This document shows, piece after piece, positions 1-64,000 of a stretch of 64,000 bases of DNA. Both the position numbers and the translations under genes were made by a program. The DNA is from Dehalococcoidia bacterium (GTDB lineage: Bacteria > Chloroflexota > Dehalococcoidia > Lucifugimonadales > Lucifugimonadaceae): contig OY821634.1 in the NCBI GenBank assembly GCA_963555965.3, positions 1,523,754 to 1,587,753 on the forward strand, given 5' to 3'. How positions within the stretch are numbered: the stretch's first letter is position 1; every line of letters begins with the position of its first letter. Under the pieces are notes generated by a model. The model saw only the letters and a list, made by a program, of their open reading frames with translations, was not told the DNA's origin and searched no databases.

Positions 1-18
1 CATACCATCCCCCTCCCC

Positions 19-252
19 TTTGAACTATGATTGCGATGATTTTTGATGATGGACTGTGATGCTCCGCCCCTCCCTCTCTATGGGTAGGGGCGGTTCGCGA
101 ACCGCCCCTACGGGTAGGATGGGTTTTTGAACTATGATTGCGGTGATTTGAAATGATGAACTGTGATGGGTGTTGCGGATGTCTATCTGTCATTCCGGGA
201 GGGGCGGAGCATCATAGCACATCATCCAGCATCATCGCAATCATAGTTCAAA
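19..252. mobile_element. MITE-like unit bounded by perfect 22-bp terminal inverted repeats
   Basis: TTTGAACTATGATTGCGATGAT at 19-40 has its exact reverse complement at 231-252. There is no credible ORF inside. No transposase is in the window, so mobility is only inferred. Confidence 0.4.
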
Positions 253-440
253 AGACGGTATGAACCCCCTGCGTCTCGCTTCGCTTGCCGCGTCCCCCTT
301 TTGCTCCGCAAAAAGGGGAGGTACGCGTTCCTTCCCCTCTATGAGTAGGGGCGGTTCGCGAACCGCCCCTACGGGTGTGATGGGTTTTTGAACTATGATG
401 GGCTGTGATTTGAAATGATGGGCTGTGATGGGTGTTGCGG

Positions 441-520
441 GTGTCCATCTGTCATTCCGAGTGTCCGTCTGTCATTCCGAGCGTCCATCTGTCATTCCAA
501 GCGTCCGTCTGTCATTCCGA
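441..520. repeat. 4 x 20-bp perfect-register tandem repeat
   Basis: The units are GTGTCCATCTGTCATTCCGA, GTGTCCGTCTGTCATTCCGA, GCGTCCATCTGTCATTCCAA and GCGTCCGTCTGTCATTCCGA. They are followed by the GCGCAGTGAGGAATC half of the common GTCATTCCGAGCGCAGCGAGGAATC module. Confidence 0.9.
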
Positions 521-1058
521 GCGCAGTGAGGAATCTGCCCTCCCCTTTTTGCGCCAGCAAAAGGGGGACGCGGCGAGCGCAGCGAGACGCAGGGGGTTCA
601 TACACTCGCAACCACCACACCCGCAATACCCACCACAGCATACACACCACCGGAGGGGCCGGGCATCATAGCCCATCATCGAAAATCATGGCAATCATAG
701 TTCAAAAAGGGAGCACATCCCTCCCCCTTTGTCCTTCGGACATTTCCCCCGCGAGCGGGGGAAACCTGGATACCCGCGTGCGCGGGTATGACGGGTATGC
801 ATCATAGCCCATCATCCAGCATCACCGCAATCACAGTTCAAATGCGGGGGCTTGGGGGGTGTGCGCGCGGTCTTGGGTGGCAATCCTTTCGATAATTCGA
901 GAATCTTGCCTATCCTTTTATTGCGCGGGGTAGTATAGACTGGTATGATGTTGTGCGTAAGTCGGAATGGCACGCGCTTTTTCGATTCACACACTAGCAT
1001 GTTGATTGCTAATGACGGACTGACGACAGGTCAAGCTTGGTAAAGGAAATGCAACGTG

Positions 1059-4000
1059 ATGAAATCCCCTACATCACTGATTAGTATCAGGAACGCAGTG
1101 GGCGCAATGCTGGCGCTGTCGGCTATCTTCGCCGTCGTCATTAGCACCATCTCTATGCCCGGAGACAACGCGACCGCGCAGACGACTGACCCGGTCGAGG
1201 TACGTGCAAAGGCGTGGTTTAACTCCCTGACCCTTGATGAGGCCATCGACGCATTGCTAGGAAAGGAAGCCGACGCTGTTGCAGATGGTGAAAACCCGAC
1301 CGATGCAACACGGGGCCGACAATACGTCGATGCCGATAACCCTGCCGTTATCAATAAGGATATCGAACTTATCAAAGCTGCTTGGGATGCCAAATCCGAT
1401 ACCCAGACGTTCTACGATGGCTTGCTAGCGAACGCTACTGCAGCAAATACAAGCCCCTACACTGTTACCGGTGCTGTTGCCCACAAGGCAAGAGTAAAGA
1501 GCCTTGTGGACGCTAGCACTGACGATCCCGGCGACATCTACGCCGTTGGTGAAGAGCCCAGTGATCTTAATCAAGCGATACGCGGATTCCAGAGCGTGGA
1601 ACTTTGGTGGGACCACTTGACATGTATTGAAGCTCGCATAGCTGTCGGTGAAGACAGCGATGATCTGAGCGATACGGACGCCAATGATACCGAGACTGGT
1701 TTCCAGATCGAAGCCAGCGATGTCTGCACGGCTACTGTGAACAGCGATAACACTGGCATCGTTGACGGCAGTAAAGTAGCGAAGGCTTATTCAGATTTGG
1801 GCGATGCTAAGGCTCAGGTTGACGAGGTCGGTCAAGCCATTCTAGGCCTTTCGAGCGCAGGTTCTGCCAGCAGTGCGGACAATGCTCGAGCGAAGGCTTG
1901 GTGGGACTCTTTGGACACTACGCGTCGAGTGCAGGCGCTCTACGGCGATGATGTGACCGCTGGGACAGCACCATCACAGCGCCCTTCGTCCGGTGATACG
2001 ATTGCGGCGACTCGGCTTTACTTGGCAACCCGTAAGTATGACGAAATCTCGGCAGGTATCAAATTCCCTGCAGGCGATGGCGGAACCCCCGCGGCCAAGA
2101 CGTTCACGCTCAACGAGGCCTCGATGAAACTCGCAACAGGTATCAAGAAGTTGGTCAATGACCGTGCGATTCTGATCTACGGCAACGGCGGCAGCGGAGG
2201 CAAATACGAAGGCGTCGATGCATGGTGGGATTCCATCGGTTGTCTCGAGAAGCAGATCGCGGTTGGTGAGGATAACGAACCTGTTTCCAGCCCGCCGGGA
2301 GAGTTTTGCCGGTCATTCAGCGGCGCCACCGGACTTGCCGATGATCAGGATCGAAATGGCACCAGTGCAGGAACCGATATCGACGGCCGCGGCGTTTCGC
2401 AACGTGAACGCGCGATGACTGTCGGACGAGTTTTGCTCAACTTGAAGTCGCTCCCGCAAGTCGCCGCTTGGTGGGACACCTTGAGCGGCGACCAGATGGT
2501 GAATGTGGTTTACGGCTCCCCTGCGAAGACGACTAGGACCGACACAGATACTAACGACGATGTCGACGAATCGGATGCGACGGCTACTGAGAAGGCGTTG
2601 TTCAAGAAGAAGTACGCGTCTTTGAGCGGCGCTGTGCTAATAACTCGCCTCCCATCGGCCACGACAACCTTGTTGACACGTCACGGTGTTACCGCAGGTT
2701 ACGATTTGAACGACAACGGTGCGGCGAACAATATCCTATCTGATCTTTCGGAAGTGACGCTCGGTTTTGACCTTAACGGCGACGGTGATGCGACAGATAC
2801 GGAAGTCGGTAACGTAGATGAAGCGAACTTCCGCGGCTTGAAAGCCATTGTCGGCGCCATTGCAACGGAGATCTTCGATCCGCCTACTTCATCTAGTGCT
2901 GACGACGGCAATACTGGTTTCTCAGGCGCCACAGTCAATGACGACGACGAGTTCGATCCTCCTTACCAGTCGGTCGGCGATTGGTGGGAGATTCTGGACT
3001 GCCGCACGATGCGCTTGGCGGTCGGCGAGGACAACGATTACCTCGACGCCGGCGATGCAAACGCTGATCCAGTTGTTCCGGCCGAGACTAGCGCGGGTGG
3101 TTTCTGCGGTCATTTGCCTGGAGCGGCTGCGGCCACTGCTGCTAACACGCTCAGCCAGGCTGCGCATGATCGCGTGGATGTAGTCGGTAAGGCGCTCCTC
3201 GCTCGATCCGAGGTTGGACGTCCTTCGTTTAACGTCGCTGTAGCTGGCATTCCCACGATTTCCGGCACCGCACAGGTCGGCTCGACTCTGACCGCCAACA
3301 CCGGCGGCATCAGCGACGGCGACGGACCGGGAACAACATTCAGCTACCAGTGGATACGAAGCGGTACTGACATCGCAGGCGCCACTGGCAGCACGTACAC
3401 GTTGACGGCTGCGGATGCTGGTGCCATGATCTCGGTTCGGGTGTCGTTCACAGACGGTGAACGCTACCCAGAGTCGACGACCAGCGTCGGCACATCCGTG
3501 GTCGCCGGTTCACCGGGCATGATCTCGAAGATCGAGCCTAATATCCGCGGCATTGCGATATCTGGCGGCGACACCGTGGTTCTGTCAGTGAACGTCTACG
3601 GTCTGCAAGACAAGATGGACAACAAGCTCGGCGGCACCTACACATGGTCTGTGAATGGCACGAGTGTCGACGGATCGGGTCGCGAGCTTTCCTACACTGC
3701 CCCGACCTCACCTGGCACCTACAATGTGAAGGCCACGCTCGCCGATGGCGACTGTGCGCCTAAGGACGAAACGATGCGTGCCTCCGCCTGTTCGGCCGAG
3801 TTCGAAGTCAAGGTGCTGCGCCCGTCGGCTCCACAGCCGGCGCCGGAAGCCCCGGTCAACCCGCCTGGCGAGATCCCCTCGATCCTCGCCGACAGCGAAG
3901 GCGAGCAGTACGAAGTGTTCACGCCGGTAGAAGGCGGCACGTTCACCGGCAACGGTTACTCGATAACTGCTGCTGCCGGCGCAGTCTCGAACGGCGAGTT

Positions 4001-4511
4001 CATCGGCGTCCGCATGTCTGACGACGGTGCGGCATCGAACGCGGGCATGACGCACCAGCGCTACACGCTCGGCGGCAACATGTACGGCGTCCACGCGGTG
4101 GACAGCACCGGTGCTGCGATCAGCTCGTACGTCCTTGAGGATGCGGCCACGGTCTGCGTACCGCTGCCGGACGAGCTGCGATCGAACATCTCGGACTTGG
4201 CAGTAGTGGCGATCAACGGCGACGGTTCGCTCACGATCCTGTCGGCGCAGGTTAGGATAACCACTGCTGGCACGATGGTTTGCGGCGGCTTGAGCAACCT
4301 TCCCGCCTCTGTGGCGGTAGGCAGCGCAGGCGCCCCGGCAGCCATCCCGACTCCGACACCAGAGCCCACGCCAGAGCCGCCCGTGACTGGTGGCACCGCC
4401 CCGGCATCGAGCGCCACGGTCCTCTGGGCCCTGCTCCTCGGCGTAGCAGTGCTGACACTAGGCGCTGCCCTAGTGATAGCCCGCCGTCGAGAGGGAACGC
4501 GAAAGAGCTAG
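1059..4511 (+). CDS. Large secreted, C-terminally anchored repeat surface protein (paralog A)
   Basis: Long ORF (track 1056-4511). ATG at 1059 is preceded by AAGGAA. N-terminal signal/anchor is AMLALSAIFAVVISTISMPGDNATAQ. Three alternating pairs of W(W/F)xxLx9(Y/L)G and WWxxhxCx6VGED motifs are present. Ig-like repeats are present (GTAQVGSTLTAN...FSYQWIRSG...YTLTAADAG). The tail is Pro/Thr linker, PVTGG, hydrophobic helix, then RRREGTRKS. Confidence 0.85.
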   Translation: MKSPTSLISIRNAVGAMLALSAIFAVVISTISMPGDNATAQTTDPVEVRAKAWFNSLTLDEAIDALLGKEADAVADGENPTDATRGRQYVDADNPAVINKDIELIKAAWDAKSDTQTFYDGLLANATAANTSPYTVTGAVAHKARVKSLVDASTDDPGDIYAVGEEPSDLNQAIRGFQSVELWWDHLTCIEARIAVGEDSDDLSDTDANDTETGFQIEASDVCTATVNSDNTGIVDGSKVAKAYSDLGDAKAQVDEVGQAILGLSSAGSASSADNARAKAWWDSLDTTRRVQALYGDDVTAGTAPSQRPSSGDTIAATRLYLATRKYDEISAGIKFPAGDGGTPAAKTFTLNEASMKLATGIKKLVNDRAILIYGNGGSGGKYEGVDAWWDSIGCLEKQIAVGEDNEPVSSPPGEFCRSFSGATGLADDQDRNGTSAGTDIDGRGVSQRERAMTVGRVLLNLKSLPQVAAWWDTLSGDQMVNVVYGSPAKTTRTDTDTNDDVDESDATATEKALFKKKYASLSGAVLITRLPSATTTLLTRHGVTAGYDLNDNGAANNILSDLSEVTLGFDLNGDGDATDTEVGNVDEANFRGLKAIVGAIATEIFDPPTSSSADDGNTGFSGATVNDDDEFDPPYQSVGDWWEILDCRTMRLAVGEDNDYLDAGDANADPVVPAETSAGGFCGHLPGAAAATAANTLSQAAHDRVDVVGKALLARSEVGRPSFNVAVAGIPTISGTAQVGSTLTANTGGISDGDGPGTTFSYQWIRSGTDIAGATGSTYTLTAADAGAMISVRVSFTDGERYPESTTSVGTSVVAGSPGMISKIEPNIRGIAISGGDTVVLSVNVYGLQDKMDNKLGGTYTWSVNGTSVDGSGRELSYTAPTSPGTYNVKATLADGDCAPKDETMRASACSAEFEVKVLRPSAPQPAPEAPVNPPGEIPSILADSEGEQYEVFTPVEGGTFTGNGYSITAAAGAVSNGEFIGVRMSDDGAASNAGMTHQRYTLGGNMYGVHAVDSTGAAISSYVLEDAATVCVPLPDELRSNISDLAVVAINGDGSLTILSAQVRITTAGTMVCGGLSNLPASVAVGSAGAPAAIPTPTPEPTPEPPVTGGTAPASSATVLWALLLGVAVLTLGAALVIARRREGTRKS

Positions 4512-4555
4512 ACGCAAAGCAGCGGCGGTTCCCGAACCGCCCCTACGCACCAAAA

Positions 4556-4591
4556 GGGGCAGGCACAAACAACGTGCCTGCCCCTTTTTTT
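4556..4591 (+). terminator. Rho-independent terminator of paralog A
   Basis: Stem GGGGCAGGCAC (4556-4566), loop AAACAAC, stem GTGCCTGCCCC (4574-4584), then T7 (4585-4591). Confidence 0.85.
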
Positions 4592-6600
4592 GTCACCGCG
4601 TCCCCTCCCCTTTTTGCGCAGCAAAAGGGGGAATAGAAGGGGGTTCATACCGTTTGAACTGTGATGGGCTGTGATGTCGAATGATGGACTGTGATGGGTG
4701 TTGCGGGTATCCGGGTTTCCCTCCGCTCGCGGGGGAAATGTCCGAAGGACAAAGGGGGCGCGAAGGATTGCATCCCTCCCCCTTGATATTCAAGGGGGAA
4801 CAAAAGGGGGTTCATACCGTTTGAACTATGATGGGCTGTGATGTCGAATGATGGACTGTGATGGGTGTTGCCGGTATGCGGGTTTTCCTCCGCTCGCGGG
4901 GGAAATGTCCGAAGGACAAAGGGGGCGCGAAGGATTGCATCCCTCCCCTTTTTGCGGAGCAAAAGGGGGAATAGAAGGGGGTTCATACCGTTTTTGAACT
5001 GTGATGGGCTGTGATGTCGAATGATGAACTGTGATGGGTGTTGCGGGTATGCGGGTTTCCCTCCGCTCGCGGGGGAAATGTCCGAAGGACAAAGGGGGCG
5101 CGAAGGATTGCATCCCTCCCCTTTTTGCGGAGCAAAAGGGGGAATAGAAGGGGGTTCATACCGTTTTTGAACTATGATGGGCTGTGATTTGAAATGATGG
5201 ACTGTGATGGGTGTTGCGGGTATCCGGGTTTCCCGCCGCTCGCGGGGGAAATGTCCGAAGGACAAAGGGGGCGCGAAGGATTGCATCCCTCCCCTTTTTG
5301 CGGAGCAAAAGGGGGAATAGAAGGGGGTTCATACCGTTTGAACTATGATGGGCTGTGATGGGTGCGAGTGTATGAACCCCCTGCGTCTCGCTGCGCTCGC
5401 CGCGTCCCCCTTTTGCTGGCGCAAAAAGGGGAGGTACGCGTTCCCTCCCCCTTGATGCTCAAGGGGGAACAAAAGGGGGTTCATACCGTTTGAACTATGA
5501 TGGACTGTGATTTGAAATGATGGACTGTGATGCCCTGCCTCCTCCCCGTCTGTGCGGGTATGCGGGTTTCCCTCCGCTCGCGGGGGAAATGTCCGAAGGA
5601 CAAAGGGGGCGCGAAGGATTGCATCCCTCCCCCTTGATGCTCAAGGGGGAATAGAAGGGGGTTCATACCGTTTGAACTGTGATGGGCTGTGATGTCGAAT
5701 GATGGACTATGATCCCATCCTCCCCTCCCCGTCTGAGCAGGTATGCGGGTTTCCCGCCGCTCGCGGGGGAAATGTCCGAAGGACAAAGGGGGCGCGAAGA
5801 TTGCATCCCTCCCCCTTGAGCATCAAGGGGGAATAGAAGGGGGTTCATACCGTTTGAACTATGATGGGCTGTGATGTCGAATGATGAACTGTGATGGGTG
5901 TTGCGGGTATGCGGGTTTCCCTCCGCTCGCGGGGGAAATGTCCGAAGGACAAAGGGGGCGCGAAGATTGCATCCCTCCCCCTTGATGTTCAAGGGGGAAT
6001 AGAAGGGGGTTCATGCCGTTTTTGAACTATGATGGGCTGTGATTGGGAATGATGGACTGTGATGGGTGTTGCGGGTATCCGGGTTTCCCTCCGCTCGCGG
6101 GGGAAATGTCCGAAGGACAAAGGGGGCGCGAAGATTGCATCCCTCCCCCTTGATATTCAAGTTTTGAACTATGATGGACTGTGATGTCGAATGATGGGGT
6201 GTGATGGAGTCGGATATGTGTGATGGGTGCGGGTGTATGAACCCCCTGCGTCTCGCTGCGCTCGTCGCGTCCCCCTTTTGCGGAGCAAAAGGGGGAGGGT
6301 TACGGTGCCCCCTGCACTGAACAAAGGGAGGGCCGGGCATCACAGTTAATCATCAAAAAATCACAGCCCATCATAGTTCAAAAATCACCACAGCATACGC
6401 ACCAGCGGAGGGACGGGGCATCATAGCCCATCCTTCGACATCATGGCAATCATAGTTCAAAAAACGGCATGCACCCCCTTCTATTCCCCCTCAGAGAGGG
6501 GGAGGGAACGCGTACCTCCCCCTTTTGCTGACGCAAAAAGGGGAGGGGCCGGGCATCACAGCACATCGTTTCAAATCATCGCAATCATAGTTCAAAATTG
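4592..6600. repeat. Tandem array of about nine head-to-tail composite units (152-182 bp), ending in opposite-orientation modules
   Basis: The unit marker GGGGGTTCAT(A/G)CCG occurs at 4639, 4806, 4977, 5150, 5323, 5475, 5657, 5839 and 6005. Each unit carries a TTGAACT(A/G)TGATGG(G/A)CTGTGAT module. It also carries the hairpin GGTTTCCC-N10-GGGGAAA and one of two CCCTCCCC-led hairpins. From ~6340 the modules appear reverse-complemented (ATCACAGCCCATCATAGTTCAA at 6360-6381). Confidence 0.9.
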
Positions 6601-6673
6601 GATGCGTTGAGCAGTTGCCGTTGTTAGACTGGTTAGATGTCGGTTTTTAGGCTGAAAATAGAAGAGAGAGTTG

Positions 6674-9600
6674 ATGAAATCCCATACCATGGCATCGCTG
6701 ATGCAGACTAAGGTTAGGCACGCACTGGGCGTCATGCTGGCGATCTCGGCTATCTTCGCCGTCGTCATTAGCACCATCTCAATGCCCGGTGACAGGGCTA
6801 CGGCGCAAGTGGATGATGCTGATGCCGAAGTCTCGAAACGTGCCGCCGCGTGGTTCAACTCCTTGACCCTCGATGAAGCGATCAACGCAATTCTCGGAAA
6901 AGAAGCCGACGCTGACAATGGCACGGACGGCCGACAGTACGTCGATACCGATGACCCTGCCGATATCAATCAGGCTATCGAATTTATCTACGATGCTTGG
7001 ACGAAGAAATCCGCAACCCAGTCGTTCTATGATGGCTTGCCGGCGAGCACGTCAGTGGCGAGTAACAGCGGTCTTGCCAATCACGTTGCGGTCAAGGCCC
7101 TCGTAGATGGCAGTACTTCCGGGGCTACCGAGCTTTACGCAGTCGGTAACCAGATTTCGAGTGTCCAAGGCATCCGCGCATTCCAAAGCGTCAAACTGTG
7201 GTGGAACCACTTGGATTGCACGGAAGCCCGTACAGTCGTGGGTGAAGACAGTGATGATCTGCTCAATAGCATCGACGACGACAATGATAGCAACACCGCA
7301 AACGTTTTGGAATCCAGTAGTGTCTGTCAGTTTCCTGCAGGCACAACAGTTGGCGGCGACGCTACTGCGAATGCTATCTCCTACGACAGTCTGTCCGATA
7401 AGACCCAGGTGAACCAAGTAGGCAACGCCCTGCTCGGTCTTACTAACGGCGGAACGTACAGCGCATCCGACAACGCGATGGCCAAGCGCTGGTGGGGCAA
7501 GCTGAACGGGACTCAGAGAGCCTTCGCGCTCTACGGCGACGCATTGACCTTAACCACCCCAACGACGAACCAAGGAAACACCGCGGTCAGTGTGCCGCGA
7601 CCTTTGATCGCAAGCCATGGATACGACGATATAACTACGTCGATCACCTTCACAGTCGATGTTGATGGCACATTCACCGAATTGCCTATGGATGCCGCTT
7701 CAAAAGCGTTGGTTCCCGAAGTGAAGGCACTGATCAACGACCGAGCGATGCTGATCTACGGCAACGGCGGTACCGGCGGCAAATATGAGGGTGTCGATGC
7801 TTGGTGGAATTCCATCGGTTGTCTCGAGAATCAGATATCGGTTGGTGAAGACAACGAACCTGTTGCTAGCACGCCGGGCGAGTTCTGCGTCGCGTCATTC
7901 AGCAGTCTCGCCAAAACGCAGGATAGAAATGCTGATCCCAGAACCGTTTCTGACCGGGAACGCGCGATGACTGTCGGGCGTGCGCTGCTCAATCTTGCGG
8001 ATATCCCGGATTCCGGCGCTTGGTGGAACACGTTGAATGCAACGCAGATGGTCAACGTGGTTTACGGCGACCCGTTGGAGATGGAAGGTGACCCGGCGGC
8101 TCCGAAAGCATCTGAAGCGGACCGCAAAGCGTTCCAGCAGATGTACGCCAATTTGGGCACCGTTCGTGTCGTCGCATCAGATCTGCCTGATGTCATGATT
8201 GCCGATACGTCAGGCCTGCTTACCAGACAAGCCGTCCCAACCGAGCTATTCGACCATGACAACAACACAGGCACCAGTCAGGTGCCAGGCTACTTGGCCA
8301 AAGATGTCGTAGATGCCATTGCGACCGAAATCTTCGATCCGCCGCACGGGTTGTATGGCGCATATCGCAGGCAGAATAATGAAGCAATCGTTAACAACCT
8401 GGACGCTAACATCAGTGAAAACGTCACCAACAACCAACCCGATGACGACAACGAGTTTGACCCTCCTTATCAATCGGTCGGCGATTGGTGGGAGACTCTG
8501 GACTGCCGCGTGATGCGCTTGGCGGTCGGCGAAGACAACGATTACCCCGACATCGAGACCGCTGGCTTAGAGCCTGAGGACTACAAAATCGAGACCAGCA
8601 TTTACTGCGGTCACTTGCCCGGCGCGGCTAAGGCAACAAACGCTGCTAACACGCTCATCCAGGATGCGCATGATCGCGTGGATGTAGTCGGTAAAGCCCT
8701 TCTTGCACGTAGCGAGGTCGGCCGTCCGTCGTTCAACGTCGCTGTAACTGGCATCCCGACGATCACCGGCACTGCGAAGGTAGGTTCGATGTTGACCGCC
8801 AACCCCGATGCCATCAAGGACGGCGACGGAGTGGGGGCCTTCAGCTACCAGTGGATACGAGACGGTGCTGACATCTCCGGGGCCACCGGCAGCACGTACA
8901 CGTTGACCGCTGCGGATGCGAATGCGATGATATCGGTTCGAGTGTCGTTCACAGACGGCGAGCGCTACCCAGAGTCGACGACCAGCGTCGGCACATCCGT
9001 CGTCGCCGGCTCCCTGGGCAGAATCTCCAAGATAGAGCCGGCGATCCGCGACATCAAGTTGTCCGGCGGCGGCACTGTTGTTCTGTCCCTGAACGTCTAC
9101 GGTGTGCAGGGCGATATAGACAACAGCCTCGGCGGCACATACTCATGGTCCGTGAATGGCACGAGCATCGAGGGATCGGGCCGTGAGCTTTCCTACACTG
9201 CCCCGTCCTCGCCCGGCACCTACAATGTGAAGGCGACGCTGGCCGATGGCGACTGCCGTCCAAAAGACGAATCGAATCGTGTATCTGCCTGTTCGGCCGA
9301 GTTCGAGGTGAAGGTGCTGCGTCCGTCGGCTCCACAGCCGGCGCCGGAAGCCCCGGTCAACCCGCCTGGCGACATCCCCAGCATCCTTGCAGACTCCGAG
9401 GGCAACCAGTACGAAGTGTTCACGCCGGTAGAAGGCGGTACGTTCAGTGGCGACGGCTACTCGATCACCGCCGCATCTGGTGCCGTTCCGAACGGCGAGT
9501 TCATCGGTGTCCGCATGTCCGACGACGGTGCGGCATCGAACGCGGGCATGACGCACCAGCGCTACACGCTCGGCGGCAACATGTACGGTGTACACGCTGT

Positions 9601-10012
9601 TGACAGTTCCTCGAACGCGATCACCAGCACCGAGCTTGACGATCCTGCCACGGTCTGCGTACCGCTGCCGGACGAGCTGCGATCGAACATCTCGGACTTG
9701 GCAGTAGTGGCGATCAACGGCGATGATTCGCTTACGATCCTGTCAGCACGGGTCAGGATCACAACTGCTGGCACCATGGTGTGCGCTGGCTTGAGCAGCC
9801 TCCCGGCATCATTGGCGGTAGGCAGCGCCGGAGCCCCGGCAGCCATCCCGACGCCGACGCCGGAGCCCACGCCCGAACCGCCCAACACTGGTGGCAGCGC
9901 CCCGGCATCGAGCGCCACGGTCCTCTGGGCCCTGCTCCTCGGCATCGCAGTGCTGACACTAGGCTCCGTCCTGGTAATAGTCCGCCGTCGAGAGGGAACG
10001 CGAAAGAGCTAG
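6674..10012 (+). CDS. Large secreted, C-terminally anchored repeat surface protein (paralog B)
   Basis: Long ORF (track 6671-10012), ATG at 6674. Signal region, six WW-type motifs, Ig-like repeats and C-terminal tail (PNTGG, helix, RRREGTRKS) match paralog A. The C-terminal ~460 aa are nearly collinear with paralog A. Confidence 0.85.
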   Translation: MKSHTMASLMQTKVRHALGVMLAISAIFAVVISTISMPGDRATAQVDDADAEVSKRAAAWFNSLTLDEAINAILGKEADADNGTDGRQYVDTDDPADINQAIEFIYDAWTKKSATQSFYDGLPASTSVASNSGLANHVAVKALVDGSTSGATELYAVGNQISSVQGIRAFQSVKLWWNHLDCTEARTVVGEDSDDLLNSIDDDNDSNTANVLESSSVCQFPAGTTVGGDATANAISYDSLSDKTQVNQVGNALLGLTNGGTYSASDNAMAKRWWGKLNGTQRAFALYGDALTLTTPTTNQGNTAVSVPRPLIASHGYDDITTSITFTVDVDGTFTELPMDAASKALVPEVKALINDRAMLIYGNGGTGGKYEGVDAWWNSIGCLENQISVGEDNEPVASTPGEFCVASFSSLAKTQDRNADPRTVSDRERAMTVGRALLNLADIPDSGAWWNTLNATQMVNVVYGDPLEMEGDPAAPKASEADRKAFQQMYANLGTVRVVASDLPDVMIADTSGLLTRQAVPTELFDHDNNTGTSQVPGYLAKDVVDAIATEIFDPPHGLYGAYRRQNNEAIVNNLDANISENVTNNQPDDDNEFDPPYQSVGDWWETLDCRVMRLAVGEDNDYPDIETAGLEPEDYKIETSIYCGHLPGAAKATNAANTLIQDAHDRVDVVGKALLARSEVGRPSFNVAVTGIPTITGTAKVGSMLTANPDAIKDGDGVGAFSYQWIRDGADISGATGSTYTLTAADANAMISVRVSFTDGERYPESTTSVGTSVVAGSLGRISKIEPAIRDIKLSGGGTVVLSLNVYGVQGDIDNSLGGTYSWSVNGTSIEGSGRELSYTAPSSPGTYNVKATLADGDCRPKDESNRVSACSAEFEVKVLRPSAPQPAPEAPVNPPGDIPSILADSEGNQYEVFTPVEGGTFSGDGYSITAASGAVPNGEFIGVRMSDDGAASNAGMTHQRYTLGGNMYGVHAVDSSSNAITSTELDDPATVCVPLPDELRSNISDLAVVAINGDDSLTILSARVRITTAGTMVCAGLSSLPASLAVGSAGAPAAIPTPTPEPTPEPPNTGGSAPASSATVLWALLLGIAVLTLGSVLVIVRRREGTRKS

Positions 10013-10056
10013 AGGCAAAGCAGGGACGGTTCGCGAACCGCCCCTACGAACCAAAA

Positions 10057-10093
10057 GGGGCAGGCACAAACAACGTGCCTGCCTCTTTTTTTT
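10057..10093 (+). terminator. Rho-independent terminator of paralog B
   Basis: Stem GGGGCAGGCAC, loop AAACAAC, stem GTGCCTGCCTC, then T8. It is a near-identical copy of the terminator at 4556-4591. Confidence 0.85.
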
Positions 10094-10320
10094 GAACTAT
10101 GATGGGCTGTGATTGGGAATGATGGGGTGTGATCCCCTCCCCTCCCCGTCTGAGCGGGTATGCGGGTTTCCCTCCGCTCGCGGGGGAAATGTCCGAAGGA
10201 CAAAGGGGGCGGGAAGATTGCATCCCTCCCCTTTTTGCGGAGCAAAAGGGGGACGCGGCCAGCGCAGCGAGACGCAGGGGGTTCATACACCCGCACCCAT
10301 CACAGCCCATCATAGTTCAA
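10092..10320. mobile_element. MITE-like unit bounded by perfect 22-bp terminal inverted repeats
   Basis: TTGAACTATGATGGGCTGTGAT at 10092-10113 has its exact reverse complement at 10299-10320. The interior equals one unit of the 4.6-6.2 kb array. Confidence 0.45.
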
Positions 10321-10575
10321 GCATCCCCCCAACCCCCTTACGCTCCGCGAAGGGGGAGAGATTCCTCGTTGCGCTCGGAATGACAGAGGGCCAGCCAAAC
10401 CCCAAAATCACAGCCCATCATTTCAAATCATCGCAATCATAGTTCAAAAGACGGCATGAACCCCCCGCGTCTCGCTGCGCTGGCACCCCCTTCAATTCCC
10501 CCTCAGAGAGGGGGAGGGAAAGGATTTTGCTGACGTAAAACGTAGGGGCGGTTCGCGAACCGCCCCTACTGTTAT
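10321..10575. repeat. Mosaic repeat modules including a perfect 28-bp palindrome
   Basis: The palindrome GTAGGGGCGGTTCGCGAACCGCCCCTAC lies at 10542-10569. A reversed GTCATTCCGAGCG module and a CCCCCTCAGAGAGGGGGAGGG hairpin are also present. Confidence 0.85.
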
Positions 10576-10584
10576 CCTCTGGGT

Positions 10585-10935
10585 ATGGCGACTAAAGACA
10601 TGGAACGCGTTTCGCATCTGGAAGGTGCGTATGAGCACATGGCTACGAAGGCTGAACTAGCGACTCTGAACGGCGATTATCGGCTTCAGTTCGAGAGGAT
10701 CGAGCATCGTTTCGAGTCGATCGACCGTCGTTTCGAGGCTATTGACCGTCGTTTCGAGGCTATCGAAGCAACAATGCGTTCGATGCAAGAAGTGCTCGTC
10801 CAGATAGTGGAACGCCTCGATCGCATTGAGGAACGTCTGGATCGGCTTGAGAATTTGAACTCTCGAGCTATCGGCTTTCAGACGGAGGCTAGGACTCTGC
10901 GCGACGATGGTGATGAATTTCTAGGCGGTCCCTAG
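10585..10935 (+). CDS. Small coiled-coil protein (heptad RFE(A/S)IDR repeats), function unknown
   Basis: 116-aa ORF with heptad-like repeats RFESIDRRFEAIDRRFEAIE and ERLDRIEERLDRLENLNSRAIGF. It shares a C-terminal motif with the ORF at 17453-17698. It is bracketed by perfect palindromes at 10542-10569 and 10964-10991. Confidence 0.55.
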   Translation: MATKDMERVSHLEGAYEHMATKAELATLNGDYRLQFERIEHRFESIDRRFEAIDRRFEAIEATMRSMQEVLVQIVERLDRIEERLDRLENLNSRAIGFQTEARTLRDDGDEFLGGP

Positions 10936-10939
10936 AAAT

Positions 10940-11310
10940 TTTGCGGTGCCGCGGTTTCGGCTAGTAGGGGCGGTTCGCGAACCGCCCCTACCAAGTCCTT
11001 CCCCCTTTGCTGACGCAAAAGGGGAGGAGAGGCGGGCGTCCCTCCCCCTTGATGCTCAAGGGGAGCACCGCACCCCTCCCCCTTTTTGCTCCGCAAAAAG
11101 GGGGAATGAAAGGGGGTTCATACAGCGCGTAGGGTGTATGAACCCCTGCGTCTCCCTGCGCTGGCACCCCCTTCAATTCCCCCTCAGAGAGGGGGAGGGA
11201 AAGAATTTTGCTGACGCAAAAGGGGGAGGAGAGGCGGCGGCATCACAGCCCATCATTTCAAATCATCGCAATCATAGTTCAAAAGGGGGCGGTTCGCGAA
11301 CCGCCCCTAC
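10940..11310. repeat. Mosaic repeat modules with two palindrome copies
   Basis: A perfect 28-bp palindrome lies at 10964-10991. A perfect 22-bp core GGGGCGGTTCGCGAACCGCCCC lies at 11286-11307. Its flanking CTA (11307-11309) is the stop codon of the minus-strand gene. Confidence 0.85.
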
Positions 11311-12893
11311 ACCGCCTCTCCTGCCAGTATGCCTGTCAGTCTCTCGTGGTCTACGGCGACCTTGCCGTTGACTACTACGAACGGGATGCCCTCTGGGTAC
11401 TGTTCGGGGTCTTCAAATGTGGCGCGGTCGGTGATGCGGTCGGAGTCGAATACTACGATGTCTGCGAATTTTCCTTTTGCGATTTCGCCTCGATCTTTGA
11501 GTCCGAAGCGAAGTGCTGCGTTCTGGGACAGACGCTGAACCATCAACTCTAGGGGGATGTTGTGACGGCGTCGGAGGCGTCCGATCATGCGCGGGAAGCA
11601 CCCGTAGGCGCGCGGATGCACCATGCCGCCAGTGGGAATGGCGTCTGATCCCACCATGTAGTCCGGACGTTGCATCAACTCCATGATGTCGGCCTCGACC
11701 TGCTGCCACACACGCACGCTGGCAGGCGGCGCGCCACGGAAGCCGCAGTTGAGTTCCTCTTCGAGCATGACTCGGCACATCATCTCTTCGACGGATACGT
11801 TCCACTCCGCCGCCACGTCGTCGAAGTCCATACCTTCCAAATGCTTGTTCGCCTCTGAGCCGATGCTCGACCATACGTTTCCCGAGACACCGCCTCGGGT
11901 TCCGCTACGGATGCCTGCAATCACCTCTTCTCGGTTCTCACCGTCAGCCAGTAGTTTCAACATCGCTTCGGGTCCGCCCTCGTGGAACCAGCTGGGGAAG
12001 AATGTCTGCGGGAAGCTGGAACCTACAGGATAGGGGTAGGTCTCTAACGTGACATCTACGCCGTCTGACTTGGCGCGTTCGACGGGTTCGAGTATCGATT
12101 CGAGGTCGCCTGCGGAGTCTGGTTGCGTACGGTAGTGCTCAAGGTGTATCTGTGCGCCGGATCGACGTCCGATCTCCATCGCCTCTTCGACACCGCCGCC
12201 TGCGAAACCGCGATCAACGTTGTGGTTTCGAAGGTGGATGGAAAGCGGACGCTCGTACTCCTTGACGACCTTCATGATGTTTACGAGTTCGTCGGTGTCG
12301 GAGAATGAGTTGGGGTAGTAGGAGAGTCCGGTGGAGAATCCGCACGCGCCCTGTTCAAAACTCTCACGGATTATGCGCTCGACGCGTTTCCAGTTGTCGC
12401 CGGTCAGAGGCTCGTCGATCATGCCGCCTACGGCTTCGAGTCGGACGGGTCCGTGACCGAGGAACATGGCGACGTTGCACGATGTCTTGTTGTGGTAGTT
12501 CGACATCGCGGTGCCGTACGTCGACATGTCCAGATCTTCGGACGCGTAGCCCAAGATGCCGCTCAGGTAGTGCATGTACATCAAGTAGTTGTCGCGTGAG
12601 AGCGGCGCGAGGGTGAGACCGTCTGGAGCGATGATCTCGGTAGTGACTCCCTGTCGGATGCCGCAAGCGTGTTGACCGTCCCTGAGCAACGCAGCATCGG
12701 CGTGTGAGTGGACATCTATGAAGCCTGGGGTGACAGCGAGGCCGTTGGCGTCGATAACACGTATGGCGTTTGCCGCGGAGAGATCGCCGATAGCGGAGAT
12801 GCGTTTGCCGTCAATGCCGACATCGGCTCGGATGCCGGGTGCGCCGGTGCCATCGTAAACAGTGCCATTGATGATTAGCAGGTCGAATTGCAT
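11307..12893 (-). CDS. D-aminoacylase / N-acyl-D-amino-acid deacylase family amidohydrolase
   Basis: 528 aa. The N-terminus IINGTVYDGTGAPG...GIDGKRISAIGDL...VTPGFIDVHSHAD is typical of the D-aminoacylase amidohydrolase family. Confidence 0.85.
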   Translation of the reverse strand: MQFDLLIINGTVYDGTGAPGIRADVGIDGKRISAIGDLSAANAIRVIDANGLAVTPGFIDVHSHADAALLRDGQHACGIRQGVTTEIIAPDGLTLAPLSRDNYLMYMHYLSGILGYASEDLDMSTYGTAMSNYHNKTSCNVAMFLGHGPVRLEAVGGMIDEPLTGDNWKRVERIIRESFEQGACGFSTGLSYYPNSFSDTDELVNIMKVVKEYERPLSIHLRNHNVDRGFAGGGVEEAMEIGRRSGAQIHLEHYRTQPDSAGDLESILEPVERAKSDGVDVTLETYPYPVGSSFPQTFFPSWFHEGGPEAMLKLLADGENREEVIAGIRSGTRGGVSGNVWSSIGSEANKHLEGMDFDDVAAEWNVSVEEMMCRVMLEEELNCGFRGAPPASVRVWQQVEADIMELMQRPDYMVGSDAIPTGGMVHPRAYGCFPRMIGRLRRRHNIPLELMVQRLSQNAALRFGLKDRGEIAKGKFADIVVFDSDRITDRATFEDPEQYPEGIPFVVVNGKVAVDHERLTGILAGEAV

Positions 12894-13091
12894 CGGTTCT
12901 CCGTCCGTTCAAAGTATGGTTGTGCGGCTTGTGATAGCAGGATATCGCGAAAGCTTAGAATTGACTCATAGAATCGACCATTTTTCGATTCCTGTATCGC
13001 TTCAACTTGGCGAGAAAAGAGAATCCTGATAGATTAATGGCACTGTGCTCAAGTGTAGTCACGTGTATCAACACAAAGAGAAGGAACAGAC

Positions 13092-13298
13092 ATGAATGCA
13101 TCTACTGTTGAGCAGGCAACCGATCCAAAATCCGACCTGTCCGACGAAGACGTTCGTCACGCGGTTGAGATCGCCAAGGGTTTGAGAGAAGTGGCTGCCG
13201 CTGCGAAAAACTATAAGGCGGGAGAATATGCCTTGGGTTTGAAGGTGAGTAAAGGTGGAGAGGTTGTTTTCACGGTGACACGCAAAGGCTGGCTATGA
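13092..13298 (+). CDS. Hypothetical small protein (68 aa)
   Basis: The ORF is preceded by GAAGGA ~7 nt upstream. It lies in an AT-richer divergent intergenic region. No recognisable motif. Confidence 0.4.
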   Translation: MNASTVEQATDPKSDLSDEDVRHAVEIAKGLREVAAAAKNYKAGEYALGLKVSKGGEVVFTVTRKGWL

Positions 13299-13513
13299 AC
13301 GAATTGGGTGAGTTCTTCGGCAATTGGTGGCAAGAATTCGCATCGGGAGGTGGAGGAATAGCAGTAGGTTACTGGTTAAGAGGGGTTGTAAGTAACATTC
13401 GGTTCCAGTTTAGAGGTCAGTTGAACATAGACGTTGGCAACCGCAATCTATTGGATACTCCACCACGTGCGCGGTCAGATGGGACACCAGTGAACGGACA
13501 CGAAGAAGAATGA
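13295..13513 (+). CDS. Hypothetical small protein (72 aa), start overlaps upstream stop (ATGA)
   Basis: ATGA start/stop overlap with 13092-13298. It has a Gly-rich, possibly membrane-associated segment GGGGIAVGYWLRGVV. Confidence 0.35.
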   Translation: MNELGEFFGNWWQEFASGGGGIAVGYWLRGVVSNIRFQFRGQLNIDVGNRNLLDTPPRARSDGTPVNGHEEE

Positions 13514-13587
13514 CGCTGAAGCGCTTGGAGGTCGCACGGATTGTGTCCCCTCTCTCTTGATGGGGGAGGGATAGAGTGAGAGTGATC

Positions 13588-15186
13588 TCACTCTTTGGCG
13601 TAGTGGTCCCGCTCTAAAAAGGTGTTTGCCCAGGAGGCGGTGCCTTTGAGTGAGGCGTCGGTGAAGGTTACGGGGTGTTTGAGCATCTCTTGTTCCTCGC
13701 CGTAGAGTTTGAGAGTATTGTAGGCGCGTAGGTAGATGCAGTCTTTGTCGAGGATTTCGCACTTTCCGGCTCGTGTGCCGCCGCAGGGTCCGTTGCGCTG
13801 GTTCTTGACGCACTGGGATTCGGGGCAGAGTTCGGCGATTTCGGGGAGTGAGCAGTCGCCGCAGTCTCGGCAACCGTAAAGCGGAACTTTCATCATCTGC
13901 TCTGCGGCGTGGGCCACTTTGGTCGCGGTCTTGCTCTTCTCGATCTGGCGGTAGATAGCCGCGCTGGGTTTGAATCCGGGCGCGTCGCGATCGAATATCG
14001 CGTGCTTGCCGAAGCGGCCGATGCGATACGCGAGATCCGGGTGCAGCGCGCGTCTAAGGATCGACGCGGGACGGCCTCGGCGCGCGTCGTATTCGAGGTT
14101 CAGTTCGCCAGAAGCGGTGTTGGGAGTGTCGCCGGGCTCGAAGAGGTAGAACTCGTCAGGTTGTGAGTATCCGATCTCGGCGGCGGCTTCCTTCCAATCG
14201 TCGCCAGTGATACTTTCTGCGATGTCTAGTATCTGCTCGATGCGTTTGTATGTGAGCCTGCCGGAGAGGTAGACGCCGCTGTAGCCAGTTCCGCGCAGGA
14301 CAGCGATCTGCTTGGCTGCGAACTCGTTGAAGAAGGCACGTCCGCGGTCTTTCGATTTCGCAGCGCGGTTCGCAACATCGACGAGTTCGGAGTTTACAGC
14401 GACACCGGGGATGCCCCATCGACCGAAAAATCGCGCGGCGGGCGCACTCAAGACGAAGATCGAACCGAGTATCGGCGGTGCTTGATTCCCGTGTTTGTAA
14501 TTGAGGTATCGGATTAGCTCGTGATGTTTCCGGGCATCGTAGCCGATCTGAGACACGAGCCATTCGGCGCCAGTTCGGAGCTTAAAGTCCATCTTGTAGA
14601 GTTGCGTCAGATACTCGCCCTCGTACAGCTTGAACGGGTTGACCGCGGCACCGGGATGGAACGCAGTGTGTCCGAGTTCAGTGTCGGCATTGCGACGTCC
14701 GGGAAGTGTTACCCGTAAGCCTTCGTTCATGCGACGTATCATCTCGAGCAGCCCGACAGAGTCGGTGTCGAATACGGGTTGTGCTTGACCCGAAAATCCG
14801 TCTACCGGGTAGTCGCCGGAGAGGCACAAGACATTGCGAAATCCGATGCTTGAGAGCGACCACAAGCGTCCTTCAAGCGCGTTGCGGTTGTAGTCCTTGC
14901 AAGAGAGATTGATTACGACCTCGGCATCGCCACCCAGCAGTTCGCGGCCCAATGTTTCGGGAGTGATGTGTGGGTTCCCGCCGGGGTTGTCGGTGAAACA
15001 GACGGCGTCGACTCTTCCGCCCTGCGACGCTGCTTTTGCAAGGTCTATAGAGTGGCGAGCGCCTTCTTCCATGGCGAGGCCGCGGGAGGTTTCGATCTCG
15101 ATCGCGACCTTAAAGCCGTCAGATAGACGCGCGGTTATGCCGGTTTCAGCGGCGAGTGGATCTTCATCGGAATGCATGGAGTTCAA
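13588..15186 (-). CDS. Methylenetetrahydrofolate reductase-like protein with C-terminal Cys-rich MetV-like domain
   Basis: 532 aa. The N-terminal MTHFR-type TIM-barrel region contains FTDNPGGNPH and LCLSGDYP. The C-terminus CRDCGDCSLPEIAELCPESQCVKNQRNGPCGG resembles the MTHFR_C/MetV zinc-ribbon-like domain. Confidence 0.75.
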   Translation of the reverse strand: MNSMHSDEDPLAAETGITARLSDGFKVAIEIETSRGLAMEEGARHSIDLAKAASQGGRVDAVCFTDNPGGNPHITPETLGRELLGGDAEVVINLSCKDYNRNALEGRLWSLSSIGFRNVLCLSGDYPVDGFSGQAQPVFDTDSVGLLEMIRRMNEGLRVTLPGRRNADTELGHTAFHPGAAVNPFKLYEGEYLTQLYKMDFKLRTGAEWLVSQIGYDARKHHELIRYLNYKHGNQAPPILGSIFVLSAPAARFFGRWGIPGVAVNSELVDVANRAAKSKDRGRAFFNEFAAKQIAVLRGTGYSGVYLSGRLTYKRIEQILDIAESITGDDWKEAAAEIGYSQPDEFYLFEPGDTPNTASGELNLEYDARRGRPASILRRALHPDLAYRIGRFGKHAIFDRDAPGFKPSAAIYRQIEKSKTATKVAHAAEQMMKVPLYGCRDCGDCSLPEIAELCPESQCVKNQRNGPCGGTRAGKCEILDKDCIYLRAYNTLKLYGEEQEMLKHPVTFTDASLKGTASWANTFLERDHYAKE

Positions 15187-15237
15187 TTATCGCACTGCGA
15201 ATAAGATTATCCCCATTGCCACAACGTACCGAATCCC

Positions 15238-15723
15238 ATGTCATCACGCATCTTTGACCGCATATCTCTAGCTCTGGCAACCGGCTTAGGAGTTGCGTAC
15301 CTCACGCCGTTTGCGAAGGCGACGCTTGCTAGCGCGGCAACCGTCGTTGTCTTCGCGGCGCTCCACTGGGGCGACAGTGTGGTTAGGCCGTCGTTTGTAG
15401 TCGCAATTGCGGCGATATTCTTCATCGGGGTTTACGTTTCAAGCAGAGTTTCATCGGATGAAGACCCCGACCCTAGCAAGGTGGTGATTGATGAGGTCGC
15501 GGGTCAACTCGCAGCGCTTCTAATCCTCGCAAACGTCAACTTATGGTCACTGCTAGCCGCATTCGTGCTTTTCCGCCTATTCGACATCACGAAGCCACTC
15601 GGCATCCGACGGCTAGAAGCCATCCCTAATGGCTGGGGAATAATGCTCGACGACCTTGCTGCCGGATTGCTCGCCGCGGCAATCATCAACTCGGCAATCC
15701 TGATCGGCCTCGCCATTAATTGA
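15238..15723 (+). CDS. pgpA: Phosphatidylglycerophosphatase A
   Basis: 161 aa with IDEVAGQL, FRLFDITKP and GWGIMLDDLAAGLLAA, the characteristic PgpA motifs. Confidence 0.85.
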   Translation: MSSRIFDRISLALATGLGVAYLTPFAKATLASAATVVVFAALHWGDSVVRPSFVVAIAAIFFIGVYVSSRVSSDEDPDPSKVVIDEVAGQLAALLILANVNLWSLLAAFVLFRLFDITKPLGIRRLEAIPNGWGIMLDDLAAGLLAAAIINSAILIGLAIN

Positions 15724-15726
15724 GGA

Positions 15727-17424
15727 TTATCCGGAACGACGTTCTCCAACGTTCCCAGGTCCGCGATGCTGCGAAATGTGGTCTCGTTTGCCTTTGAACC
15801 GCTTCGCCAATACTCCCTCGCGAACGGGCCATAGCACCACCCCAGCGCGTTCAGCCCAAGCATCGTATTCGTCGATCATCGACGCCACTCGTTGCGGTTC
15901 AGATGCCGCGTAGTCATGCTGCTCGGTGCGATCCTCAGGGATGTTGTAAAGCTCCCACGCGCAGTCCCACTCGGCAACGAGCTTCCAATCGCCGATACGG
16001 ATGCCCCGGTTACCTTCATGCTCCACAGCGACCGGCTTCTCGCGAGACCAATCTTTGCCCTCCAATATCGGAACTATCGACTCGCCTTCCAACGGAGTAA
16101 TCTCGTTGCCAGCGTATTCAGTCGGGTAGGCAGCGTCGACTGCATCGTAGATCGTCGCCGAGATGTCGGTGATGTGCATCGGGATGTTGTCGACGATTGC
16201 GCTTTCCGTGATCGTTTCGGGCCAGTGGACGATGAACGGAGTGGAGATCCCGCCTTCGTGTATCCACCGCTTGAAGAACCGGAAAGGTGTGTTCGAGACG
16301 TTCGCCCACGGGAGTTCAACAGCTTGGAAAGTGGTGTCGGGACCAGGGCGTAGCTCAGGTATGTCGCCGACACGCACGGGTTGTCCGTCCAGGGTTGGTT
16401 CCGTTGCCCATTGCGACGGGTCGGGCCAATCGTCGTCCTCCTGGAAAAGCTCCGCGCAACCGCCGTTGTCCGAGAGAAACATGATGAGCGTGTTATCGAA
16501 CTGGCCATGTCGTTTGAGAGTGTCGATGACGCGTCCGACCCCGCGATCGACCTGCTCGATCATGGCACAGTACACGGCCATGCGAATATCTTCGTACTCT
16601 TTGTTCCGCACTTCGTTCCACGGCGGCGCGTCCTCGTCGCGTGCAGAGATTGGCCATTTATCGTCGACGATACCGAGTGCCTTCTGCTGTTCGTGACGGG
16701 AGCCTCGAATCTCGTCCCAACCGCGCATGTATTTGCCTTCGTACTTGGCGATATCGTCTTCCCACGCGTGCAATGGCCAGTGCGGCGCCGTAAACGCGAT
16801 GTATTGGAAGAACGGCTCGCCATCGGTCATCGCGTCGTCGATCTGAGACACTGCGTGGTCGCTGATGGCATCTGTGAGGTGGAAATCGGAGGATTCGACG
16901 TTTATCAAGGTGTCTTGGAGCACCAGAGCTTTGGGATTCCAGAACGAGTCGGCAGCCTCAAGGAGACCGAAGTATTTGTCGAAGCCGCGCTGGGTTGGTA
17001 GGGGATGCGTCTCGTCGCCTGGCATCCATTGGTCGCGGAGCCGCCGATCGTATCCACCGCCGACGTGCCACTTGCCTGACATTAAAGTGCGATACCCAGC
17101 CGATTTGACGACTTCGGCGATCGTGACGCAGCTATCGTTCAGATAGCCTCGATAACTCGGTACACCCAAGTCAGCAGTCATCTGTCCGATGCCGGCTTGG
17201 TGGGGGTTCAAGCCTGTAAGAAGAGCGGCACGAGACGGGCAGCAGCGAGCACCGTTGTACATCTGCGTGAATCGGATGCCGTTGTTGCCGAGGGAGTCGA
17301 GGTTAGGGGTGTTGATATCGCCGCCGTAACAGCCGATGTCGGAGAAGCCGAGGTCATCGACCATGATGATGATGACATTTGGACGCGACGCGTTCGAATT
17401 ATCTTCCGTCTGGTTCGACATCAT
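15727..17424 (-). CDS. Arylsulfatase (formylglycine-dependent sulfatase family)
   Basis: 565 aa. NVIIIMVDDLGFSDIGCYGG and the CCPSRAALLTG (C-x-P-x-R) formylglycine motif are present. Confidence 0.9.
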   Translation of the reverse strand: MMSNQTEDNSNASRPNVIIIMVDDLGFSDIGCYGGDINTPNLDSLGNNGIRFTQMYNGARCCPSRAALLTGLNPHQAGIGQMTADLGVPSYRGYLNDSCVTIAEVVKSAGYRTLMSGKWHVGGGYDRRLRDQWMPGDETHPLPTQRGFDKYFGLLEAADSFWNPKALVLQDTLINVESSDFHLTDAISDHAVSQIDDAMTDGEPFFQYIAFTAPHWPLHAWEDDIAKYEGKYMRGWDEIRGSRHEQQKALGIVDDKWPISARDEDAPPWNEVRNKEYEDIRMAVYCAMIEQVDRGVGRVIDTLKRHGQFDNTLIMFLSDNGGCAELFQEDDDWPDPSQWATEPTLDGQPVRVGDIPELRPGPDTTFQAVELPWANVSNTPFRFFKRWIHEGGISTPFIVHWPETITESAIVDNIPMHITDISATIYDAVDAAYPTEYAGNEITPLEGESIVPILEGKDWSREKPVAVEHEGNRGIRIGDWKLVAEWDCAWELYNIPEDRTEQHDYAASEPQRVASMIDEYDAWAERAGVVLWPVREGVLAKRFKGKRDHISQHRGPGNVGERRSG

Positions 17425-17452
17425 TGCTTCCTTAGGGACGCAAGTCCGATCG

Positions 17453-17698
17453 CTAAGTGTCGCGAGTGGCGAAGCCGATGGCTCTTTGGTTAAGTTGCTC
17501 CAAGCGATCCAAGCGTTCTAGGACTGAGCCCAATATCGTTTCGATCCGGTCAAATCTCGCCGCATTCTCCGTGTTGATTTGCATCATATGAGCCTGCAAC
17601 TGAGCTTGCAGCTGCATCAGGCTGGCGAGCGTTTGCTGGTTACTGGCGATGGTGTTCTCTCGCAAGGCATCAAGTTCTTCAGAAGTCACGATAAGCAA
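17453..17698 (-). CDS. Small coiled-coil protein, paralog of 10585-10935
   Basis: 81 aa ending RFDRIETILGSVLERLDRLEQLNQRAIGFATRDT. A GAGGAG box suggests the true start may be the GTG at 17689. Confidence 0.5.
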   Translation of the reverse strand: MLIVTSEELDALRENTIASNQQTLASLMQLQAQLQAHMMQINTENAARFDRIETILGSVLERLDRLEQLNQRAIGFATRDT

Positions 17699-17745
17699 AT
17701 CTCCTCTGTCGCGTCAATCTTAACAGAGCGCGAATCTTCTACTGT

Positions 17746-19317
17746 CTAGACCTTGTACTCTGCGTCCAATTCCATCGGATAAAGTGGGATGCGGCGGTGG
17801 TGGTAGGTAAAGGTCGACATGTCAGCGGTGGTTACGCCGGGAGTGTTGACGAGGATGACTTTTCCGGCGATCGGTTGGTACGCGGGCCGCGGCGAGACGA
17901 CTCCTTTGGCGACGACGATTTTGTAGCGTTCGGGAATGATTCCGATGTGATACATCTGCGCACGGACCGTGTTGCCGGCGCGGATCGACGTAAGTAGGAG
18001 AGTTTGCCCACCGTCCGTGTCTAGACGAATGCTAACGCCAGAGTCGTAGAAGCGGAAGCCGCCGTGAGAGGCGCCTAGCTCTTCGTACTGTCCATCAGTG
18101 ATCGCGCGGACAGTTCCGGTGACACGGACAGGTTTGCCGTGCATATCGTCGGTCTTGCCGCCCACATCCAGCGTGACAGAACCGCCTACTCCCGCCGCGA
18201 CGCAGGCTTCAACGGCCTCCGGATCGTAGAGAGTCTGGAGAAAGCCGGATATGCCGCGTTCGACGACCTGCTCAAGGATGTGCGTTGAATCTGCCGATGA
18301 TCCGCCACCGATGTTGTCGCCTACATCCATGAGAACAATCGGACCTTCTCTAGCAGCGTCCGTATCATCGGGCATCGCGAGCGCGGTTCCGTCGATTGCT
18401 ACTACGTCAGCCTCGTTCAGGTCTCGTGGCCCTACGTATTCGGCGAGGGCGATGTCTAATGCATCAGAGATGGAAGCGACTTCGACGTTCAACTCTGCGC
18501 GACGCTCCCAGGCTTTGGCGGCCATGTCTTTGGCGACGGATTTCGCGAGGTCGAGATCGCCATCGGCGATGGCTACCCACGACATGCCCATCTCTTCGAC
18601 GTCGGAGTATGGGTATCCTTCGGCGACGGAGGTGTCTAGGATGCCTGGAGTCTCGTTTGCAGCTACGGCGTCGGCAACGAAAGACTTCACGGGGTCTTCG
18701 CCGGTGAACTGCTTGACGATATTGACGTACATCGGTGGCATCTCGATCCACTGTACGGGATCGATTTCACCTTTGGTTGCTCGGTAGATGAGATCAGCGG
18801 TTTTGCGGCCTCGGACTTTGGGATCGAGGTGGGGGTTTGTTCTCCAGACGATACAAACGTCAGTGTGTTCCACGACCGGTTTCGAGACGTTTCCGTGCAT
18901 GTCGAGGGTGACGCCGACGCGCATGTCTGGTCCTACGATCTCACGTACGGCGCGGCTGAACTCGCCGTCCATGTCTGGAAACTCTTCGCTAACTGCTGCT
19001 CCGTGATTGGAGATGAGAACGGCGTCCCAGGGGCCGTCGTCGCGGAGCATCCCAAACATCTCGGCAGTGAGACGGTCGTACGCGTCTTTGGTGATCGTGC
19101 CGATGGGGCCAGTCACAGCGTACATCAGCGGCACGAGTTCGAATCCGAGTTCCTCTGCAGCCTGCATGTACCCGGAGATCGTGTACTGAGCGTCGCGGAA
19201 TTTATCGAAGATCTCCTCGCCTCTCAAGATGCCGGTGGCTTCGAATGCCGCGTAGTCGGCGGGGACGCTGGAGAAGGTGTTGGTTTCGTGTGAGATGCCT
19301 AGGAGTGGGATGCGCAT
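17746..19317 (-). CDS. M81 family metallopeptidase (MlrC-like)
   Basis: 523 aa. The N-terminus MRIPLLGISHETNTFS is typical of MlrC/DUF1485 proteins, and the length fits. Confidence 0.8.
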   Translation of the reverse strand: MRIPLLGISHETNTFSSVPADYAAFEATGILRGEEIFDKFRDAQYTISGYMQAAEELGFELVPLMYAVTGPIGTITKDAYDRLTAEMFGMLRDDGPWDAVLISNHGAAVSEEFPDMDGEFSRAVREIVGPDMRVGVTLDMHGNVSKPVVEHTDVCIVWRTNPHLDPKVRGRKTADLIYRATKGEIDPVQWIEMPPMYVNIVKQFTGEDPVKSFVADAVAANETPGILDTSVAEGYPYSDVEEMGMSWVAIADGDLDLAKSVAKDMAAKAWERRAELNVEVASISDALDIALAEYVGPRDLNEADVVAIDGTALAMPDDTDAAREGPIVLMDVGDNIGGGSSADSTHILEQVVERGISGFLQTLYDPEAVEACVAAGVGGSVTLDVGGKTDDMHGKPVRVTGTVRAITDGQYEELGASHGGFRFYDSGVSIRLDTDGGQTLLLTSIRAGNTVRAQMYHIGIIPERYKIVVAKGVVSPRPAYQPIAGKVILVNTPGVTTADMSTFTYHHRRIPLYPMELDAEYKV

Positions 19318-19450
19318 CGAATGTTCCTCGGTGTAGACGATTGTGGCTTTGTGGCAAAGGTTAATCTATCACCGCCGGGCATTTCTGGTGCTAGACTTTG
19401 AAACGCATTGACGCTATGTGAGCCGGTCAACGGCGCAAACGGAGAAACCG

Positions 19451-20611
19451 ATGAGGATTACCGATATCAAGAACTACCCGGTATGGGTCGGGCAACGCAA
19501 TCAAATGCTCGTCAAAGTGGAGACTGACGAGGGCATCTACGGATGGGGAGAATCAGGGTTTTCCGGCCGCGAGCTCTCTGTGAGCGGCATGGTTGACCAC
19601 TTCCGGGAATGGCTCATCGGGCAAGACCCCATGCGTCGCGGTCGGATATGGCAGGAGATGTATCGCGGGCAGTACTTCGAAGGCGGTCGCAGCATCACTG
19701 GAGCGATGTCAGCTATCGACATCGCGTTGCACGACATCGCAGGGAAGAAACTCGGAGTGCCGGTGTACCAGCTTCTCGGAGGGATGCAGCGGGAATGGGT
19801 GCCGACGTTTGCGAGCGGTGGAGGAACGACTGCGGATGAAGTAGCCGAGATGGGGAAGGCTATCTGGGCCGACGGCTTTAAGGCAATGCGCCTAAACCTG
19901 CAAACCATCGGCGAGATCAACGACCCCGATCTCTTCGAGCCACGCGAGTCAATAGCGCCCACCGCCGAGGCGCTAATAAAAGCTAGAGAGGCACTAGGGC
20001 TCGAACCAGTTATCGGGATTGACTATCACCATCGACTCTCGGTAGCGGAAGCAGCGTCGTTCTGCCAGATGATGCCTACCCACACCCTCGACTTCATCGA
20101 AGAGCCGATCCGCGACGAATCGCCGGAAGCGTACGAAGAGTTGCGAAAACTCACTGTCATACCATTCGCGATCGGCGAGGAATTCGCGTCTAAGTGGCAG
20201 TTCCTTCCCTATATCGAGAAAGGTCTCACCAACTACGCACGGCTTGACATCTGCAACGTCGGCGGCTTCACCGAGGCGATGAAGGTTGCTGGATGGGCAG
20301 AAGCCCACTACATCGACCTGATGCCGCACAACCCGTTGGGACCGATCTGCGTCGCCGCGACATCGCACTTTGCGACGGCGATACCTAACTTCTCGTGGCT
20401 AGAGATACGCCACTCGGTAGGCGAACCTGATAACAATTTCTACCAAGACGAGGTATTCCCAGTGCAGCCGACTGTGGAACCTGGTCGTGTCGTATTGAGC
20501 GATCTTCCAGGTCTAGGCATCGAAGTCGACGAGGCAAGCCTAACCGAACCATTCCAGTTCTGGGAAGCCCCACACCTGCACCGCCGAGACGGGTCGCACA
20601 CGAATTGGTAA
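19451..20611 (+). CDS. Enolase-superfamily dehydratase (galactonate dehydratase-like, MR/MLE family)
   Basis: MRITDIK...VKVETDEGIYGWGE...AIDIALHDIAGKKLGVPVYQLLGG. I chose the ATG at 19451 (GGAGA upstream) over the track GTG at 19418. Confidence 0.85.
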   Translation: MRITDIKNYPVWVGQRNQMLVKVETDEGIYGWGESGFSGRELSVSGMVDHFREWLIGQDPMRRGRIWQEMYRGQYFEGGRSITGAMSAIDIALHDIAGKKLGVPVYQLLGGMQREWVPTFASGGGTTADEVAEMGKAIWADGFKAMRLNLQTIGEINDPDLFEPRESIAPTAEALIKAREALGLEPVIGIDYHHRLSVAEAASFCQMMPTHTLDFIEEPIRDESPEAYEELRKLTVIPFAIGEEFASKWQFLPYIEKGLTNYARLDICNVGGFTEAMKVAGWAEAHYIDLMPHNPLGPICVAATSHFATAIPNFSWLEIRHSVGEPDNNFYQDEVFPVQPTVEPGRVVLSDLPGLGIEVDEASLTEPFQFWEAPHLHRRDGSHTNW

Positions 20612-20637
20612 CGAGATGAAAAAGGTTTGGGTAGCGA

Positions 20638-21921
20638 ATGACCCTCTCAACCAAAGCCAACTACGGGGCCTTCCGAGACAGCCTCAAGGCCCCGATCCAC
20701 AAATGGTTCACCTACCCGGCTGGCTATTCCTACAAACTCGTCAATGCCAAATTGGATGAACACGGAATCGGGAGCGGATGCCTCGTCCTTGATCCATTCT
20801 TGGGAACTGGCACCACGTCGCTGGCGGCAAAGATGCGAGCAGTGGATTCAGTGGGTATCGAAGCACACCCATACGTCCATCAAGTAGCGCGGACCAAACT
20901 CACTTGGTGCAATGACGCTAGTGAACTTGCTGAACTAGCAACTGAGATAGTCACAGATGCACACGTAGCAAATCGATCAATGGACAAATTGCCAGACTAT
21001 CCTGAATTGGTTCACAAGTGCTTTACAGCCGAAACGCTTCGGGGATTAAGCGCGATTAAGGAATCTATAGCTGCCAATTGCTCGAACCAACGTAGCCACG
21101 AGTTTTTTGAACTGGCGTTGGCGGCCACGCTGAGACTCGTGACCACGGCTGGAGCAGGCTGGCCATACATTGCGCCCTCGAAACACGCACGTCGCAAAAC
21201 CTCGCACGATCCGTTCGAGAAATTCGCGGAGACAGCACATTTGATGATCAGCGATTTGATCTACGTCGAATCTCTGAACATACCGCCATCCACACATCAA
21301 ATCTACTGCGATGATGCCAAAAACATCGACGCCTACACCGACCCTGGCAGTGTCGACATAATGATCACATCTCCCCCGTACCTGAACAACTACGACTACG
21401 CAGACCGCACCAGACTGGAAACCTACTTCCTCGGTAAGTACAGTTCTTGGGCTGATATATCGCTTAAAGTCCGTAGCAAGTTGATGATTTCGGCAACAAC
21501 CCAGATAACCTTGCGCGATATGCAGCACCTCATACACCTGCCCAAACTGCGTTGCATCTCGCCCAAAGTCGTTGACTACCTCAGACCTAGAATCGATGAA
21601 CTGTTCGCGTTCCGTAACGCTAAGCCAGGACGAAAAACATACGACATTTTGGTAGCGGGATACTTTGAAGACATGGCAGAAATCCTGAACGCGTGCTACC
21701 GTGTGCTCAAACCACAAGGCACCTTCACACTCGTCATCGGTGATTCGGCACCTTACGGCGTCCATGTGGAGACCGAAAAAGTATTGGGTGAGATAGCGAT
21801 CGCCCTCGGTTTCTCCGACTATGAAGTAGAAGTGATCCGATCCAGAGGCGAAAAGTGGGCCGGTAATTCCCAACGTCACAACGTCAAGCTCAAAGAAAGC
21901 ATCTTGACAATCACGAAGTAG
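20638..21921 (+). CDS. DNA methyltransferase (N4-cytosine or N6-adenine) of a type II R-M pair
   Basis: 427 aa. The AdoMet motif DPFLGTGTT is at 20791-20817 and the catalytic SPPY at 21370-21381. VLKPQGTFTLVIGD is also present. The region looks AT-richer than its flanks. Confidence 0.85.
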   Translation: MTLSTKANYGAFRDSLKAPIHKWFTYPAGYSYKLVNAKLDEHGIGSGCLVLDPFLGTGTTSLAAKMRAVDSVGIEAHPYVHQVARTKLTWCNDASELAELATEIVTDAHVANRSMDKLPDYPELVHKCFTAETLRGLSAIKESIAANCSNQRSHEFFELALAATLRLVTTAGAGWPYIAPSKHARRKTSHDPFEKFAETAHLMISDLIYVESLNIPPSTHQIYCDDAKNIDAYTDPGSVDIMITSPPYLNNYDYADRTRLETYFLGKYSSWADISLKVRSKLMISATTQITLRDMQHLIHLPKLRCISPKVVDYLRPRIDELFAFRNAKPGRKTYDILVAGYFEDMAEILNACYRVLKPQGTFTLVIGDSAPYGVHVETEKVLGEIAIALGFSDYEVEVIRSRGEKWAGNSQRHNVKLKESILTITK

Positions 21922-21934
21922 TTGGGATTCGACC

Positions 21935-22672
21935 ATGCCACCAAATCCAGCATCAGCGCTTGGCGAAGCTGCAGGTAAGCTATTTGAGGATGGCGTTCTG
22001 CGATGTTTGACCCCGGTGGTGTTGGATTTTCAGCACACGGTAAGCGCTTCAAGGCTCAAGAACGGGAGCGAAAACACATACCAGATCGATGCTGTTGTAT
22101 TTGACAGCGAAGATCGACCGATCATCATAGTTGACCCCAAGTACATCCGGTACACAAAACACAATCGCGACAAAGCCAGTTGGTTGTGCACTGCCCACTA
22201 CAATCTGCGTAAAACCTATCCTACCTTGCGGAAATCGATTGCAGTTCTGGGCGGGCGATGGTCGAAACCTTCGCGATCTTTGTTGGGCAGTTTCGGTGTT
22301 GAGATAATCACCGTTCCTTTCGATCATTTCTGTGAAGTATTCAGCGAATTCAATGTCGAATTCAACTGGGACGAAAAAGACAGAGAAACGCCTATTACAT
22401 CGCTTTACGAATTCCAAAAGTTGCAACCTCAACAGCTGGCGCTGATATCTGATGAGCTTGTAGCGCCAATTTCATCCTCCCTCGCTGATTCAGTCGCGCA
22501 AGTTTTGAGCACAAGCTTGGATGAGGTGCCGCACCACGTCGAGAGTGTTGAAGTCCTCATCAAAACAGACCAAAACGAGATGTTACTCCGTCAGCACGAC
22601 AACATCCGCGACGCGATCGTCAACCTGTCAAGCATGTTGCCGACCCAGACCGATATTTCGGACATGATTTAG
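21935..22672 (+). CDS. Putative type II restriction endonuclease (PD-(D/E)xK candidate)
   Basis: 245 aa, starting 13 bp after the methyltransferase stop. The pattern is YQID(52)AVVF...IIVD(67)PK(69)Y. It has the same lower-GC composition as the methyltransferase. No other family is recognised. Confidence 0.5.
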   Translation: MPPNPASALGEAAGKLFEDGVLRCLTPVVLDFQHTVSASRLKNGSENTYQIDAVVFDSEDRPIIIVDPKYIRYTKHNRDKASWLCTAHYNLRKTYPTLRKSIAVLGGRWSKPSRSLLGSFGVEIITVPFDHFCEVFSEFNVEFNWDEKDRETPITSLYEFQKLQPQQLALISDELVAPISSSLADSVAQVLSTSLDEVPHHVESVEVLIKTDQNEMLLRQHDNIRDAIVNLSSMLPTQTDISDMI

Positions 22673-22704
22673 AGAACTGCCGGAAATTACGAAGGTGCAA
22701 TACC

Positions 22705-23781
22705 ATGCTAAACATCGGATTCATCGGCGCTGGGAAGATTGCTGATCTCCACGCCCCCGGCTACCTCAGCAACCCTGATGCACGTATCTACGCTGTCGCC
22801 GATAACGGGCCCGGCGTCGCCGAATCTCGTGCAGCAGAGTGGGGCGCGGAGAAGGCGTACACCGACTACCGAGCGATGCTCGAAGATCCAGCGGTCGATG
22901 CTGTGGAGGTTCTGACGCCGCACTCGCTCCACGCCCAGATGGTGGTCGACGCTCTCGATGCCGGAAAGCACGTCAGCCTCCAAAAGCCGATGGCGATCAC
23001 GCTCGATGAGTGCAACGCCATCGTCGATGCAGCAAACAATACCGACAAATTCATGCGCGTCTTCGAGAACTTCGCCTACTACGAACCCATCGTGCGAGCC
23101 AAGCAGATGCTTGACGATGGCGTGATTGGCGAACCGATCTCGATGCGCATGAAGACCATTACCGGCCACCGAAAACACGGCTGGGACATTCCCGACGAAT
23201 CGATTGCGTGGCGATTCGATCAATCGATAAACGGTGTCGGCAAAGCGATCCTCGACTATGGCTACCACATCTTCGCGATGGGCCGCTGGTTCCTCGGCGA
23301 ACCCGAGCAGGTCTTCGCATGGATCCGCACCAGCTACACCCAGGAAGGCTTCGAAAACGACTCCCCGCTCCTCGTAGCTTGGTCCTACCAAGGCGGCAAG
23401 ACCCACGGCTCATGGGAGCAGCAGGCATCCACCGAGATGGTCGTTCGCTCCGACTACTACCCCGGCGATGAGTGGTTCGAACTTAGCGGCACCCGCGGCG
23501 TGATATGGGTCAACCGATGCACCGCAAAGATGCTCTACGACACTCCGCCGTTGACCTACTACGCCGATGGCGAGATGCACCGCGTGGCTGAAGACGAGAT
23601 TAATGCCGACTGGGGCAACTCATTCGTCCAATGCGTCAACGAATTCGTCACCTGCATCCTCGAAGATTGCCAACCTGATATGACCGCCGAAGACTCCCGT
23701 GAGACATACAAGTTCGCCCGCGCGAGCCAACTGGCCGCACGCAAAAACCGACCAGTAACCCTCGCCGAAGTCCAAGACTAA
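22705..23781 (+). CDS. Gfo/Idh/MocA family oxidoreductase
   Basis: 358 aa. The N-terminal Rossmann motif is MLNIGFIGAGKIADLH, and EVLTPHSLH is present. Confidence 0.85.
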   Translation: MLNIGFIGAGKIADLHAPGYLSNPDARIYAVADNGPGVAESRAAEWGAEKAYTDYRAMLEDPAVDAVEVLTPHSLHAQMVVDALDAGKHVSLQKPMAITLDECNAIVDAANNTDKFMRVFENFAYYEPIVRAKQMLDDGVIGEPISMRMKTITGHRKHGWDIPDESIAWRFDQSINGVGKAILDYGYHIFAMGRWFLGEPEQVFAWIRTSYTQEGFENDSPLLVAWSYQGGKTHGSWEQQASTEMVVRSDYYPGDEWFELSGTRGVIWVNRCTAKMLYDTPPLTYYADGEMHRVAEDEINADWGNSFVQCVNEFVTCILEDCQPDMTAEDSRETYKFARASQLAARKNRPVTLAEVQD

Positions 23782-23923
23782 CTACACCTCCCCCTTTTGC
23801 GTTGCAAAGGTGGGACGCGTCAAGCGAAGCGAGATGTAGGGGGGGTCATACACCAAACTCTTGCGACTCACCCCTTCAATCTCTCTTGGACATCAAGGGG
23901 AATGGGACTGCCCCCATCACACC

Positions 23924-23959
23924 CCAAAAAGCCGCCGGATGGAGGCAAGCCGGCGGCTT
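23924..23959 (-). terminator. Rho-independent terminator for 23991-24608
   Basis: Stems AAGCCGCCGG (23929-23938) and CCGGCGGCTT (23950-23959). An A-run at 23926-23930 gives a T-run on the minus strand. Confidence 0.7.
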
Positions 23960-23990
23960 CGTGAATTGAGGTGTATCTCTACTCTAGTCT

Positions 23991-24608
23991 TTAGGCATCG
24001 ATGTGGTCTTTAGACGCGCCAGTGCCTCCCCCATCCTTATCCCCATTCCAGCCGTGCTTACCACGCTTACCATCTCCCCGCTTACCATCACGATCCCCCA
24101 TCAGATCATCAAGCGCTTCTGGACGCGAGTCCCACCATGCTGTTAACGAGTCAGCATCCGCTTGCGTGATAACGCCTTGCTCAACCAAGTAGTCCAACTT
24201 CTCCTCCGACCCGGCAAACATCCCGACGCCCTTACCGAAGCCTCTTCGACCCCAGCCGCGTTTACCATCGCCATCACCATCTTTCCCGTCAAAGTTGAAC
24301 TCGATCTCAGGCTTCGACTCCTGCCATGCCTTGATCGCATCCGCCTCTTCCTGAGTCAAAGTCCCACTATCAACCAACCCTGTAAATTTCGCGTCCACAC
24401 GCTCCGTATGCAACTCTGCCTTCGCCTGCTTGAACGCCGATTCCACAGTGTCCGAATCAACACCGAGAATCGACGCCACACGCTCCACGAACGTTTGCCG
24501 ACCTGCTTCATCATTCGACTGCGCCGCAATAATCCCAGCGAACGCACCCACCGCAGCCACTACCGTAACCGCCGTGCCAACCAAGATGATGCTCAATCTC
24601 TTTTTCAT
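23991..24608 (-). CDS. Secreted/anchored hypothetical protein with internal duplication
   Basis: 205 aa. The signal/anchor is MKKRLSIILVGTAVTVVAAVGAFAGIIAAQ. The duplicated segments are GTLTQEEADAIKAWQESKPE and GVITQADADSLTAWWDSRPE. Gly/Asp/Lys-rich spacers follow. Confidence 0.7.
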   Translation of the reverse strand: MKKRLSIILVGTAVTVVAAVGAFAGIIAAQSNDEAGRQTFVERVASILGVDSDTVESAFKQAKAELHTERVDAKFTGLVDSGTLTQEEADAIKAWQESKPEIEFNFDGKDGDGDGKRGWGRRGFGKGVGMFAGSEEKLDYLVEQGVITQADADSLTAWWDSRPEALDDLMGDRDGKRGDGKRGKHGWNGDKDGGGTGASKDHIDA

Positions 24609-24936
24609 CGCTTAAGTTCCTATCTCTAAAGTCTGACGACTTCCTAGTTCCGTAGCAGACAACAACATTCGTCTGCCACGAACCCATTTCTAGACCTCAA
24701 TCTTCAACATCATCACAAGAAATCTTCAAGATCATGTCAAGACCCAACCCCAATCACACCCGCGTGTAGGTGGAAATCCAGGTTCCGCCGCTCGCGAGGG
24801 AAATGCCCGAAGGACAAAGGGGGCGCGAAGCATCACACCCGATCATCACAAAATCATCGCAATCACAGTTGAAAAATCACCCCAAAATATAGTCTTAACC
24901 TAAGCACAACTTCCAACCCGCAAGGAGATACGATAC

Positions 24937-25713
24937 ATGGCGGTAGCAATCGACTTGTCAGGCAAACGAGGCGTCGTCTTCGGCGTCGCAAACCAGCGCA
25001 GCATCGCATGGGCAATATCAGAAAAGCTCATCGAAGCAGGCGCTGAACTCGCCTTCACATACCTCAACGAACGACTACGAGGCCCCGTAGCCAAGACCGT
25101 CTCCAATCTTGACGACCCGCTACTGATCGAGTGTGACGCTACCGACGACGGCGACGTCCAATCCGTATACGACCAAGTCGGCGAAAAGTGGGGACAAATC
25201 GACTTCGTAGTCCACTCGGTAGCCTACGCCGAACGAGACGACCTCGGCGGAGACTTTTCGACTACCGGACGACAAGGCTTCCGTACCGCACTCGAAACCT
25301 CCGCTTACACCCTCATGCCCGTCGTATCCCGCGCCGTTCCCCTAATGCCCGAAGGCGGCGCAGCACTCACCATGACTTTCGACGCTTCACAACGCGTCTA
25401 CCCCGGATACAACATCATGGGCACCGCAAAAGCCGCGCTCGAAAACGAAGTCCGACAACTCGCCGCCGAATTCGGAGAAAAAAACGTCCGAGTGAACGCA
25501 ATCTCCGCCGGCCCGCTACCGACCCTCGCAGCACGATCAATCCCCGGCTTCCGAGACATGACAAGCGCCCACCGAGACCGATCACCCCTCAAACGCAACA
25601 TCACCCATCGCGAAGTCGGCGACACCGCCCTCTTCCTCCTAAGCGAAATGTCCTCCGGCATAACTGGCGCGGTGATACCAGTGGATGCAGGTTATGGCAT
25701 TATCGCACTCTAA
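24937..25713 (+). CDS. fabI: Enoyl-[acyl-carrier-protein] reductase (NADH)
   Basis: 258 aa with GKRGVVFGVANQRSIAW, Y..MG.AKAALE and VNAISAGP, which are FabI hallmarks. Confidence 0.9.
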   Translation: MAVAIDLSGKRGVVFGVANQRSIAWAISEKLIEAGAELAFTYLNERLRGPVAKTVSNLDDPLLIECDATDDGDVQSVYDQVGEKWGQIDFVVHSVAYAERDDLGGDFSTTGRQGFRTALETSAYTLMPVVSRAVPLMPEGGAALTMTFDASQRVYPGYNIMGTAKAALENEVRQLAAEFGEKNVRVNAISAGPLPTLAARSIPGFRDMTSAHRDRSPLKRNITHREVGDTALFLLSEMSSGITGAVIPVDAGYGIIAL

Positions 25714-25727
25714 AACCCATCCCCGCC

Positions 25728-25895
25728 ATTCCAACGTACCCACCCATGTCATTCCGAGCGCAACGAGGAACCTCCCCCCTTCGCACAGCGCAAGGGGGCT
25801 AGGGGGATGCTTGCTGCAATTCCAACGTACCCACCCGTCATTCCGAAGTACCCACCCGTCATTCCCGCGTAGGCGGGAATCTAGAGGGGGTCAGG
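25728..25895 (+). repeat. 168-bp direct repeat, left copy (flanks the TA cassette)
   Basis: Manual alignment with 27006-27173 shows 4 mismatches and no indels. It contains the GTCATTCCGAGCG module and the hairpin ATTCCCGCGTAGGCGGGAAT. Confidence 0.9.
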
Positions 25896-25897
25896 TA

Positions 25898-26067
25898 TTT
25901 GAACCATGATTGCCATGATTAGGAATGATGGAGTGAGATATGCTCCCCAGACCACCCATGTCATTCCGAGCACAGCGAGGAATCTCCCCCTTCGCACAGC
26001 GTAAGGGGGCTAGGGAGATGCTTGGGCGAGGACGGGAGGCAAAAAATCATGGCAATCATGGTTCAAA
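25898..26067. mobile_element. MITE-like unit with perfect 23-bp terminal inverted repeats (variant TIR)
   Basis: TTTGAACCATGATTGCCATGATT at 25898-25920 has its exact reverse complement at 26045-26067. No ORF of its own. Confidence 0.4.
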
Positions 26068-26196
26068 ACCTCCCCCCTTCGCATTCACACCATGTCATTC
26101 CGAGCGCAGCGAGGAATCTCCCCCTTCGCGGAGCGTAAGGGGGATAGGGGGATGCCCCATCATTCCCATCAAAGTTCAAAACGCTATCATTACACC

Positions 26197-26505
26197 ATGA
26201 TTCCCCTAATTGCCCAACACACAGACGAACTAGCCGAACTCTGTCGCCGACACCACGTCAAGCGGCTAGAAGTCTTCGGCTCCGCAGCCGTCGGAGACTT
26301 CAACCCCGAAAAAAGCGACATCGACTTCCTAGTCGATTACCACCTGCTACCACCTGGCAAACACGCCGACGCATACTTCGGACTCTTCAACGACCTCCAA
26401 TCAATCTTCGGACGTTCAATCGATCTCGTCGAAGACAAAGCCATCGAAAATCCCTACTTTCGGCAATCTGTAGACGCTACCAGAGAAACCGTCTATGGAC
26501 TCTGA
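26197..26505 (+). CDS. MNT-type nucleotidyltransferase antitoxin
   Basis: LEVFGSAAVGDFNPEKSDIDFLVDY is the GS-x10-DxD nucleotidyltransferase fold motif. I chose the ATG at 26197. The upstream part of track ORF 26092-26505 is repeat read-through. Confidence 0.85.
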   Translation: MIPLIAQHTDELAELCRRHHVKRLEVFGSAAVGDFNPEKSDIDFLVDYHLLPPGKHADAYFGLFNDLQSIFGRSIDLVEDKAIENPYFRQSVDATRETVYGL

Positions 26506-26836
26506 AGTAAAAACCCGCCTGTCGGACATCCAACTGGCCGCTGAGCGCATCATCGAAATAACTCTCGACAAGTCGTTCGAAGAATTCGAAGGCGACTGGG
26601 TAGTCAGAGCCGCAGTCGAACGTCAATTTATGATCATCGGAGAGGCGACCAACGTCATCGCCGCCAAAGACCAAACCATATCCTCACTCTTGGGCAACTA
26701 CCCCCAAATCATCGGATTCCGCAACATCCTCGCACACCAGTACCGAGATGTCCTAGACCGCACCGTCTGGGGAATCATTGAAAACAACCTCCCAACTCTC
26801 CTCAACGAAGTCAACACACTACTCGAACAGACCTAA
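26495..26836 (+). CDS. HepT-like HEPN (DUF86) toxin
   Basis: 113 aa. ERQFMIIGEA and the RNILAHQY (R-x4-H) HEPN motif are present. It overlaps the MNT gene by 11 bp. Confidence 0.85.
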   Translation: MDSEVKTRLSDIQLAAERIIEITLDKSFEEFEGDWVVRAAVERQFMIIGEATNVIAAKDQTISSLLGNYPQIIGFRNILAHQYRDVLDRTVWGIIENNLPTLLNEVNTLLEQT

Positions 26837-27178
26837 ACTCCATCCCCTTCGCGAAGCACAACCCTTTCCCTCCCCCCTTCGCACAGCGTAAGGGGGCTAG
26901 GGGGATGCTTGCTGCAATTCAAACGTACCCACCCGTCATTCCAAGCACAGCGAGGAACCTCCCCCCTTCGCACAGCGTAAGGGGGCTAGGGGGATGCTTG
27001 CTGCAATTCCAACTTACCCACCCATGTCATTCCGAGCGCAGCGAGGAATCTCCCCCCTTCGCACAGCGTAAGGGGGCTAGGGGGATGCTTGCTGCAATTC
27101 CAACGTACCCACCCGTCATTCCGAAGTACCCACCCGTCATTCCCGCGTAGGCGGGAATCTAGAGGGGGTCAGGGGATG
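26837..27178. repeat. Repeat block (three iterations of an ~85-bp unit), includes the right 168-bp direct repeat at 27006-27173
   Basis: CCCCCCTTCGCACAGCGTAAGGGGGCTAGGGGGATGCTTGCTGCAATTC...GTCATTCC recurs three times. The last 168 bp match 25728-25895. Confidence 0.9.
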
Positions 27179-28003
27179 CTACTGCCCGACAGGGATCGTG
27201 GCGTGGTACTTGTGAACCGATGAAGACTCGTCATACCAGACCTGCATGATCAGACCGTAGGATTCGCTGGATTCCAACCCCGTGACGGTTACCGGCCCCA
27301 GGCTGTCCACGTCGTAGATGGCATCGCCGCTTTAGACGTTGTTGCTGCACGTGCCACCGACGTAGTCTGCATCACGGCACATCACGAAGCGATAGTAGTC
27401 GAAGCCGGACAGCGTGAATTCGTCCACGACACATCGACGCTCGTGCCGTCCGCGCTCCGCTGCGCCGTCACGGCCACGCCGCCGGGGACTGGGGTAGGCG
27501 CTGGTGTGGGTGTGGGCGTTGATGTTGCTTCGAGTCGCGCTGGTGAGGGCAATTCTTGGTCTTTTTCGATGCCTAGCCAGTACCGGACTGACGCTTCGCG
27601 CTGCTCCGACGTTCTAGCCACATCGCGCCAATCGCAGCGGACACTACCCTTTCGCGCTGCGCCACGCAGAGCGATATGAGAAGGCGAAGCACCTGCCGCG
27701 AACATGCCATTCTCAAGTACTTCCTCAGTACTAGGAACCCGATAATCGAACATAGCTCCTTCAGCCCGCGGTTGGAGCCTAGTTGCTGTGCCGACATCCC
27801 TTGGTACACAGTTGACACTCTGATCTGGCAACGTCGCAGGCCGGTATTTCAGACTCAAGTCGGTTAGTGTCAGTCTGCTTTGACAAGCCTACTTCCAGCG
27901 TAGAAACACAGCCCGCCAACGCCACAATGAAGAAAGCTCCGACCAGCACCAAGAGTGTAGTCGGTCGTTTATCGCGCACGAAAACTCTATCCTGCTTATT
28001 CAT
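27179..28003 (-). pseudogene. Decayed lipoprotein / FN3-like surface protein gene (two or more frameshifts plus an in-frame TAA)
   Basis: Frame a (28003-27779) has a lipobox signal LLVLVGAFFIVALAGC. Frame b (27858-27382) continues through a PTPTPAP linker into VAVTAQRSADGTSVDVSW. A third frame reads DEFTLSGFDYYRFVMCRDADYVGGTCSNNV, then TAA (27334-27332), then SGDAIYDVDSLGPVTVTGLESSESYGLIMQVWY up to the stop at 27181-27179. Confidence 0.45.
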
Positions 28004-29318
28004 ACCCGTGTACTCCCATATATTCGACCACGCGGGGGTCGCGCAGAAACTCGGGACGCGATATGATCTCGCCGGTCTGCCTGTCGACTATCATCAGCAG
28101 ACGAGCGTCTGATCCGTTCGAAGCGATGGTCCAAATCATGACATCGCCATCTAATCCTTGCCAATCAATGAAGGCGATTCGGTCGCCCTTGGGAGACCAC
28201 GCGAAATACAACTGGGAATCGAAACTCCAACTCGCAATTTCGTTAGCGTCAGCATCAATGATCACGATGTCATCGAGGGTCGAAAACACTGTTTCTCCGT
28301 AAACGTTGATATCGGCGTAGCTCACTAGGCTTATCTTGTCTCGCTGATATAGTTCTTGCAGATCCGAACCGTCAGGTTTCACGCTGTATATTCCGATACG
28401 CCTAATCCTCGCCCCCGGTCGAGGATCCTCTTCATCCGGTCTCTCCCAGGTGCGTGTGAAATAAATCAGATCATCATCGGCAGACCATTTCAACATGTCT
28501 GGAAATCGTTGGTCAGCGTAAGGAGTTATTCCCCATTCAGTACGATTCAACACTGTATGCTTGTCCCCGCCATCATAGCGAGCATGGGAAATCTGAAACC
28601 AGCAGCATTCTTCAATGATCAGTTCAAAGGCTGCCAGGCGATCACCATCATTAGACCAAGCGGCATCACCGCGCACTTGATGTAAACCCGTGCGCTCGAT
28701 ATCATTCACCTCAGCATCAGCCGAAAAAAAATCGCCGAATTCTCGGAACGCGACGCGCCTCCCATCAGTCGACCAAGTCGGGTTTCGGCCGACTATTAAA
28801 TCTCTCGCGTGCGGGGGCTCGAATGGAGCATCTTCTTCAGAATCCGAGGCATCAAGTATTCGGATTTTCAATCCATTCTTCTCAGATGGCAAAAAGGCGT
28901 TGTTATAGATGCAAGAATAATCCACATAGCTGTAAATGATGAAATAATCCCAAGCGTGCGTCGGTGAAAAATAGGCGATTTTCCGGTCTACTCCTGATGC
29001 TAAATACCAAGCATCACTACCTGTTGTATTTGTAACTAGGATCGAATCATCGAATCCAAAGAGAATATTATTACCATCTCTTGTCCAAACAGGTGCAAGT
29101 CTCCTTGAATTACGCTCATAATAATATTTATCACCATTGGGGCCAGCCATCCAATCGTGAACGCAATTCGTTCTTGTGATCTCAGCCAACATGAACATCA
29201 TCACAGGCGCAACACCGGGTATGGAAAAAAATACAACCAATATAGTTATTAGTCCGAGGGTCAAGATAGCCGGCCACCATCTCTTAAGCCTCCCTCTTCG
29301 CTCCGTACCTGATTGCAT
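27996..29318 (-). CDS. Membrane-anchored PD40/TolB-like beta-propeller repeat protein
   Basis: PD40-type repeats recur: APVWTRDGNNILF, NPTWSTDGRRVAF, DAAWSNDGDRLAAF, LKWSADDDLIYF, FAWSPKGDRIAFI. The N-terminal helix is WWPAILTLGLITILVVFF. I chose the ATG at 29318 (GGGAGA upstream). The stop overlaps the next start (ATGAATAA). Confidence 0.8.
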   Translation of the reverse strand: MQSGTERRGRLKRWWPAILTLGLITILVVFFSIPGVAPVMMFMLAEITRTNCVHDWMAGPNGDKYYYERNSRRLAPVWTRDGNNILFGFDDSILVTNTTGSDAWYLASGVDRKIAYFSPTHAWDYFIIYSYVDYSCIYNNAFLPSEKNGLKIRILDASDSEEDAPFEPPHARDLIVGRNPTWSTDGRRVAFREFGDFFSADAEVNDIERTGLHQVRGDAAWSNDGDRLAAFELIIEECCWFQISHARYDGGDKHTVLNRTEWGITPYADQRFPDMLKWSADDDLIYFTRTWERPDEEDPRPGARIRRIGIYSVKPDGSDLQELYQRDKISLVSYADINVYGETVFSTLDDIVIIDADANEIASWSFDSQLYFAWSPKGDRIAFIDWQGLDGDVMIWTIASNGSDARLLMIVDRQTGEIISRPEFLRDPRVVEYMGVHGYE

Positions 29319-29322
29319 TTCA

Positions 29323-29508
29323 TCAATCTCCCACAGTCTGGTACAGTCCATGAATAGCCAAAATGTCAAACGGATGAGGTGAACAATCGTGCTCTTCGTA
29401 AACAGACGGAACTCTTGAATCGTAATTCATCACCGCATCAGGTACGCTCGGATGCGCGCGATGGTAAATGTTGGTTCCCAGCAGGAAAACGACGAGAGTT
29501 GATTTCAT
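29323..29508 (-). CDS. Tiny secreted hypothetical protein (61 aa)
   Basis: GAGGAG lies 8 nt upstream of the ATG at 29508. It has a hydrophobic N-terminus MKSTLVVFLLGT. It is wedged between the protease stop (29540) and the propeller start (29318). Confidence 0.5.
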   Translation of the reverse strand: MKSTLVVFLLGTNIYHRAHPSVPDAVMNYDSRVPSVYEEHDCSPHPFDILAIHGLYQTVGD

Positions 29509-29539
29509 CGACCGACTCCTCACTTAATGTGTATGACAT

Positions 29540-32500
29540 CTAAGGCGACCCAGCGATCGAAGCTCCCGTCTCAACGATCAGCGTATATTGCCCAACGTAG
29601 CCTTTCGCGCTCCATATCACTACGTAGTAGGTTTGATCGACGCTCGGACGCCAATTCAAGTACTTACCGTTGCGTTTCAAACCGTAATCCACGCCATTGA
29701 TCTCTTTGTCAAGAGTATCGCCGACATGCAACCCGATACGCGGAGCAGGCACACTCTCATCCGGCGAGACATCCCCATAATCGAGTGCGATGAAGTAGTT
29801 ATCGTCGCCTTGGACATCTACTTTGAAGTAGTCAAAATCGTATTCTTCGCTCAAACTGCCCGGTACGGCTTCGTTGAGGTTGATAGACATGGCCGATTCT
29901 GGCGTGTCCCCATGTTCGTCTGCGACTGCGCTACCGGGCAACACGACGACAGTGTAGTCGCCAGTATCCCCATCAGGCGACTCGCATCTAATGTAGTAAT
30001 CGCCGGTACGAGGCGCAATCCATGGAATCAAGGTGCCGTTGAACTCATAAATTCCCCAAGGTTCATATTTGTGGATTACTGTAGCGCCATCAGAATCTAA
30101 TATCGTGACGGGCTGGGCTCCAATCGTCAGGTGGTCGAATAGGATGTTGTATGCAAGACCCTGTTCTGCAGCGAATTTGAAGTAATCGATATCTAATGGG
30201 GATTCGAGTGTGGCGTTGACGAGTTGATTGATCTCCACCAGAGTTGCTGAAGAATGATCATCACGTGTTGGGCTGGTTTCGTTGAGTGTGATGCTGTAGC
30301 TCCCGACACTTCCCGTGGGGGAGCTAATAACAACAAATTGATCGCCAGACTCGCCTGCTTGCCAGGTCAACACTGATCTAGTGAGGCCGAACTGATCTTC
30401 GTTGGCTGGTATCTCCGCACTCGCGTCGGAGGCATAAACTTTGATAATTGCGTCCGGGTTGCCTGTTTTTGCTACGGCAACTTCGTACGAGTTTCCTACC
30501 ATTGCCCTGAACTTGAAGAAATCTGCGTCGGACGCGTTGTCAAGCGACCCGTGAAGAGTCACACCAGGAACGATTTCAGACGCGTTTTGGAACGTATCGG
30601 CATGTCGGTCCGTCGTTGCGACTTCGGTCACGATGTTGAGGCGATATCTGCCAATTTCGCCGTTTGGGCTTTGGAGCGAGAAAGTGTAATCACCGTCGGC
30701 AGGAGTCAGCCATTTCACTTGCATTGTCGTAACTCTTCCCGTCAAGGACGGCAACGCGCTGGGTTTGGCGACGCCATTTGGCAAGTGCCATGTTATGTAG
30801 AGGCCTTCATCGATCTCTCCGTCCCTGAAATCGTGAGCGAATGTGGGTAAAACGATTTGCCCGGTCGTAAGCGGCACCGTAAAGAAGTCGATATCCAAGG
30901 GATGGTCAAGACTGCCTTCCAGCTCCGAATCGGTCTGGATGCGAACAGCGTTTTCAGGCTCATCACCCTCAATGTCCTGAGTCGCTGACCAATCACCCAC
31001 AAGTTGACCACCGTGCAAAACGTGGAACAAATCCAAATATCGCTGCTCTTGATCTGCTGGAACATGGTTTTTGAATGCCAGGAAGATGTCTTTGGAACTA
31101 ATGGCACGGTCTTGATTATCTGGTATCAAGAGAAGATCGCGAAAGGCTTTTGCTACAACATCTCTTCCAAATGTGTGGAACAAACTCGCGAAGAAGTGTT
31201 CGCCCATCGTGTAGAAGCAAATGCTGTGTTCCAGCGTATGGTGACCAAATCCTCCGACACCTAATTCGTGGAGATTGATGGCGCCATTGCCGCACCCTGG
31301 TCCGCTGTGCGGATCAACTGCCGCGTTCCATGCTTCAAACGATCTTTCGATGTTGCGATACCAGATGTATCGTTCGACAAATGACGCTCCACCTTCCAAA
31401 AACCAAGCTGGGAACATGTCAAACTGGTAGTGTGCGAGCTCATGGAACAGAGTATTCAATTCGATTATGTTCGTTTGAGAATCCCTCGGCATTCGGACAT
31501 GAGACTCTGCATGTGCAGCACCTGGCCAAGGCAGGTCCAATTGCCCGCGTAAGAGGAACTCGGAGTCTGGTCGGACTATGACAAATAGCACGACGACATC
31601 TTTGACATATAGGGGCGTCAGTGTGATCTCTTCAAGTGCAAGTAAAGCCTCTTCGATCTGGACAGTTATGTCTTCGCTCTCTGGAAACGGTGTTTTCTGT
31701 ATGGCCCAAATGTTGACTTCACCAGACAGAGGTAGATTGATTGATTTGGACTGCGTGTATCGGGAAACTATCATTTCATCGAAATCTCCCGGTGAGTGTT
31801 CGATGATGTCTCGCGTCGTCACGAGAAATGCCATCTCATCTCGGGAAAGACCGTCTGCAAACCATGGTTGTTGTCGAAGTCGGGCGAACGCCTCAGACTT
31901 CTCTAGTTGCAAGAATGACAACGCGGAAATCAAATCTCGTTCAAGTTGCCCCAAACTGTTGGAAATCAAATCAACAATGGTAGCTCCAAGCCAACCGTCC
32001 CTTCTCAGAATCACGGATAGGTAATAGACAGGCTCCCACTGGTGAGAAGTGACTGTTTCAGCATCCCTTAGCCAAGGTGCGTTGGCTACCCGGTACGCAA
32101 TTTCGGGATTGATTCCTGCAAGCTCAGCAAGGCCGTGAAGAGTCTCTTTCTGATCGTGGTCAATGCCGTTTTGAAGCCAACGATATTGAGTGAGCCGTAG
32201 CGCCATAGATTGGTTGATATCGCTAATGCGTCCTAGGGATGTGAGAGTCTCTCGCTCAATTTCAGTAAAGCCGTCCTGAATCCAATCGAGGTTTGTGATC
32301 GCTTGCGCCAACTCAGGCTCTGCATTGGCAACACGTAGCAATATCTCTAACGCCTCGTGTTCAGATGCCGCGATGCCATCTTGCACCCACGGGTATCCCA
32401 ATATCTGTTTTGCAGCCTCTCTATCCTTGTCGATCGCCGCGAGCAGATTCAGGTATCCACCTTCATCTTCACTAACCCCATCAACTATCCAGCCGATGCT

Positions 32501-33247
32501 CAACAGCTGCGAGACAAGCACAACGTCGTAGCTCGCAATGTGATGGATTTGAATCAGCGCGCCCGCTTCTGCTTCAGTGATACCATCAACCACCCACACG
32601 AACTGCGCCAATGCGAGGGCGGTCTCAGGAAATTGCGCCCAAATCTCCAATATCGCGTCTGCCGCAACAGCATGATGTTTATCCGATGGATTGCCGAACC
32701 ACGTCAACACCTCACCTAACGCCACATCGGCCATTTCTCTCGCGTCGGGCGTGGGGGTAGGAACGGGAGTAGGCGTATCAGTTGGCGCTGGTGTCGAAGT
32801 GTAAGTTGGTATCGGCGTATTTGTCGGAGATTGAGTCGGTGTGGACGTGGAAGTGGCTTCCGGAGGATCAATCAGACTCGGAGTACTTGTCGGTTGAGAT
32901 TGAGTCGGTGTGGGCGCGGAGCTAGATCCTTCGATATCAGTCGGTTCTGACTCTTCGGTGTCCGTCGGCACTAGAGTCGGTGTCGTCGTCGCCGTCAAAG
33001 CATCCGAAGCGTTGGGCGACGGTGTCGGCACAAAAACCAGCGGAACTGGCGTCGGCGTATAGGTCGGTATCAGTGGGCGGACGGCAGTAGGTGTGGGCGA
33101 TACCGTATCGGGCGCGGTGGCCATCTGGGTTGGAGTAGGCACGACTTCGTCGCACGCCGTGACGGTTATAGCCAGTGCAACACCCAGGATAACGACTACT
33201 AGGGATGTGATCAGACCCCTTGGAGGCCGCTGTCGATTTCGTTCCAT
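29540..33247 (-). CDS. Lipoprotein gluzincin-type zinc metallopeptidase with repeat module and multiple PPC domains
   Basis: 1235 aa. The lipobox is LAITVTAC, followed by a long Pro/Thr linker. Seven repeats fit W(V/I/L)xDG(I/V/F)xxxExxxL. HELAH lies at 31430-31444 and is followed by WFLEGGASF (Peptidase_MA_2-like). Four or more pre-peptidase C-terminal domains are present (LDIDFFTV, SDADFFKF, LDIDYFKF, YDFDYFKV). Confidence 0.85.
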   Translation of the reverse strand: MERNRQRPPRGLITSLVVVILGVALAITVTACDEVVPTPTQMATAPDTVSPTPTAVRPLIPTYTPTPVPLVFVPTPSPNASDALTATTTPTLVPTDTEESEPTDIEGSSSAPTPTQSQPTSTPSLIDPPEATSTSTPTQSPTNTPIPTYTSTPAPTDTPTPVPTPTPDAREMADVALGEVLTWFGNPSDKHHAVAADAILEIWAQFPETALALAQFVWVVDGITEAEAGALIQIHHIASYDVVLVSQLLSIGWIVDGVSEDEGGYLNLLAAIDKDREAAKQILGYPWVQDGIAASEHEALEILLRVANAEPELAQAITNLDWIQDGFTEIERETLTSLGRISDINQSMALRLTQYRWLQNGIDHDQKETLHGLAELAGINPEIAYRVANAPWLRDAETVTSHQWEPVYYLSVILRRDGWLGATIVDLISNSLGQLERDLISALSFLQLEKSEAFARLRQQPWFADGLSRDEMAFLVTTRDIIEHSPGDFDEMIVSRYTQSKSINLPLSGEVNIWAIQKTPFPESEDITVQIEEALLALEEITLTPLYVKDVVVLFVIVRPDSEFLLRGQLDLPWPGAAHAESHVRMPRDSQTNIIELNTLFHELAHYQFDMFPAWFLEGGASFVERYIWYRNIERSFEAWNAAVDPHSGPGCGNGAINLHELGVGGFGHHTLEHSICFYTMGEHFFASLFHTFGRDVVAKAFRDLLLIPDNQDRAISSKDIFLAFKNHVPADQEQRYLDLFHVLHGGQLVGDWSATQDIEGDEPENAVRIQTDSELEGSLDHPLDIDFFTVPLTTGQIVLPTFAHDFRDGEIDEGLYITWHLPNGVAKPSALPSLTGRVTTMQVKWLTPADGDYTFSLQSPNGEIGRYRLNIVTEVATTDRHADTFQNASEIVPGVTLHGSLDNASDADFFKFRAMVGNSYEVAVAKTGNPDAIIKVYASDASAEIPANEDQFGLTRSVLTWQAGESGDQFVVISSPTGSVGSYSITLNETSPTRDDHSSATLVEINQLVNATLESPLDIDYFKFAAEQGLAYNILFDHLTIGAQPVTILDSDGATVIHKYEPWGIYEFNGTLIPWIAPRTGDYYIRCESPDGDTGDYTVVVLPGSAVADEHGDTPESAMSINLNEAVPGSLSEEYDFDYFKVDVQGDDNYFIALDYGDVSPDESVPAPRIGLHVGDTLDKEINGVDYGLKRNGKYLNWRPSVDQTYYVVIWSAKGYVGQYTLIVETGASIAGSP

Positions 33248-33325
33248 AGTGATGAGATGATTGGGATTAAGGAGCAGGAATGTCTCGACGGCATTCCGGC
33301 TGAAGTCGAAATCCAGAGGAGAAAC

Positions 33326-33353
33326 GTAGGGGCGGTTCGCGAACCGCCCCTAC
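33326..33353. repeat. Perfect 28-bp palindrome copy
   Basis: GTAGGGGCGGTTCGCGAACCGCCCCTAC lies between the transaldolase-like stop (33389) and the protease start (33247). Confidence 0.95.
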
Positions 33354-33388
33354 TAAATCCCCACAGATCACCTCGTCATCGCCACAAC

Positions 33389-34165
33389 CTAATGCCTGCT
33401 GTAAGGCACACCCTCTAGCAGACCCGCGTCGTGCATGGCGTTCCATTCGTTGAGGAATGTGGTGTTCCACTCGTCGGTGAATTTGGCTTGGAGCATCTCT
33501 TCGAAGATGGGCCAGAAGACTATGATGCCGTCGGCACCATCGCGGAGGGCGGCTTCGGCGGTTTCTTTGGATCGCACTAGCGCGGCGGTGATGTAGGGAC
33601 GGTTCGCCCAGTCGGCGAAGATGTCCCGGAGGTCGCGTACCAATGCAGTCGGATCGCCGGAGACATCGCGGTAGGGTTCGCAGAAAGGTAGAACGTGATC
33701 GACACCTGCTTGGGCGACTGCGACGGCTTGGTTGACAGTGAAGACAGTTGTGCAGAAGGTTTCGACGCCGGCTTTTTTGAGTTCTGCGAATGCGCCGAGG
33801 GCGTTGACGGTGCACGGAATCTTCAGGATGACCTGATCGGACATCTTGGTGAAGACTTCACCAACGTCTAGGAGTTCTTGGGTTGAATGTCCGTCGATCT
33901 CAACCGCGATCTTCTTGTCGGTGATGTCGAGATAGCGCTGAATGACTTCGGTCATCTGGCCGTACTTCTGCACCATCTCGTTCAGCACGACGGTATTGGT
34001 AACGATGCCCGCTGCGCCTCGCTCCATCCAAGGCTTGAGGTCTTCAGGATCGCCGGCAAGCCATACAGCAGGGCTAGCTGCCGTTGCTCGGTTCATCTCC
34101 GCTGCTCCCATTGGCATGAATGCCGAGTCTGGTGCGCCGTTGGTGGATTGTGCTGTCTGTTGCAT
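33389..34165 (-). CDS. Transaldolase / fructose-6-phosphate aldolase family protein
   Basis: GIVTNTV, LKIPCTVNALGAF...AGVETFCTTVFTVNQAVAVAQAGVDHVLPF follows the TalC/FSA layout with the Schiff-base Lys in KIP. I chose the ATG at 34165 (GGAGAG upstream). The track start 34327 would overlap the divergent gene. Confidence 0.75.
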   Translation of the reverse strand: MQQTAQSTNGAPDSAFMPMGAAEMNRATAASPAVWLAGDPEDLKPWMERGAAGIVTNTVVLNEMVQKYGQMTEVIQRYLDITDKKIAVEIDGHSTQELLDVGEVFTKMSDQVILKIPCTVNALGAFAELKKAGVETFCTTVFTVNQAVAVAQAGVDHVLPFCEPYRDVSGDPTALVRDLRDIFADWANRPYITAALVRSKETAEAALRDGADGIIVFWPIFEEMLQAKFTDEWNTTFLNEWNAMHDAGLLEGVPYSRH

Positions 34166-34306
34166 GTCTTTACTCTCCGCGATGATTTCGAACCATGTGG
34201 TTGGGATGTCTTGATTGCTTGATTGAAGTGTAAATGGAATCTCCGATCTCATCCGCCCGTCGTAAACTTCGAGACATTCCGAGCGCAATCCATATTGGGG
34301 GAATTC

Positions 34307-35326
34307 ATGAGCACCGATCCTCACCACGCACGAAGGCTGTACGACGAAGCAGTAGTTATAGATGCGTTGAACGTTAGCAACTGGGACAGCGATGCCGTGT
34401 TCGAAAGCCTGAACGCAGGTGGCGTGGCAGCGATCAATGCCACCCAGGCCACATGGGAAGGCTACGAAGAGACACTCGACATGATCTCAAAGTGGTACGT
34501 GCGGTTTCGGGAGAGGGAAGACCAGATCCTGTTGGTCGAGACTGTGGATGACATCCATCGTGCGAAGCGCGAGGGTAAAACCGGCATCATCTTCGGGTGG
34601 CAGAACACATCTCCGATCGAGAATGATCTGGACCGGTTGGCGCTCTTCCACAAACTCGGAGTGCGCATCATGCAGGTCACGTACCACGAGCGCAATCTTC
34701 TCGGCGACGGATGTATGGAGCGCCAAGACGGCGGTCTGACGAATTTTGGCATCGACGCGGTGCAGGAGATGAACCGGCTTGGTATTCTCCTCGACCTATC
34801 TCACGTCGGGATTGCGACTACACAGGAGAGCATCGAGGTCTCGGAAAAGCCGGTCGCTATAACTCACGCTAATGCCAAGTCGTATTTCGATCATCGTCGG
34901 AACAAGACGGACAAGGCGATAAAAACGATGGCCGATAAAGGCGGCGTAATCGGCGCAACCTGCATCCAAGGATTCCTACGAAACACCTACGACTCCACCA
35001 TCAGCGACTATCTCGACGCCATCGACCATCTAGTAGACATGGTGGGAGTTGATCACGTCGGTATCGGCACCGACCACACGCAAGATCAACCTGAGGAGTT
35101 CTGGAAGTTTATCGGTGGTCAGCAGGGGACCAAGTACCCATCCAAGTTCACAGGCCATAGCGGGATGCCGCTGCTTTGGCACGAGCAGTATCCGGAGGGT
35201 CTCAAGACGCCGGATCAGTTGCCGGTGATGTCCGAGGCTCTCTTGGATCGCGGCTACTCGGATGATGATGTGATCAAGATACTGGGAGGGAACTGGCTAC
35301 GGTTATTTGGCGAGGTCTGGGGTTGA
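34307..35326 (+). CDS. Membrane dipeptidase (peptidase family M19)
   Basis: VIDALN, HKLGVRIMQVTYHERN, LLDLSHVG, ITHANAK and GIGTDH are present. The ATG at 34307 has GGGGGA upstream. Confidence 0.85.
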   Translation: MSTDPHHARRLYDEAVVIDALNVSNWDSDAVFESLNAGGVAAINATQATWEGYEETLDMISKWYVRFREREDQILLVETVDDIHRAKREGKTGIIFGWQNTSPIENDLDRLALFHKLGVRIMQVTYHERNLLGDGCMERQDGGLTNFGIDAVQEMNRLGILLDLSHVGIATTQESIEVSEKPVAITHANAKSYFDHRRNKTDKAIKTMADKGGVIGATCIQGFLRNTYDSTISDYLDAIDHLVDMVGVDHVGIGTDHTQDQPEEFWKFIGGQQGTKYPSKFTGHSGMPLLWHEQYPEGLKTPDQLPVMSEALLDRGYSDDDVIKILGGNWLRLFGEVWG

Positions 35327-35343
35327 GGGCGTAACAAACAGAA

Positions 35344-35368
35344 ACGCCCCGACATGATGCCGGGGCGT
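35344..35368 (-). terminator. Hairpin between convergent genes (probable glnA terminator)
   Basis: ACGCCCCG (35344-35351) pairs with CGGGGCGT (35361-35368). An A-rich plus-strand flank gives a T-rich tract on the minus strand. Confidence 0.5.
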
Positions 35369-35392
35369 CTCGCGAACTCTTGTCGTAGACGA

Positions 35393-36811
35393 CTAGGCGT
35401 CGTAGCTGAGGAAGAACTCGTATGGGTGCGGGCGAAGTCGAACCGCGTCGACCTCGTTCTCACGCTTGAAGTCGATGTAGGCTTCGAGCAGGTCTTCGGT
35501 GAACACTCCGCCTTTGAGGAGGAAGTCGCTGTCGGCTTCAAGAGCGTCGAGTGCTGCCTCGAGGCTACCCGGAACTTGGTTCAACGTGGCCGGGTCGACC
35601 TCGTAAAGATCCTCTTCAACAGGCTCACCTGGGCTCGCACCAGTGGCGATGCCGTCGAGACCAGCCATCAACATTGCTGAGAAGGCAAGGTACGGGTTGC
35701 AGGTCGGGTCCGGAGGTCGGAACTCGACACGCTTAGCGTTCGGTGACTGCGAGTACATCGGGATACGGGCGGCCGCGGAGCGGTTTCGTGCCGACAACGC
35801 GAGGATTGTTGGGGCTTCGAAACCGGGGACGAGTCGCTTGTATGAGTTGCTGCTAGGAGCGACAAGCGCCATCAGCGCGTTGCCGTGCTTGAGTAGTCCG
35901 CCGATGTAATTGAGCGCCAACTCGCTTAAGCCAGCGTAGCCATCACCTGCGAACATCGGCGCGCCGTCTTTCCAGATCGACTGGTGAGTATGCATGCCGG
36001 TGCCGTTGTCCTCGAACAATGGCTTAGGCATGAACGTTGCGGTCTTGCCGTGCTTAGCAGCGGTGTTTTTAAGGCAGTACTTGTAGGCCATCACATGGTC
36101 GGCTGCAAGCTTCAACGGTGAAAAACGCCAGTTGATCTCACCCTGTCCAGCAGTCGCAACCTCGTGGTGATGCTTCTCGATCTCGATCCCGAAGCGGGCC
36201 ATCGCCTCACAAGCCTCGTGCCGGATCAACGTCTGAGTGTCCGAAGGTGGTGCAGGGAAGTATCCGCCTTTGTGGCGAAGCTTGTGGCCGAGGTTAGGGC
36301 CGTCGCCGGTGAGGTCGGTGGCGTTGCCAGTGTTCCAGATCGCCTCTTCTGAGTCGACCTCGTAGTGTGCGGAGTTGGAAGCCCCGCCATACGAAACACT
36401 GTCGAAGATGAAGAACTCAGCCTCGGCACCCCAATACGAGGTGTCGCCGATGCCAGTGGACTTCAGGTACTCTTCGGCCTTGGCGGCGACGTGGCGAGGG
36501 CTGCGGTCGTAAGAGGCCAGTGTGAGCGGGTCTTTCACGTCGGCGATGATCGAAACAGTGCTGGGAATGAACGGGTCAACGGTCGCAGTGTCAGCATCGG
36601 GGAATAGGAGCATGTCCGATTCGTCGATGGTCTGGAATCCTCGGATGCTGGAGCCATCGAACCCGGTACCTTCGGCGAAGAGGTCTTCCGTTACTTCGTG
36701 CTTGGGGAAGGACACGTGTTGCCAAGTGCCCGGAACGTCGGTGAATCGCAGGTCCAACCATTGCGACCCCGACTCCTCCATCATCTTGATCACATCATTG
36801 GCATTTGCCAT
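35393..36811 (-). CDS. glnA: Glutamine synthetase, type I
   Basis: 472 aa with WLDLRFTDVPG, GFDGSSIRGF, MHTHQS and NPYL. This is the full-length GSI architecture. Confidence 0.95.
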   Translation of the reverse strand: MANANDVIKMMEESGSQWLDLRFTDVPGTWQHVSFPKHEVTEDLFAEGTGFDGSSIRGFQTIDESDMLLFPDADTATVDPFIPSTVSIIADVKDPLTLASYDRSPRHVAAKAEEYLKSTGIGDTSYWGAEAEFFIFDSVSYGGASNSAHYEVDSEEAIWNTGNATDLTGDGPNLGHKLRHKGGYFPAPPSDTQTLIRHEACEAMARFGIEIEKHHHEVATAGQGEINWRFSPLKLAADHVMAYKYCLKNTAAKHGKTATFMPKPLFEDNGTGMHTHQSIWKDGAPMFAGDGYAGLSELALNYIGGLLKHGNALMALVAPSSNSYKRLVPGFEAPTILALSARNRSAAARIPMYSQSPNAKRVEFRPPDPTCNPYLAFSAMLMAGLDGIATGASPGEPVEEDLYEVDPATLNQVPGSLEAALDALEADSDFLLKGGVFTEDLLEAYIDFKRENEVDAVRLRPHPYEFFLSYDA

Positions 36812-36888
36812 CGTTTTCGTCTCTCCTGAACCTGTTCGAGTGATATTCAGCGCGGATGCGCGCCGATGGAATCCAAGTTAATAAAGAT

Positions 36889-36907
36889 ATGTTTCATAGA
36901 TGTTTCA
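36889..36907. promoter_or_regulatory. Direct repeat ATGTTTCA-TAG-ATGTTTCA upstream of glnA (candidate regulator site)
   Basis: Two perfect 8-mers at 36889-36896 and 36900-36907 have an 11-bp period. They lie ~80-95 bp upstream of the glnA start, in the divergent intergenic region. Confidence 0.25.
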
Positions 36908-37016
36908 CCCCGCGTCTAGCGATGCCTGGCGGATAGCTAAAGACCGATCAATTAACATTTCTCCAGTGCATCCGAACGGCGCACTTCATCAGCGAACCTA
37001 ATCCCACCAACTCGAT

Positions 37017-37427
37017 TTGAATCCGCAACACTTGCAAGCGATAAAGATGGGAGCCGCCGCAGTCGATGATTGGCGGTCAGAGAATCCTGCCGAACGACTC
37101 GATCTGTCTGGCGCAAACCTCGCGGGAATGAACTTCAGCGGTTGGAACTTGTCACGTATCATACTCGACAATGCCGACCTCACGGGAGCATGCCTGAAAG
37201 GGGCGGACCTTTCAGAAGCGTGGGCTAGACGCACCAAATTTGTCAATGCCGATCTCAGCGACACCGCGCTCTTCCGCACCAGTTTGGCCGGCGCCGATCT
37301 TCGCGATGCCAACCTGAGCAACACAAACATGTATCGTTGCATACTCAGAGACGCTGTATTGAACGACGGTACGAATCTGAACAGAGCGTGGACCGCCAAG
37401 GTGATCTGGCCCAACACCAACAAATGA
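37017..37427 (+). CDS. Pentapeptide repeat protein
   Basis: Consecutive A(D/N)LxG-type pentapeptides occur: LSGANLAGMNFSGWNLSR...ADLTGACLKGADLSEA...ADLSDT...ADLRDANLSNTN. The start is uncertain (TTG 37017 or ATG 37047). Confidence 0.85.
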   Translation: MNPQHLQAIKMGAAAVDDWRSENPAERLDLSGANLAGMNFSGWNLSRIILDNADLTGACLKGADLSEAWARRTKFVNADLSDTALFRTSLAGADLRDANLSNTNMYRCILRDAVLNDGTNLNRAWTAKVIWPNTNK

Positions 37428-37457
37428 ACTCCACCGCTACTCAGGGAGGAATCACAG

Positions 37458-38384
37458 ATGCAAATGGTAGATTTTGGCAAAACCGATTACTCAGTATCTC
37501 GATTAGGCGCAGGCCTCGCGGAGATCGGTTCAGAACTTAACTTCGATGATGTCGAGCAGGCCGGGAGTGTTCTGAACAATGCGCTCGACATGGGCATAAA
37601 CTTCCTCGACACCGCCGCATGTTATGGCATATCAGAGGAACTCATAGGCCGTACGGTCGCCAATCGCAGGGATGAGTATGTGCTTGTGACGAAAGCTGGT
37701 CATGCTCGTGGGGGCGGGTTGAATGGCAGCGATTGGACGTATGAGACGGTGCGCGACTCGATCGATCGCAGTCTGCGTCGTCTGAACACTGACTATGTCG
37801 ATCTGGTGCAACTCCATTCCTGTGGCATTTCCGACCTTGAGAGGGGCGACATCATCCGAGCGCTTGAAGACGCGCGGGATGCCGGGAAGACTCGCATGAT
37901 CGGATACTCGGGCGACAACGAGGCTGCGCACTGGGCTGTTGACTCGGGAGTGTTTGCCACATTACAGACCAGCTTCAATGTCGTCGAGCAGCGGGCATAT
38001 ACGACGGGACTGCTGGAGAAGTGCGCTGACAATGGGATTGGTGTGATTGTCAAACGTCCGATCGCCGGTGCGACTTGGGGCATGGCGAAATCAGGGATGT
38101 CGAGTTCGCGGCGCGGGTACGACAACACTTATCTGCAGCGATGCCAAGTGGTTCAGCAGCAAGGAGATGTGCCCGGCGAGCCTGAGGATCCGATCGTCGC
38201 TGCCATGGGCTTCACGCTCGCGCATCCAGAGATTCACGTCGCGATCATCGGGACTAAGAACCCGCGGCACATGGCATCGAATATCGAGACGCTTGAGGAA
38301 GCGCTCAGCATAGATAACACGTTCGTCGATGTGATGCATGACCGTTTTGCCGAGTTGGACGACGATTGGCATCAGTTGACATGA
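37458..38384 (+). CDS. Aldo/keto reductase
   Basis: 308 aa with GINFLDTAACYG and YVDLVQLH. GGGAGG lies upstream of the start. Confidence 0.85.
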   Translation: MQMVDFGKTDYSVSRLGAGLAEIGSELNFDDVEQAGSVLNNALDMGINFLDTAACYGISEELIGRTVANRRDEYVLVTKAGHARGGGLNGSDWTYETVRDSIDRSLRRLNTDYVDLVQLHSCGISDLERGDIIRALEDARDAGKTRMIGYSGDNEAAHWAVDSGVFATLQTSFNVVEQRAYTTGLLEKCADNGIGVIVKRPIAGATWGMAKSGMSSSRRGYDNTYLQRCQVVQQQGDVPGEPEDPIVAAMGFTLAHPEIHVAIIGTKNPRHMASNIETLEEALSIDNTFVDVMHDRFAELDDDWHQLT

Positions 38385-39544
38385 AGATCGAACGTATCGA
38401 GATCCATCCTCTTGTGGGCAAGCTGGAGGAACCGTTCGGTTGGTCGCAGCGATGGACAGATGAACGCCGGACTACCGTCGTTAAGATCGTTGCGAATGAC
38501 GGTTCATACGGATGGGGAGAGACTGGGACGAGCACTGAGGCTCTAGCTGGAGCCGCGTCGAGGTTGATCGGCGAAAACCCCGAGCGTATCGGCGCGATCT
38601 GGCAGTCGATTGTGAATCCTACGTATCAAGGCGGCGGATTCACTGGATTTTCGTCGAATATCGCAAGCGCGATCGATATGGCGTTGCACGACTTGGTGGG
38701 GCGTTCACGCGGGTTGCCGGTTTATGAGCTCCTCGGCGGCAAGGTTCGAGATCGTATATGCGCCTACGCGACGGGGCTCTACTATGTGCCATCGGACTTG
38801 GAAGACCCTACATGGGGGGATTTTCTAGAGGAAGCTCAGGGTTATGTAGATCAGGGTTTCTCGGGCATGAAGATGAAGGTCGGCGGGTTGAAGTTGGACG
38901 AGGATGTGGATCGTGTGCATGCTCTTCGTCGGCAGGTTGGCGACAATATCCGCATCATGGTAGATGCCAACGAGGCGTATGACCCGATGACCGCGCTTCG
39001 GGTGGCTAATCGCATTGCGGACGCGGATGTTACGTGGTTCGAGGAACCATGCTCATCGCGTGCGGACGATGACAACCTGCTCGTAACTATGCGCTCGCCG
39101 GTTCCGACGTCGGGCGGCGAGTCGGCGAGTACGCGACGAGAGGTGGCGAGGCTACTCAAGAAGCGGATCTTCGACATCATCCAGCCGGAGATCGTTAATG
39201 TTGGTGGTATCACGGAGTTGAAGCTATCGGCGTCTATGGCCGAGGCGTTCAACGTGCGTTTCGTACCGCACTTCTGGAACACCGCAATCAGCTTTTCAGC
39301 CATTCTCCATACGCTCGCGACGGTTTCGCAGTCTCCGCCCGCGCACCCGAAAGAGCCTTACGTGAACGAGCCAGTAACTGAGTTCGACCAGACCCCACAT
39401 CCGATACGGTACGCGTTGACGGATCCGGTTTTCACGCAGACGGAGAGCCATGTCAAGGTGCCGGATAAGCCGGGGTTAGGTGTTGAGGTAGATGAGGAAG
39501 TGTTGGCGCACTTCAGAGAAGGCGACGCGGTGGTTGTCGGTTAG
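38381..39544 (+). CDS. Mandelate racemase / muconate lactonizing enzyme family (enolase superfamily)
   Basis: MKIERIEIHP...GSYGWGE...AIDMALHDLVGRSRGLPVYELLGG...MVDANEAY. ATGA start/stop overlap with the aldo/keto reductase. Confidence 0.85.
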   Translation: MKIERIEIHPLVGKLEEPFGWSQRWTDERRTTVVKIVANDGSYGWGETGTSTEALAGAASRLIGENPERIGAIWQSIVNPTYQGGGFTGFSSNIASAIDMALHDLVGRSRGLPVYELLGGKVRDRICAYATGLYYVPSDLEDPTWGDFLEEAQGYVDQGFSGMKMKVGGLKLDEDVDRVHALRRQVGDNIRIMVDANEAYDPMTALRVANRIADADVTWFEEPCSSRADDDNLLVTMRSPVPTSGGESASTRREVARLLKKRIFDIIQPEIVNVGGITELKLSASMAEAFNVRFVPHFWNTAISFSAILHTLATVSQSPPAHPKEPYVNEPVTEFDQTPHPIRYALTDPVFTQTESHVKVPDKPGLGVEVDEEVLAHFREGDAVVVG

Positions 39545-39572
39545 GTCGCACACCCGCGTTAGCATTGAGTGC

Positions 39573-40745
39573 ATGTCTGTTTCGACTGCCGCTACAACGG
39601 ACCAAAAACCGATCATTTTGGACTTTTCGCGCTCGGAGTTGGAGCGCGAAGTGGTGGATGTGTTGGGACAGTCGAAGTTTCGGGCGAAGCAAATTTGGCA
39701 GGGGTTGCATCGAGAGTGCTTGCTGGATTTCGAGTTAGTGACGACGTTGCCGAAGGGGTTGCGGGATGAGTTGGCGCGGCGATATACGGCGAACCCTCTA
39801 GAGAAGGTAATGCATCTGACATCGGCGGATGGTTCGACTGACAAGGCGTTGTTCCGGCTTGCTGATGGTGAGTTGGTGGAGACAGTTTTAATGCGCTACG
39901 CAGCTGACTCGCATCGCAAGGCGCGAAAGACGGTTTGCGTTTCGACGCAGGCGGGATGCGCTTTGGGCTGCACGTTCTGCGCGACGGGTCAGCAGGGATT
40001 TCGCAGGCAGTTGACGACTGGTGAGATTGTGGCTCAGATCATCTTCATGCAGCGGATAGCGCTTGGGGAGGACAGATCCGAGGTGGAAAACGGAGCGCGG
40101 GAGCTAGGCAGCGTCCAAGGTGTGACGAACGTCGTCTTCATGGGAATGGGCGAGCCGCTTGCGAACTACGAGAACACGATGTCGGCGATCCGATCGATCA
40201 ACGATGCGAACGGCTTGGCGGTCGGTGCTCGGCACATCACGCTTTCGACGGTTGGCTTGGCACCGCAGATCGTTCGGTTGGCACGCGAGAACATTCAGAT
40301 CAACTTGGCAGTGTCGCTGCACGCGCCGGACGATGCGACGCGCTCGCAAACGATGCCGATCAACCGCCGCTATCCGATATCAGTCTTGCTAGATGCATGT
40401 CGTCGGTACGTAGAGATGACCGATCGTCGGATCTTCTTCGAGTACGTGTTGCTGCAAGATCAGAACGACAGAGTCCGTCACGCTCGTCGCCTCGGCGAGT
40501 TGCTGTCCGGAATGTTGTGCCATGTGAACCTGATCCCGGTCAACCCGACTGCAGATGGGCCTTACCGGCGCACGAGCCGCGCAGATGCCGAGCGGTTTCA
40601 ACTTGAACTGCGAAGATACGGCGTGCCGTCGACGGTGCGTATCGAGAAGGGCATCGATATTGACGCGGGCTGTGGGCAATTAAGGGCGCGGGTAATTGAT
40701 GCTGATGCGCTACTAAAGGATGTCATTCCAGCATCGCAATCGTGA
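39573..40745 (+). CDS. rlmN: 23S rRNA (adenine2503-C2)-methyltransferase, radical SAM
   Basis: FRAKQIWQGLH, CVSTQAGCALGCTFCATGQ (CxxxCxxC) and GMGEPLANY are present. I chose the ATG at 39573 over the track start 39492. Confidence 0.9.
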   Translation: MSVSTAATTDQKPIILDFSRSELEREVVDVLGQSKFRAKQIWQGLHRECLLDFELVTTLPKGLRDELARRYTANPLEKVMHLTSADGSTDKALFRLADGELVETVLMRYAADSHRKARKTVCVSTQAGCALGCTFCATGQQGFRRQLTTGEIVAQIIFMQRIALGEDRSEVENGARELGSVQGVTNVVFMGMGEPLANYENTMSAIRSINDANGLAVGARHITLSTVGLAPQIVRLARENIQINLAVSLHAPDDATRSQTMPINRRYPISVLLDACRRYVEMTDRRIFFEYVLLQDQNDRVRHARRLGELLSGMLCHVNLIPVNPTADGPYRRTSRADAERFQLELRRYGVPSTVRIEKGIDIDAGCGQLRARVIDADALLKDVIPASQS

Positions 40746-43203
40746 CGCCGTTGCCGCCGGCGTTTCGTGGCGCGGGTTGGAACGTTTCGACGTGGGATTC
40801 GCGTGACAAGATATCGCGGACGGCTTGTCGGAGCGCGCCAGTTCCTTCGCCGTGGATTATGCGGACACTGGTGAAGCCTTGCATGAAGGCTCTATCGATG
40901 AACTGCGGAATCATCGATTCGATCATATGGACGCGGGAACCGCGGACATCTAAATCGCCAGCCGCGTCGGAAACACGCGTCATCTTGGTTGTTGGTTGCA
41001 GCGATGAAGATTGGTCTAACGTGGGCGCGCTCCTAGAAGCCTTTACGAGTGTCATCATGTGTGGGCGCGCTTGGAAGCGCATCGAACCGGACAGTATGAC
41101 GGCGCGCCCGTCACGTTCCAGCTCGACGATCTCGCCAGTCAGTCCGAGACTCTCGACTCTGACAACGTCGCCGATCGCGAATTTAGGTGGGTTGCTGGCG
41201 GGCATCCCCCGCGGTCGCTGCGCTCCCGCGCCCCCTTCGCTTTGCGAAAGGGGCGAATCAGACGTGCCCATCCAGGCTTCACTGCCAACTGAACGTGCGA
41301 CATCGGCGGCTGATTGTCTGGCTTCTTGCCAGGTGTTGTCGCGCTCCGCTTCGCGCATGAGACGACGCAGTCGGCGGCGTACGCGTTGGGCTTCGTGTTT
41401 CAGCTGTTCGCGCGCCTCTTCGATCGCTTTGTCGCGTTCGTTCTCGGCGCGCTGGAGATGGGCTTCTGCCTCCGCTCTCATGCGTTCGGCCTCGGAGCGA
41501 TCTTCAGCGGCTTGCTGTTGAACGTCGCCAATCTGGTCGCGTTCTTGTTGTAGCGATTTCAGGAGGCTCTCGGTCTGCGACCGCAGGGGATCGAGCATCG
41601 TTACGGCGCGATCGACGATCGATTGTTCGAGTCCGAGCCGTTGAGCGACCTGCATGGCGTAGCTCTGGCCTGACAAACCCATGATCAGTCGGTAGTTCGG
41701 AAGCATCGTCTCCGGGTCGAGTTCGACTGATGCGTTGGCGAGATGGTCGTGTTTTGCGGCGAATTCGGAGACTGGACGATGGTGAGTGGTGATACATGTC
41801 CAAGCGCCGTTGGCTACCAAGCGCTCGAGTATGGCGCGGGCGAGTGCTGAGCCTTCTTCGGGATCAGTACCTGTACCGAGTTCATCGAGTAGCACGAGTG
41901 ATCTATCAGAAGCGTGTGCGAGGATTCGTATCACGCGCTCCATGTGGGATGAAAAGGTGGATACGCTGCGGTCGATACTTTGAGCATCTCCGATATCGGC
42001 GTATACACCCTCGAAAACAGGTAACTCAGATGCTTCCCGCGCAGGGATTTGCAGCCCGAATTGATGCATCAGGGCCATCAGCCCGAGCGTCTTAAGAGCG
42101 ATCGTCTTGCCTCCGGTATTGGGTCCGGTGATTACCAATCCGCGTCTGGTCTCGTCGAGTCGTATGGTGATGGGAACTGCATCATCGCCGATAAGGGGGT
42201 GCCGCGCTTCGAGCAGAACGAGGTTGATCGGTTCGTCTGAAGCGGGATCGAAGCTGGTTTTCGGGCGGATACCACCTATTTTTAACGACAAACGACCTCT
42301 GGCAACCGCTACGTCGAGATTGGCGGCGGCTTGCAAGGATGCCATCGCATCTTCGCCGTGCAGGGCGATCGCGCGCGACAGTTTTCGCAGCACGCGCTCC
42401 TCTTCCTTCTCCGCTTCGTACGCGGCTTCACGCCACTCGTTGGCGGCATCGACCACTGTGAATGGTTCGATGAATGCGGTTTGACCGCTGGAGGAGACGT
42501 CGTGGATGATGCCTCGTACGAATCCGCGATGCGAGGACTTGACCTCTAGAACCAATCGGTCGCCGCGTGATGCGATCACGTTTGACTGCAACACCGGTTT
42601 CAAATCTTCGCGCGACGCGAGTCGTTCCATCATTCGCATGGCGCGTTGGTAGGCGGTGCGTGATCGCTCGCGCATCTGGCCGAGGCGTGGTGTGGCGCTG
42701 TCGAGCACGTCACCTGAATCCGAGAGCGCCTCGACAATGCTGGTTCGAACCTCGCGAAGGTCGCGGATCTGGGATGCCATATCGGAGAGCAAAGGCAATT
42801 CGTCCGTGATCATCATCACGGTTGATCTGGCGACCCACATGGACTGGAAGATGCTGCACAGCACCAACAGCTCGGAACCATTGAGCATGCCTCCGAGGAT
42901 GGCGCGACGCAGCGGCTCCCGCGGGTCTCGCATTCCGGCCAAGCCGATGTCGCCCTTGGAGTTGAGAAGCGCTACGGCCTCGGCGGTTTCGTCCTGTAGG
43001 CGCGTGACGTCTTCTGGGTGGCGAACGGGTCGCGCCTCGCGTATGATTTCGCGCGACATGTAAAACCGGGCTTCTTTGGCTAGCATCTCGCGAACGCGGT
43101 TGAACTCCAAGAGGTTTTCTGCTTCTTGGAGCATTAAGTCTGAATCGACGCCAGAACTGGATTGCGGCGGATCAGAGTTAGTTTTGGTATCGGATAATGT
43201 CAT
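40723..43203 (-). CDS. mutS2: Endonuclease MutS2 (MutS-like ATPase with C-terminal Smr domain)
   Basis: 826 aa. The Walker A is ITGPNTGGKTIALKT, DELGTGTDP is present, and the C-terminal Smr is DVRGSRVHM...IIHGEGTGALR. Confidence 0.9.
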   Translation of the reverse strand: MTLSDTKTNSDPPQSSSGVDSDLMLQEAENLLEFNRVREMLAKEARFYMSREIIREARPVRHPEDVTRLQDETAEAVALLNSKGDIGLAGMRDPREPLRRAILGGMLNGSELLVLCSIFQSMWVARSTVMMITDELPLLSDMASQIRDLREVRTSIVEALSDSGDVLDSATPRLGQMRERSRTAYQRAMRMMERLASREDLKPVLQSNVIASRGDRLVLEVKSSHRGFVRGIIHDVSSSGQTAFIEPFTVVDAANEWREAAYEAEKEEERVLRKLSRAIALHGEDAMASLQAAANLDVAVARGRLSLKIGGIRPKTSFDPASDEPINLVLLEARHPLIGDDAVPITIRLDETRRGLVITGPNTGGKTIALKTLGLMALMHQFGLQIPAREASELPVFEGVYADIGDAQSIDRSVSTFSSHMERVIRILAHASDRSLVLLDELGTGTDPEEGSALARAILERLVANGAWTCITTHHRPVSEFAAKHDHLANASVELDPETMLPNYRLIMGLSGQSYAMQVAQRLGLEQSIVDRAVTMLDPLRSQTESLLKSLQQERDQIGDVQQQAAEDRSEAERMRAEAEAHLQRAENERDKAIEEAREQLKHEAQRVRRRLRRLMREAERDNTWQEARQSAADVARSVGSEAWMGTSDSPLSQSEGGAGAQRPRGMPASNPPKFAIGDVVRVESLGLTGEIVELERDGRAVILSGSMRFQARPHMMTLVKASRSAPTLDQSSSLQPTTKMTRVSDAAGDLDVRGSRVHMIESMIPQFIDRAFMQGFTSVRIIHGEGTGALRQAVRDILSRESHVETFQPAPRNAGGNGVTIAMLE

Positions 43204-43276
43204 GCAACCCCAATTTTAGACGCGACGTATTCCGTGGCACGTTGGCAGGGTTCTTGAATAGATAGGCAGTGGCATC

Positions 43277-44209
43277 TTGGATATTGCTGTTGATAGGGTC
43301 ATTTCGGCACCAGATGAGAGCTTGGAGCGCATCCGAGCGGCTGGTGATCGATTGATGTCGCTCTCGAACTTGCGTTACGAGGGGCGGTACGTACCAGCGG
43401 GTGGGTTCCAACGTATACACGTGATGGAGTTTGGGGATGGACCTCCAGTGCTGTTAGTGCACGGAGCCGGTAGCGGTGGGGCTATCTGGCATCGACAGAT
43501 CGCTGCATTGGCAATGGATCGCAGAGTGATTGTTCCTGATGTTCCCATGTTCGGCATGTCGGAAATCCCGGAACTCGTGCACGCGCCGAGGTCGCAAATC
43601 GGAGATGTGATTTTGGGCGTGATGGATGCTCTCAGCATCGATACCGCCGACATCGCAGGACACTCAATGGGGGCACTGGGCTCCATTGGCGCGATGACCC
43701 GCGAACCGAAGCGCTTCGAACGCGCGGTGCTGATGTCATCGCCGGGATTTGGTCGGGGTTTGAATTGGCTTCTGCGGCTGGCATCGGTCCGAATTATGCA
43801 ACGGTTCATCAGATACAACTCCAGACGAGACCGTACCTTCTTTTTTGATCGGTTCGAAGCGCAACGATCCGGCCCTTCGGACGAGCGCGAGACGTGGAAA
43901 GAGTTGCATTTCCGGGTGGGTAGTCGGAACGGAGCGGTCGACTCGTTTCATCAAGGTATGGGAAGGTTTACGGGCTTATTCGGACAACGCGATTTATTGT
44001 CTGAGGTAGATCTGGCTGCTATCAGAGCATCAACGTTGTTTATCTGGGGCGATTCAGACAGGATAATCCCGACGCGCCACAGCAAAAAAGCAGTTGAGTT
44101 GTTGCCGAATGCGAGACTTGAGATCATTGAAGACTGCGGTCACTTGGTGCAGTTGGAAGCGCCGCAACGCGTGACCCAACTCATGGTCGATTGGTTTAGA
44201 GTCAACTGA
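43277..44209 (+). CDS. Alpha/beta hydrolase fold protein
   Basis: PVLLVHGAGSGG, the nucleophile elbow GHSMGA, and C-terminal DCGHL are present. The start is uncertain (43277 TTG or 43355 ATG). Confidence 0.8.
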   Translation: MDIAVDRVISAPDESLERIRAAGDRLMSLSNLRYEGRYVPAGGFQRIHVMEFGDGPPVLLVHGAGSGGAIWHRQIAALAMDRRVIVPDVPMFGMSEIPELVHAPRSQIGDVILGVMDALSIDTADIAGHSMGALGSIGAMTREPKRFERAVLMSSPGFGRGLNWLLRLASVRIMQRFIRYNSRRDRTFFFDRFEAQRSGPSDERETWKELHFRVGSRNGAVDSFHQGMGRFTGLFGQRDLLSEVDLAAIRASTLFIWGDSDRIIPTRHSKKAVELLPNARLEIIEDCGHLVQLEAPQRVTQLMVDWFRVN

Positions 44210-45110
44210 ATCGATCGCCAATCGACAAACTGCTCTCGTGTGCCGGTTTTTTCGGGCCGCGACCGACTCTTACTCTTTTCACTTTGACTGAACCTCCGAA
44301 GGTCGAAACAGTCATTCCTATCCCATCGATTTCGAGTATCGTTCCTGGATCAACGGCGGTATCGTTGCGAGATGTCTTGGTGCTGCCAAACAACGAGACC
44401 TTTTCATCGCTCAACGTGGTCCATGCGCCAGGTTGAGGATCGCAGCCGCGGATCAAGTTATGGACACTGTCCGCGTCGTTCGACCAATCGACTTGAGCCT
44501 CCTTGGAACCGCACCATCCCTCGTAGGTAGCGTGGCCCTCGTCTTGGACGATGTGTGGAGCGTTTCCACCAGCTACCAGGTCCACTGATTCCACTAATGC
44601 TTCGACACCCATTGGGAAGAGGTGGTTGAAATAAAGTGAACCCACGGAGTCGTTCGGCGCGATTTCAACTCGCTTCTGCATCAGGATCGGGCCGGTATCG
44701 AGTCCCTCGTCCGGCCAGAATATCGATAAGCCGGTTTCAGTATCGCCGTGGATGATCGCCCAGTTGATAGAGCTCGGTCCGCGATGTAGCGGGAGAAGTG
44801 AAGGGTGGTATTGGATGGTCCCACGACTCGGTCCGTCGATGATTTCATTCGGAACAATGTCAGTTACATATGCCATGACGCAGAGATCGGCGTCGAGAGA
44901 TCGGAAAACGTCGATGCATTTCCAGTCTCTCATCCGTTTGAACTGCCAGACCGGAATGTCCATAGCCTCGGCGGCGGTTGCGAGTGGTTCTCGTCTACGG
45001 CGTCCGTCGGGCGCAGCGAACACCCCAACAATTTCGTGTTGACTGAGTTCTTCCAATGCTTCTAGGACCGCTTTTCCGAATGCGGATTGACCGATAAGGG
45101 CGATTTTCAT
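44202..45110 (-). CDS. Formyltransferase family protein (methionyl-tRNA formyltransferase-like)
   Basis: MKIALIGQSAFG, HPSLLPLHRGPSSINWAIIHGDTETG and DTGPI are present. Confidence 0.8.
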   Translation of the reverse strand: MKIALIGQSAFGKAVLEALEELSQHEIVGVFAAPDGRRRREPLATAAEAMDIPVWQFKRMRDWKCIDVFRSLDADLCVMAYVTDIVPNEIIDGPSRGTIQYHPSLLPLHRGPSSINWAIIHGDTETGLSIFWPDEGLDTGPILMQKRVEIAPNDSVGSLYFNHLFPMGVEALVESVDLVAGGNAPHIVQDEGHATYEGWCGSKEAQVDWSNDADSVHNLIRGCDPQPGAWTTLSDEKVSLFGSTKTSRNDTAVDPGTILEIDGIGMTVSTFGGSVKVKRVRVGRGPKKPAHESSLSIGDRFS

Positions 45111-45168
45111 TGGGCGACGCTTATCCTTGTATCTGTGTTAATGGCAAAGTGGCAAGCGATAACACTCA

Positions 45169-45555
45169 GTGTCTGAACCTACCACATCATCAGAATATTT
45201 CGCGCGGGGATTGAAATCGGCGCAACTTGGTCAGCCGGATGCGGCGGCGCGGGACTTTGAAGAGGCGGCTTGGTTGGACCCAGAGAACGCTACGATACAG
45301 TTCAATCTTGGAACGGCATATCTCAGCATGGGGTTCTTCGAGCAGGCAGTGATAAGTCTCGATAGGGCACTGGATTTGGAGCCCGAAAACTCGGATGCAT
45401 TGGGCAACCGTGCGGTGGCGAGAACCGCGTTGGGGCAGGATGAACTAGCGGAAGCGGATATCACGAAGGCGATCGAACTCGGGGCGCCGCCCGACGGAAT
45501 ACATGCGGTTGTTGAATACGTGAAGCAGCGTCGAAGGCCCCAAGATGTACGTTAG
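45169..45555 (+). CDS. Tetratricopeptide repeat protein
   Basis: 128 aa with three TPR-like units (AARDFEEAAWLDPEN, AVISLDRALDLEPEN). Confidence 0.7.
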   Translation: MSEPTTSSEYFARGLKSAQLGQPDAAARDFEEAAWLDPENATIQFNLGTAYLSMGFFEQAVISLDRALDLEPENSDALGNRAVARTALGQDELAEADITKAIELGAPPDGIHAVVEYVKQRRRPQDVR

Positions 45556-45618
45556 GGGATAGAATCAGGTTTTAATCCATCCCAAAATCGTCAAGTACGA
45601 GAGAGGCGGAGATAAGCG

Positions 45619-46659
45619 ATGTCTAAGACGCGTGTCGGCATCATCAACGTTACCGGATACGCCGGTTCCGAACTGGCGCGCATCCTGTACCGACATCCAG
45701 ATGTGACGGTTGAGCAGGTAACCGGTCGGAGCGCGGCCGGCAAACAGCTCAGCGAGGTCTACCCGCACCTTCTTGACGCTGATATGACGATCTCGCCGAA
45801 TCTCGATTCGTCGGTCGATTTTGTCTTCTCAGCGTTGCCTCATGCTGCAAGCGCGGAGGCGTTGAGTCCGTTCATCGAAGAAGATGTTCGGTGCGTTGAC
45901 ATCAGCGCTGACTTCCGTCTCAAAGACATGAATGTTTTTGAGACTTGGTACAAGACAGCGCACCCATGTCCTCAATACATCGAGAACGCCGTGTACGGAC
46001 TGCCGGAACTTCACCGCGAGGATGTCAAGCGGAGCCGTCTGATCGCCAACCCCGGCTGTTATCCGACTGGAACGATACTCGGACTGGCTCCGGCTTTCGA
46101 CTCGGACATCATTGAAACCGATGTGATCAGCGACTCGAAGTCCGGCGTTTCGGGGGCCGGCCGTAAAGGCGACGTCGCGTACAACTTCAACGAGATCAAT
46201 GACAATATGTCGGCGTATGGGCTGAGCGGGCATCGGCACATGCCAGAGATGTCGCAGGAGCTCAGCGCGTTGTCGAAGCATGGCGAGGTCAAGGTGACGT
46301 TTGTGCCGCACCTCGCTCCGATGACGCGCGGTATTCTTGGCACTCACTACGCCCAACTGCGTTCCACGAGGGGGAAGAGCGAAGTCTCCCAAGAAGAGGC
46401 GACCGACATCTACCGCACTTTCTACGCTGATGAGCCGTTTGTGCGAGTGGTTTCGTCCGCGCCGTCTACTAAAGAGACTTGGGGCAGCAACCATGTCCTT
46501 ATAAACGTCAACGTGGACGTTTACAGCGGTCGATTAATCGTGGTAACCGCGTTGGACAACCTAGTTAAAGGTGCTGCCGGAGCAGGCGTTCAGAACATGA
46601 ACCTGATGCTCGGGTTACCCGAAACGACAGGTTTGGAAACGCTTGCGGTTTATCCGTAG
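45619..46659 (+). CDS. argC: N-acetyl-gamma-glutamyl-phosphate reductase
   Basis: VGIINVTGYAGSEL, the active-site NPGCYPT, and GAAGAGVQNMNLMLGL are present. Confidence 0.92.
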   Translation: MSKTRVGIINVTGYAGSELARILYRHPDVTVEQVTGRSAAGKQLSEVYPHLLDADMTISPNLDSSVDFVFSALPHAASAEALSPFIEEDVRCVDISADFRLKDMNVFETWYKTAHPCPQYIENAVYGLPELHREDVKRSRLIANPGCYPTGTILGLAPAFDSDIIETDVISDSKSGVSGAGRKGDVAYNFNEINDNMSAYGLSGHRHMPEMSQELSALSKHGEVKVTFVPHLAPMTRGILGTHYAQLRSTRGKSEVSQEEATDIYRTFYADEPFVRVVSSAPSTKETWGSNHVLINVNVDVYSGRLIVVTALDNLVKGAAGAGVQNMNLMLGLPETTGLETLAVYP

Positions 46660-46699
46660 CGGCTGCCCTGATCCTGTAATAAGAGTAGGCGCAGGGCGA

Positions 46700-47374
46700 T
46701 CACGCATCTGCCTTTCGCCACCTCACCAACAGATGATGCCCACCGCGGCGGCGCAGGGCGTTGTTGATCACGGTTATCAGCTGGCGGTCGGTGATAATTT
46801 TCGACTTTTGCAAGAGTCTTGCTTCTTCCTCTTTGGAGTGGAGGAAGGTTTGCGCGAGTTCCGTCACGTCGCGTCGGAGTTCGACGGTAAGGCCGTGCTG
46901 GGTCGCGATCTCTTCCGGACTAGGAGCATCGAGTCGAAATAGAGCGCTTAGTAGGAAGCGTCCTCCGGGCTTCAGAACCTTCACCACCTCGTCCATGTCG
47001 TAGATGTCGGTTGAAACTACGAGGTCGATTGAGTTGGCTTCAAGCCCCGTGTTTTCTACAGGCGCTACGATGAATTTGCACCGTTGATCGACGCCTTCGA
47101 TCTGTGCCAGGTCTGTCGCGGTCGCAATTGCATCCTCGTCGATGTCATTGCCGTAAACGGTGCAGTTGTAAAGGGATGCGAGCCACCTTGCGTTACCGCC
47201 AACCGCACAAGCCATGTCGAGGATTACCGAGTCATCGCCTGGTTCGATGTCGAAAAGACCCACCTTTAGGATGGTCTGATTTGCTCCAAGGTGCATGAAC
47301 TCGCCGAACAACAGACTGTCGGCGGTCCCGTTCTCGTCGTACCAGCGTTGAAGGCGTTGAGTTTTGTTCATCAT
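46700..47374 (-). CDS. Class I SAM-dependent methyltransferase
   Basis: ILDMACAVGGNARWLA (motif I) and VLKPGGRFLL are present. I chose the ATG at 47374. The longer track ORF (to 47611) would overlap the upstream HAD gene. Confidence 0.7.
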   Translation of the reverse strand: MMNKTQRLQRWYDENGTADSLLFGEFMHLGANQTILKVGLFDIEPGDDSVILDMACAVGGNARWLASLYNCTVYGNDIDEDAIATATDLAQIEGVDQRCKFIVAPVENTGLEANSIDLVVSTDIYDMDEVVKVLKPGGRFLLSALFRLDAPSPEEIATQHGLTVELRRDVTELAQTFLHSKEEEARLLQKSKIITDRQLITVINNALRRRGGHHLLVRWRKADA

Positions 47375-47405
47375 CTCTTGCGTTTCATCGATTGTGCTGT
47401 TCGCT

Positions 47406-48119
47406 CTATTTTCGAGTAAGAAGGCTTTGCAGTTCGGCCAAAGAAGTAATTCGGGGATGATCGATGAAAGCAGGGTGATTGTTGTTGCGGTCAAGCAGCA
47501 CAGGCTGGATCCCCGCGCCGATGGCGCCGTTGATGTCAGTTTCGAGCTGATCGCCGACCATGAGCGCAGAGTGTGGTGGCGTGTCGTTCGCTCGGCGCAA
47601 AGCTTCTGCAAATATGCGTGGGTCTGGCTTTTCGCATCCGACTTCGCTACTTGTTACTGCAAAATCGATGCTATCTGATAGTCCGAGTTGTTCAGACAAC
47701 TCAGATCCGTTGCTAGGCACATTCGACACGATGCCTACAACATATCCACTCCCTCGGAGCCCATCAAGGTTAGACAAGACGTCGTCGTAAAGGACCATTT
47801 CATATTCCTGCTCAGCGACGGCCTGCCAAATCTTGTCGGCCAGTTCGAGATCCACATCAATGCTGCATCCTTGCAGGACCAATTGCTCGAATTTGGCGAA
47901 GAATTGATCGCGCTCGGTCATCGCCATCTTTCGGATTGGCGTTTTGGTGTTTTCATGGGTCATATAAGCCTCGGCGACCGCATACCCGGCATCTATGCCC
48001 TCTTTTGTTACCTTGATGCCGAACTGCGATGCGGCGCGTGAGTGGATGACGTAACGGTCGGGTGACCATGTGGCCAAGGTACCGTAAACGTCGAATAGTA
48101 TCGCTTTGATATTTCTCAT
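47406..48119 (-). CDS. HAD superfamily hydrolase
   Basis: IKAILFDVYGTL (motif I) and MVGDQLETDINGAIGAG (motif IV) are present. I chose the ATG at 48119. Confidence 0.8.
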   Translation of the reverse strand: MRNIKAILFDVYGTLATWSPDRYVIHSRAASQFGIKVTKEGIDAGYAVAEAYMTHENTKTPIRKMAMTERDQFFAKFEQLVLQGCSIDVDLELADKIWQAVAEQEYEMVLYDDVLSNLDGLRGSGYVVGIVSNVPSNGSELSEQLGLSDSIDFAVTSSEVGCEKPDPRIFAEALRRANDTPPHSALMVGDQLETDINGAIGAGIQPVLLDRNNNHPAFIDHPRITSLAELQSLLTRK

Positions 48120-48147
48120 ATCTTTCGATGTTGCCGTTTGACGAGTT

Positions 48148-48924
48148 CTATTCTTCATTATCGAATTCGGATTCCACCTTCTCCTTGGCAAACACGATCG
48201 CCGAGACGCGTCGGGCACCAGCGCGTTTGAGAGCCGCGGCACAATTCATGAGCGTGTTGCCAGTAGTACAGACATCATCGATCAAAAGAACATGCGCGTC
48301 GTCGAAGCGGTAGTTGGCTTCGAACGCGCCTATAAGTGAGACCGCTCGTTGGTGCCGCGTTAATTCCACCTGTGACTGCGTGGCGCGAGTCTTGGTCAAT
48401 GCGTCGTCAAGGAATCGCAACTGAAGGTTGCAGGCTATTTCCTTCGCCAACAGAGATGTTTGGTTGTATCCACGCTCTCGCAAACGATCAGTGTGCGCTG
48501 GCACTGGTGCAACGCAATCCAAGTTCGCTCTGGTAGCAAATGAGTGTGCCGACATGGTTTTTGCCATTTCAGGTGCAATCGCAATTATGTGTCGGTATTT
48601 CAGGGCATGGACGGCGCTTCGCACCGGGCCTCCGTACCGAAAAATCGGCACGAGGCGGTCCAAAGGTGGCGGCAAGGCGATGCAATCGCCGCAGAGTTGT
48701 AAGTTCTCAGAAGTGTGTTCCCCGCATTTCAGGCATGTGTTACCAGCCAGTTTCGGCGCATTTACGATGCACTGGTCGCACCATAGCGATCCTTCGGCAC
48801 CGCAGTGGACACAGACGACGGGCACTAGGAAATCGACCATTGCCTTGATGGCTTTGGACGCGGTTTCGATTACAGGCGCTCGCATCTTCTGAAATCCAAG
48901 ATTGCCTTTATCCACGATACTCAT
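48148..48924 (-). CDS. comF: ComF family protein (phosphoribosyltransferase domain)
   Basis: The N-terminal zinc ribbon is CVHCG...CDQC...CLKCG...CGDC. The PRT motif is VLLIDDVCTTGNT. The start is either 48924 (17-nt overlap with the upstream gene) or Met14. Confidence 0.8.
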   Translation of the reverse strand: MSIVDKGNLGFQKMRAPVIETASKAIKAMVDFLVPVVCVHCGAEGSLWCDQCIVNAPKLAGNTCLKCGEHTSENLQLCGDCIALPPPLDRLVPIFRYGGPVRSAVHALKYRHIIAIAPEMAKTMSAHSFATRANLDCVAPVPAHTDRLRERGYNQTSLLAKEIACNLQLRFLDDALTKTRATQSQVELTRHQRAVSLIGAFEANYRFDDAHVLLIDDVCTTGNTLMNCAAALKRAGARRVSAIVFAKEKVESEFDNEE

Positions 48925-51900
48925 ATATGGTCACCGGACCTTGACTGAATACCGGGTGCAGATTGAGTTCCGACGAGTGGTTGAATTTCTCGATGCCGCT
49001 GGACGGGTAAGCACCCCGTTCCAGCTCTCCTACATAGACGTATCTGACATCGAACTCGTCCAAGAATCTACGCGCTTCGCTGACATCCCTGGTGGTGTAG
49101 AAGTTGTTGATCGCAGCCCTTCGACGCTGCACTTCCCAGCGGTACTCGTGCCGCTGTTGCGTCTGATGCCAATCCCAACCCAAGACGGTCGGCAGCCCCG
49201 TATAGATCGAGATACGGTTGGCCCATGTGTAGAGATCCCATTGCGCTTCGACCACCACCGGCGAGCCATCCACATTTTGCCTCAACCACTCGATTCCGGG
49301 TCTATCCGATGCGATCTCGATGTCGATGCCGCGCGTATGGTAGAACGCTTCATCCATGTAGGCTTCGCCATCGATACCGGGCCCTATGATGTTGAAGCGG
49401 TCGTCTAGCCGAACGTCAGTCGCCATCACGGGGTAGATGAATATACCAATGGCGAGGATCGCGAAAATCGATAACCATAGAGATCTGACGGAACTAACGT
49501 TGCGAGTGATGAATGCTCCCACGTCCCAGAGTCTCCACAAGGCGTAACTCGCCGCAATCGCCAGCAACCACCACGCCTGGATGTAGAACTTGAAGATCGT
49601 GTTCTGACGTCCGATGTCATTTTTCACGGTGATGACGTCAACGCCCGCGGCGATCAACAACGCCATCATCGTCAAGGCAATGGTGATGATTATGTATCGT
49701 TGACCGGGGTGTCTGCGCAGGTATGCCATTAGTCCTGTCAGAGCTAATATCGCGGCACCCGTAAGAGTGGCAATCACAGTGATGAAGTGTGGGTACGAGA
49801 TGATGACGGCGATCCAGACTACGCCGAACGCGCCGATGATTGCTGGGTTCGCCCAGTTCGGGTATCCGAAATCGGTTTTGACTGTCGCGATTATCGAACC
49901 GAAGCGGAACGTGCCGCGGCGCCACTCGATAAACATCCACGAGCCGAGTGCGAAGAGGAATATCGCATGGATGACGAGATAGCGCCAGAGTGAGGTCTGG
50001 AATTTGCTGAGCTCAACTCCGTTATTGAAGAGTTCGAAGTTGCTGTGGAACGGGAGATATACAACGTATCCAATGATCCCAACGATCATAGTTTTACCAA
50101 TAGCGTGTGCAATACCTATCAGCTTGCCTCGATGACCATAGAGATACTCGCCGGTTAAGATGAAACCTGCCGCTAGGAGCAGTTGCGTCGGGTAGTCCCA
50201 AGAGTTGATCAGGCGCAATGATCCTATCACCGTGCCCAATAAGATTAGCGAAGAGAATGTTTCGAAGCGGGACAACTTCTCCATCCCGGCGCGTAAAAAT
50301 GCGACGATAGAAAGCCCAAGCGCCAATACCGCGAATGGGATGGCGATCATGTGGGCATGGAGGTCCGCGTATAGGAATGTGAAGAAAGGGAACTCGGTAA
50401 TCTCGTTGCCGCCAGTGTCGCGTTCGAACAACCGTGTGCTGCGCCAGTAGTCGAAGCGCGGGAACTCTTGACCCTTGAAATAGGAGTCATACAATCCGAC
50501 ACCCACTTGGGACAGCCCGTCAACGTTTGCTGCCACCACGGCCAACAATGCGGCGATAATCCCGAACATTATCGGAACTCTGCCGAGTCGGATCGCGCCG
50601 CGGGCCCGCATTGCCATCGCTACTAGGTTGTACGCGACGGTGTAGACCGTAGTTGCGGACAAGGCGAATATGAGAGGCACTGCCAAGTTGTATGCCACCG
50701 ATGGGATGATGCCGGTGATCCGGATCAACGAAGCGATGATGAACTGGCCGAAGTAGTAGTAGTTGAGATACCCACCGGCGAACCACGGATCATAGGGCGG
50801 CATGATGGTAGATCGCGTGATGGCGTTTAGGTACGCGAAGTCCATCGGCTTCTCGCCACCGCGCCATGCGTGCCAGAGATCCGGATTGGCGAGTCGGACA
50901 GCCAAGAACGCGAAGAATGCAACGAGGAATATCAACTCGGCTATCGCTATTGTTTTCCAGTTCGCTCTCATGAAGATGACGACCTCCGCACCTATCCTCC
51001 AGAAGATCAGGAACGAGACAATTGCGAGTAGGACGATGCCAATTCCAACGCTGATCGTGTCGAAGCCGATTATGTCGAAGCTCGCCAGAAGCCAAGCGGT
51101 GGTGGCCACTATTAACAGTCCCAAAGGTTTGCTCAAGAGGTACCCGCGATCGGTGAAGGGACGGAATACCACATAAGTCAGCGGCCAAGCCGCTAATGCA
51201 ATGATCTGAACCGCGATTAGCCAAACCAGCCACGCCAGTTCGTTCGGCAAGTCTTGAAGGAAGTAGATCGTGTTCCAGCTATCGCCCGAACGTTGGATTC
51301 TAGCCTGGTCATCTTCGTATACCAGTCCTACTCCATCAGCGAGGACATGGCTGAGGCCGTCGGGCGATTGACCGTCGTAAATCCGGCTGAGATACTCGGA
51401 CTGCCCTAATTTTTCGGTGTTCTGGAATACGATAGCGTGTGGATGCTCATAGACCGTGAAGCTCTCGTCCGCCCATCCGAACCAGTCCCAGTTGTAGAGA
51501 GAACCGCGCGGTTTGGTGTAGCCGTCAGGAACCCCAAATGGCACTCTTGCGTATGGATCGTCCCAATAGATGACCCCGAAAAGTTCGGGCACTCGCACCG
51601 ATGAATAGACGGCCGTATAGCCCAACTCTCCGATGAACAGCTTTTCATAGAAACTCGTCGATATTGGATACCGTTCGGGCAATCTAGGAATCGTCGCCGC
51701 GAGCCGGTTGCTGAAAAGCACGAGGTAGTCAGCATCTTCCAATAATCGAGCAACGGTCGCGAACTTGGCGCGGTTGTCGGGTTCGTACATCGGCAGTTTC
51801 TCGTGCATTCGGAAGCCGATGATGTTTGGTATGCCCTCTTCCCAGTGTTCTTGGATGACGACGGTTCCCGGTCCAGCGTTTTCACGTAAATAACGGGAAA

Positions 51901-53392
51901 CGTCTTGTGCAGGGTGTGCTCCGCTGAAGACATTCAGATATGCGACCGTGTAGTGTGCGAGCAGCAGGAACGCTACGACACCGAGGGCATAGGCACCCAA
52001 TCGCGCTGCTTTATGCAATCTCGGCAAAACGTCAGAGTAAGCCCACCAGATCGCGGCGGCAGTGAAGACGATCAAAAACGGAGTGGCCGGGAGCATGTAG
52101 CGGAGGAACTTCACCTCGAACTGACCGTTGATGAACAGGTAGGGGATCAGGAATGACAATACGACAATGAACGCGAGGTTGCGTGTCATGATCACCTTAG
52201 CCAATGCCCAAATAAGACCGATCCAGACCGCGATGCCTAGAGAAATGCCCAACCCCCACGTCGAAAGTTGGCGCATCTGGTAAAGGAACGCCGGTGTGTC
52301 GATGTATTGACGAGTAAACGGGAAATCGACCACACGTCTCACCATCTCAGATTGACCGTAGATGTGGGAGAAGTAGGTATCCCAGTCGATGACCATGTAC
52401 GGCTGCGTCACCAACAGTGCGATGACCGCCGCGGAGCCGGTCAAGATAGCGTATCGGAATGCCAGATTCACATCATTGGGAGTGACGCCAATCGTTCCGC
52501 GCGACACCAAACTGGGGCCTATCAGCACGAGTAGATGCGCGCCTCCCACCGCCAGGGCAACAGGTGCTGCTGAGACCTTTGTAGCGATTGCCAAACCCAA
52601 CATCAGTCCTGACAGCAACGCGTCCGATTGTTTCCGTTCTTGGACCAACCGAGTCGAAAAATAGACCGTTGCAACGATGAACATCGTCATCGGCGCGTCA
52701 ACCGCAGTGTAGTGCGCGTTCTGTATGTGTATCACCGCTAACGCTGTTAGCAATGCCGCCAACAAACCCGCGCGCCGATCTCCGACTAGGCGCGACGCCA
52801 AAAGGAAAACAAAGAATACGGTGATCGTGTCAGCAATAGCGGCTAAGTTCCGTCCAGGAAATCGGAGATCGAAGAGGTTCCAATTTTTATCTGCAAATGG
52901 GGCCGCAATCCACTTCCAAGCAGCCAACGTGTAAAGCGGCAGACTTCCGTAATTGAACCATTGGGGATTGAGGCGGGATTCAACAGTCAGTAGCCCCGGT
53001 TCGGCCAGCTGTGAAAAATCGAGCCGTTCCGCACGTCCCAAAAAATCGCGTTCGTCAGGGTGGTAAAGTCCGCCCTGATCCCAATCAGTTCCAAACATGC
53101 GCAGAACGAGGGCTAGAACCAAGATGACACCTAGCGCTGCATCGATCAAGTCAAGCCGACGCCGAGAGGGTGCAACGCGACTCGGCGTATCTATGGGACC
53201 GATACCAGAATCAACGGACTCTACAGGTGCTGCCGCGCGCTGGCCAACGCGGATATCTACGCTAGGCTGCCACTCAGGGACTGAATAGACACTTGCGCCG
53301 GAATTCGGCTTGCGGACGTGTTCATCACCCGCATCTACGATGGTGCCACGGTGGCCGGAGTCGGAATTGGTGAGGGTTGGTTGAGGTTTCAT
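48908..53392 (-). CDS. Giant polytopic membrane protein, Chlor_Arch_YYY / DUF2298 family with GT-C-like N-terminal region
   Basis: 1494 aa, extremely hydrophobic throughout. GGYLNYYYFGQ contains the YYYxG motif that names the family. Confidence 0.8.
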   Translation of the reverse strand: MKPQPTLTNSDSGHRGTIVDAGDEHVRKPNSGASVYSVPEWQPSVDIRVGQRAAAPVESVDSGIGPIDTPSRVAPSRRRLDLIDAALGVILVLALVLRMFGTDWDQGGLYHPDERDFLGRAERLDFSQLAEPGLLTVESRLNPQWFNYGSLPLYTLAAWKWIAAPFADKNWNLFDLRFPGRNLAAIADTITVFFVFLLASRLVGDRRAGLLAALLTALAVIHIQNAHYTAVDAPMTMFIVATVYFSTRLVQERKQSDALLSGLMLGLAIATKVSAAPVALAVGGAHLLVLIGPSLVSRGTIGVTPNDVNLAFRYAILTGSAAVIALLVTQPYMVIDWDTYFSHIYGQSEMVRRVVDFPFTRQYIDTPAFLYQMRQLSTWGLGISLGIAVWIGLIWALAKVIMTRNLAFIVVLSFLIPYLFINGQFEVKFLRYMLPATPFLIVFTAAAIWWAYSDVLPRLHKAARLGAYALGVVAFLLLAHYTVAYLNVFSGAHPAQDVSRYLRENAGPGTVVIQEHWEEGIPNIIGFRMHEKLPMYEPDNRAKFATVARLLEDADYLVLFSNRLAATIPRLPERYPISTSFYEKLFIGELGYTAVYSSVRVPELFGVIYWDDPYARVPFGVPDGYTKPRGSLYNWDWFGWADESFTVYEHPHAIVFQNTEKLGQSEYLSRIYDGQSPDGLSHVLADGVGLVYEDDQARIQRSGDSWNTIYFLQDLPNELAWLVWLIAVQIIALAAWPLTYVVFRPFTDRGYLLSKPLGLLIVATTAWLLASFDIIGFDTISVGIGIVLLAIVSFLIFWRIGAEVVIFMRANWKTIAIAELIFLVAFFAFLAVRLANPDLWHAWRGGEKPMDFAYLNAITRSTIMPPYDPWFAGGYLNYYYFGQFIIASLIRITGIIPSVAYNLAVPLIFALSATTVYTVAYNLVAMAMRARGAIRLGRVPIMFGIIAALLAVVAANVDGLSQVGVGLYDSYFKGQEFPRFDYWRSTRLFERDTGGNEITEFPFFTFLYADLHAHMIAIPFAVLALGLSIVAFLRAGMEKLSRFETFSSLILLGTVIGSLRLINSWDYPTQLLLAAGFILTGEYLYGHRGKLIGIAHAIGKTMIVGIIGYVVYLPFHSNFELFNNGVELSKFQTSLWRYLVIHAIFLFALGSWMFIEWRRGTFRFGSIIATVKTDFGYPNWANPAIIGAFGVVWIAVIISYPHFITVIATLTGAAILALTGLMAYLRRHPGQRYIIITIALTMMALLIAAGVDVITVKNDIGRQNTIFKFYIQAWWLLAIAASYALWRLWDVGAFITRNVSSVRSLWLSIFAILAIGIFIYPVMATDVRLDDRFNIIGPGIDGEAYMDEAFYHTRGIDIEIASDRPGIEWLRQNVDGSPVVVEAQWDLYTWANRISIYTGLPTVLGWDWHQTQQRHEYRWEVQRRRAAINNFYTTRDVSEARRFLDEFDVRYVYVGELERGAYPSSGIEKFNHSSELNLHPVFSQGPVTIYEYRG

Positions 53393-53498
53393 GCGAACGT
53401 TGAGATTCTAATGAACACAACGCGCCCGACTGTCCCGATCCGTCGCGCGGTCTGTAACATAACTTTAGACCATCGCATCAACCGAAAGGCTCAATGAC

Positions 53499-54434
53499 AT
53501 GCTGTCTGCTCGTCAAAACGAACGCGTGGCGTACTTCAACGGCGAGATTGTCCCGGAAAGCCAAGCCGTCGTTCCGTTTAGGGACCGAGGCTTCAAATAC
53601 GGCGACGCCGTGTTTGACATGACACGCACATTCGGACACCGAATCTTCAAACTCGATGAACACTTGGATCGCTTCTACAACTCACTCGAGTACGTAAGAA
53701 TTGATCCCGGCATCACCAAAGAGGAGATGCGAGATGCGACTCTCAAAGTCGTTGAGGAGAACCTGAAACTTCTTAGCGACGACGATGATTACTGGGTCGG
53801 TCAACGCGTCTCGCGTGGCGTTGATCTAGTTGGCGGCGATATGTGGTCTACCGACGGCGGCCCCACTGTGATCATCGAGTGCACCCCATTACCACTTGGT
53901 CCCCGTGCGCGACTCTACCGAGATGGCATCGATGTGTGGGTGCCGGCAACGCGCCGGGTCAGCCCCGAGGCACTTAGTCCACGTGCCAAATCGCACAACT
54001 ATCTGAACTTGATCATGGCTGATATGGATGCTAAGGAGTACGATCCCGAGGCGTGGGCGATACTTCTCGACAATCGGGGATTCCTAACAGAGGGCATAGG
54101 TTCCAACGTATTCGTAGTTAAGGATGGAGTGGCATACACTCCGAAAGCACAGTTCGTACTTGGCGGCATATCGCGTGAGACAGCGATCGAACTCGCAGAC
54201 GAGATCGATTTGGAGGTGGTTGAGACCGATCTCGATATGTTTGACGCGACAACTTCGGACGAGGTGTTCCTAACCTCGACTTCGCTCTGCATCTGCCCGG
54301 TACGCAAAGTTCAAGGATCGACTGTGGGCGATGGCAACATTCCGGGACCCGTCACCAAGGCATTGATGGATGCTTACGTTGATCTGGTCGATTTCGACTG
54401 GGTTGGTCAGTACTTGAAACGGCTTGAAGACTGA
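53499..54434 (+). CDS. Class IV aminotransferase (branched-chain / D-amino-acid aminotransferase family)
   Basis: 311 aa with RGFKYGDAVFD, KSHNYLN and EGIGSNVFVVKDG. Confidence 0.85.
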   Translation: MLSARQNERVAYFNGEIVPESQAVVPFRDRGFKYGDAVFDMTRTFGHRIFKLDEHLDRFYNSLEYVRIDPGITKEEMRDATLKVVEENLKLLSDDDDYWVGQRVSRGVDLVGGDMWSTDGGPTVIIECTPLPLGPRARLYRDGIDVWVPATRRVSPEALSPRAKSHNYLNLIMADMDAKEYDPEAWAILLDNRGFLTEGIGSNVFVVKDGVAYTPKAQFVLGGISRETAIELADEIDLEVVETDLDMFDATTSDEVFLTSTSLCICPVRKVQGSTVGDGNIPGPVTKALMDAYVDLVDFDWVGQYLKRLED

Positions 54435-54538
54435 CCGCGCCTAACCAACCTAAGAATCTCGATTCTTCCGAACGAGACTCCGCTTCCGAGGCGTATTCTT
54501 CAAACGACGGCATCAATCGGGGTGATCGCCGTAAACCG

Positions 54539-55447
54539 TTGAATCTTGGAGCGGGTAGCTTCGCCTTCCTGCTCGCTTCCCTTTGGGCTGGGCTACCTGT
54601 CGCCGTGAAGGTTGGGCTTGAGGATTCACCTCCGTTGCGGCTTGGATTCCTCAGATTCGTGCTCGGGACGGTCGTTGTCCTCATCTGGGCGCTGATCTCA
54701 CGTCAAAGCTTGAAGATTACGCGTGCAGAACTTCTGCCGCTGATTCTGCTTGGCTTGCTGTTTTCGGTGCAGACGGCGTTCATGAATCTAGGGCAGTACA
54801 ACACCACTGCTGGACATGCCGGTGTTGTCATAACGACGTTTCCATTGTGGGCCGGCGTGTTCGCCCACTTCCTGATACCCAGCGATAGGTTGTCCCCGCA
54901 ACGCGTCGGCGGCGCAATCATCGCATACATCGGTGTCGTTGCGCTGTTCGTCAGAAGCATTATCGGCGATGTCGATGCATTGGGCGCGCCGAACGTCTGG
55001 CTAGGCGATCTATTGATAATGTGCTCCGCGTTGCTGCTCGGATTGCGCCAAGTGTACCTGTCCATACTCGGTCAGGGCATATCAACCGTGAAGATGCTCG
55101 TAGCGCAGGGCATATTCGGATGTGCAACCTTCCTTGTCGGATCATTGATTTTCGAGCCCGAACCGATTCGCATGACCTTGATACTTGGCGTATCGCTCTT
55201 CTATCAAGGAGTCATAATCGCTGGTTTCGCGTTCTTGGGCCAGACGTGGCTCTTGAGCAACTACTTGCCGAGCAGAGTATCGCTTATATCGCTGACATCT
55301 CCGATCACCACGGCGGTGTTATCTTGGTTGATACTCGGCGAGGACATAGGCCCGGAACTGTGGATCGGAGCGATCCTTGTGATGACAGGTTCCTACATCG
55401 CCCAGCGAAATCAAACGGATGCCGAAAAACGATCTGACAGCGACTGA
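54539..55447 (+). CDS. EamA/DMT family transporter
   Basis: 302 aa with ~10 hydrophobic segments arranged as two EamA-like halves. TTG start. Confidence 0.75.
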   Translation: MNLGAGSFAFLLASLWAGLPVAVKVGLEDSPPLRLGFLRFVLGTVVVLIWALISRQSLKITRAELLPLILLGLLFSVQTAFMNLGQYNTTAGHAGVVITTFPLWAGVFAHFLIPSDRLSPQRVGGAIIAYIGVVALFVRSIIGDVDALGAPNVWLGDLLIMCSALLLGLRQVYLSILGQGISTVKMLVAQGIFGCATFLVGSLIFEPEPIRMTLILGVSLFYQGVIIAGFAFLGQTWLLSNYLPSRVSLISLTSPITTAVLSWLILGEDIGPELWIGAILVMTGSYIAQRNQTDAEKRSDSD

Positions 55448-55467
55448 CAGACGGAGACGATTACCAA

Positions 55468-55902
55468 ATGTCGAATATTCCGAGCAATTTTGTCGTAGGA
55501 ACTACCGCTTCTGTCACTCGCCTCATCACCGACGAAACGGTGCGTGAGTTCGCGGCTCTCAGCGGCGATACGCAACCGTTGCACTTGGATGATGACTACG
55601 CGTCCCAAACCAGATTCGGCCAGCGAATTGCACACGGCGCATTGCTGGTCGGGATGATCTCGGCCGTATTGGGTGTTGAGATGGCCGGGCAGGATGCAAC
55701 GATCATATTCATCGGGCTGAACGTCAATTTCATCGCTCCAGTTCACATCGGAGACGAGGTCACGGCTCAATGCGAGGTGGTTTCCGTTAGGGATGACAAA
55801 CCGATAGTTAAGTTATCGGTAACCTGTACCAACCCGTCCGGAAACGAGGTGATGACTGGTGAAGCGGCGGTTTACATCGATCCGTATCCACTCGAAAGTT
55901 AG
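55468..55902 (+). CDS. MaoC-like (R)-specific enoyl-CoA hydratase / hotdog-fold dehydratase
   Basis: FAALSGDTQPLHLDDDYA...FGQRIAHGALL is the hydratase 2 motif. Confidence 0.85.
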   Translation: MSNIPSNFVVGTTASVTRLITDETVREFAALSGDTQPLHLDDDYASQTRFGQRIAHGALLVGMISAVLGVEMAGQDATIIFIGLNVNFIAPVHIGDEVTAQCEVVSVRDDKPIVKLSVTCTNPSGNEVMTGEAAVYIDPYPLES

Positions 55903-56005
55903 CTATCGATCGGGTTGCGTAGACGATTTTTTGCAATGATTCCGTCGCTCCCGTACACTTAGAAGTAAGTGCCAGTACTGCACCGCTCGCGCAAGAATCG
56001 CCAGT

Positions 56006-56881
56006 GTGCAAGTGTGGCCGATCGCCATCATTGAGGAAAGCAACTTGGTATCACAGACCGAATACTCCGCAGCCGCTTCCACCTCCGACGGTTACTCTGT
56101 CCAAGACGCCGTAACCGAATATGTGATCACGATCCCCGACAGCAAGAAGCGCATGGTCCATCCAGAACTGACAAAGTTTGCCCGTTGGATCGGTCCCAAC
56201 ATCACCCTCGAATCGCTTCGTCCATCAGACATCAGCCCGTACTCCGAGACCTTTGGCGCCAGCGCGTCGGATACCAACAAACAACGTGTTACTGCGGTTA
56301 AGGATTTCCTAAACTACGTCAAGAAGAAGGGGTATATCGAGGTTAGTCTCGCCCCCCATATCCGAGTTCGCAAACCCACTATCAACGCTGCACGCGGAGG
56401 TGCGATGCGACGGCGCGACAGCGAAGTCCAGATAACTCAGCAAGGTTACGACGAGATGGTCAACCGTCTTGAGCAACTTCGCAAAGAGACGGTGCGGCTT
56501 GCAGAGGAGATCGAACGAGCTGCTGCTAGTGGGGACGTGCGGGAAAACTCACCGCTTGAAGCCGCGAGAGAGAACCAGGGCATGGTTCAGGCACAGATCA
56601 ATCGGTTGGAATCGACGCTCAAGGTGGCGACCATCATTGACGAATCCGAGCGAGTCAGCGACCATGTCCAAATCGGTTCGTGGGTACGCTTGGCTAAGGG
56701 CGGCACCGATATGACGGTCGATTACCAGATCGTCGCTGCCAATGAAGCGAACCCGTTGCGCAACAAAATTTCAGACATCTCGCCTGTTGGCAGTGCTATT
56801 CTCGGTGGCAAACTCGGAGACGAAGTTACCGTGAAGGCACCCGCTGGTGAGCAGAAATTCACGATCAACGCAATCTTCTGA
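56006..56881 (+). CDS. GreA-like transcription elongation factor with ~130-aa N-terminal extension
   Basis: The C-terminal ~155 aa are GreA-like (ITQQGYDEMVNRLEQL...ENSPLEAARENQG...ISDISPVGSAILGGKLGDEV). The N-terminal part is unrelated. A possible alternative TTG start lies at 56045 after GAGGAAAG. Confidence 0.75.
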   Translation: MQVWPIAIIEESNLVSQTEYSAAASTSDGYSVQDAVTEYVITIPDSKKRMVHPELTKFARWIGPNITLESLRPSDISPYSETFGASASDTNKQRVTAVKDFLNYVKKKGYIEVSLAPHIRVRKPTINAARGGAMRRRDSEVQITQQGYDEMVNRLEQLRKETVRLAEEIERAAASGDVRENSPLEAARENQGMVQAQINRLESTLKVATIIDESERVSDHVQIGSWVRLAKGGTDMTVDYQIVAANEANPLRNKISDISPVGSAILGGKLGDEVTVKAPAGEQKFTINAIF

Positions 56882-56954
56882 TCTCTCCTACCTGTGCGTT
56901 AATAAACCAAGCGCTTAGCAAGATTGAATCCAGACGATTAGAGGAATTTCTGCC

Positions 56955-57968
56955 GTGGAAGGGTATTTCGACAGTTTCACAGTCCTCGCGGTCTTCACCG
57001 TCGGGGTCTTTGTTCTACTTCTGATCGACCTCCTCCTCCTGAGTGGCAAAGACCACCACGTGGGTATGAAGGAGGCAACCCTCCTCACCATCTTCTGGAC
57101 ATTGGTAGCCGGTGCCGTAGGCGTATGGGTATTCATCGCCGGTGGAACCGAACTCGGCATCGAATACACGACGGCATACGTCGCCGAGAGAGCCCTCAGC
57201 ATCGACAACCTCTTCGTATTCCTCGTCATCTTCAACTACTTCGCCCTCCCTGACCTCTTCCGTTCCCGCGCCCTCCTCTTCGGCATCGTCGGAGCCCTTG
57301 TCGCCCGCGCCGTCTTCATCTTCTTCGCCGTCGGCATAATCTCCGTATTCGAACCCGTCCTATACCTCCTCGCCGCAGTCCTCATATACACCGCATACAA
57401 ACTCATCACCTCCCACGGCGAAGACGTCGACCCTTCCAAGAACATAGTCGCAAGAGTGTTCCGACGCATCTACCCAGTCTCTGACGAGTACGACGGCCAC
57501 AATTTCTTCACCGTCAAAAACGGCATACGAATGGCCACACCATTCGCCCTCGTCGTCATCGTCCTTGGATCAACCGATGTCGTCTTCGCAATCGACTCTA
57601 TCCCGACCGTAGTCGGCATCTCCAAGAATCAATTCATCATCTGGTCATCAAACGCCATGGCCGTTCTCGGCATGAGACCCCTATTCTTCCTCCTCGAAGG
57701 CCTCGTAAACCTCTTCCGATATCTCTCCTACGGTCTAGCCGCGATCCTCGCGTTCATCGGCGTCAAGATCATCATCGAAACCGCCATCCACGACCAGTTC
57801 CACGACTTCATCCATGACATCGGCGTCCCCAGCGACTCCGTATCCATCATGATCACTCTCGGTTCCTTGGCAATCGTGATCGCTATCCTAGTGATCAGCG
57901 TCATCGCATCAGTCGTACTGCCACAGTCAAAAGAAGACCATCATAACCACGACGAGGCGGCGGCGTGA
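56955..57968 (+). CDS. TerC family integral membrane protein
   Basis: AERALSIDNLFVFLVIF and a second DSIP-containing half. 337 aa, multi-pass. Confidence 0.85.
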   Translation: MEGYFDSFTVLAVFTVGVFVLLLIDLLLLSGKDHHVGMKEATLLTIFWTLVAGAVGVWVFIAGGTELGIEYTTAYVAERALSIDNLFVFLVIFNYFALPDLFRSRALLFGIVGALVARAVFIFFAVGIISVFEPVLYLLAAVLIYTAYKLITSHGEDVDPSKNIVARVFRRIYPVSDEYDGHNFFTVKNGIRMATPFALVVIVLGSTDVVFAIDSIPTVVGISKNQFIIWSSNAMAVLGMRPLFFLLEGLVNLFRYLSYGLAAILAFIGVKIIIETAIHDQFHDFIHDIGVPSDSVSIMITLGSLAIVIAILVISVIASVVLPQSKEDHHNHDEAAA

Positions 57969-60880
57969 ATGCCGTAGGCGGGTCGACGCGCTCGCAACTC
58001 GCTGAAGAGCTCAAACGAGCAGGCGCAGGCGAAGTTCGTTTCGACCGCTACGCGCGGCAGATGTACTCAACTGACGCCTCCATCTACAAGATGACGCCGA
58101 TCGGCGTTGTCCTCCCAAGAGATGCAGATGATGTGAGCGCTGTTATCGAGATCTGCTCCTCAGCGGGTGTTTCCGTGCTTCCCAGGGGTGGTGGAACTGG
58201 ATTGTCGGGACAAACCGTTAACCGAGGCGTGGTGGTTGATTTCTCGAAGTACATGCACGATGTCATCGAGATCAACCGTGAGGAGGGATGGGTCCATACT
58301 CAACCTGGCATCACTATCGACGAACTGAATCGCCAGGTCGCGCACACCGGCAAGTACTTCACTCCTGATCCCAGCACATCGTCACGAGCCAACATTGGCG
58401 GAGCGATGGGCAACAACTCTTGCGGGTCCCACTCGATCATCTACGGCAAGACCGTGGACCAGGTCCAGCAAATGTCCGTCATTCTCTCTGACGGATCCTC
58501 AGCCACATTCGAGGCATTAAACGCCGGGCAGTTGGAAGGCAAGATGACGCTCTCCAACCGGGAAGGTCAGATCTACCGTGGCATTCCAGATGTCGCAGAG
58601 CGTGCGGGAGGGGAAGTTGACCGGCGCTTCCCCAAAATCCTCCGGCGCGTGGGCGGTTACAACATCGACCGGGTCTACTCTCCGGGCGATGGGCCGATTA
58701 TCGATCTGACGCAGGTGATGGTTGGGTCTGAAGGGACACTTGCCGCCGTCACCGATGCGCGCCTGAAGCTCTGGGACATCCCGAAGTCGAAAGGCTTGGC
58801 GGTCCTGCACTTCCACACGTTGCGCGACTCGATGGAGGCTACAGTTGCGACTCTCGAGCAAGAAGTGAGCGCGGTTGAGCACATCGGGGAGATAATCATC
58901 ACACAAGCCCGCAAATCGCTAGGCTTTTCGCGCGGTCTCGGATTTTTGCAGGGAGAGCCTTCGGACATTCTCGTCGTCGAGATGACCGGCGAAAACGCGT
59001 CTGAAGTGCAGTCGAAACTTGAAGCATTCAGCGCGTCCATCCAACGCAGCACCCCAACTTATGCGGTAACCCTGTTGCTTGAGCCAGCAGAACAGCGGCA
59101 GGTGTGGGCGATGCGCGAGGCGGGTCTGGGTTTGATGATGAACGTCGAGGGGGACGCGAAGCCGTTGCCGTTTGTCGAAGACACTGCGGTCGCTCCCGAA
59201 ATGTTGCCGGAGTACGTAGAACGTTTCGACGAGATCGTCAAACGGCACGGCACCGAAGCCGGATACTACGGACATGCAAGCGTAGGATGTCTGCATATTC
59301 GGCCGCTCGTAAACCTCAAGAAAACCGCCGGCATTGATCTCATGTACGCCATCGCCGACGAGATATCTGATCTCGTCCTCGAGTTCGGTGGCTCTCTGAG
59401 CGGCGAGCATGGTGACGGCATCGTTCGAGGTGCGTGGGCGGAGAAGATGTTCGGTAAAGAGCTGGTCGGGCACTTCCGGGAGGTCAAAGAGTTGTTCGAC
59501 CCGGACGGGATCATGAACCCCGGCAAGGTTTTTGATACTCCGGACATGCGGGAAAACCTGCGCTACGGCGCTGGATATTCAGCGCAAACGTTGCCGACCA
59601 AGCTCGACTGGAGCGCGGACGGCGGGTTCGCTGGTGCGATCGAACGATGCAACGGAGTCGGAGCTTGTAGGAAGGTCAACGCCGGCGCGATGTGCCCTTC
59701 GTACATGGCTACACGCGAAGAGGAGCACTCCACTCGAGGCCGAGCCAACGCACTGCGCGCAGCACTGTCCGGCGCACTGCCCATCGACGAAATCCGCTCC
59801 GAGAGGATGTACGAGGTCCTTGACCTTTGCTTGGAATGCAAATCTTGTAAATCGGAATGTCCGTCGAACGTCGACATGGCGAAGATCAAGTACGAATTCC
59901 TCAACCTTTACTACCAGACGCACAATGTGCCTCTGCGTTCGAGGCTCGTCGCCGATATCCACCGCCTAAATGCCCTCGCACCCGGGCCGCTAGCGCCGCT
60001 CGCCAACTTCGTCAACAGATCTGCGCCTGCGCGATGGGCATCCGAAAAGGTTTTGGGTATCGACCGACGCCGCAAACTGCCCAAGATTGTCGGCAAGACG
60101 TTTGAACAGTGGTTCAAAGGACGTAGCTCGAACACAACCGGATCGCGGGGCGATATCGTGCTTTTCCACGACACATTCATGAACTTCAATCATCCGGAAT
60201 CGGGTGTGGGCGCGGTGAATCTGCTCGAATCTCTTGGTTATCGGGTGCGTCTAGCTGATCGTGTCTGTTGCGGTCGACCGATGGTGTCAGCCGGAATGCT
60301 CGACCGCGCCATCGAGAACGCTAAGAGGAACGTCGCTGCGCTGAGGCCGTACGTTGAGGCAGGTGCGAAGATCGTGGGTTGCGAGAGCAGTTGCGTATTG
60401 ACGCTGAAGGACGAATATCCGGATCTACTCAGTTCGGATCCTGCGGCGCAGGCTATCGCGGATGCTTCGGTGATGCTCGAAGAGGTTTTGGTCGATGCTT
60501 TTGATGATGGTGGTCAGCAAATCGTCTGGAGCGATGCATCGGCCGAGATCCTGTTGCATGTGCACTGCCACGAACGCGCTCTGATAGGCACTACGCATGC
60601 CGTTGCCGCGCTGAATCAGCCACCAAACTTCCGAGCGGAACTCATAGATGCCGGATGTTGCGGCATGGCCGGTTCGTTTGGATACGCCAAAGAACACTAC
60701 GATGTATCGCAACAGGTCGGGGAAGATCGACTGTTTCCTGCTTTACGCAAGGCAGGATCCGACACCAAGTTCGCGATTACGGGTGTCTCGTGCAAGCAAC
60801 AGATCGAGGATGAGCTTCAACGGCCTGCGCACTTCCTCGCCGAAGTGTTGGCTGACGCTTTAGCCGACACTAACCCTTAA
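57965..60880 (+). CDS. FAD-linked oxidase fused to Fe-S / CCG-domain subunit (GlcD-GlcF-like)
   Basis: 971 aa. The FAD_binding_4 region has PRGGGTGLSGQ. The 4Fe-4S motif is CLECKSCKSECPS. Two CCG motifs are present (CCGRPM, CCGMAG). GTGA overlap with terC. Confidence 0.85.
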   Translation: MNAVGGSTRSQLAEELKRAGAGEVRFDRYARQMYSTDASIYKMTPIGVVLPRDADDVSAVIEICSSAGVSVLPRGGGTGLSGQTVNRGVVVDFSKYMHDVIEINREEGWVHTQPGITIDELNRQVAHTGKYFTPDPSTSSRANIGGAMGNNSCGSHSIIYGKTVDQVQQMSVILSDGSSATFEALNAGQLEGKMTLSNREGQIYRGIPDVAERAGGEVDRRFPKILRRVGGYNIDRVYSPGDGPIIDLTQVMVGSEGTLAAVTDARLKLWDIPKSKGLAVLHFHTLRDSMEATVATLEQEVSAVEHIGEIIITQARKSLGFSRGLGFLQGEPSDILVVEMTGENASEVQSKLEAFSASIQRSTPTYAVTLLLEPAEQRQVWAMREAGLGLMMNVEGDAKPLPFVEDTAVAPEMLPEYVERFDEIVKRHGTEAGYYGHASVGCLHIRPLVNLKKTAGIDLMYAIADEISDLVLEFGGSLSGEHGDGIVRGAWAEKMFGKELVGHFREVKELFDPDGIMNPGKVFDTPDMRENLRYGAGYSAQTLPTKLDWSADGGFAGAIERCNGVGACRKVNAGAMCPSYMATREEEHSTRGRANALRAALSGALPIDEIRSERMYEVLDLCLECKSCKSECPSNVDMAKIKYEFLNLYYQTHNVPLRSRLVADIHRLNALAPGPLAPLANFVNRSAPARWASEKVLGIDRRRKLPKIVGKTFEQWFKGRSSNTTGSRGDIVLFHDTFMNFNHPESGVGAVNLLESLGYRVRLADRVCCGRPMVSAGMLDRAIENAKRNVAALRPYVEAGAKIVGCESSCVLTLKDEYPDLLSSDPAAQAIADASVMLEEVLVDAFDDGGQQIVWSDASAEILLHVHCHERALIGTTHAVAALNQPPNFRAELIDAGCCGMAGSFGYAKEHYDVSQQVGEDRLFPALRKAGSDTKFAITGVSCKQQIEDELQRPAHFLAEVLADALADTNP

Positions 60881-60898
60881 CCAGCCTGTATCGGACGA

Positions 60899-61894
60899 AT
60901 GGCTTTTACTGTGCCCACCATAGGCATAATCGCAAACCCGGCCGCGGGCAAGGACATCCGGCGGTTGGTGGCACAGGGCCGCGTCGTATCCAACCAAGAG
61001 AAGTCGAACATCTTGAGGCGAGTCTTCGCGGGTCTCCAATCACAAGGTGTGGACAAGGTGATAGTGATGCCGGACATGGCAGGCTTGGCGCGAAACGCGA
61101 TGTCGGATACTCATGAGACGATGCAATCGGAGTTCATCGATCAGACGCCAACTGGTAGCCAGCGCGATTCGACGATTGCAGCGCAAATCATGCGTGACGC
61201 CGGGGCTGATTGCATATTGACGCTGGGAGGCGATGGAACCAATCGGTTGGTCGCCAAGGGATGCGGCGATGTGCCATTGGCGCCGATCTCGACCGGTACC
61301 AACAACGTCTTTCCCAAGGAGATCGAAGGCACATTGGCCGGCATCGCAGCGGCGACCGTTGCAAAGAATCCTGATATTCGGGAGATCGCGTGTCGTCGTT
61401 CCAAGAAGATCGAGATCATGGTCAATGGGGCACTTCGGGACATCGCGCTTGTAGATGCCGCTGTCTCGCGCCAGACCATGATCGGTGCTCGCGCTTTATG
61501 GGATGTAGGAACGTTGGACGCCGTGTTCCTGACCCGAGCCGAAGCGTCGAGCATCGGGATCGCTTCCATCGGGGCACGTCTCGCGTTAATCACCATCGAC
61601 GAAGCATGGGGACTTTACATCAGCTTCCCGGAACCTGGACAACCCGGCGAAGAATCAGTGATCGCGCCGATCGCGCCCGGCATGGTTCGGGAGGTGCCGA
61701 TCGCCGGATGGAAGGTCATCGAGCCGAACGAAACGGTTCCGATTCAAGCATCGAGAGGCACAATCGCACTTGACGGTGAACGCGAGATCGAACTGCTAGA
61801 AGGTATGCGGACCGCGGTGCGCATCAGCGCCGAAGGTCCATGGGTTGTAGATTTCGACCGTGCCTTGGAGATTGCGTGTGCCGGTTCTACCTAA
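60899..61894 (+). CDS. ATP-NAD kinase family protein (AcoX-like)
   Basis: GIIANPAAGKD, ILTLGGDGTNRLV and PISTGTNNVF are present. Confidence 0.7.
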   Translation: MAFTVPTIGIIANPAAGKDIRRLVAQGRVVSNQEKSNILRRVFAGLQSQGVDKVIVMPDMAGLARNAMSDTHETMQSEFIDQTPTGSQRDSTIAAQIMRDAGADCILTLGGDGTNRLVAKGCGDVPLAPISTGTNNVFPKEIEGTLAGIAAATVAKNPDIREIACRRSKKIEIMVNGALRDIALVDAAVSRQTMIGARALWDVGTLDAVFLTRAEASSIGIASIGARLALITIDEAWGLYISFPEPGQPGEESVIAPIAPGMVREVPIAGWKVIEPNETVPIQASRGTIALDGEREIELLEGMRTAVRISAEGPWVVDFDRALEIACAGST

Positions 61895-62565
61895 CCGCCA
61901 CGAATTTCCGCGATCAGCCTCACAACATCGCAGCTGCGCGTCTCGAGCGTTGACCAATCTCCATTCGCGACTACGTCGCTGGACACGAGGCGCGAGCCCA
62001 TGCCGACGGCACATACGCCGGCCTCGAACCAAGGGCGGAGTGATGCCTCGGTGATGTCTACGCCTCCGGTAGGCATGATTGATGACCACGGCATCGGAGC
62101 CAGAACATCTTTGACGAAGCCCGGACCGCCCACTGCTGAACCTGGGAATATCTTCACAATGTCGGCTCCCAGCTCTTCGGCGTTGGAAATCTCAGAGGCG
62201 GTGCCACATCCAGGTATGTAGGGCACCTTACGACGGTTGCAGACCTTTGCAACATCTGGGTTGGTCACGGGGCCTACGATGAAACTGGCACCATTGCTGA
62301 TGTAAATCGACGCGGTTCCTGCATCGAGAACGGATCCTGCACCCAGAATGGCGTCGGGCAACTCGGCAGCACAGAAGCGATCCAAGTTGGAAAATACTTC
62401 CCACGCGTGGTCGCCACGATTCGTGAATTCGAGGACGCGGATACCCCCAGCGACGCAGGCTCTAGCGATGTTTTGGACCTTCTCAACGTCGCCGTTGTAA
62501 AAAACCGGAACAACCCCGATTTCATGCATTGCGTTCAGAACTTCGATCTTCGAGTGCCGTGCCAT
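61891..62565 (-). CDS. eda: KDPG / KHG aldolase
   Basis: VVPVF...GGIRVLEFTNR...GAGSVL...FIVGP...IPGCGTASEI...IVKIFPG follows the Eda family layout. Confidence 0.8.
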   Translation of the reverse strand: MARHSKIEVLNAMHEIGVVPVFYNGDVEKVQNIARACVAGGIRVLEFTNRGDHAWEVFSNLDRFCAAELPDAILGAGSVLDAGTASIYISNGASFIVGPVTNPDVAKVCNRRKVPYIPGCGTASEISNAEELGADIVKIFPGSAVGGPGFVKDVLAPMPWSSIMPTGGVDITEASLRPWFEAGVCAVGMGSRLVSSDVVANGDWSTLETRSCDVVRLIAEIRGG

Positions 62566-62686
62566 TCTTTATCTCCTGAGACCGTTGCGCTCATCGACTT
62601 TAACGAGTCTATCGCCTGACGATGCCATCGATGCGAACCTGTTGTGTTAATCTCATTGCGCGTGGAATCGTGAGGGAATTGAGAAT

Positions 62687-63490
62687 ATGGACATCAATCC
62701 TGTAAAGGCGAAACTCAACCAAAACTTGCCATCGTTGGGCACCTGGTCGGCGAGTGGTGATCCGACCGTCATCGAGACGTTGTTGCACACCACCGATTTC
62801 GACTGGGTGACTCTCGACTTCGAGCACAATCCGATCGATGTCTCTACCGCGGTCAACTGTCTGCGCGCCGGCAACGGTTCCGGCAAACCGATGTTTGCCC
62901 GCATCCCGAGCAATGATCCGATCTGGGTCAAACGAGTTCTCGACATCGGTTTCACGGGTATCGTAGTTCCCGACGTCAAAGATGAAGACGAAGCGGAACG
63001 TGCCGTCCAAGCCGCGAAATATCGCCCTCGTGGCCTGCGCGGCATTGGATCAACCCGAGGTCAACTCGTCTACGGTAGCAACTACTACGAGAAGGCCAAC
63101 GACATCATCATGGTCGTCTGCATGATTGAGGATTGGCGAGCCGTTGACCGTATCGACAAGATCATGCAGGTGCCGGACCTTGATGTCTGCTTCGTCGGTC
63201 CCAATGATTTGGCCAGTTCGCTCGGTGTGCCAACCGGGCTAGACAACAAACACCCGGATCATGTGAAGGCCGTCGAGACCGTCGTGGCGGCAGGCAAAAA
63301 GCATGGAGTTGCCACGGGTATCCACTGCATCGATGGGAATGAAGCCGCTCGTCGTATCGAACAGGGCATGACGTGGTTCCCGATCGCCTCCGATGTGCGG
63401 TTGCTCAAATCGGCTGTCGATGCCGAACTTGCGAACGTTGCATCTGGATCGGATGGCGAAGGCGACGATGAGGATGCCACGTTCTATTAG
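62687..63490 (+). CDS. HpcH/HpaI family 2-keto-3-deoxy-acid aldolase
   Basis: 267 aa with LGTWSASGDPTVIE, DFDWVTLDFEH, YRPRGLRG and FVGPNDLA. Confidence 0.85.
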   Translation: MDINPVKAKLNQNLPSLGTWSASGDPTVIETLLHTTDFDWVTLDFEHNPIDVSTAVNCLRAGNGSGKPMFARIPSNDPIWVKRVLDIGFTGIVVPDVKDEDEAERAVQAAKYRPRGLRGIGSTRGQLVYGSNYYEKANDIIMVVCMIEDWRAVDRIDKIMQVPDLDVCFVGPNDLASSLGVPTGLDNKHPDHVKAVETVVAAGKKHGVATGIHCIDGNEAARRIEQGMTWFPIASDVRLLKSAVDAELANVASGSDGEGDDEDATFY

Positions 63491-63537
63491 AAATCAGCGA
63501 ACCTGAACCGAAAGCCAACCTCAAGGAGATTAAATCG

Positions 63538-64000
63538 ATGCCATCTGTCGTCACGTTCGGCGAGATAATGTTGCGGCTCGCAACCATGCGTCGCGAACGC
63601 TTCACCCAAGCGCGCGAGTTCGAGGTCACATATGGCGGAGGCGAGTGCAACGTCGCAGTGTCCCTGGCCAACTTCGGAATCGAGTCAGTGTACGTAACTG
63701 CGGTTCCGGACAACGACATCGGTCAAGCATGCATCAACTACGTCCGGCAGTGGGGCGTAGACACCGCCGAAATCCTCCGCCAAGGTCAACGCCTCGGCAC
63801 ATACTACCTCGAAAATGGCGCCGCCATGCGGGCATCGAAAGTGATTTACGATCGCGCCGCGTCTTCAATCGCCGAATTGCAGCCTGGCGAGATCAATTGG
63901 GAGCGTATCTTTCACGACAAAGACTGGTTCCACTTCACGGGCATCACACCCGCCATCTCGGAATCCGCTGCGAGAGCCTGCGATGAAGCAGCGGCGACCG
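63538..64000 (+). CDS. kdgK: 2-dehydro-3-deoxygluconokinase (PfkB family), 5' part; runs off the window end
   Basis: This gene is not in the ORF track because it has no stop in the window. My translation from the ATG at 63538 (AAGGAGA upstream) is MPSVVTFGEIMLRLATMRRERFTQAREFEVTYGGGECNVAVSLANFG...GTYYLENGAAMRASKVIYDR. This is the typical KdgK N-terminus. Confidence 0.8.
   Translation, partial: MPSVVTFGEIMLRLATMRRERFTQAREFEVTYGGGECNVAVSLANFGIESVYVTAVPDNDIGQACINYVRQWGVDTAEILRQGQRLGTYYLENGAAMRASKVIYDRAASSIAELQPGEINWERIFHDKDWFHFTGITPAISESAARACDEAAAT

Follow-up and report, generated by a model that had tools for sequence, protein, structure and literature searches.

In monoderm bacteria, modular adhesins of the MSCRAMM type, which sortase anchors by an LPXTG signal, are built, in order, from a signal peptide, an N-terminal head, repeated Ig-like/β domains, a Pro/Thr spacer, an (L)PxTG motif, a hydrophobic helix and a basic tail. 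Archaeal S-layer glycoproteins (PGF-CTERM/archaeosortase) are large, secreted proteins of a no-peptidoglycan envelope, with β domains followed by a Thr/Pro-rich stretch and then by a tripartite sorting signal at the C-terminus (motif, membrane helix and basic residues). WxL proteins repeat Trp-containing motifs within a surface-protein domain, and SLH domains stand as three tandem N-terminal copies in some S-layer proteins. In sponge symbionts, the candidates for host-recognition factors have so far been mostly eukaryote-like repeats, ankyrins for example.

The 64-kb window analyzed here (the whole stretch of DNA under study, 64,000 nucleotides) contains two neighboring giant genes, ORF1 and ORF2 (Table 1), from a SAR202-type Dehalococcoidia bacterium associated with sponges. 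They are tandem paralogues, and their products are probably displayed on the cell surface. The two proteins share 62% identity over their full length, which bears out the pair of paralogs placed at 1059-4511 and 6674-10012 in the initial annotation; a search of Rfam with the intergenic repeat matched no family. ORF1 runs from a leader through three WW modules, a β/Ig-like region and a Pro/Thr linker to a sorting-type tail, an order of parts that resembles that of the MSCRAMM-type adhesins, and the likeness extends to one homologue tail that reaches the cut-off of the TIGR01167 model and to faster evolution of the head. The head itself, however, is unrelated to theirs, being mainly helical, with a predicted disulfide and without a Pfam or PDB relative, and ORF1 and ORF2 further differ in a PPxTGG motif in place of LPxTG and in tail scores below the cut-off, in a window with no sortase signature and a lineage reportedly without peptidoglycan. 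The layout is also like that of archaeal S-layer glycoproteins, although the motif here is PxTGG and not PGF. The repeated Trp motifs and the three tandem N-terminal copies resemble those of WxL and SLH proteins, respectively, but there is no Pfam match to either, and the WW module differs from both in being predicted mostly helical, with one disulfide, and in its place at the opposite end of the protein from the anchor.

Table 1. Features of the two tandem genes, in window coordinates
Feature	Position	Strand	Residues or length	Details	Basis
ORF1	1056..4511	+	1151 aa	GTG start at 1056; next codon ATG at 1059	ORF list
ORF1 signal leader	1056..1181	+	1-42	MMKSPTSLI..AIFAVVISTISMPGDNATAQ; 63% mean pairwise identity across the family	
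ORF1 WW module 1	1185..1865	+	44-270	A motif 51-69; B motif 183-203; Cys190/Cys224; C motif 255-265	
ORF1 WW module 2	1866..2441	+	271-462	A motif 279-297; LVNDR helix 366-376; B motif 389-409; Cys396/Cys418; C motif 451-463	
ORF1 WW module 3	2442..3239	+	463-728	A motif 470-487; B motif 642-662; Cys649/Cys684; FCGHLPGA; C motif 707-717	
ORF1 β-sandwich/Ig-like stalk	3240..4331	+	729-1092	Cys900/912; Cys1034/1076	AF2 model, Foldseek
ORF1 linker and tail	4332..4508	+	1093-1151	Pro/Thr linker (PTPTPEPTPEPP); VTGG motif; hydrophobic helix; RRREGTRKS	Sequence
ORF2	6671..10012	+	1113 aa	TTG start at 6671; ATG at 6674; paralogue of ORF1, identical plan	ORF list
ORF2 leader	6671-6808	+			ORF1/ORF2 alignment
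ORF2 WW modules	6812-7456, 7457-7993, 7994-8743	+			ORF1/ORF2 alignment
ORF2 β region	8744-9832	+			ORF1/ORF2 alignment
ORF2 tail	9833-10009	+			ORF1/ORF2 alignment

The three units of the ORF1 head are mutually homologous by hhalign, with a probability of at least 99% and E about 3e-19 to 4e-22 (3.6e-21 and 3.6e-22 for module 1 against modules 2 and 3). The initial annotation had described an alternating pair of motifs, A and B; their sites and order are real, but they are not independent motifs, since both belong to one repeated domain of ~134 aa, in which A forms the N-terminal and B the central helix hairpin and which carries a third conserved motif, (E/D)RVxxVGxALLG. The core of the domain consists mostly of short helices. 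Its first hairpin, WWxxLxxxQxVxALYG, is followed by a long LVNDR helix and then by the second hairpin, WWxxLxCxxxRIAVG-D/E-x-N, past which a Cys-Cys pair would tie the loop back, and a closing helix, ERVxxVGxALLG, marks the domain end. The 190-265-aa units of ORF1 and ORF2 are copies of this domain enlarged by variable, acidic insertions, a long one being found in ORF1 module 3. An HMM of 134 positions, derived from 72 compact modules that occur in unrelated proteins, matched ORF1 and ORF2 at 144.5 and 148.7 bits (E 2e-46 and 1e-47, respectively) in six pieces that correspond to three modules, each split by an insertion; ORF1 module 1 is matched in two pieces, and the best match within ORF1 is module 3 (47.6 bits, E 1.9e-16). 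The units of both proteins carry all the elements that define the family in the same order, namely the A motif, the LVND helix, the B motif with its Cys, the second Cys and the C motif. In every module the residues W, W, L, G, W, W, G and G are kept, and A, Y, C, A, N and C are near-invariant; this set looks more like a fold core than like any evident site for binding. The A and B hairpins match each other over 10 columns only (WWxxLxxxxM, E 4e-7), which leaves an internal duplication of the module suggestive and not established.

The W[W/F] dipeptides of these hairpins are found at residues 54, 184, 282, 390, 472 and 643 of ORF1 and at residues 61, 177, 274, 378, 451 and 606 of ORF2. In ORF1 the six dipeptides account for 12 of the 15 Trp residues, compared with 0.49 dipeptides expected from composition (Poisson P = 1.3e-5 for at least six). 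The six sites recur at matching positions in almost all full-length homologues of the ORF1 family (P0001-P0071, 71 recovered). In a 31-sequence alignment the Trp pair is invariant at five of the six sites and the first-position Trp at the sixth, and the Cys residues of modules 1 and 3 are invariant as well. The proposal of three A-B motif pairs at conserved positions is thus confirmed in both ORFs, where the six sites alternate between A and B and the motif sequences quoted for them occur exactly; the periodicity, the loss of which in homologues would have counted against the proposal, is kept.

A second Cys was said to follow each B motif at a distance of 25-40 aa, and it is present in ORF1 at a spacing of 22-35 aa, slightly shorter than claimed. 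Among 53 homologues, modules 1 and 3 display Cys/Cys in every case, and for module 2 there are 27 homologues with both residues, 26 that lack both and none with just one. When all module types were counted, both Cys were present in 338 cases and neither in 22; the nine single-Cys cases were truncated, frameshifted or spurious matches to the search pattern, and no intact protein had one Cys. Because the Cys pair is kept or lost as a unit, one disulfide per WW module, as suggested earlier, is strongly supported by this covariation at the sequence level.

Searches of Pfam-A 2025 and NCBIfam 20.0 gave zero matches on the N-terminal region of ORF1 and ORF2. No Pfam family, WxL and SLH included, matched the module consensus or ORF1 module 2 at E ≤ 10, no family recurred when 53 single modules were scanned at E ≤ 1, and scans of the compact relatives against Pfam and NCBIfam gave no match for the WW module. 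The precomputed label PF18897 (Gp3-like) on one relative (P0112) was rejected as a chance match, with a score of 22.7 against a cut-off of 23.6. Sequence and profile searches of the PDB with the head were empty (best E 1.1 and 1.4). The Foldseek search with the full-length model is swamped by the C-terminal Ig-like domains and uninformative on the head, and we therefore modeled a single module separately (AF2, ORF1 residues 268-468, module 2; pLDDT 87.7, pTM 0.84); a Foldseek search with this confident model gave 0 matches in the PDB at E ≤ 10, and its best match in BFVD (E 3.6) was not significant. Set apart by the Pfam, NCBIfam, PDB and Foldseek searches, the WW module as predicted is a previously undescribed domain and a candidate new fold. 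The earlier view that the N-terminal ~700 residues lie outside known families agrees with these results, a confident match to a characterized Pfam domain having been sought in Pfam and NCBIfam and not found.

The WW module is not restricted to giant proteins and also occurs in other bacterial phyla. A compact module of 134 aa is present in 1 to 8 or more copies in other secreted proteins, which range from small (160-aa) secreted proteins and lipoproteins to proteins of Gram-negative lineages in which 5 to 8 or more copies form an array. The majority of the family are short proteins that have a single module or a pair of them and, besides these, just a signal peptide or lipobox; one or the other of these two signals is found in every inspected relative with an intact N-terminus. 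The domains that co-occur with the module are Big_9, He_PIG, PKD, Calx-beta, LapA, fn3 and cadherin-like domains; the C-terminus of one relative (P0073), taken by eye for an autotransporter barrel, gave no such Pfam match. Carriers belong to the Dehalococcoidia, Gamma-, Delta- and Alphaproteobacteria, Spirochaetes, Acidobacteria and Acidimicrobiia and include MAGs from Aplysina aerophoba (bin127) and Ircinia (jk18x7bins.79), and one carrier MAG comes from the SB066x series, which includes Entoporibacteria. The search of 1.84 billion cluster representatives yielded 161 matches at E ≤ 1e-3, part of which match the leader only. Like the ankyrin, fn3, cadherin and PKD repeat proteins of sponge symbionts, WW-module proteins are secreted, repeated and spread over several unrelated phyla, and the two kinds sometimes lie side by side: in a gammaproteobacterial MAG of the SB066x sponge-MAG series, a WW-module gene has as neighbors a gene for ankyrin repeats and a giant fn3 gene. 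Unlike those repeats, the WW module has no match to a described Pfam/NCBIfam domain family. The neighborhoods of four small single- or two-module genes showed no conserved partner gene.

The leader, a hydrophobic stretch followed by A-x-A-Q that is conserved in the family, forms one helix (14-31) in the AF2 model of ORF1; as read from the sequence, it is an N-terminal signal peptide of the kind found in LPXTG/sortase-anchored proteins, with a putative cleavage site. Residues 730-1090 of ORF1 are all-β in the AF2 model, and Foldseek with the full ORF1 model matched tandem Ig-like proteins (best E 4e-7), the two together assigning the C-terminal region to the Ig-like/PKD β-sandwich fold. This region also gave a sub-threshold match to PKD (15.8 versus a cut-off of 23.5), a match to ZirU_fam at E 1.9e-8 that is nevertheless below the family cut-off, and a match to a phage decoration-protein Ig domain (E 2.4e-4). 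Mean pairwise identity in the homologue family is 43% for the head and 60% for the stalk, and the corresponding identities between ORF1 and ORF2 are 53% and 85-90%.

The tail contains a hydrophobic helix (1124-1142 in the ORF1 AF2 model) and the motif PPVTGG in ORF1 or PPNTGG in ORF2, not LPxTG, where homologues have LPDTGG or LPETGA. Relative to the cut-off of 15.9 for TIGR01167 (LPXTG_anchor), the ORF1 tail scores 13.0 and both ORF1 and ORF2 tails remain below, while scores of 16.4 and 15.8 were obtained for homologue tails that have LPDTGG or LPETGA, one of them reaching the cut-off; other CTERM models gave only weak, sub-threshold matches. The Ig-like domains and anchoring tail that had been placed after the modules are there, as β/Ig-like domains and a sorting-type tail. 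A regex search of the 64-kb window for the sortase active-site signature TLxTC found none, and a literature search on sortases or LPXTG signals in sponge SAR202 or Dehalococcoidia turned up nothing relevant. Because peptidoglycan synthesis genes are reported absent from sponge SAR202 genomes (PMC6306507), classical sortase anchoring to a wall is doubtful, and the ORF1/ORF2 protein may simply stay membrane-anchored. Leader and tail are common to other large proteins of these bacteria, whose heads differ, and this comparison of sequences suggests exchangeable heads on a shared leader and tail.

We infer an adhesin or S-layer role from the architecture, and we favor, at a probability of roughly 0.55, a surface protein that is anchored and that binds, through its outer head, a ligand of the sponge or of a neighboring cell. 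The C-terminus would hold the protein at the envelope, the β domains would act as a stalk, and the three fast-evolving WW modules would form the outermost head; this head would bind an external ligand, most likely a sponge-matrix component, a host cell surface or a neighboring cell, and the protein would work as an adhesin or host-contact protein. The main rival, which we regard as unlikely, is an S-layer or envelope scaffold in which ORF1 and ORF2 are the main structural coat and the WW modules engage in mutual lattice contacts rather than in binding a foreign ligand. The size of the proteins (~1100 aa) and their layout, in which a leader, β domains and a Thr/Pro-rich linker precede a membrane anchor at the C-terminus, much as in archaeal S-layer glycoproteins, are consistent with such a coat, as are the one to three loci per recovered related Dehalococcoidia genome and the synteny of the tandem pair in a related 2.71-Mb genome. 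The peptidoglycan genes reported absent in SAR202 sponge symbionts (PMC6306507) point the same way. The S-layer proteins SbsC and Sap are also listed among the Ig-like Foldseek matches of the full model, but these matches stem from generic Ig-like domains. Furthermore, a lattice role specific to these cells leaves the 160-aa secreted and lipoprotein forms and the Gram-negative arrays unexplained, and a chassis that also carries other heads is easier to understand as that of a displayed-protein family than as that of one coat protein.

The predominance of short family members, in which one or two modules are accompanied by nothing but a signal peptide or lipobox, could instead reflect a secreted, non-adhesive domain that binds small molecules or metal, defends against host or phage, or acts on neighboring microbes, and that the Dehalococcoidia fused to a surface chassis. 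The strongly conserved polar loops of the compact form (GDGN and CAHYPGSG) and the acidic insertions of the expanded form, some of which resemble Ca-binding D-x-N-x-D/N-G loops (ORF1 residues 549-578), would suit this role; we nonetheless consider it improbable, as no catalytic-type residue pattern is conserved across all modules, the gene neighborhoods offer no partner genes, and display at the surface is indicated by how often the module is fused to Ig-like, PKD, Calx-beta, cadherin-like and fn3 domains. It is highly improbable that the module is a divergent member of a known family (WxL, SLH or a helical repeat) missed by the searches: two Trp motifs per domain recall WxL and three N-terminal copies recall SLH, whereas the module consensus, ORF1 module 2, the 53 single modules, the PDB profile search and Foldseek with the pTM 0.84 model all argue against it. 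Within the preferred reading of an adhesin or host-contact protein, we advance tentatively, with the odds against it, a more specific version in which the WW module is a new-fold secreted domain shared horizontally by unrelated sponge symbionts as a host-contact element. Binding of a sponge-matrix or cell-surface glycan, for example, might keep the bacterium in the sponge and save it from digestion, and the Dehalococcoidia would display three copies on a leader-stalk-anchor chassis.

For the question of how sponges recognize and retain their symbionts, the WW domain provides a concrete protein for host-binding tests: it is secreted and nearly confined to a limited number of environmental genomes, among which several are from sponge symbionts of different phyla. 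Even if its function is mundane, a new domain family of about 300 members could enter the domain databases. With its exchangeable heads, the common leader-stalk-anchor chassis points to a way in which uncultured SAR202-type cells, reportedly without peptidoglycan, build their outer surface.

The tandem giant genes ORF1 and ORF2 (table) encode paralogues that are 62% identical end to end. ORF1, whose residue numbering is used below, has W[W/F] dipeptides at positions 54, 184, 282, 390, 472 and 643, with matching positions in ORF2; amino acid composition predicts 0.49 such dipeptides, and six or more would arise by chance with a Poisson P of 1.3e-5. A Cys follows at +6 from every site of the type that the initial annotation called B, and a second Cys lies 22-35 residues beyond the first (pairs 190/224, 396/418 and 649/684). 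Residues 1-735, used as query, recovered 71 relatives, each named at source only as 'hypothetical protein' and none with a precomputed Pfam domain. Almost all full-length relatives keep the six sites at matching positions, and neither the Trp nor most of the Cys vary across an alignment of 31 sequences. The motif sequences quoted in the initial annotation do occur at these sites, and its observation of recurrent Trp-Trp motifs stands on this conservation and on the chance probability.

Features discussed, with positions in the window unless stated otherwise
Feature	Position	Strand	Description
ORF1	1056-4511	+	1151 aa; GTG start, ATG at next codon (1059)
Secretion leader, ORF1	1056-1181		MMKSPTSLIRFRNAVGVMLALSAIFAVVIS
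Module 3 insertion, ORF1	2700-2822		Residues 549-589; two D-x-N-x-D/N-G stretches, YDLNDNG.. and FDLNGDGDATDTE
Linker and tail region, ORF1	4332-4508		Pro/Thr linker, PxTGG-type motif, helix, RRR tail
C-terminal tail, ORF1	last 59 residues		PTPTPEPTPEPP-VTGG, then hydrophobic helix, then RRREGTRKS
ORF2	6671-10012	+	1113 aa
20-bp repeat	443-523		Upstream of ORF1; four copies, 90% matches
167-173-bp repeat	4603-6205		Gap between ORF1 and ORF2; about ten tandem units, 80-98% identical
Partial copies of 167-173-bp unit	201-777, 6360-6507, 10091-11123, 24785-24833		Flank both giant genes
Downstream genes	11307-23781		Amidohydrolase, MTHFR-like, sulfatase, MlrC/M81 peptidase, enolase-superfamily enzyme, DNA methylase
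1235-aa protein	29540-33247	-	Lipoprotein-like start, long Pro/Thr-rich linker
Locus L017	292-11622 (own coordinates)		Gammaproteobacteria MAG SB0665_bin_27; Protein of 680 aa carrying three compact WW modules plus a beta-rich C-terminal domain in duplicate

The initial annotation treated A and B as two alternating motifs. When the N-terminal region was divided into units 44-270, 271-462 and 463-728 and the unit profiles were compared with hhalign, the three proved mutually homologous over their whole length (probability at least 99%; E 3.6e-21, 3.6e-22 and 2.9e-19). Both motifs are present in every unit, A as WWxxLxxxQxVxALYG followed by a helix around LVNDRWxWIY, and B as WWxxxxCxxxRIAVGxDN followed by the second Cys and by a conserved third motif, (E/D)RVxxVGxALLG, that the earlier description lacked. 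Two gammaproteobacterial/Pseudomonadales loci encode compact units of ~134 aa with the motifs in identical order and no insertions. Of the proteins recovered by the exhaustive profile search described below, P0073 (1954 aa) has 12 profile-matched stretches and, by WW-site spacing, eight compact modules, and P0075 has nine stretches and five modules, with an A-to-B distance of 60 residues and a period of about 133 in both. An HMM built from 72 compact modules (134 positions) scores ORF1 at 144.5 bits and ORF2 at 148.7 bits, in six pieces each, which we read as three modules with an insertion separating the A half from the B half in each. A and B are thus not separate elements but two parts of one domain, the WW module, and each giant protein contains it in three expanded copies. 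Comparison of the A hairpin with the B hairpin gave a short match, WWxxLxxxxM (10 columns, E 4e-7), and an internal duplication within the module is possible rather than established.

The paired cysteines behave as a unit. Modules 1 and 3 have both in 53/53 full-length homologues, whereas in module 2 the pair is complete in 27 and wholly missing in 26, with no homologue retaining one Cys alone. Across 319 collected proteins, 338 modules have both and 22 neither, counts that are not phylogenetically independent; nine single-Cys cases are contig-end-cut proteins, frameshifted proteins or a spurious match of the search pattern. Because no intact protein has a single-Cys module, this joint presence and joint loss argues strongly for a Cys-Cys bond within the module, in support of the one disulfide per module proposed earlier, and such a bond would fit an extracytoplasmic location.

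Residues 1-728 and the compact-module proteins matched nothing in Pfam-A or NCBIfam; there, ORF1 module 2 and the module consensus matched no family even at E <= 10, and 53 modules scanned singly at E <= 1 gave no recurring family. Profile searches of the PDB were empty (best E 1.1 and 1.4). An AlphaFold2 model of the full protein (31 sequences; pLDDT 73.6) has module cores at 80-95, mostly of short helices, and a model of residues 268-468 from a 53-sequence single-module alignment reached pLDDT 87.7 and pTM 0.84. In the latter the A motif forms helices 10-18 and 21-29, after which come a small beta insertion and a long helix (87-108); the B motif forms helices 120-126 and 129-135, and the third motif forms helix 182-193. 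With this model as query, Foldseek returned nothing from the PDB at E <= 10, and its BFVD matches were no better than noise. The head domain is absent from Pfam, NCBIfam and the PDB, in line with the novel N-terminal fold suggested by the initial annotation, and no description of it was found in the literature searched; from the predicted structure, the WW module is likely, not proven, to be a new fold. That it belongs to an already known family missed by all these searches seems very improbable. The overall plan, an anchored modular surface protein, is already known.

Behind the modules, residues 729-1092 are all-beta in the AlphaFold2 model, and Foldseek pairs them with tandem Ig-like proteins (best E 4e-7), which bears out the Ig-like domains first suggested; sequence matches (PKD, ZirU_fam, a phage decoration-protein Ig domain) were sub-threshold only. 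At the C-terminus, homologues have LPDTGG or LPETGA in place of the VTGG site of ORF1. Against the TIGR01167 LPXTG_anchor cut-off of 15.9, one homologue tail scores 16.4 and the ORF1 tail 13.0. No sortase signature occurs within the 64-kb window, and sponge SAR202 genomes are reported without peptidoglycan synthesis genes (PMC6306507); the tail may be a plain membrane anchor.

Many weak profile-search matches extend no further than profile positions 1 to about 55, which correspond to the leader. These leader-only matches (814-1672 aa) include P0163, P0168, P0175, P0185, P0194, P0200, P0203, P0204 and P0207 of related Dehalococcoidia; they begin with the ORF1 leader sequence, and most also carry the Pro/Thr linker, the PxTGG motif, the helix and the RRR tail. 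Their N-terminal heads differ, some resembling Calx-beta, so that heads are exchangeable on a shared frame. Leader and tail together suggest a dedicated display chassis, similar in concept to the specialised signal peptides known from certain Gram-positive surface proteins; within the window it is confined to ORF1 and ORF2. Averaged over sequence pairs, identity is 43% in the modules and 60% in the beta region. Between the paralogues, protein identity is 85-90% in the 3' part (3240-4508 versus 8744-10009) and 53% in the head, whereas four-fold degenerate sites are 65-84% and 55-59% identical, respectively. The protein-identity gap is much larger than the silent-site gap, a pattern that points to different constraint on the two halves; partial gene conversion of the 3' half is possible. 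The head evolves faster than the stalk. The insertion in module 3 of ORF1, absent from ORF2, contains stretches resembling dockerin or EF-hand-type calcium loops, with no dockerin match in Pfam.

A related genome of 2.71 Mb has the tandem pair in synteny; YidC (60KD_IMP) and a KH/R3H (Jag-like) gene are found there a few genes upstream of the pair. On the downstream side the two genomes share the amidohydrolase, MTHFR, sulfatase and MlrC genes, the order of the first five downstream genes being identical. Extensive carbohydrate degradation has been described in sponge-associated Chloroflexi (Bayer et al. 2018, PMC6306507). The 167-173-bp repeat matched no Rfam family, and the predicted fold of a single unit is only marginally more stable than those of shuffled sequences (z = -1.8). 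Elsewhere in the window, the 1235-aa protein, without a Pfam match, contains recurring W..DG(I/F)...E units as well as beta-type segments that are repeated towards its C-terminus.

A one-genome-per-species scan placed 16 loci in Dehalococcoidia or SAR202 MAGs; MAGs of Gammaproteobacteria and Pseudomonadales contributed two more. Among 1.84 billion cluster representatives, searched exhaustively with the profile, only 161 proteins matched at E <= 1e-3, P0073 and P0075 among them. A named profile search returned 173; most of the best 120 are ~160 aa (one module) or ~300 aa (two), none has a name beyond 'hypothetical protein', and all those that were read have a signal peptide or lipobox. Sources named among these 120 are MAGs of Spirochaetaceae, Acidobacteriota, Deltaproteobacteria and Albidovulum, with Chloroflexi, Acidimicrobiales, Gammaproteobacteria, Pseudomonadales and SAR202 as further named sources. 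Sponge origin is documented for two carrier sets, bin127 from Aplysina aerophoba (PMC5649159) and jk18x7bins from Ircinia cf. reteplana (PMC9531527), and a third belongs to the SB066x series, members of which appear in a list of sponge Entoporibacteria MAGs (PMC7883664). The three-module gene of L017 has as neighbours one gene for a secreted protein with ankyrin repeats and one for an fn3-repeat protein of 2530 aa, both of the 'eukaryote-like' kind typical of sponge symbionts. In other proteins the module is joined to Big_9, He_PIG, PKD, Calx-beta, LapA or fn3 domains, and the small WW-module genes had no conserved partner in the neighbourhoods examined.

The architecture had been read initially as that of an adhesin or an S-layer-type envelope protein. 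A structural S-layer role strikes us as rather doubtful. A secreted function other than adhesion is a still fainter prospect: the residues invariant across modules form no catalytic-looking pattern, which argues against an enzyme. We favor, at a probability of about 0.55, an adhesin or host-contact protein, in which the C-terminus would hold the protein at the envelope, the beta domains would serve as a stalk and the WW modules, unusual in their restricted yet cross-phylum distribution, would form the exposed, ligand-binding end.

What the first reader, a model, noticed from the sequence alone, without database searches (positions are those of the whole stretch)
4592..6600. A ~2-kb head-to-tail array of ~170-bp composite hairpin units between two paralogous surface-protein genes
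The marker GGGGGTTCAT(A/G)CCG recurs at 4639, 4806, 4977, 5150, 5323, 5475, 5657, 5839 and 6005, with spacing of 152-182 bp. Each unit chains the same sub-modules. First comes TTGAACT(A/G)TGATGG(G/A)CTGTGAT plus further TGATGG iterations. Next comes the hairpin GGTTTCCC(T/G)CCGCTCGCGGGGGAAA. Then GTCCGAAGGACAAAGGGGGCGCGAAG. Last is one of two interchangeable CCCTCCCC-led hairpins, either TTTTTGCGGAGCAAAAGGGG or CTTGAT(A/G)(T/C)TCAAGGGGG. One unit (5323-5475) swaps in a different module (GTATGAACCCCCTGCGTCTCGCTGCGCTCGCC...). After ~6340 the modules are reverse-complemented, so the array ends in a long imperfect inverted structure. The array is not coding, because its ORFs are only repeat read-through. 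It is not a CRISPR, because the inter-repeat sequence is itself repeated. REP/BIME-like elements are normally 1-3 units, so a 9-unit ordered array of multi-hairpin units is unusual. Its position between duplicated genes suggests it is a recombination substrate or product, or an insulator. Each unit also contains TTGAAC-N17-TCGAAT, a weak sigma70-like pair, so arrayed small transcripts are conceivable but speculative.
Basis: partly seen in the sequence, partly recalled or inferred. Interest (0 to 1): 0.75.

Follow-up and report, generated by a model that had tools for sequence, protein, structure and literature searches.

The report
Expanded tandem array of hairpin repeats
The 2-kb gap between two duplicated surface-protein genes of a SAR202-type (Dehalococcoidia) bacterium is a real, non-coding, recently expanded head-to-tail array (nine units here, two in a sister genome) of a mosaic repeat; this is an ordinary kind of bacterial repeat amplification, but its 45-nt double-hairpin core is unusually conserved behind genes in many species and remains unexplained.

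Summary
Tandem Repeats Finder finds 9.0 copies of a ~173-bp unit at 4603-6148. The marker sits exactly where stated, one unit has a swapped middle, and after ~6340 the modules are reverse-complemented. The array is non-coding and is not a CRISPR.

It is not a stand-alone device. The same modules fill the spacers upstream of gene 1 and downstream of gene 2. The syntenic locus of a ~96%-identical genome (L115) has the same head and tail but only 2 units. So this is a recent copy-number expansion of a BIME/REP-cluster-like mosaic block. Related Dehalococcoidia genomes carry many 2-5-copy arrays of this sort; this one is the longest I saw.

Only a ~45-nt core is shared across species: a 9-bp G+C hairpin, then AUG, then the small hairpin GUCC-GAA-GGAC, then AAAGGGGG. 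It is nearly invariant in about 35 genomes. It lies 0-60 nt behind stop codons and is co-oriented with the upstream gene (73 vs 8). It also occurs in low-GC genomes of other phyla and in a phage. It matches no Rfam family.

The proposed sigma70 promoters are not supported. The claim that REP/BIME elements come only as 1-3 units is wrong. Function is inferred, not shown.

The parts
1056..4511 (+). Paralog 1: 1151-aa predicted surface protein with an N-terminal hydrophobic segment and a C-terminal PxTGG + TM + RRREG tail
   Evidence: ORF list. 62% aa identity to paralog 2. No Pfam family. Only sub-threshold ZirU-like and LAXTG/sortase-signal-like matches. Its 3' 1.65 kb is 84% identical at DNA level to paralog 2, and its 5' part is mostly 54-66% identical (one 300-bp window at 36%).
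4522..4543 (.). Degenerate copy of the GTAG/CTAC-tagged palindrome GGGGCGGTTCGCGAACCGCCCC (REP-like), just after the stop codon
   Evidence: Pattern search finds 8 copies in the window against 0 expected.
4556..4591 (+). Intrinsic-terminator-like hairpin of gene 1 (GGGGCAGGCAC-AAACAAC-GTGCCTGCCCC followed by T7). The array begins after it.
   Evidence: Read from the sequence. The hairpin is drawn in the weak Atu_C4 alignment. The tool's own terminator scan did not list it. The same structure follows gene 2 at 10057 and both paralogs in L115.
4603..4638 (+). Head of the array: CCCTCCCC-led hairpin (CCCCTTTTTGC-GCA-GCAAAAGGGG) plus the linker AATAGAA
   Evidence: The head is identical in L115.
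4639..6163 (+). Nine head-to-tail units: u1 4639-4805, u2 4806-4976, u3 4977-5149, u4 5150-5322, u5 5323-5474 (middle replaced), u6 5475-5656, u7 5657-5838, u8 5839-6004, u9 6005-6163. Each unit runs: marker GGGGGTTCATRCCG; then a TTGAAC + 4 x 10-bp-phased TGATG module; then the core; then a linker; then one of two CCCTCCCC hairpins.
   Evidence: TRF, marker positions, alignment and identity matrix, phasing. u2-u4 are 95-97% identical. u1 and u8 are 96% identical. u6 and u7 are 90% identical and share a 16-17-nt insert. The u7 hairpin loop GCA is the reverse complement of the u6 loop TGC.
4708..6131 (+). Eight copies of the cross-species core (hairpin 1 UUUCCC(U/G)CCG-CUCG-CGGGGGAAA, then AUG, then hairpin 2 GUCC-GAA-GGAC, then AAAGGGGGC) at 4708-4763, 4876-4930, 5048-5103, 5221-5276, 5559-5614, 5742-5797, 5908-5963 and 6076-6131
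   Evidence: Covariance model R1 scores these at 66.9-70.5 bits, E 5e-20 to 6e-19. All are on the + strand, the sense strand of both flanking genes.
6164..6330 (+). Partial tenth unit: TGATG module, then the alternative module GTATGAACCCCCTGCGTCTCGCTGCGCTCG..., then the hairpin CCCCTTTTGC-GGA-GCAAAAGGGG
   Evidence: (family D6). Conserved in L115 at 9472-9640 (77% identity).
6331..6598 (-). Tail in reverse orientation. It holds three reverse-complemented TGATG/TTGAAC modules (ending at 6384, 6466 and 6598), a reverse-complemented marker (6465-6478), and a reverse-complemented CCCTCCCC hairpin block (6497-6554). 6360-6381 is the exact reverse complement of the 22-mer TTGAACTATGATGGGCTGTGAT that starts several units.
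   Evidence: Inverted repeats I1-I3, I15 and I20. The tail is the same in L115 at 9650-9925.
6671..10012 (+). Paralog 2: 1113-aa predicted surface protein
10092..10320 (+). Single complete copy of the composite element directly after the gene 2 terminator. It is bounded by perfect 22-bp inverted termini (10092-10113 and 10299-10320) and carries one core (10159-10214).
717..843 (-). Single unit in reverse orientation upstream of gene 1, with a core at 718-772
   Evidence: nhmmer 76.8 bits. CM 75.3 bits. 99% conserved in L115.
24774..24828 (+). Isolated, diverged core copy in the spacer upstream of a short-chain dehydrogenase/enoyl-reductase-like gene
   Evidence: CM 46.8 bits, E 1e-12; sequence.

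Best explanation
The feature is a real, non-coding tandem amplification of a composite intergenic repeat block. The block is a mosaic of short modules: a TTGAAC + 10-bp-phased TGATG module, a ~45-nt double-hairpin core, and small CCCTCCCC-led hairpins. These modules populate intergenic spacers of this SAR202-type Dehalococcoidia lineage.

Shown. The ancestral spacer held about two units. In this genome it expanded to nine, and modules were swapped between units.

Inferred. The expansion arose by unequal homologous recombination and/or replication slippage or template switching between the repeated modules. The array as such probably has no dedicated function. It is the extreme end of a clade-wide habit of duplicating such blocks. 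It sits in a recombination-active locus where the two surface-protein paralogs themselves are being shuffled.

Inferred. The one strongly constrained module, the core, most likely acts on the transcript. It would be a REP-like 3'-proximal stem-loop element that protects the mRNA 3' end or forms a U-tract-less termination or processing site. Eight sense-oriented copies in a row could incidentally insulate gene 2 from read-through.
For: Shared modules.
- Modules of the array recur outside it at 19-824, 9813-10570, 10962-11310 and 24807-24865. Of the 2009 array positions, 1685 share 14-mers with sites outside the array.

Copy-number polymorphism.
- L115 (ENA ERZ21830300 ctg717487c, 2.71 Mb) is syntenic. 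It has two paralogs, then amidohydrolase, MTHFR, PgpA, sulfatase, MlrC and MR_MLE genes. Its flanks are 96-99% identical to the window.
- Its spacer is 1006 bp, with the same head and tail but only 2 units (TRF 183 x 1.9).
- L115a is 95% identical to u1 and u8. L115b is 97% identical to u7.

Signatures of tandem duplication.
- u2-u4 are 95-97% identical neighbours.
- All unit junctions are the same.
- There are 10 left-type but only 3 right-type TGATG modules, so nested insertion does not fit.
- The u7 hairpin is the exact inversion of the u6 hairpin, which points to template switching.

Clade habit.
- Composite blocks of 91-240 bp are duplicated 2-3 times at many loci (window 26869-27124, L022, L043, L060, L064, L092, L109, L115-L118).
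- The number of cores per 2 kb in 121 sources is 1 in 96, 2 in 15, 3-5 in 5, and 8 only here.

Shuffled paralogs.
- Window gene 1 best matches L115 gene 2 (84%), while the 3' ends and the spacer are 94% identical.

The core.
- It has sharp borders and diverse flanks.
- 97% of pair cells are paired. There are compensatory changes at the apical pair (GC to AU, 15 times) and in hairpin 2 (GUCC/GGAC to GCC/GGC and GCCC/GGGC).
- The upstream gene is co-oriented in 73 cases against 8 (p = 3e-14). Convergent spacers number 19 against 3 divergent.
- Its strand follows the local gene strand, not a replichore pattern.
- It starts 0-60 nt after the stop codon in many species. No canonical terminator lies in between in 66 of 75 cases.

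Precedent.
- Tandem, strain-variable BIME copies and REPs lying mostly downstream of ORFs are described.
Against: No transcript, read or protein data were available.
- The mechanism of expansion is inferred from sequence patterns only.
- The 3'-UTR role of the core is inferred from position and orientation only.

In this window the array lies after a canonical-looking terminator. If that terminator is efficient, the cores here would be little transcribed.

The core is conserved in sequence, including its loops and the AAAGGGGG tail, far beyond what a simple protective hairpin needs. It also occurs with a perfect 25-mer in other phyla and in a phage. This suggests either sequence-specific recognition or horizontal mobility that my model does not explain.

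The wobble asymmetry is weak (15 G-U against 8 C-A).

The exactly 10-bp phasing of about 40 TGATG motifs looks like a protein-binding platform and is unexplained.

Nine units is well above anything else sampled, so selection for expansion cannot be excluded.
Confidence: 0.68

Rival explanations
1. The array is a selected protein-binding platform. About 40 TGATG motifs at exact 10-bp phase (one face of the helix), interleaved with hairpins, would recruit a DNA-binding or nucleoid-organising protein. This would resemble iteron or centromere-like arrays, or IHF/gyrase-binding BIMEs. It could act as a topological or transcriptional insulator between the paralogs, near the origin-proximal yidC/jag region.
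For: TGATG occurs 38 times against 2.3 expected, and 28 of 41 spacings are exactly 10 bp. The locus is about 20 kb from yidC/jag in L115. Nine units is the largest array seen. BIMEs are known to bind IHF, gyrase and Pol I.
Against: The sister genome manages with 2 units. The TGATG module is lineage-specific and absent from 114 loci of other species. The same module is scattered as single or inverted copies in other spacers. No candidate binding protein was identified.
Confidence: 0.1
2. The array was built by transposition. The unit would be a MITE with 22-bp terminal inverted repeats that repeatedly inserted into itself or next to itself.
For: A complete 229-bp copy with perfect 22-bp inverted termini lies at 10092-10320. 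Inverted pairs of the TTGAAC/TGATG module bound other blocks (127-253, 388-705). The exact reverse-complemented 22-mer at 6360-6381 closes the array.
Against: There are 10 left ends but only 3 right ends. The unit junctions are identical. No target-site duplications are visible. No transposase, RAYT or integrase was found among the roughly 45 window ORFs scanned. The a/b units of L115 map onto window units as expected for duplication.
Confidence: 0.1
3. The array encodes arrayed small RNAs. Each unit would be transcribed or processed into a structured RNA, as with type III antitoxin repeat arrays or sRNA clusters.
For: The 3' half of each unit folds into four consecutive hairpins. All cores lie on the sense strand. 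A relative (L022) has seven 41-nt head-to-tail truncated cores ending in one full core.
Against: No promoter-like site is found on the + strand. The RNA folding z-score of a unit is only -0.5. There is no adjacent toxin-like gene. There are no Rfam matches. The unit composition is not conserved outside this species.
Confidence: 0.06
4. The nine-unit length is an assembly artefact: a mis-expansion of a 2-3-unit repeat.
For: The closest genome has 2 units. I had no reads. The window's exact proteins are not on record in the contig index.
Against: All nine units differ from each other: four different hairpin-B loops, two insert-bearing units, one unit with a replaced middle, and 2-bp indels at the junctions. 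An artefactual expansion would produce identical copies. Related genomes in this clade are long-read chromosome-level assemblies.
Confidence: 0.05

Closest known systems
E. coli BIME-2 / atypical BIMEs (clusters of REP sequences)
   Same: Both are mosaics of short palindromic modules and linkers in intergenic DNA. Both occur as multiple tandem copies. Copy number at a given locus varies between strains, and copies at one locus are more alike than copies elsewhere (PMC3333891). Both are mostly downstream of genes.
   Different: In BIMEs the REPs alternate in orientation, carry the GTAG tag and are tied to a RAYT. Here all cores point the same way and the core has no GTAG. The unit is about 170 bp with 4-5 modules. 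No RAYT was seen in the window.
GTAG-tagged REP families, including Thermomicrobium roseum GTAG-23 (Chloroflexi) clustered in large blocks
   Same: Both occur in the phylum Chloroflexi. REP clusters are reiterated in tandem together with flanking DNA. REPs are preferentially located between unidirectional and convergent ORFs, downstream of coding regions (PMC3733652). A true GTAG/CTAC palindrome (GTAGGGGCGGTTCGCGAACCGCCCCTAC) co-occurs in these spacers.
   Different: The array units themselves do not contain that palindrome. The conserved core is a two-hairpin element with an invariant single-stranded tail, and it is conserved across species and even phyla. REP families are usually species- or genus-specific.
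MITEs and modular small repeats such as pneumococcal BOX elements or Neisseria Correia elements (from my own knowledge)
   Same: The composite, modular build is similar (BOX is boxA-(boxB)n-boxC with variable module number). Both have terminal inverted repeats (22 bp at 10092/10320) and lie in intergenic DNA close to genes. They may affect transcripts.
   Different: No target-site duplication and no partner transposase were identified. The amplification is of whole ~170-bp units in tandem rather than of one inner module.
CRISPR arrays and type III toxin-antitoxin RNA repeat arrays
   Same: Both have regularly spaced hairpin-containing direct repeats. Hairpin 1 superficially resembles a type I-E CRISPR repeat stem (my own recollection, not tested).
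   Different: There are no unique spacers, no cas genes and no leader. No ToxN/AbiQ-like gene lies downstream. The inter-hairpin sequence is itself repeated.

Membership tests
REP/BIME (RAYT-associated repetitive extragenic palindromes) | A 20-40-nt imperfect palindrome, extragenic, in high copy number | tested here: met
   Core hairpin 1 is a 22-nt palindrome. There are 11 cores in the window and at least 28 exact-pattern copies in one 3.1-Mb relative (OZ241880.1), with the scan truncated. Of 149 cores outside the window, 124 are clearly intergenic and 22 fall inside crude gene calls, all at gene ends.
REP/BIME (RAYT-associated repetitive extragenic palindromes) | Conserved GTAG (or CGTC) tetranucleotide at the foot of the palindrome | tested here: not met
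   The core consensus nnnnAGGGTTTCCCCCGCTCGCGGGGGAAATG... has no GTAG/CTAC tag. A different palindrome in the same spacers does have it, but it is not part of the array units.
REP/BIME (RAYT-associated repetitive extragenic palindromes) | BIME organisation: REPs in alternating orientation separated by linkers | tested here: not met
   All 8 cores of the array are on the + strand. The arrays in L022, L043 and L035 are also mostly head-to-tail.
REP/BIME (RAYT-associated repetitive extragenic palindromes) | A cognate RAYT (Y1 HUH transposase) gene in the genome, flanked by REPs | not testable with these tools
   No Y1_Tnp or any other transposase domain was found among the roughly 45 window ORFs scanned.
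MITE (miniature inverted-repeat transposable element) | Terminal inverted repeats bounding a short non-coding element | tested here: met
   Perfect 22-bp inverted termini at 10092-10113 and 10299-10320. Inverted module pairs at 127-253 and 388-705.
MITE (miniature inverted-repeat transposable element) | Target-site duplication and a partner transposase with matching ends | tested here: not met
   No direct duplication flanks the 10092-10320 copy (flanks TTTTTT and GCATCC). There is no transposase in the window. A genome-wide search was not possible.
CRISPR array | Short direct repeats separated by unique spacers of similar length, usually with cas genes or a leader | tested here: not met
   The sequence between hairpins is itself repeated at 80-97% identity. 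No cas domains were found in the window.
Known structured RNA families (Rfam 15) | A match at or near a family's gathering score | tested here: not met
   There were 0 matches at gathering threshold in the whole window. Nothing credible at E <= 5 in 4450-6700. Nothing over the core in five loci from other phyla.
Protein-coding tandem repeat | An open frame maintained across units, with a period divisible by 3 | tested here: not met
   Unit lengths modulo 3 are 2, 0, 2, 2, 2, 2, 2, 1, 0. The only long ORFs are on the minus strand and break within 1-4 units. The codon model calls no gene there.

The most novel reading that the evidence does not exclude
The ~45-nt core may be an undescribed element that is either horizontally mobile or universally recognised, and that works on transcripts just behind stop codons. 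It consists of a 9-bp G+C hairpin, then AUG, then the GUCC-GAA-GGAC hairpin, then an invariant AAAGGGGG tail.

Its near-perfect sequence conservation spans about 35 SAR202/Dehalococcoidia species. It also appears in low-GC Flavobacteriaceae, Rickettsiales and Firmicutes-type genomes, and in a tailed-phage structural operon, always in the sense orientation. This would then reflect a specific machinery, either a binding protein or nuclease, or a self-contained fold.

One speculative fold: the tail 5'-AAAGGGGG-3' is the mirror image of the hairpin's purine arm 5'-GGGGGAAA-3'. It could therefore lie antiparallel in that arm's major groove as a purine-motif triple helix that caps the RNA 3' end. 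Under this reading, the nine-unit array would be a natural multimer of such a device.
Probability: 0.3. Interest if true: 0.7.

Novelty: new variant of a known kind. Interest (0 to 1): 0.42.

Why it matters
The array itself is a further example, in a little-studied phylum, that mosaic intergenic repeats expand and contract quickly at a locus. Here it is 9 versus 2 units at about 96% genome identity. It also marks a recombination-active surface-protein locus, which could serve as a strain marker for uncultured SAR202 symbionts. It warns that short-read assemblies will collapse such spacers.

The more valuable by-product is the core. It is a compact, uncatalogued, strongly oriented element sitting behind stop codons in many uncultivated bacteria and one phage. 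These lineages often lack canonical terminators behind the genes examined. If the core is an RNA 3'-end or processing signal, it would improve operon and 3'-UTR annotation in Dehalococcoidia and add a new RNA motif class. If it is a mobile mini-element, its cross-phylum spread without a recognisable transposase would be interesting for mobile-DNA biology.

Tried and rejected
1. Finding the source genome. An exact-protein look-up for the window's 24937-25713 product found nothing. None of the 114 genome loci is the source; the best is ~74% nt identity.

2. Looking for the full ~170-bp unit in other genomes. nhmmer with a unit profile found only the 50-nt core outside the window and L115. Two JGI metagenome scans found 0 hits each, one for the unit junction and one for the 22-mer terminus.

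3. Known RNA families. Rfam was run at gathering and at permissive E-values on the window, the array and loci from other phyla, and found nothing.

4. Coding or start-codon ideas for the core's ATG. ORFs from it have a median of 37 codons. The few long ones simply run into the next gene. Rejected.

5. The AAAGGGGG tail as a Shine-Dalgarno sequence for the next gene. Distances to the next long ORF are broadly spread, with only a few at 3-12 nt. Rejected as a general rule.

6. Orientation set by replication, as for IS200/IS605-type ssDNA elements. The core strand flips many times along chromosomes and follows the local gene strand. Not supported.

7. Sigma70 promoters in each unit. Not found.

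8. Thermodynamic support. The + strand unit fold has z = -0.5 and the minus strand z = -3.0. This is uninformative in such G/C-tract-rich sequence.

9. Strand asymmetry of wobble pairs. 15 against 8, too weak to call.

10. GenBank phage and PLSDB plasmid searches with the core found no match. A literature full-text search for the core string, and for SAR202/Chloroflexi repeat descriptions, found nothing relevant.

11. Hammerhead, attC and SECIS/PYLIS-like readings of the core were considered by eye. They were dropped because the defining conserved nucleotides are absent. These were not formal tests.
Full report
OBSERVATION

The array is real. Tandem Repeats Finder reports 4603-6148, period 173, 9.0 copies, 80% matches. 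The marker GGGGGTTCATRCCG matches exactly at the nine stated positions and nowhere else on the + strand. Unit lengths are 167, 171, 173, 173, 152, 182, 182, 166 and 159 bp.

- marker;
- TTGAAC followed by four TGATG iterations;
- the hairpin GGTTTCCC(T/G)CCGCTCGCGGGGGAAA;
- GTCCGAAGGACAAAGGGGGCGCGAAG;
- a linker;
- one of two CCCTCCCC-led hairpins.

Unit 5 (5323-5474) has its middle replaced by a different module that recurs at 6235 and, inverted, at 574. From ~6340 to 6598 the modules are reverse-complemented.

The TGATG iterations are exactly phased. 28 of 41 successive spacings are 10 bp, and there are 38 TGATG against 2.3 expected.

No two units are identical. This argues against an assembly-made expansion, although I had no reads to check directly.

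NOT CODING, NOT CRISPR, NO KNOWN RNA, NO PROMOTERS

- Seven of nine unit lengths are not multiples of three.
- The long ORFs are on the minus strand and are repeat read-through.
- A codon-usage gene model trained on this clade's long ORFs calls nothing between 4511 and 6671.
- The inter-hairpin sequence is itself repeated.
- None of the roughly 45 window ORFs scanned carries a cas, transposase or integrase domain.
- Rfam gives no match at gathering threshold in the window, and nothing credible at E <= 5 in the array.
- The proposed TTGAAC-N17-TCGAAT promoter is not recovered by the consensus scan, which finds no + strand site.

SURROUNDINGS

The flanking ORFs (1056-4511 and 6671-10012) are 62% identical paralogs without Pfam domains. 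They have an N-terminal hydrophobic segment and a C-terminal PxTGG + TM + RRREG tail that weakly resembles sortase signals.

Each gene ends with a degenerate GTAG-type palindrome and a canonical-looking terminator hairpin with a T-run (4556-4591 and 10057 onward). The array therefore begins after the gene 1 terminator.

The same modules also fill the spacer upstream of gene 1 (19-824, including one reverse-oriented unit at 717-843). They also fill the spacer downstream of gene 2. That spacer holds a complete 229-bp copy at 10092-10320 bounded by perfect 22-bp inverted termini, and more modules up to 11310.

Other repeat families fill 25728-26168 and 26863-27173. The remaining ~37 kb of the window is essentially repeat-free and encodes housekeeping and organic-matter catabolic genes.

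ORIGIN AND RELATIVES

Nearly all are from Dehalococcoidia/SAR202 MAGs. From my own knowledge of the isolate names, several of these MAGs are sponge- or coral-derived. I did not verify this.

The full ~170-bp unit is not found in these genomes. Only model positions ~75-125 are shared.

A protein search with gene 2 led to L115 (ENA ERZ21830300 ctg717487c, 2.71 Mb). L115 is syntenic with the window over more than 20 kb, and its flanks are 96-99% identical in DNA. Its inter-paralog spacer is 1006 bp. It has the same head, the same partial last unit and the same reverse-oriented tail, but only two full units. L115a is 95% identical to window units u1 and u8. L115b is 97% identical to u7.

So the array differs by seven units between genomes of about species-level relatedness. 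This is a recent expansion here or a contraction there.

Several features fit tandem duplication with module exchange:
- neighbouring units u2-u4 are 95-97% identical;
- all unit junctions are the same;
- there are 10 left-type against 3 right-type TGATG modules;
- the u7 hairpin is the exact inversion of the u6 hairpin.

They fit unequal recombination, slippage or template switching, and they do not fit repeated nested transposition.

The paralogs are themselves mosaics. Window gene 1 best matches L115 gene 2 (84%), whereas the 3' 1.3 kb plus the spacer are 94% identical to L115 gene 1. Within the window, the paralogs' 3' 1.65 kb are 84% identical and their 5' parts mostly 54-66%.

HOW UNUSUAL IS NINE?

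Composite blocks of 91-240 bp are tandemly duplicated 2-3 times at many loci of this clade. Examples are window 26869-27124 (91 bp x 2.9) and L022, L043, L060, L064, L092, L109 and L115-L118.

Counting exact-pattern cores per 2 kb in 121 sources gives 1 in 96, 2 in 15, 3-5 in 5, and 8 only in the window. The sample is truncated and biased, but this array is the extreme of a common habit, not a unique structure.

The literature describes the same behaviour for E. coli BIME-2 and atypical BIMEs: multiple tandem copies, with number variable between strains (PMC3333891). It also describes REP clusters, including a Chloroflexi example in large blocks (PMC3733652).

THE CORE MODULE

The part shared across species is a discrete ~45-nt element with sharp borders and unrelated flanks. 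Its consensus is AGGGTTTCCCCCGCTCGCGGGGGAAATGTCCGAAGGACAAAGGGGGC.

A covariance model built from 40 copies finds 11 copies in the window (8 of them in the array) and about 150 strong copies in 100 loci. 97% of pair cells are paired. The apical pair of hairpin 1 shows GC to AU changes 15 times. Diverged copies show compensatory changes in hairpin 2. However, the loops, the AUG and the AAAGGGGG tail are also nearly invariant. The sequence, not only the fold, is therefore constrained.

Position and orientation are strongly non-random.
- The upstream gene is co-oriented in 73 cases against 8 (p = 3e-14).
- Co-directional sense contexts number 54 against 5 antisense. Convergent spacers number 19 against 3 divergent.
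- The strand follows local gene orientation along chromosomes rather than a two-replichore pattern.
- The core begins 0-60 nt after the stop codon of long genes in many species. In three cases a TAG stop overlaps its 5' edge.
- In 66 of 75 cases no canonical terminator lies between the stop codon and the core, and none follows it.

This is the pattern reported for many REP families. It is best explained by action on, or selection through, the transcript. The core would be a 3'-proximal protective or terminating stem-loop. That is inference, with no RNA data behind it.

Two simpler ideas did not hold up: the core's ATG as a start codon, and its tail as a ribosome-binding site for the next gene.

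UNEXPECTED EXTENSION

The exact 25-mer also occurs in genomes of quite different composition and taxonomy:
- a Flavobacteriaceae MAG (40% GC, four tandem copies about 124 bp apart);
- a Rickettsiales MAG (29% GC);
- an Acutalibacteraceae contig;
- two unclassified genomes (39-41% GC).

These copies lie between ordinary genes. In three of the five loci (L097, L087, L088) the core is downstream of a co-oriented ORF. The 25-mer also occurs in an IMG/VR tailed-phage contig, between the tape-measure gene and the next tail gene, in sense orientation.

A chance 25-mer match in that collection is very unlikely (my estimate is about 0.002 expected). It has no Rfam match in those contexts, no match in GenBank phages or PLSDB plasmids, and no literature hit for the string.

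So the core is either horizontally mobile or recognised by something widespread. I cannot tell which.

I note, as speculation only, that the tail AAAGGGGG is the mirror of the purine arm GGGGGAAA. Geometrically this permits a purine-motif triple helix. The copies I hold were selected with a pattern that fixes both segments, so I could not test covariation between them.

VERDICT

It is partly wrong on rarity relative to BIMEs and on the promoter idea.

The array is best filed as a recently expanded, BIME/REP-cluster-like tandem amplification of lineage-specific mosaic repeats in a recombination-active surface-protein locus. It works like a REP/BIME cluster, but it fails two defining features of that family: there is no GTAG tag on the core, and the orientation does not alternate. 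A third feature, the cognate RAYT, could not be tested.

Interest in the array itself is modest. The conserved, oriented, cross-phylum core is the part worth following up.

Noticed in passing
L097:1428-1830; L087:5432-5485; L052:4415-4470; L088:624-676; L080:5888-5942; L120:5020-5069: The 45-nt core, with its 25-mer perfectly conserved, occurs outside Dehalococcoidia. It is found in Flavobacteriaceae (four tandem copies), Rickettsiales, an Acutalibacteraceae contig and two unclassified low-GC genomes. It is also in a tailed-phage contig, between the tape-measure gene and the next tail gene. In most of these loci, including the phage, it lies behind a co-oriented ORF. It has no Rfam family.
   Followed up: partly
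window 87-108, 348-369, 10023-10044, 10545-10566, 10967-10988, 11286-11307, 33329-33350 (degenerate copy at 4522-4543): A separate, perfectly palindromic GTAG/CTAC-tagged REP-like repeat (GTAGGGGCGGTTCGCGAACCGCCCCTAC) is present in 8 copies against 0 expected. It also occurs in 4 of the related loci. This hints at a RAYT-type system somewhere in the genome.
   Followed up: partly
window 1056-4511 and 6671-10012 versus L115:5581-8994 and 10001-13450: The two surface-protein paralogs are mosaics between ~96%-identical genomes. Window gene 1 matches L115 gene 2 best (84%), and its 5' part matches L115 gene 1 only in short 72-78% patches. The 3' third, the terminator and the flanks are 94-99% conserved. 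This looks like diversifying recombination or gene conversion of a surface antigen-like family that is found only in this clade and has no Pfam domain.
   Followed up: partly
window 25728-26168 and 26863-27173: A second repeat-rich pair of spacers brackets a nucleotidyltransferase/HepT toxin-antitoxin pair (26092-26836). It holds GTCATTCCGAGCGCAGCGAGGAAT-type hairpin modules, a 91-bp x 2.9 tandem block and 21-bp repeats. The same module family forms 19-24-bp and 130-240-bp arrays in L116-L118.
   Followed up: no
L022:6240-6640 (shown reverse-complemented): A relative carries about seven head-to-tail 41-nt mini-units. Each is a truncated core (hairpin 1 variant plus CUCCGAAGUACAGCA, without hairpin 2 or the tail). 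The run ends in one complete core.
   Followed up: no
window-wide (e.g. 12-14 kb, 24-28 kb) and loci L006, L064, L079: GC skew tracks gene strand inversely. The coding strand is markedly C-rich and G-poor (local skew up to +/-0.25), whereas the repeat array is G-rich on the sense strand.
   Followed up: no
window 10585-10935: A small coiled-coil-like ORF (116 aa) contains 21-bp tandem repeats (10690-10766 and 10809-10851). It is embedded between repeat tracts downstream of gene 2, and the repeats are conserved in L115 (14097-14237).
   Followed up: no
window 443-523: GTCCATCTGTCATTCCGAGC is repeated 4 times (20-bp period) inside a TTGAAC/TGATG-bounded block upstream of gene 1.
   Followed up: no
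L115:1-1336: The orthologous locus lies about 5 kb downstream of yidC and jag/khpB, near the start of a circular 2.7-Mb contig. The paralog-plus-array locus is therefore probably origin-proximal.
   Followed up: no
window 28000-33250: A lower-GC stretch (0.49-0.50 against ~0.56) holds a 1235-aa ORF with no Pfam match and a 457-aa ORF with only a weak PD40 repeat match.
   Followed up: no
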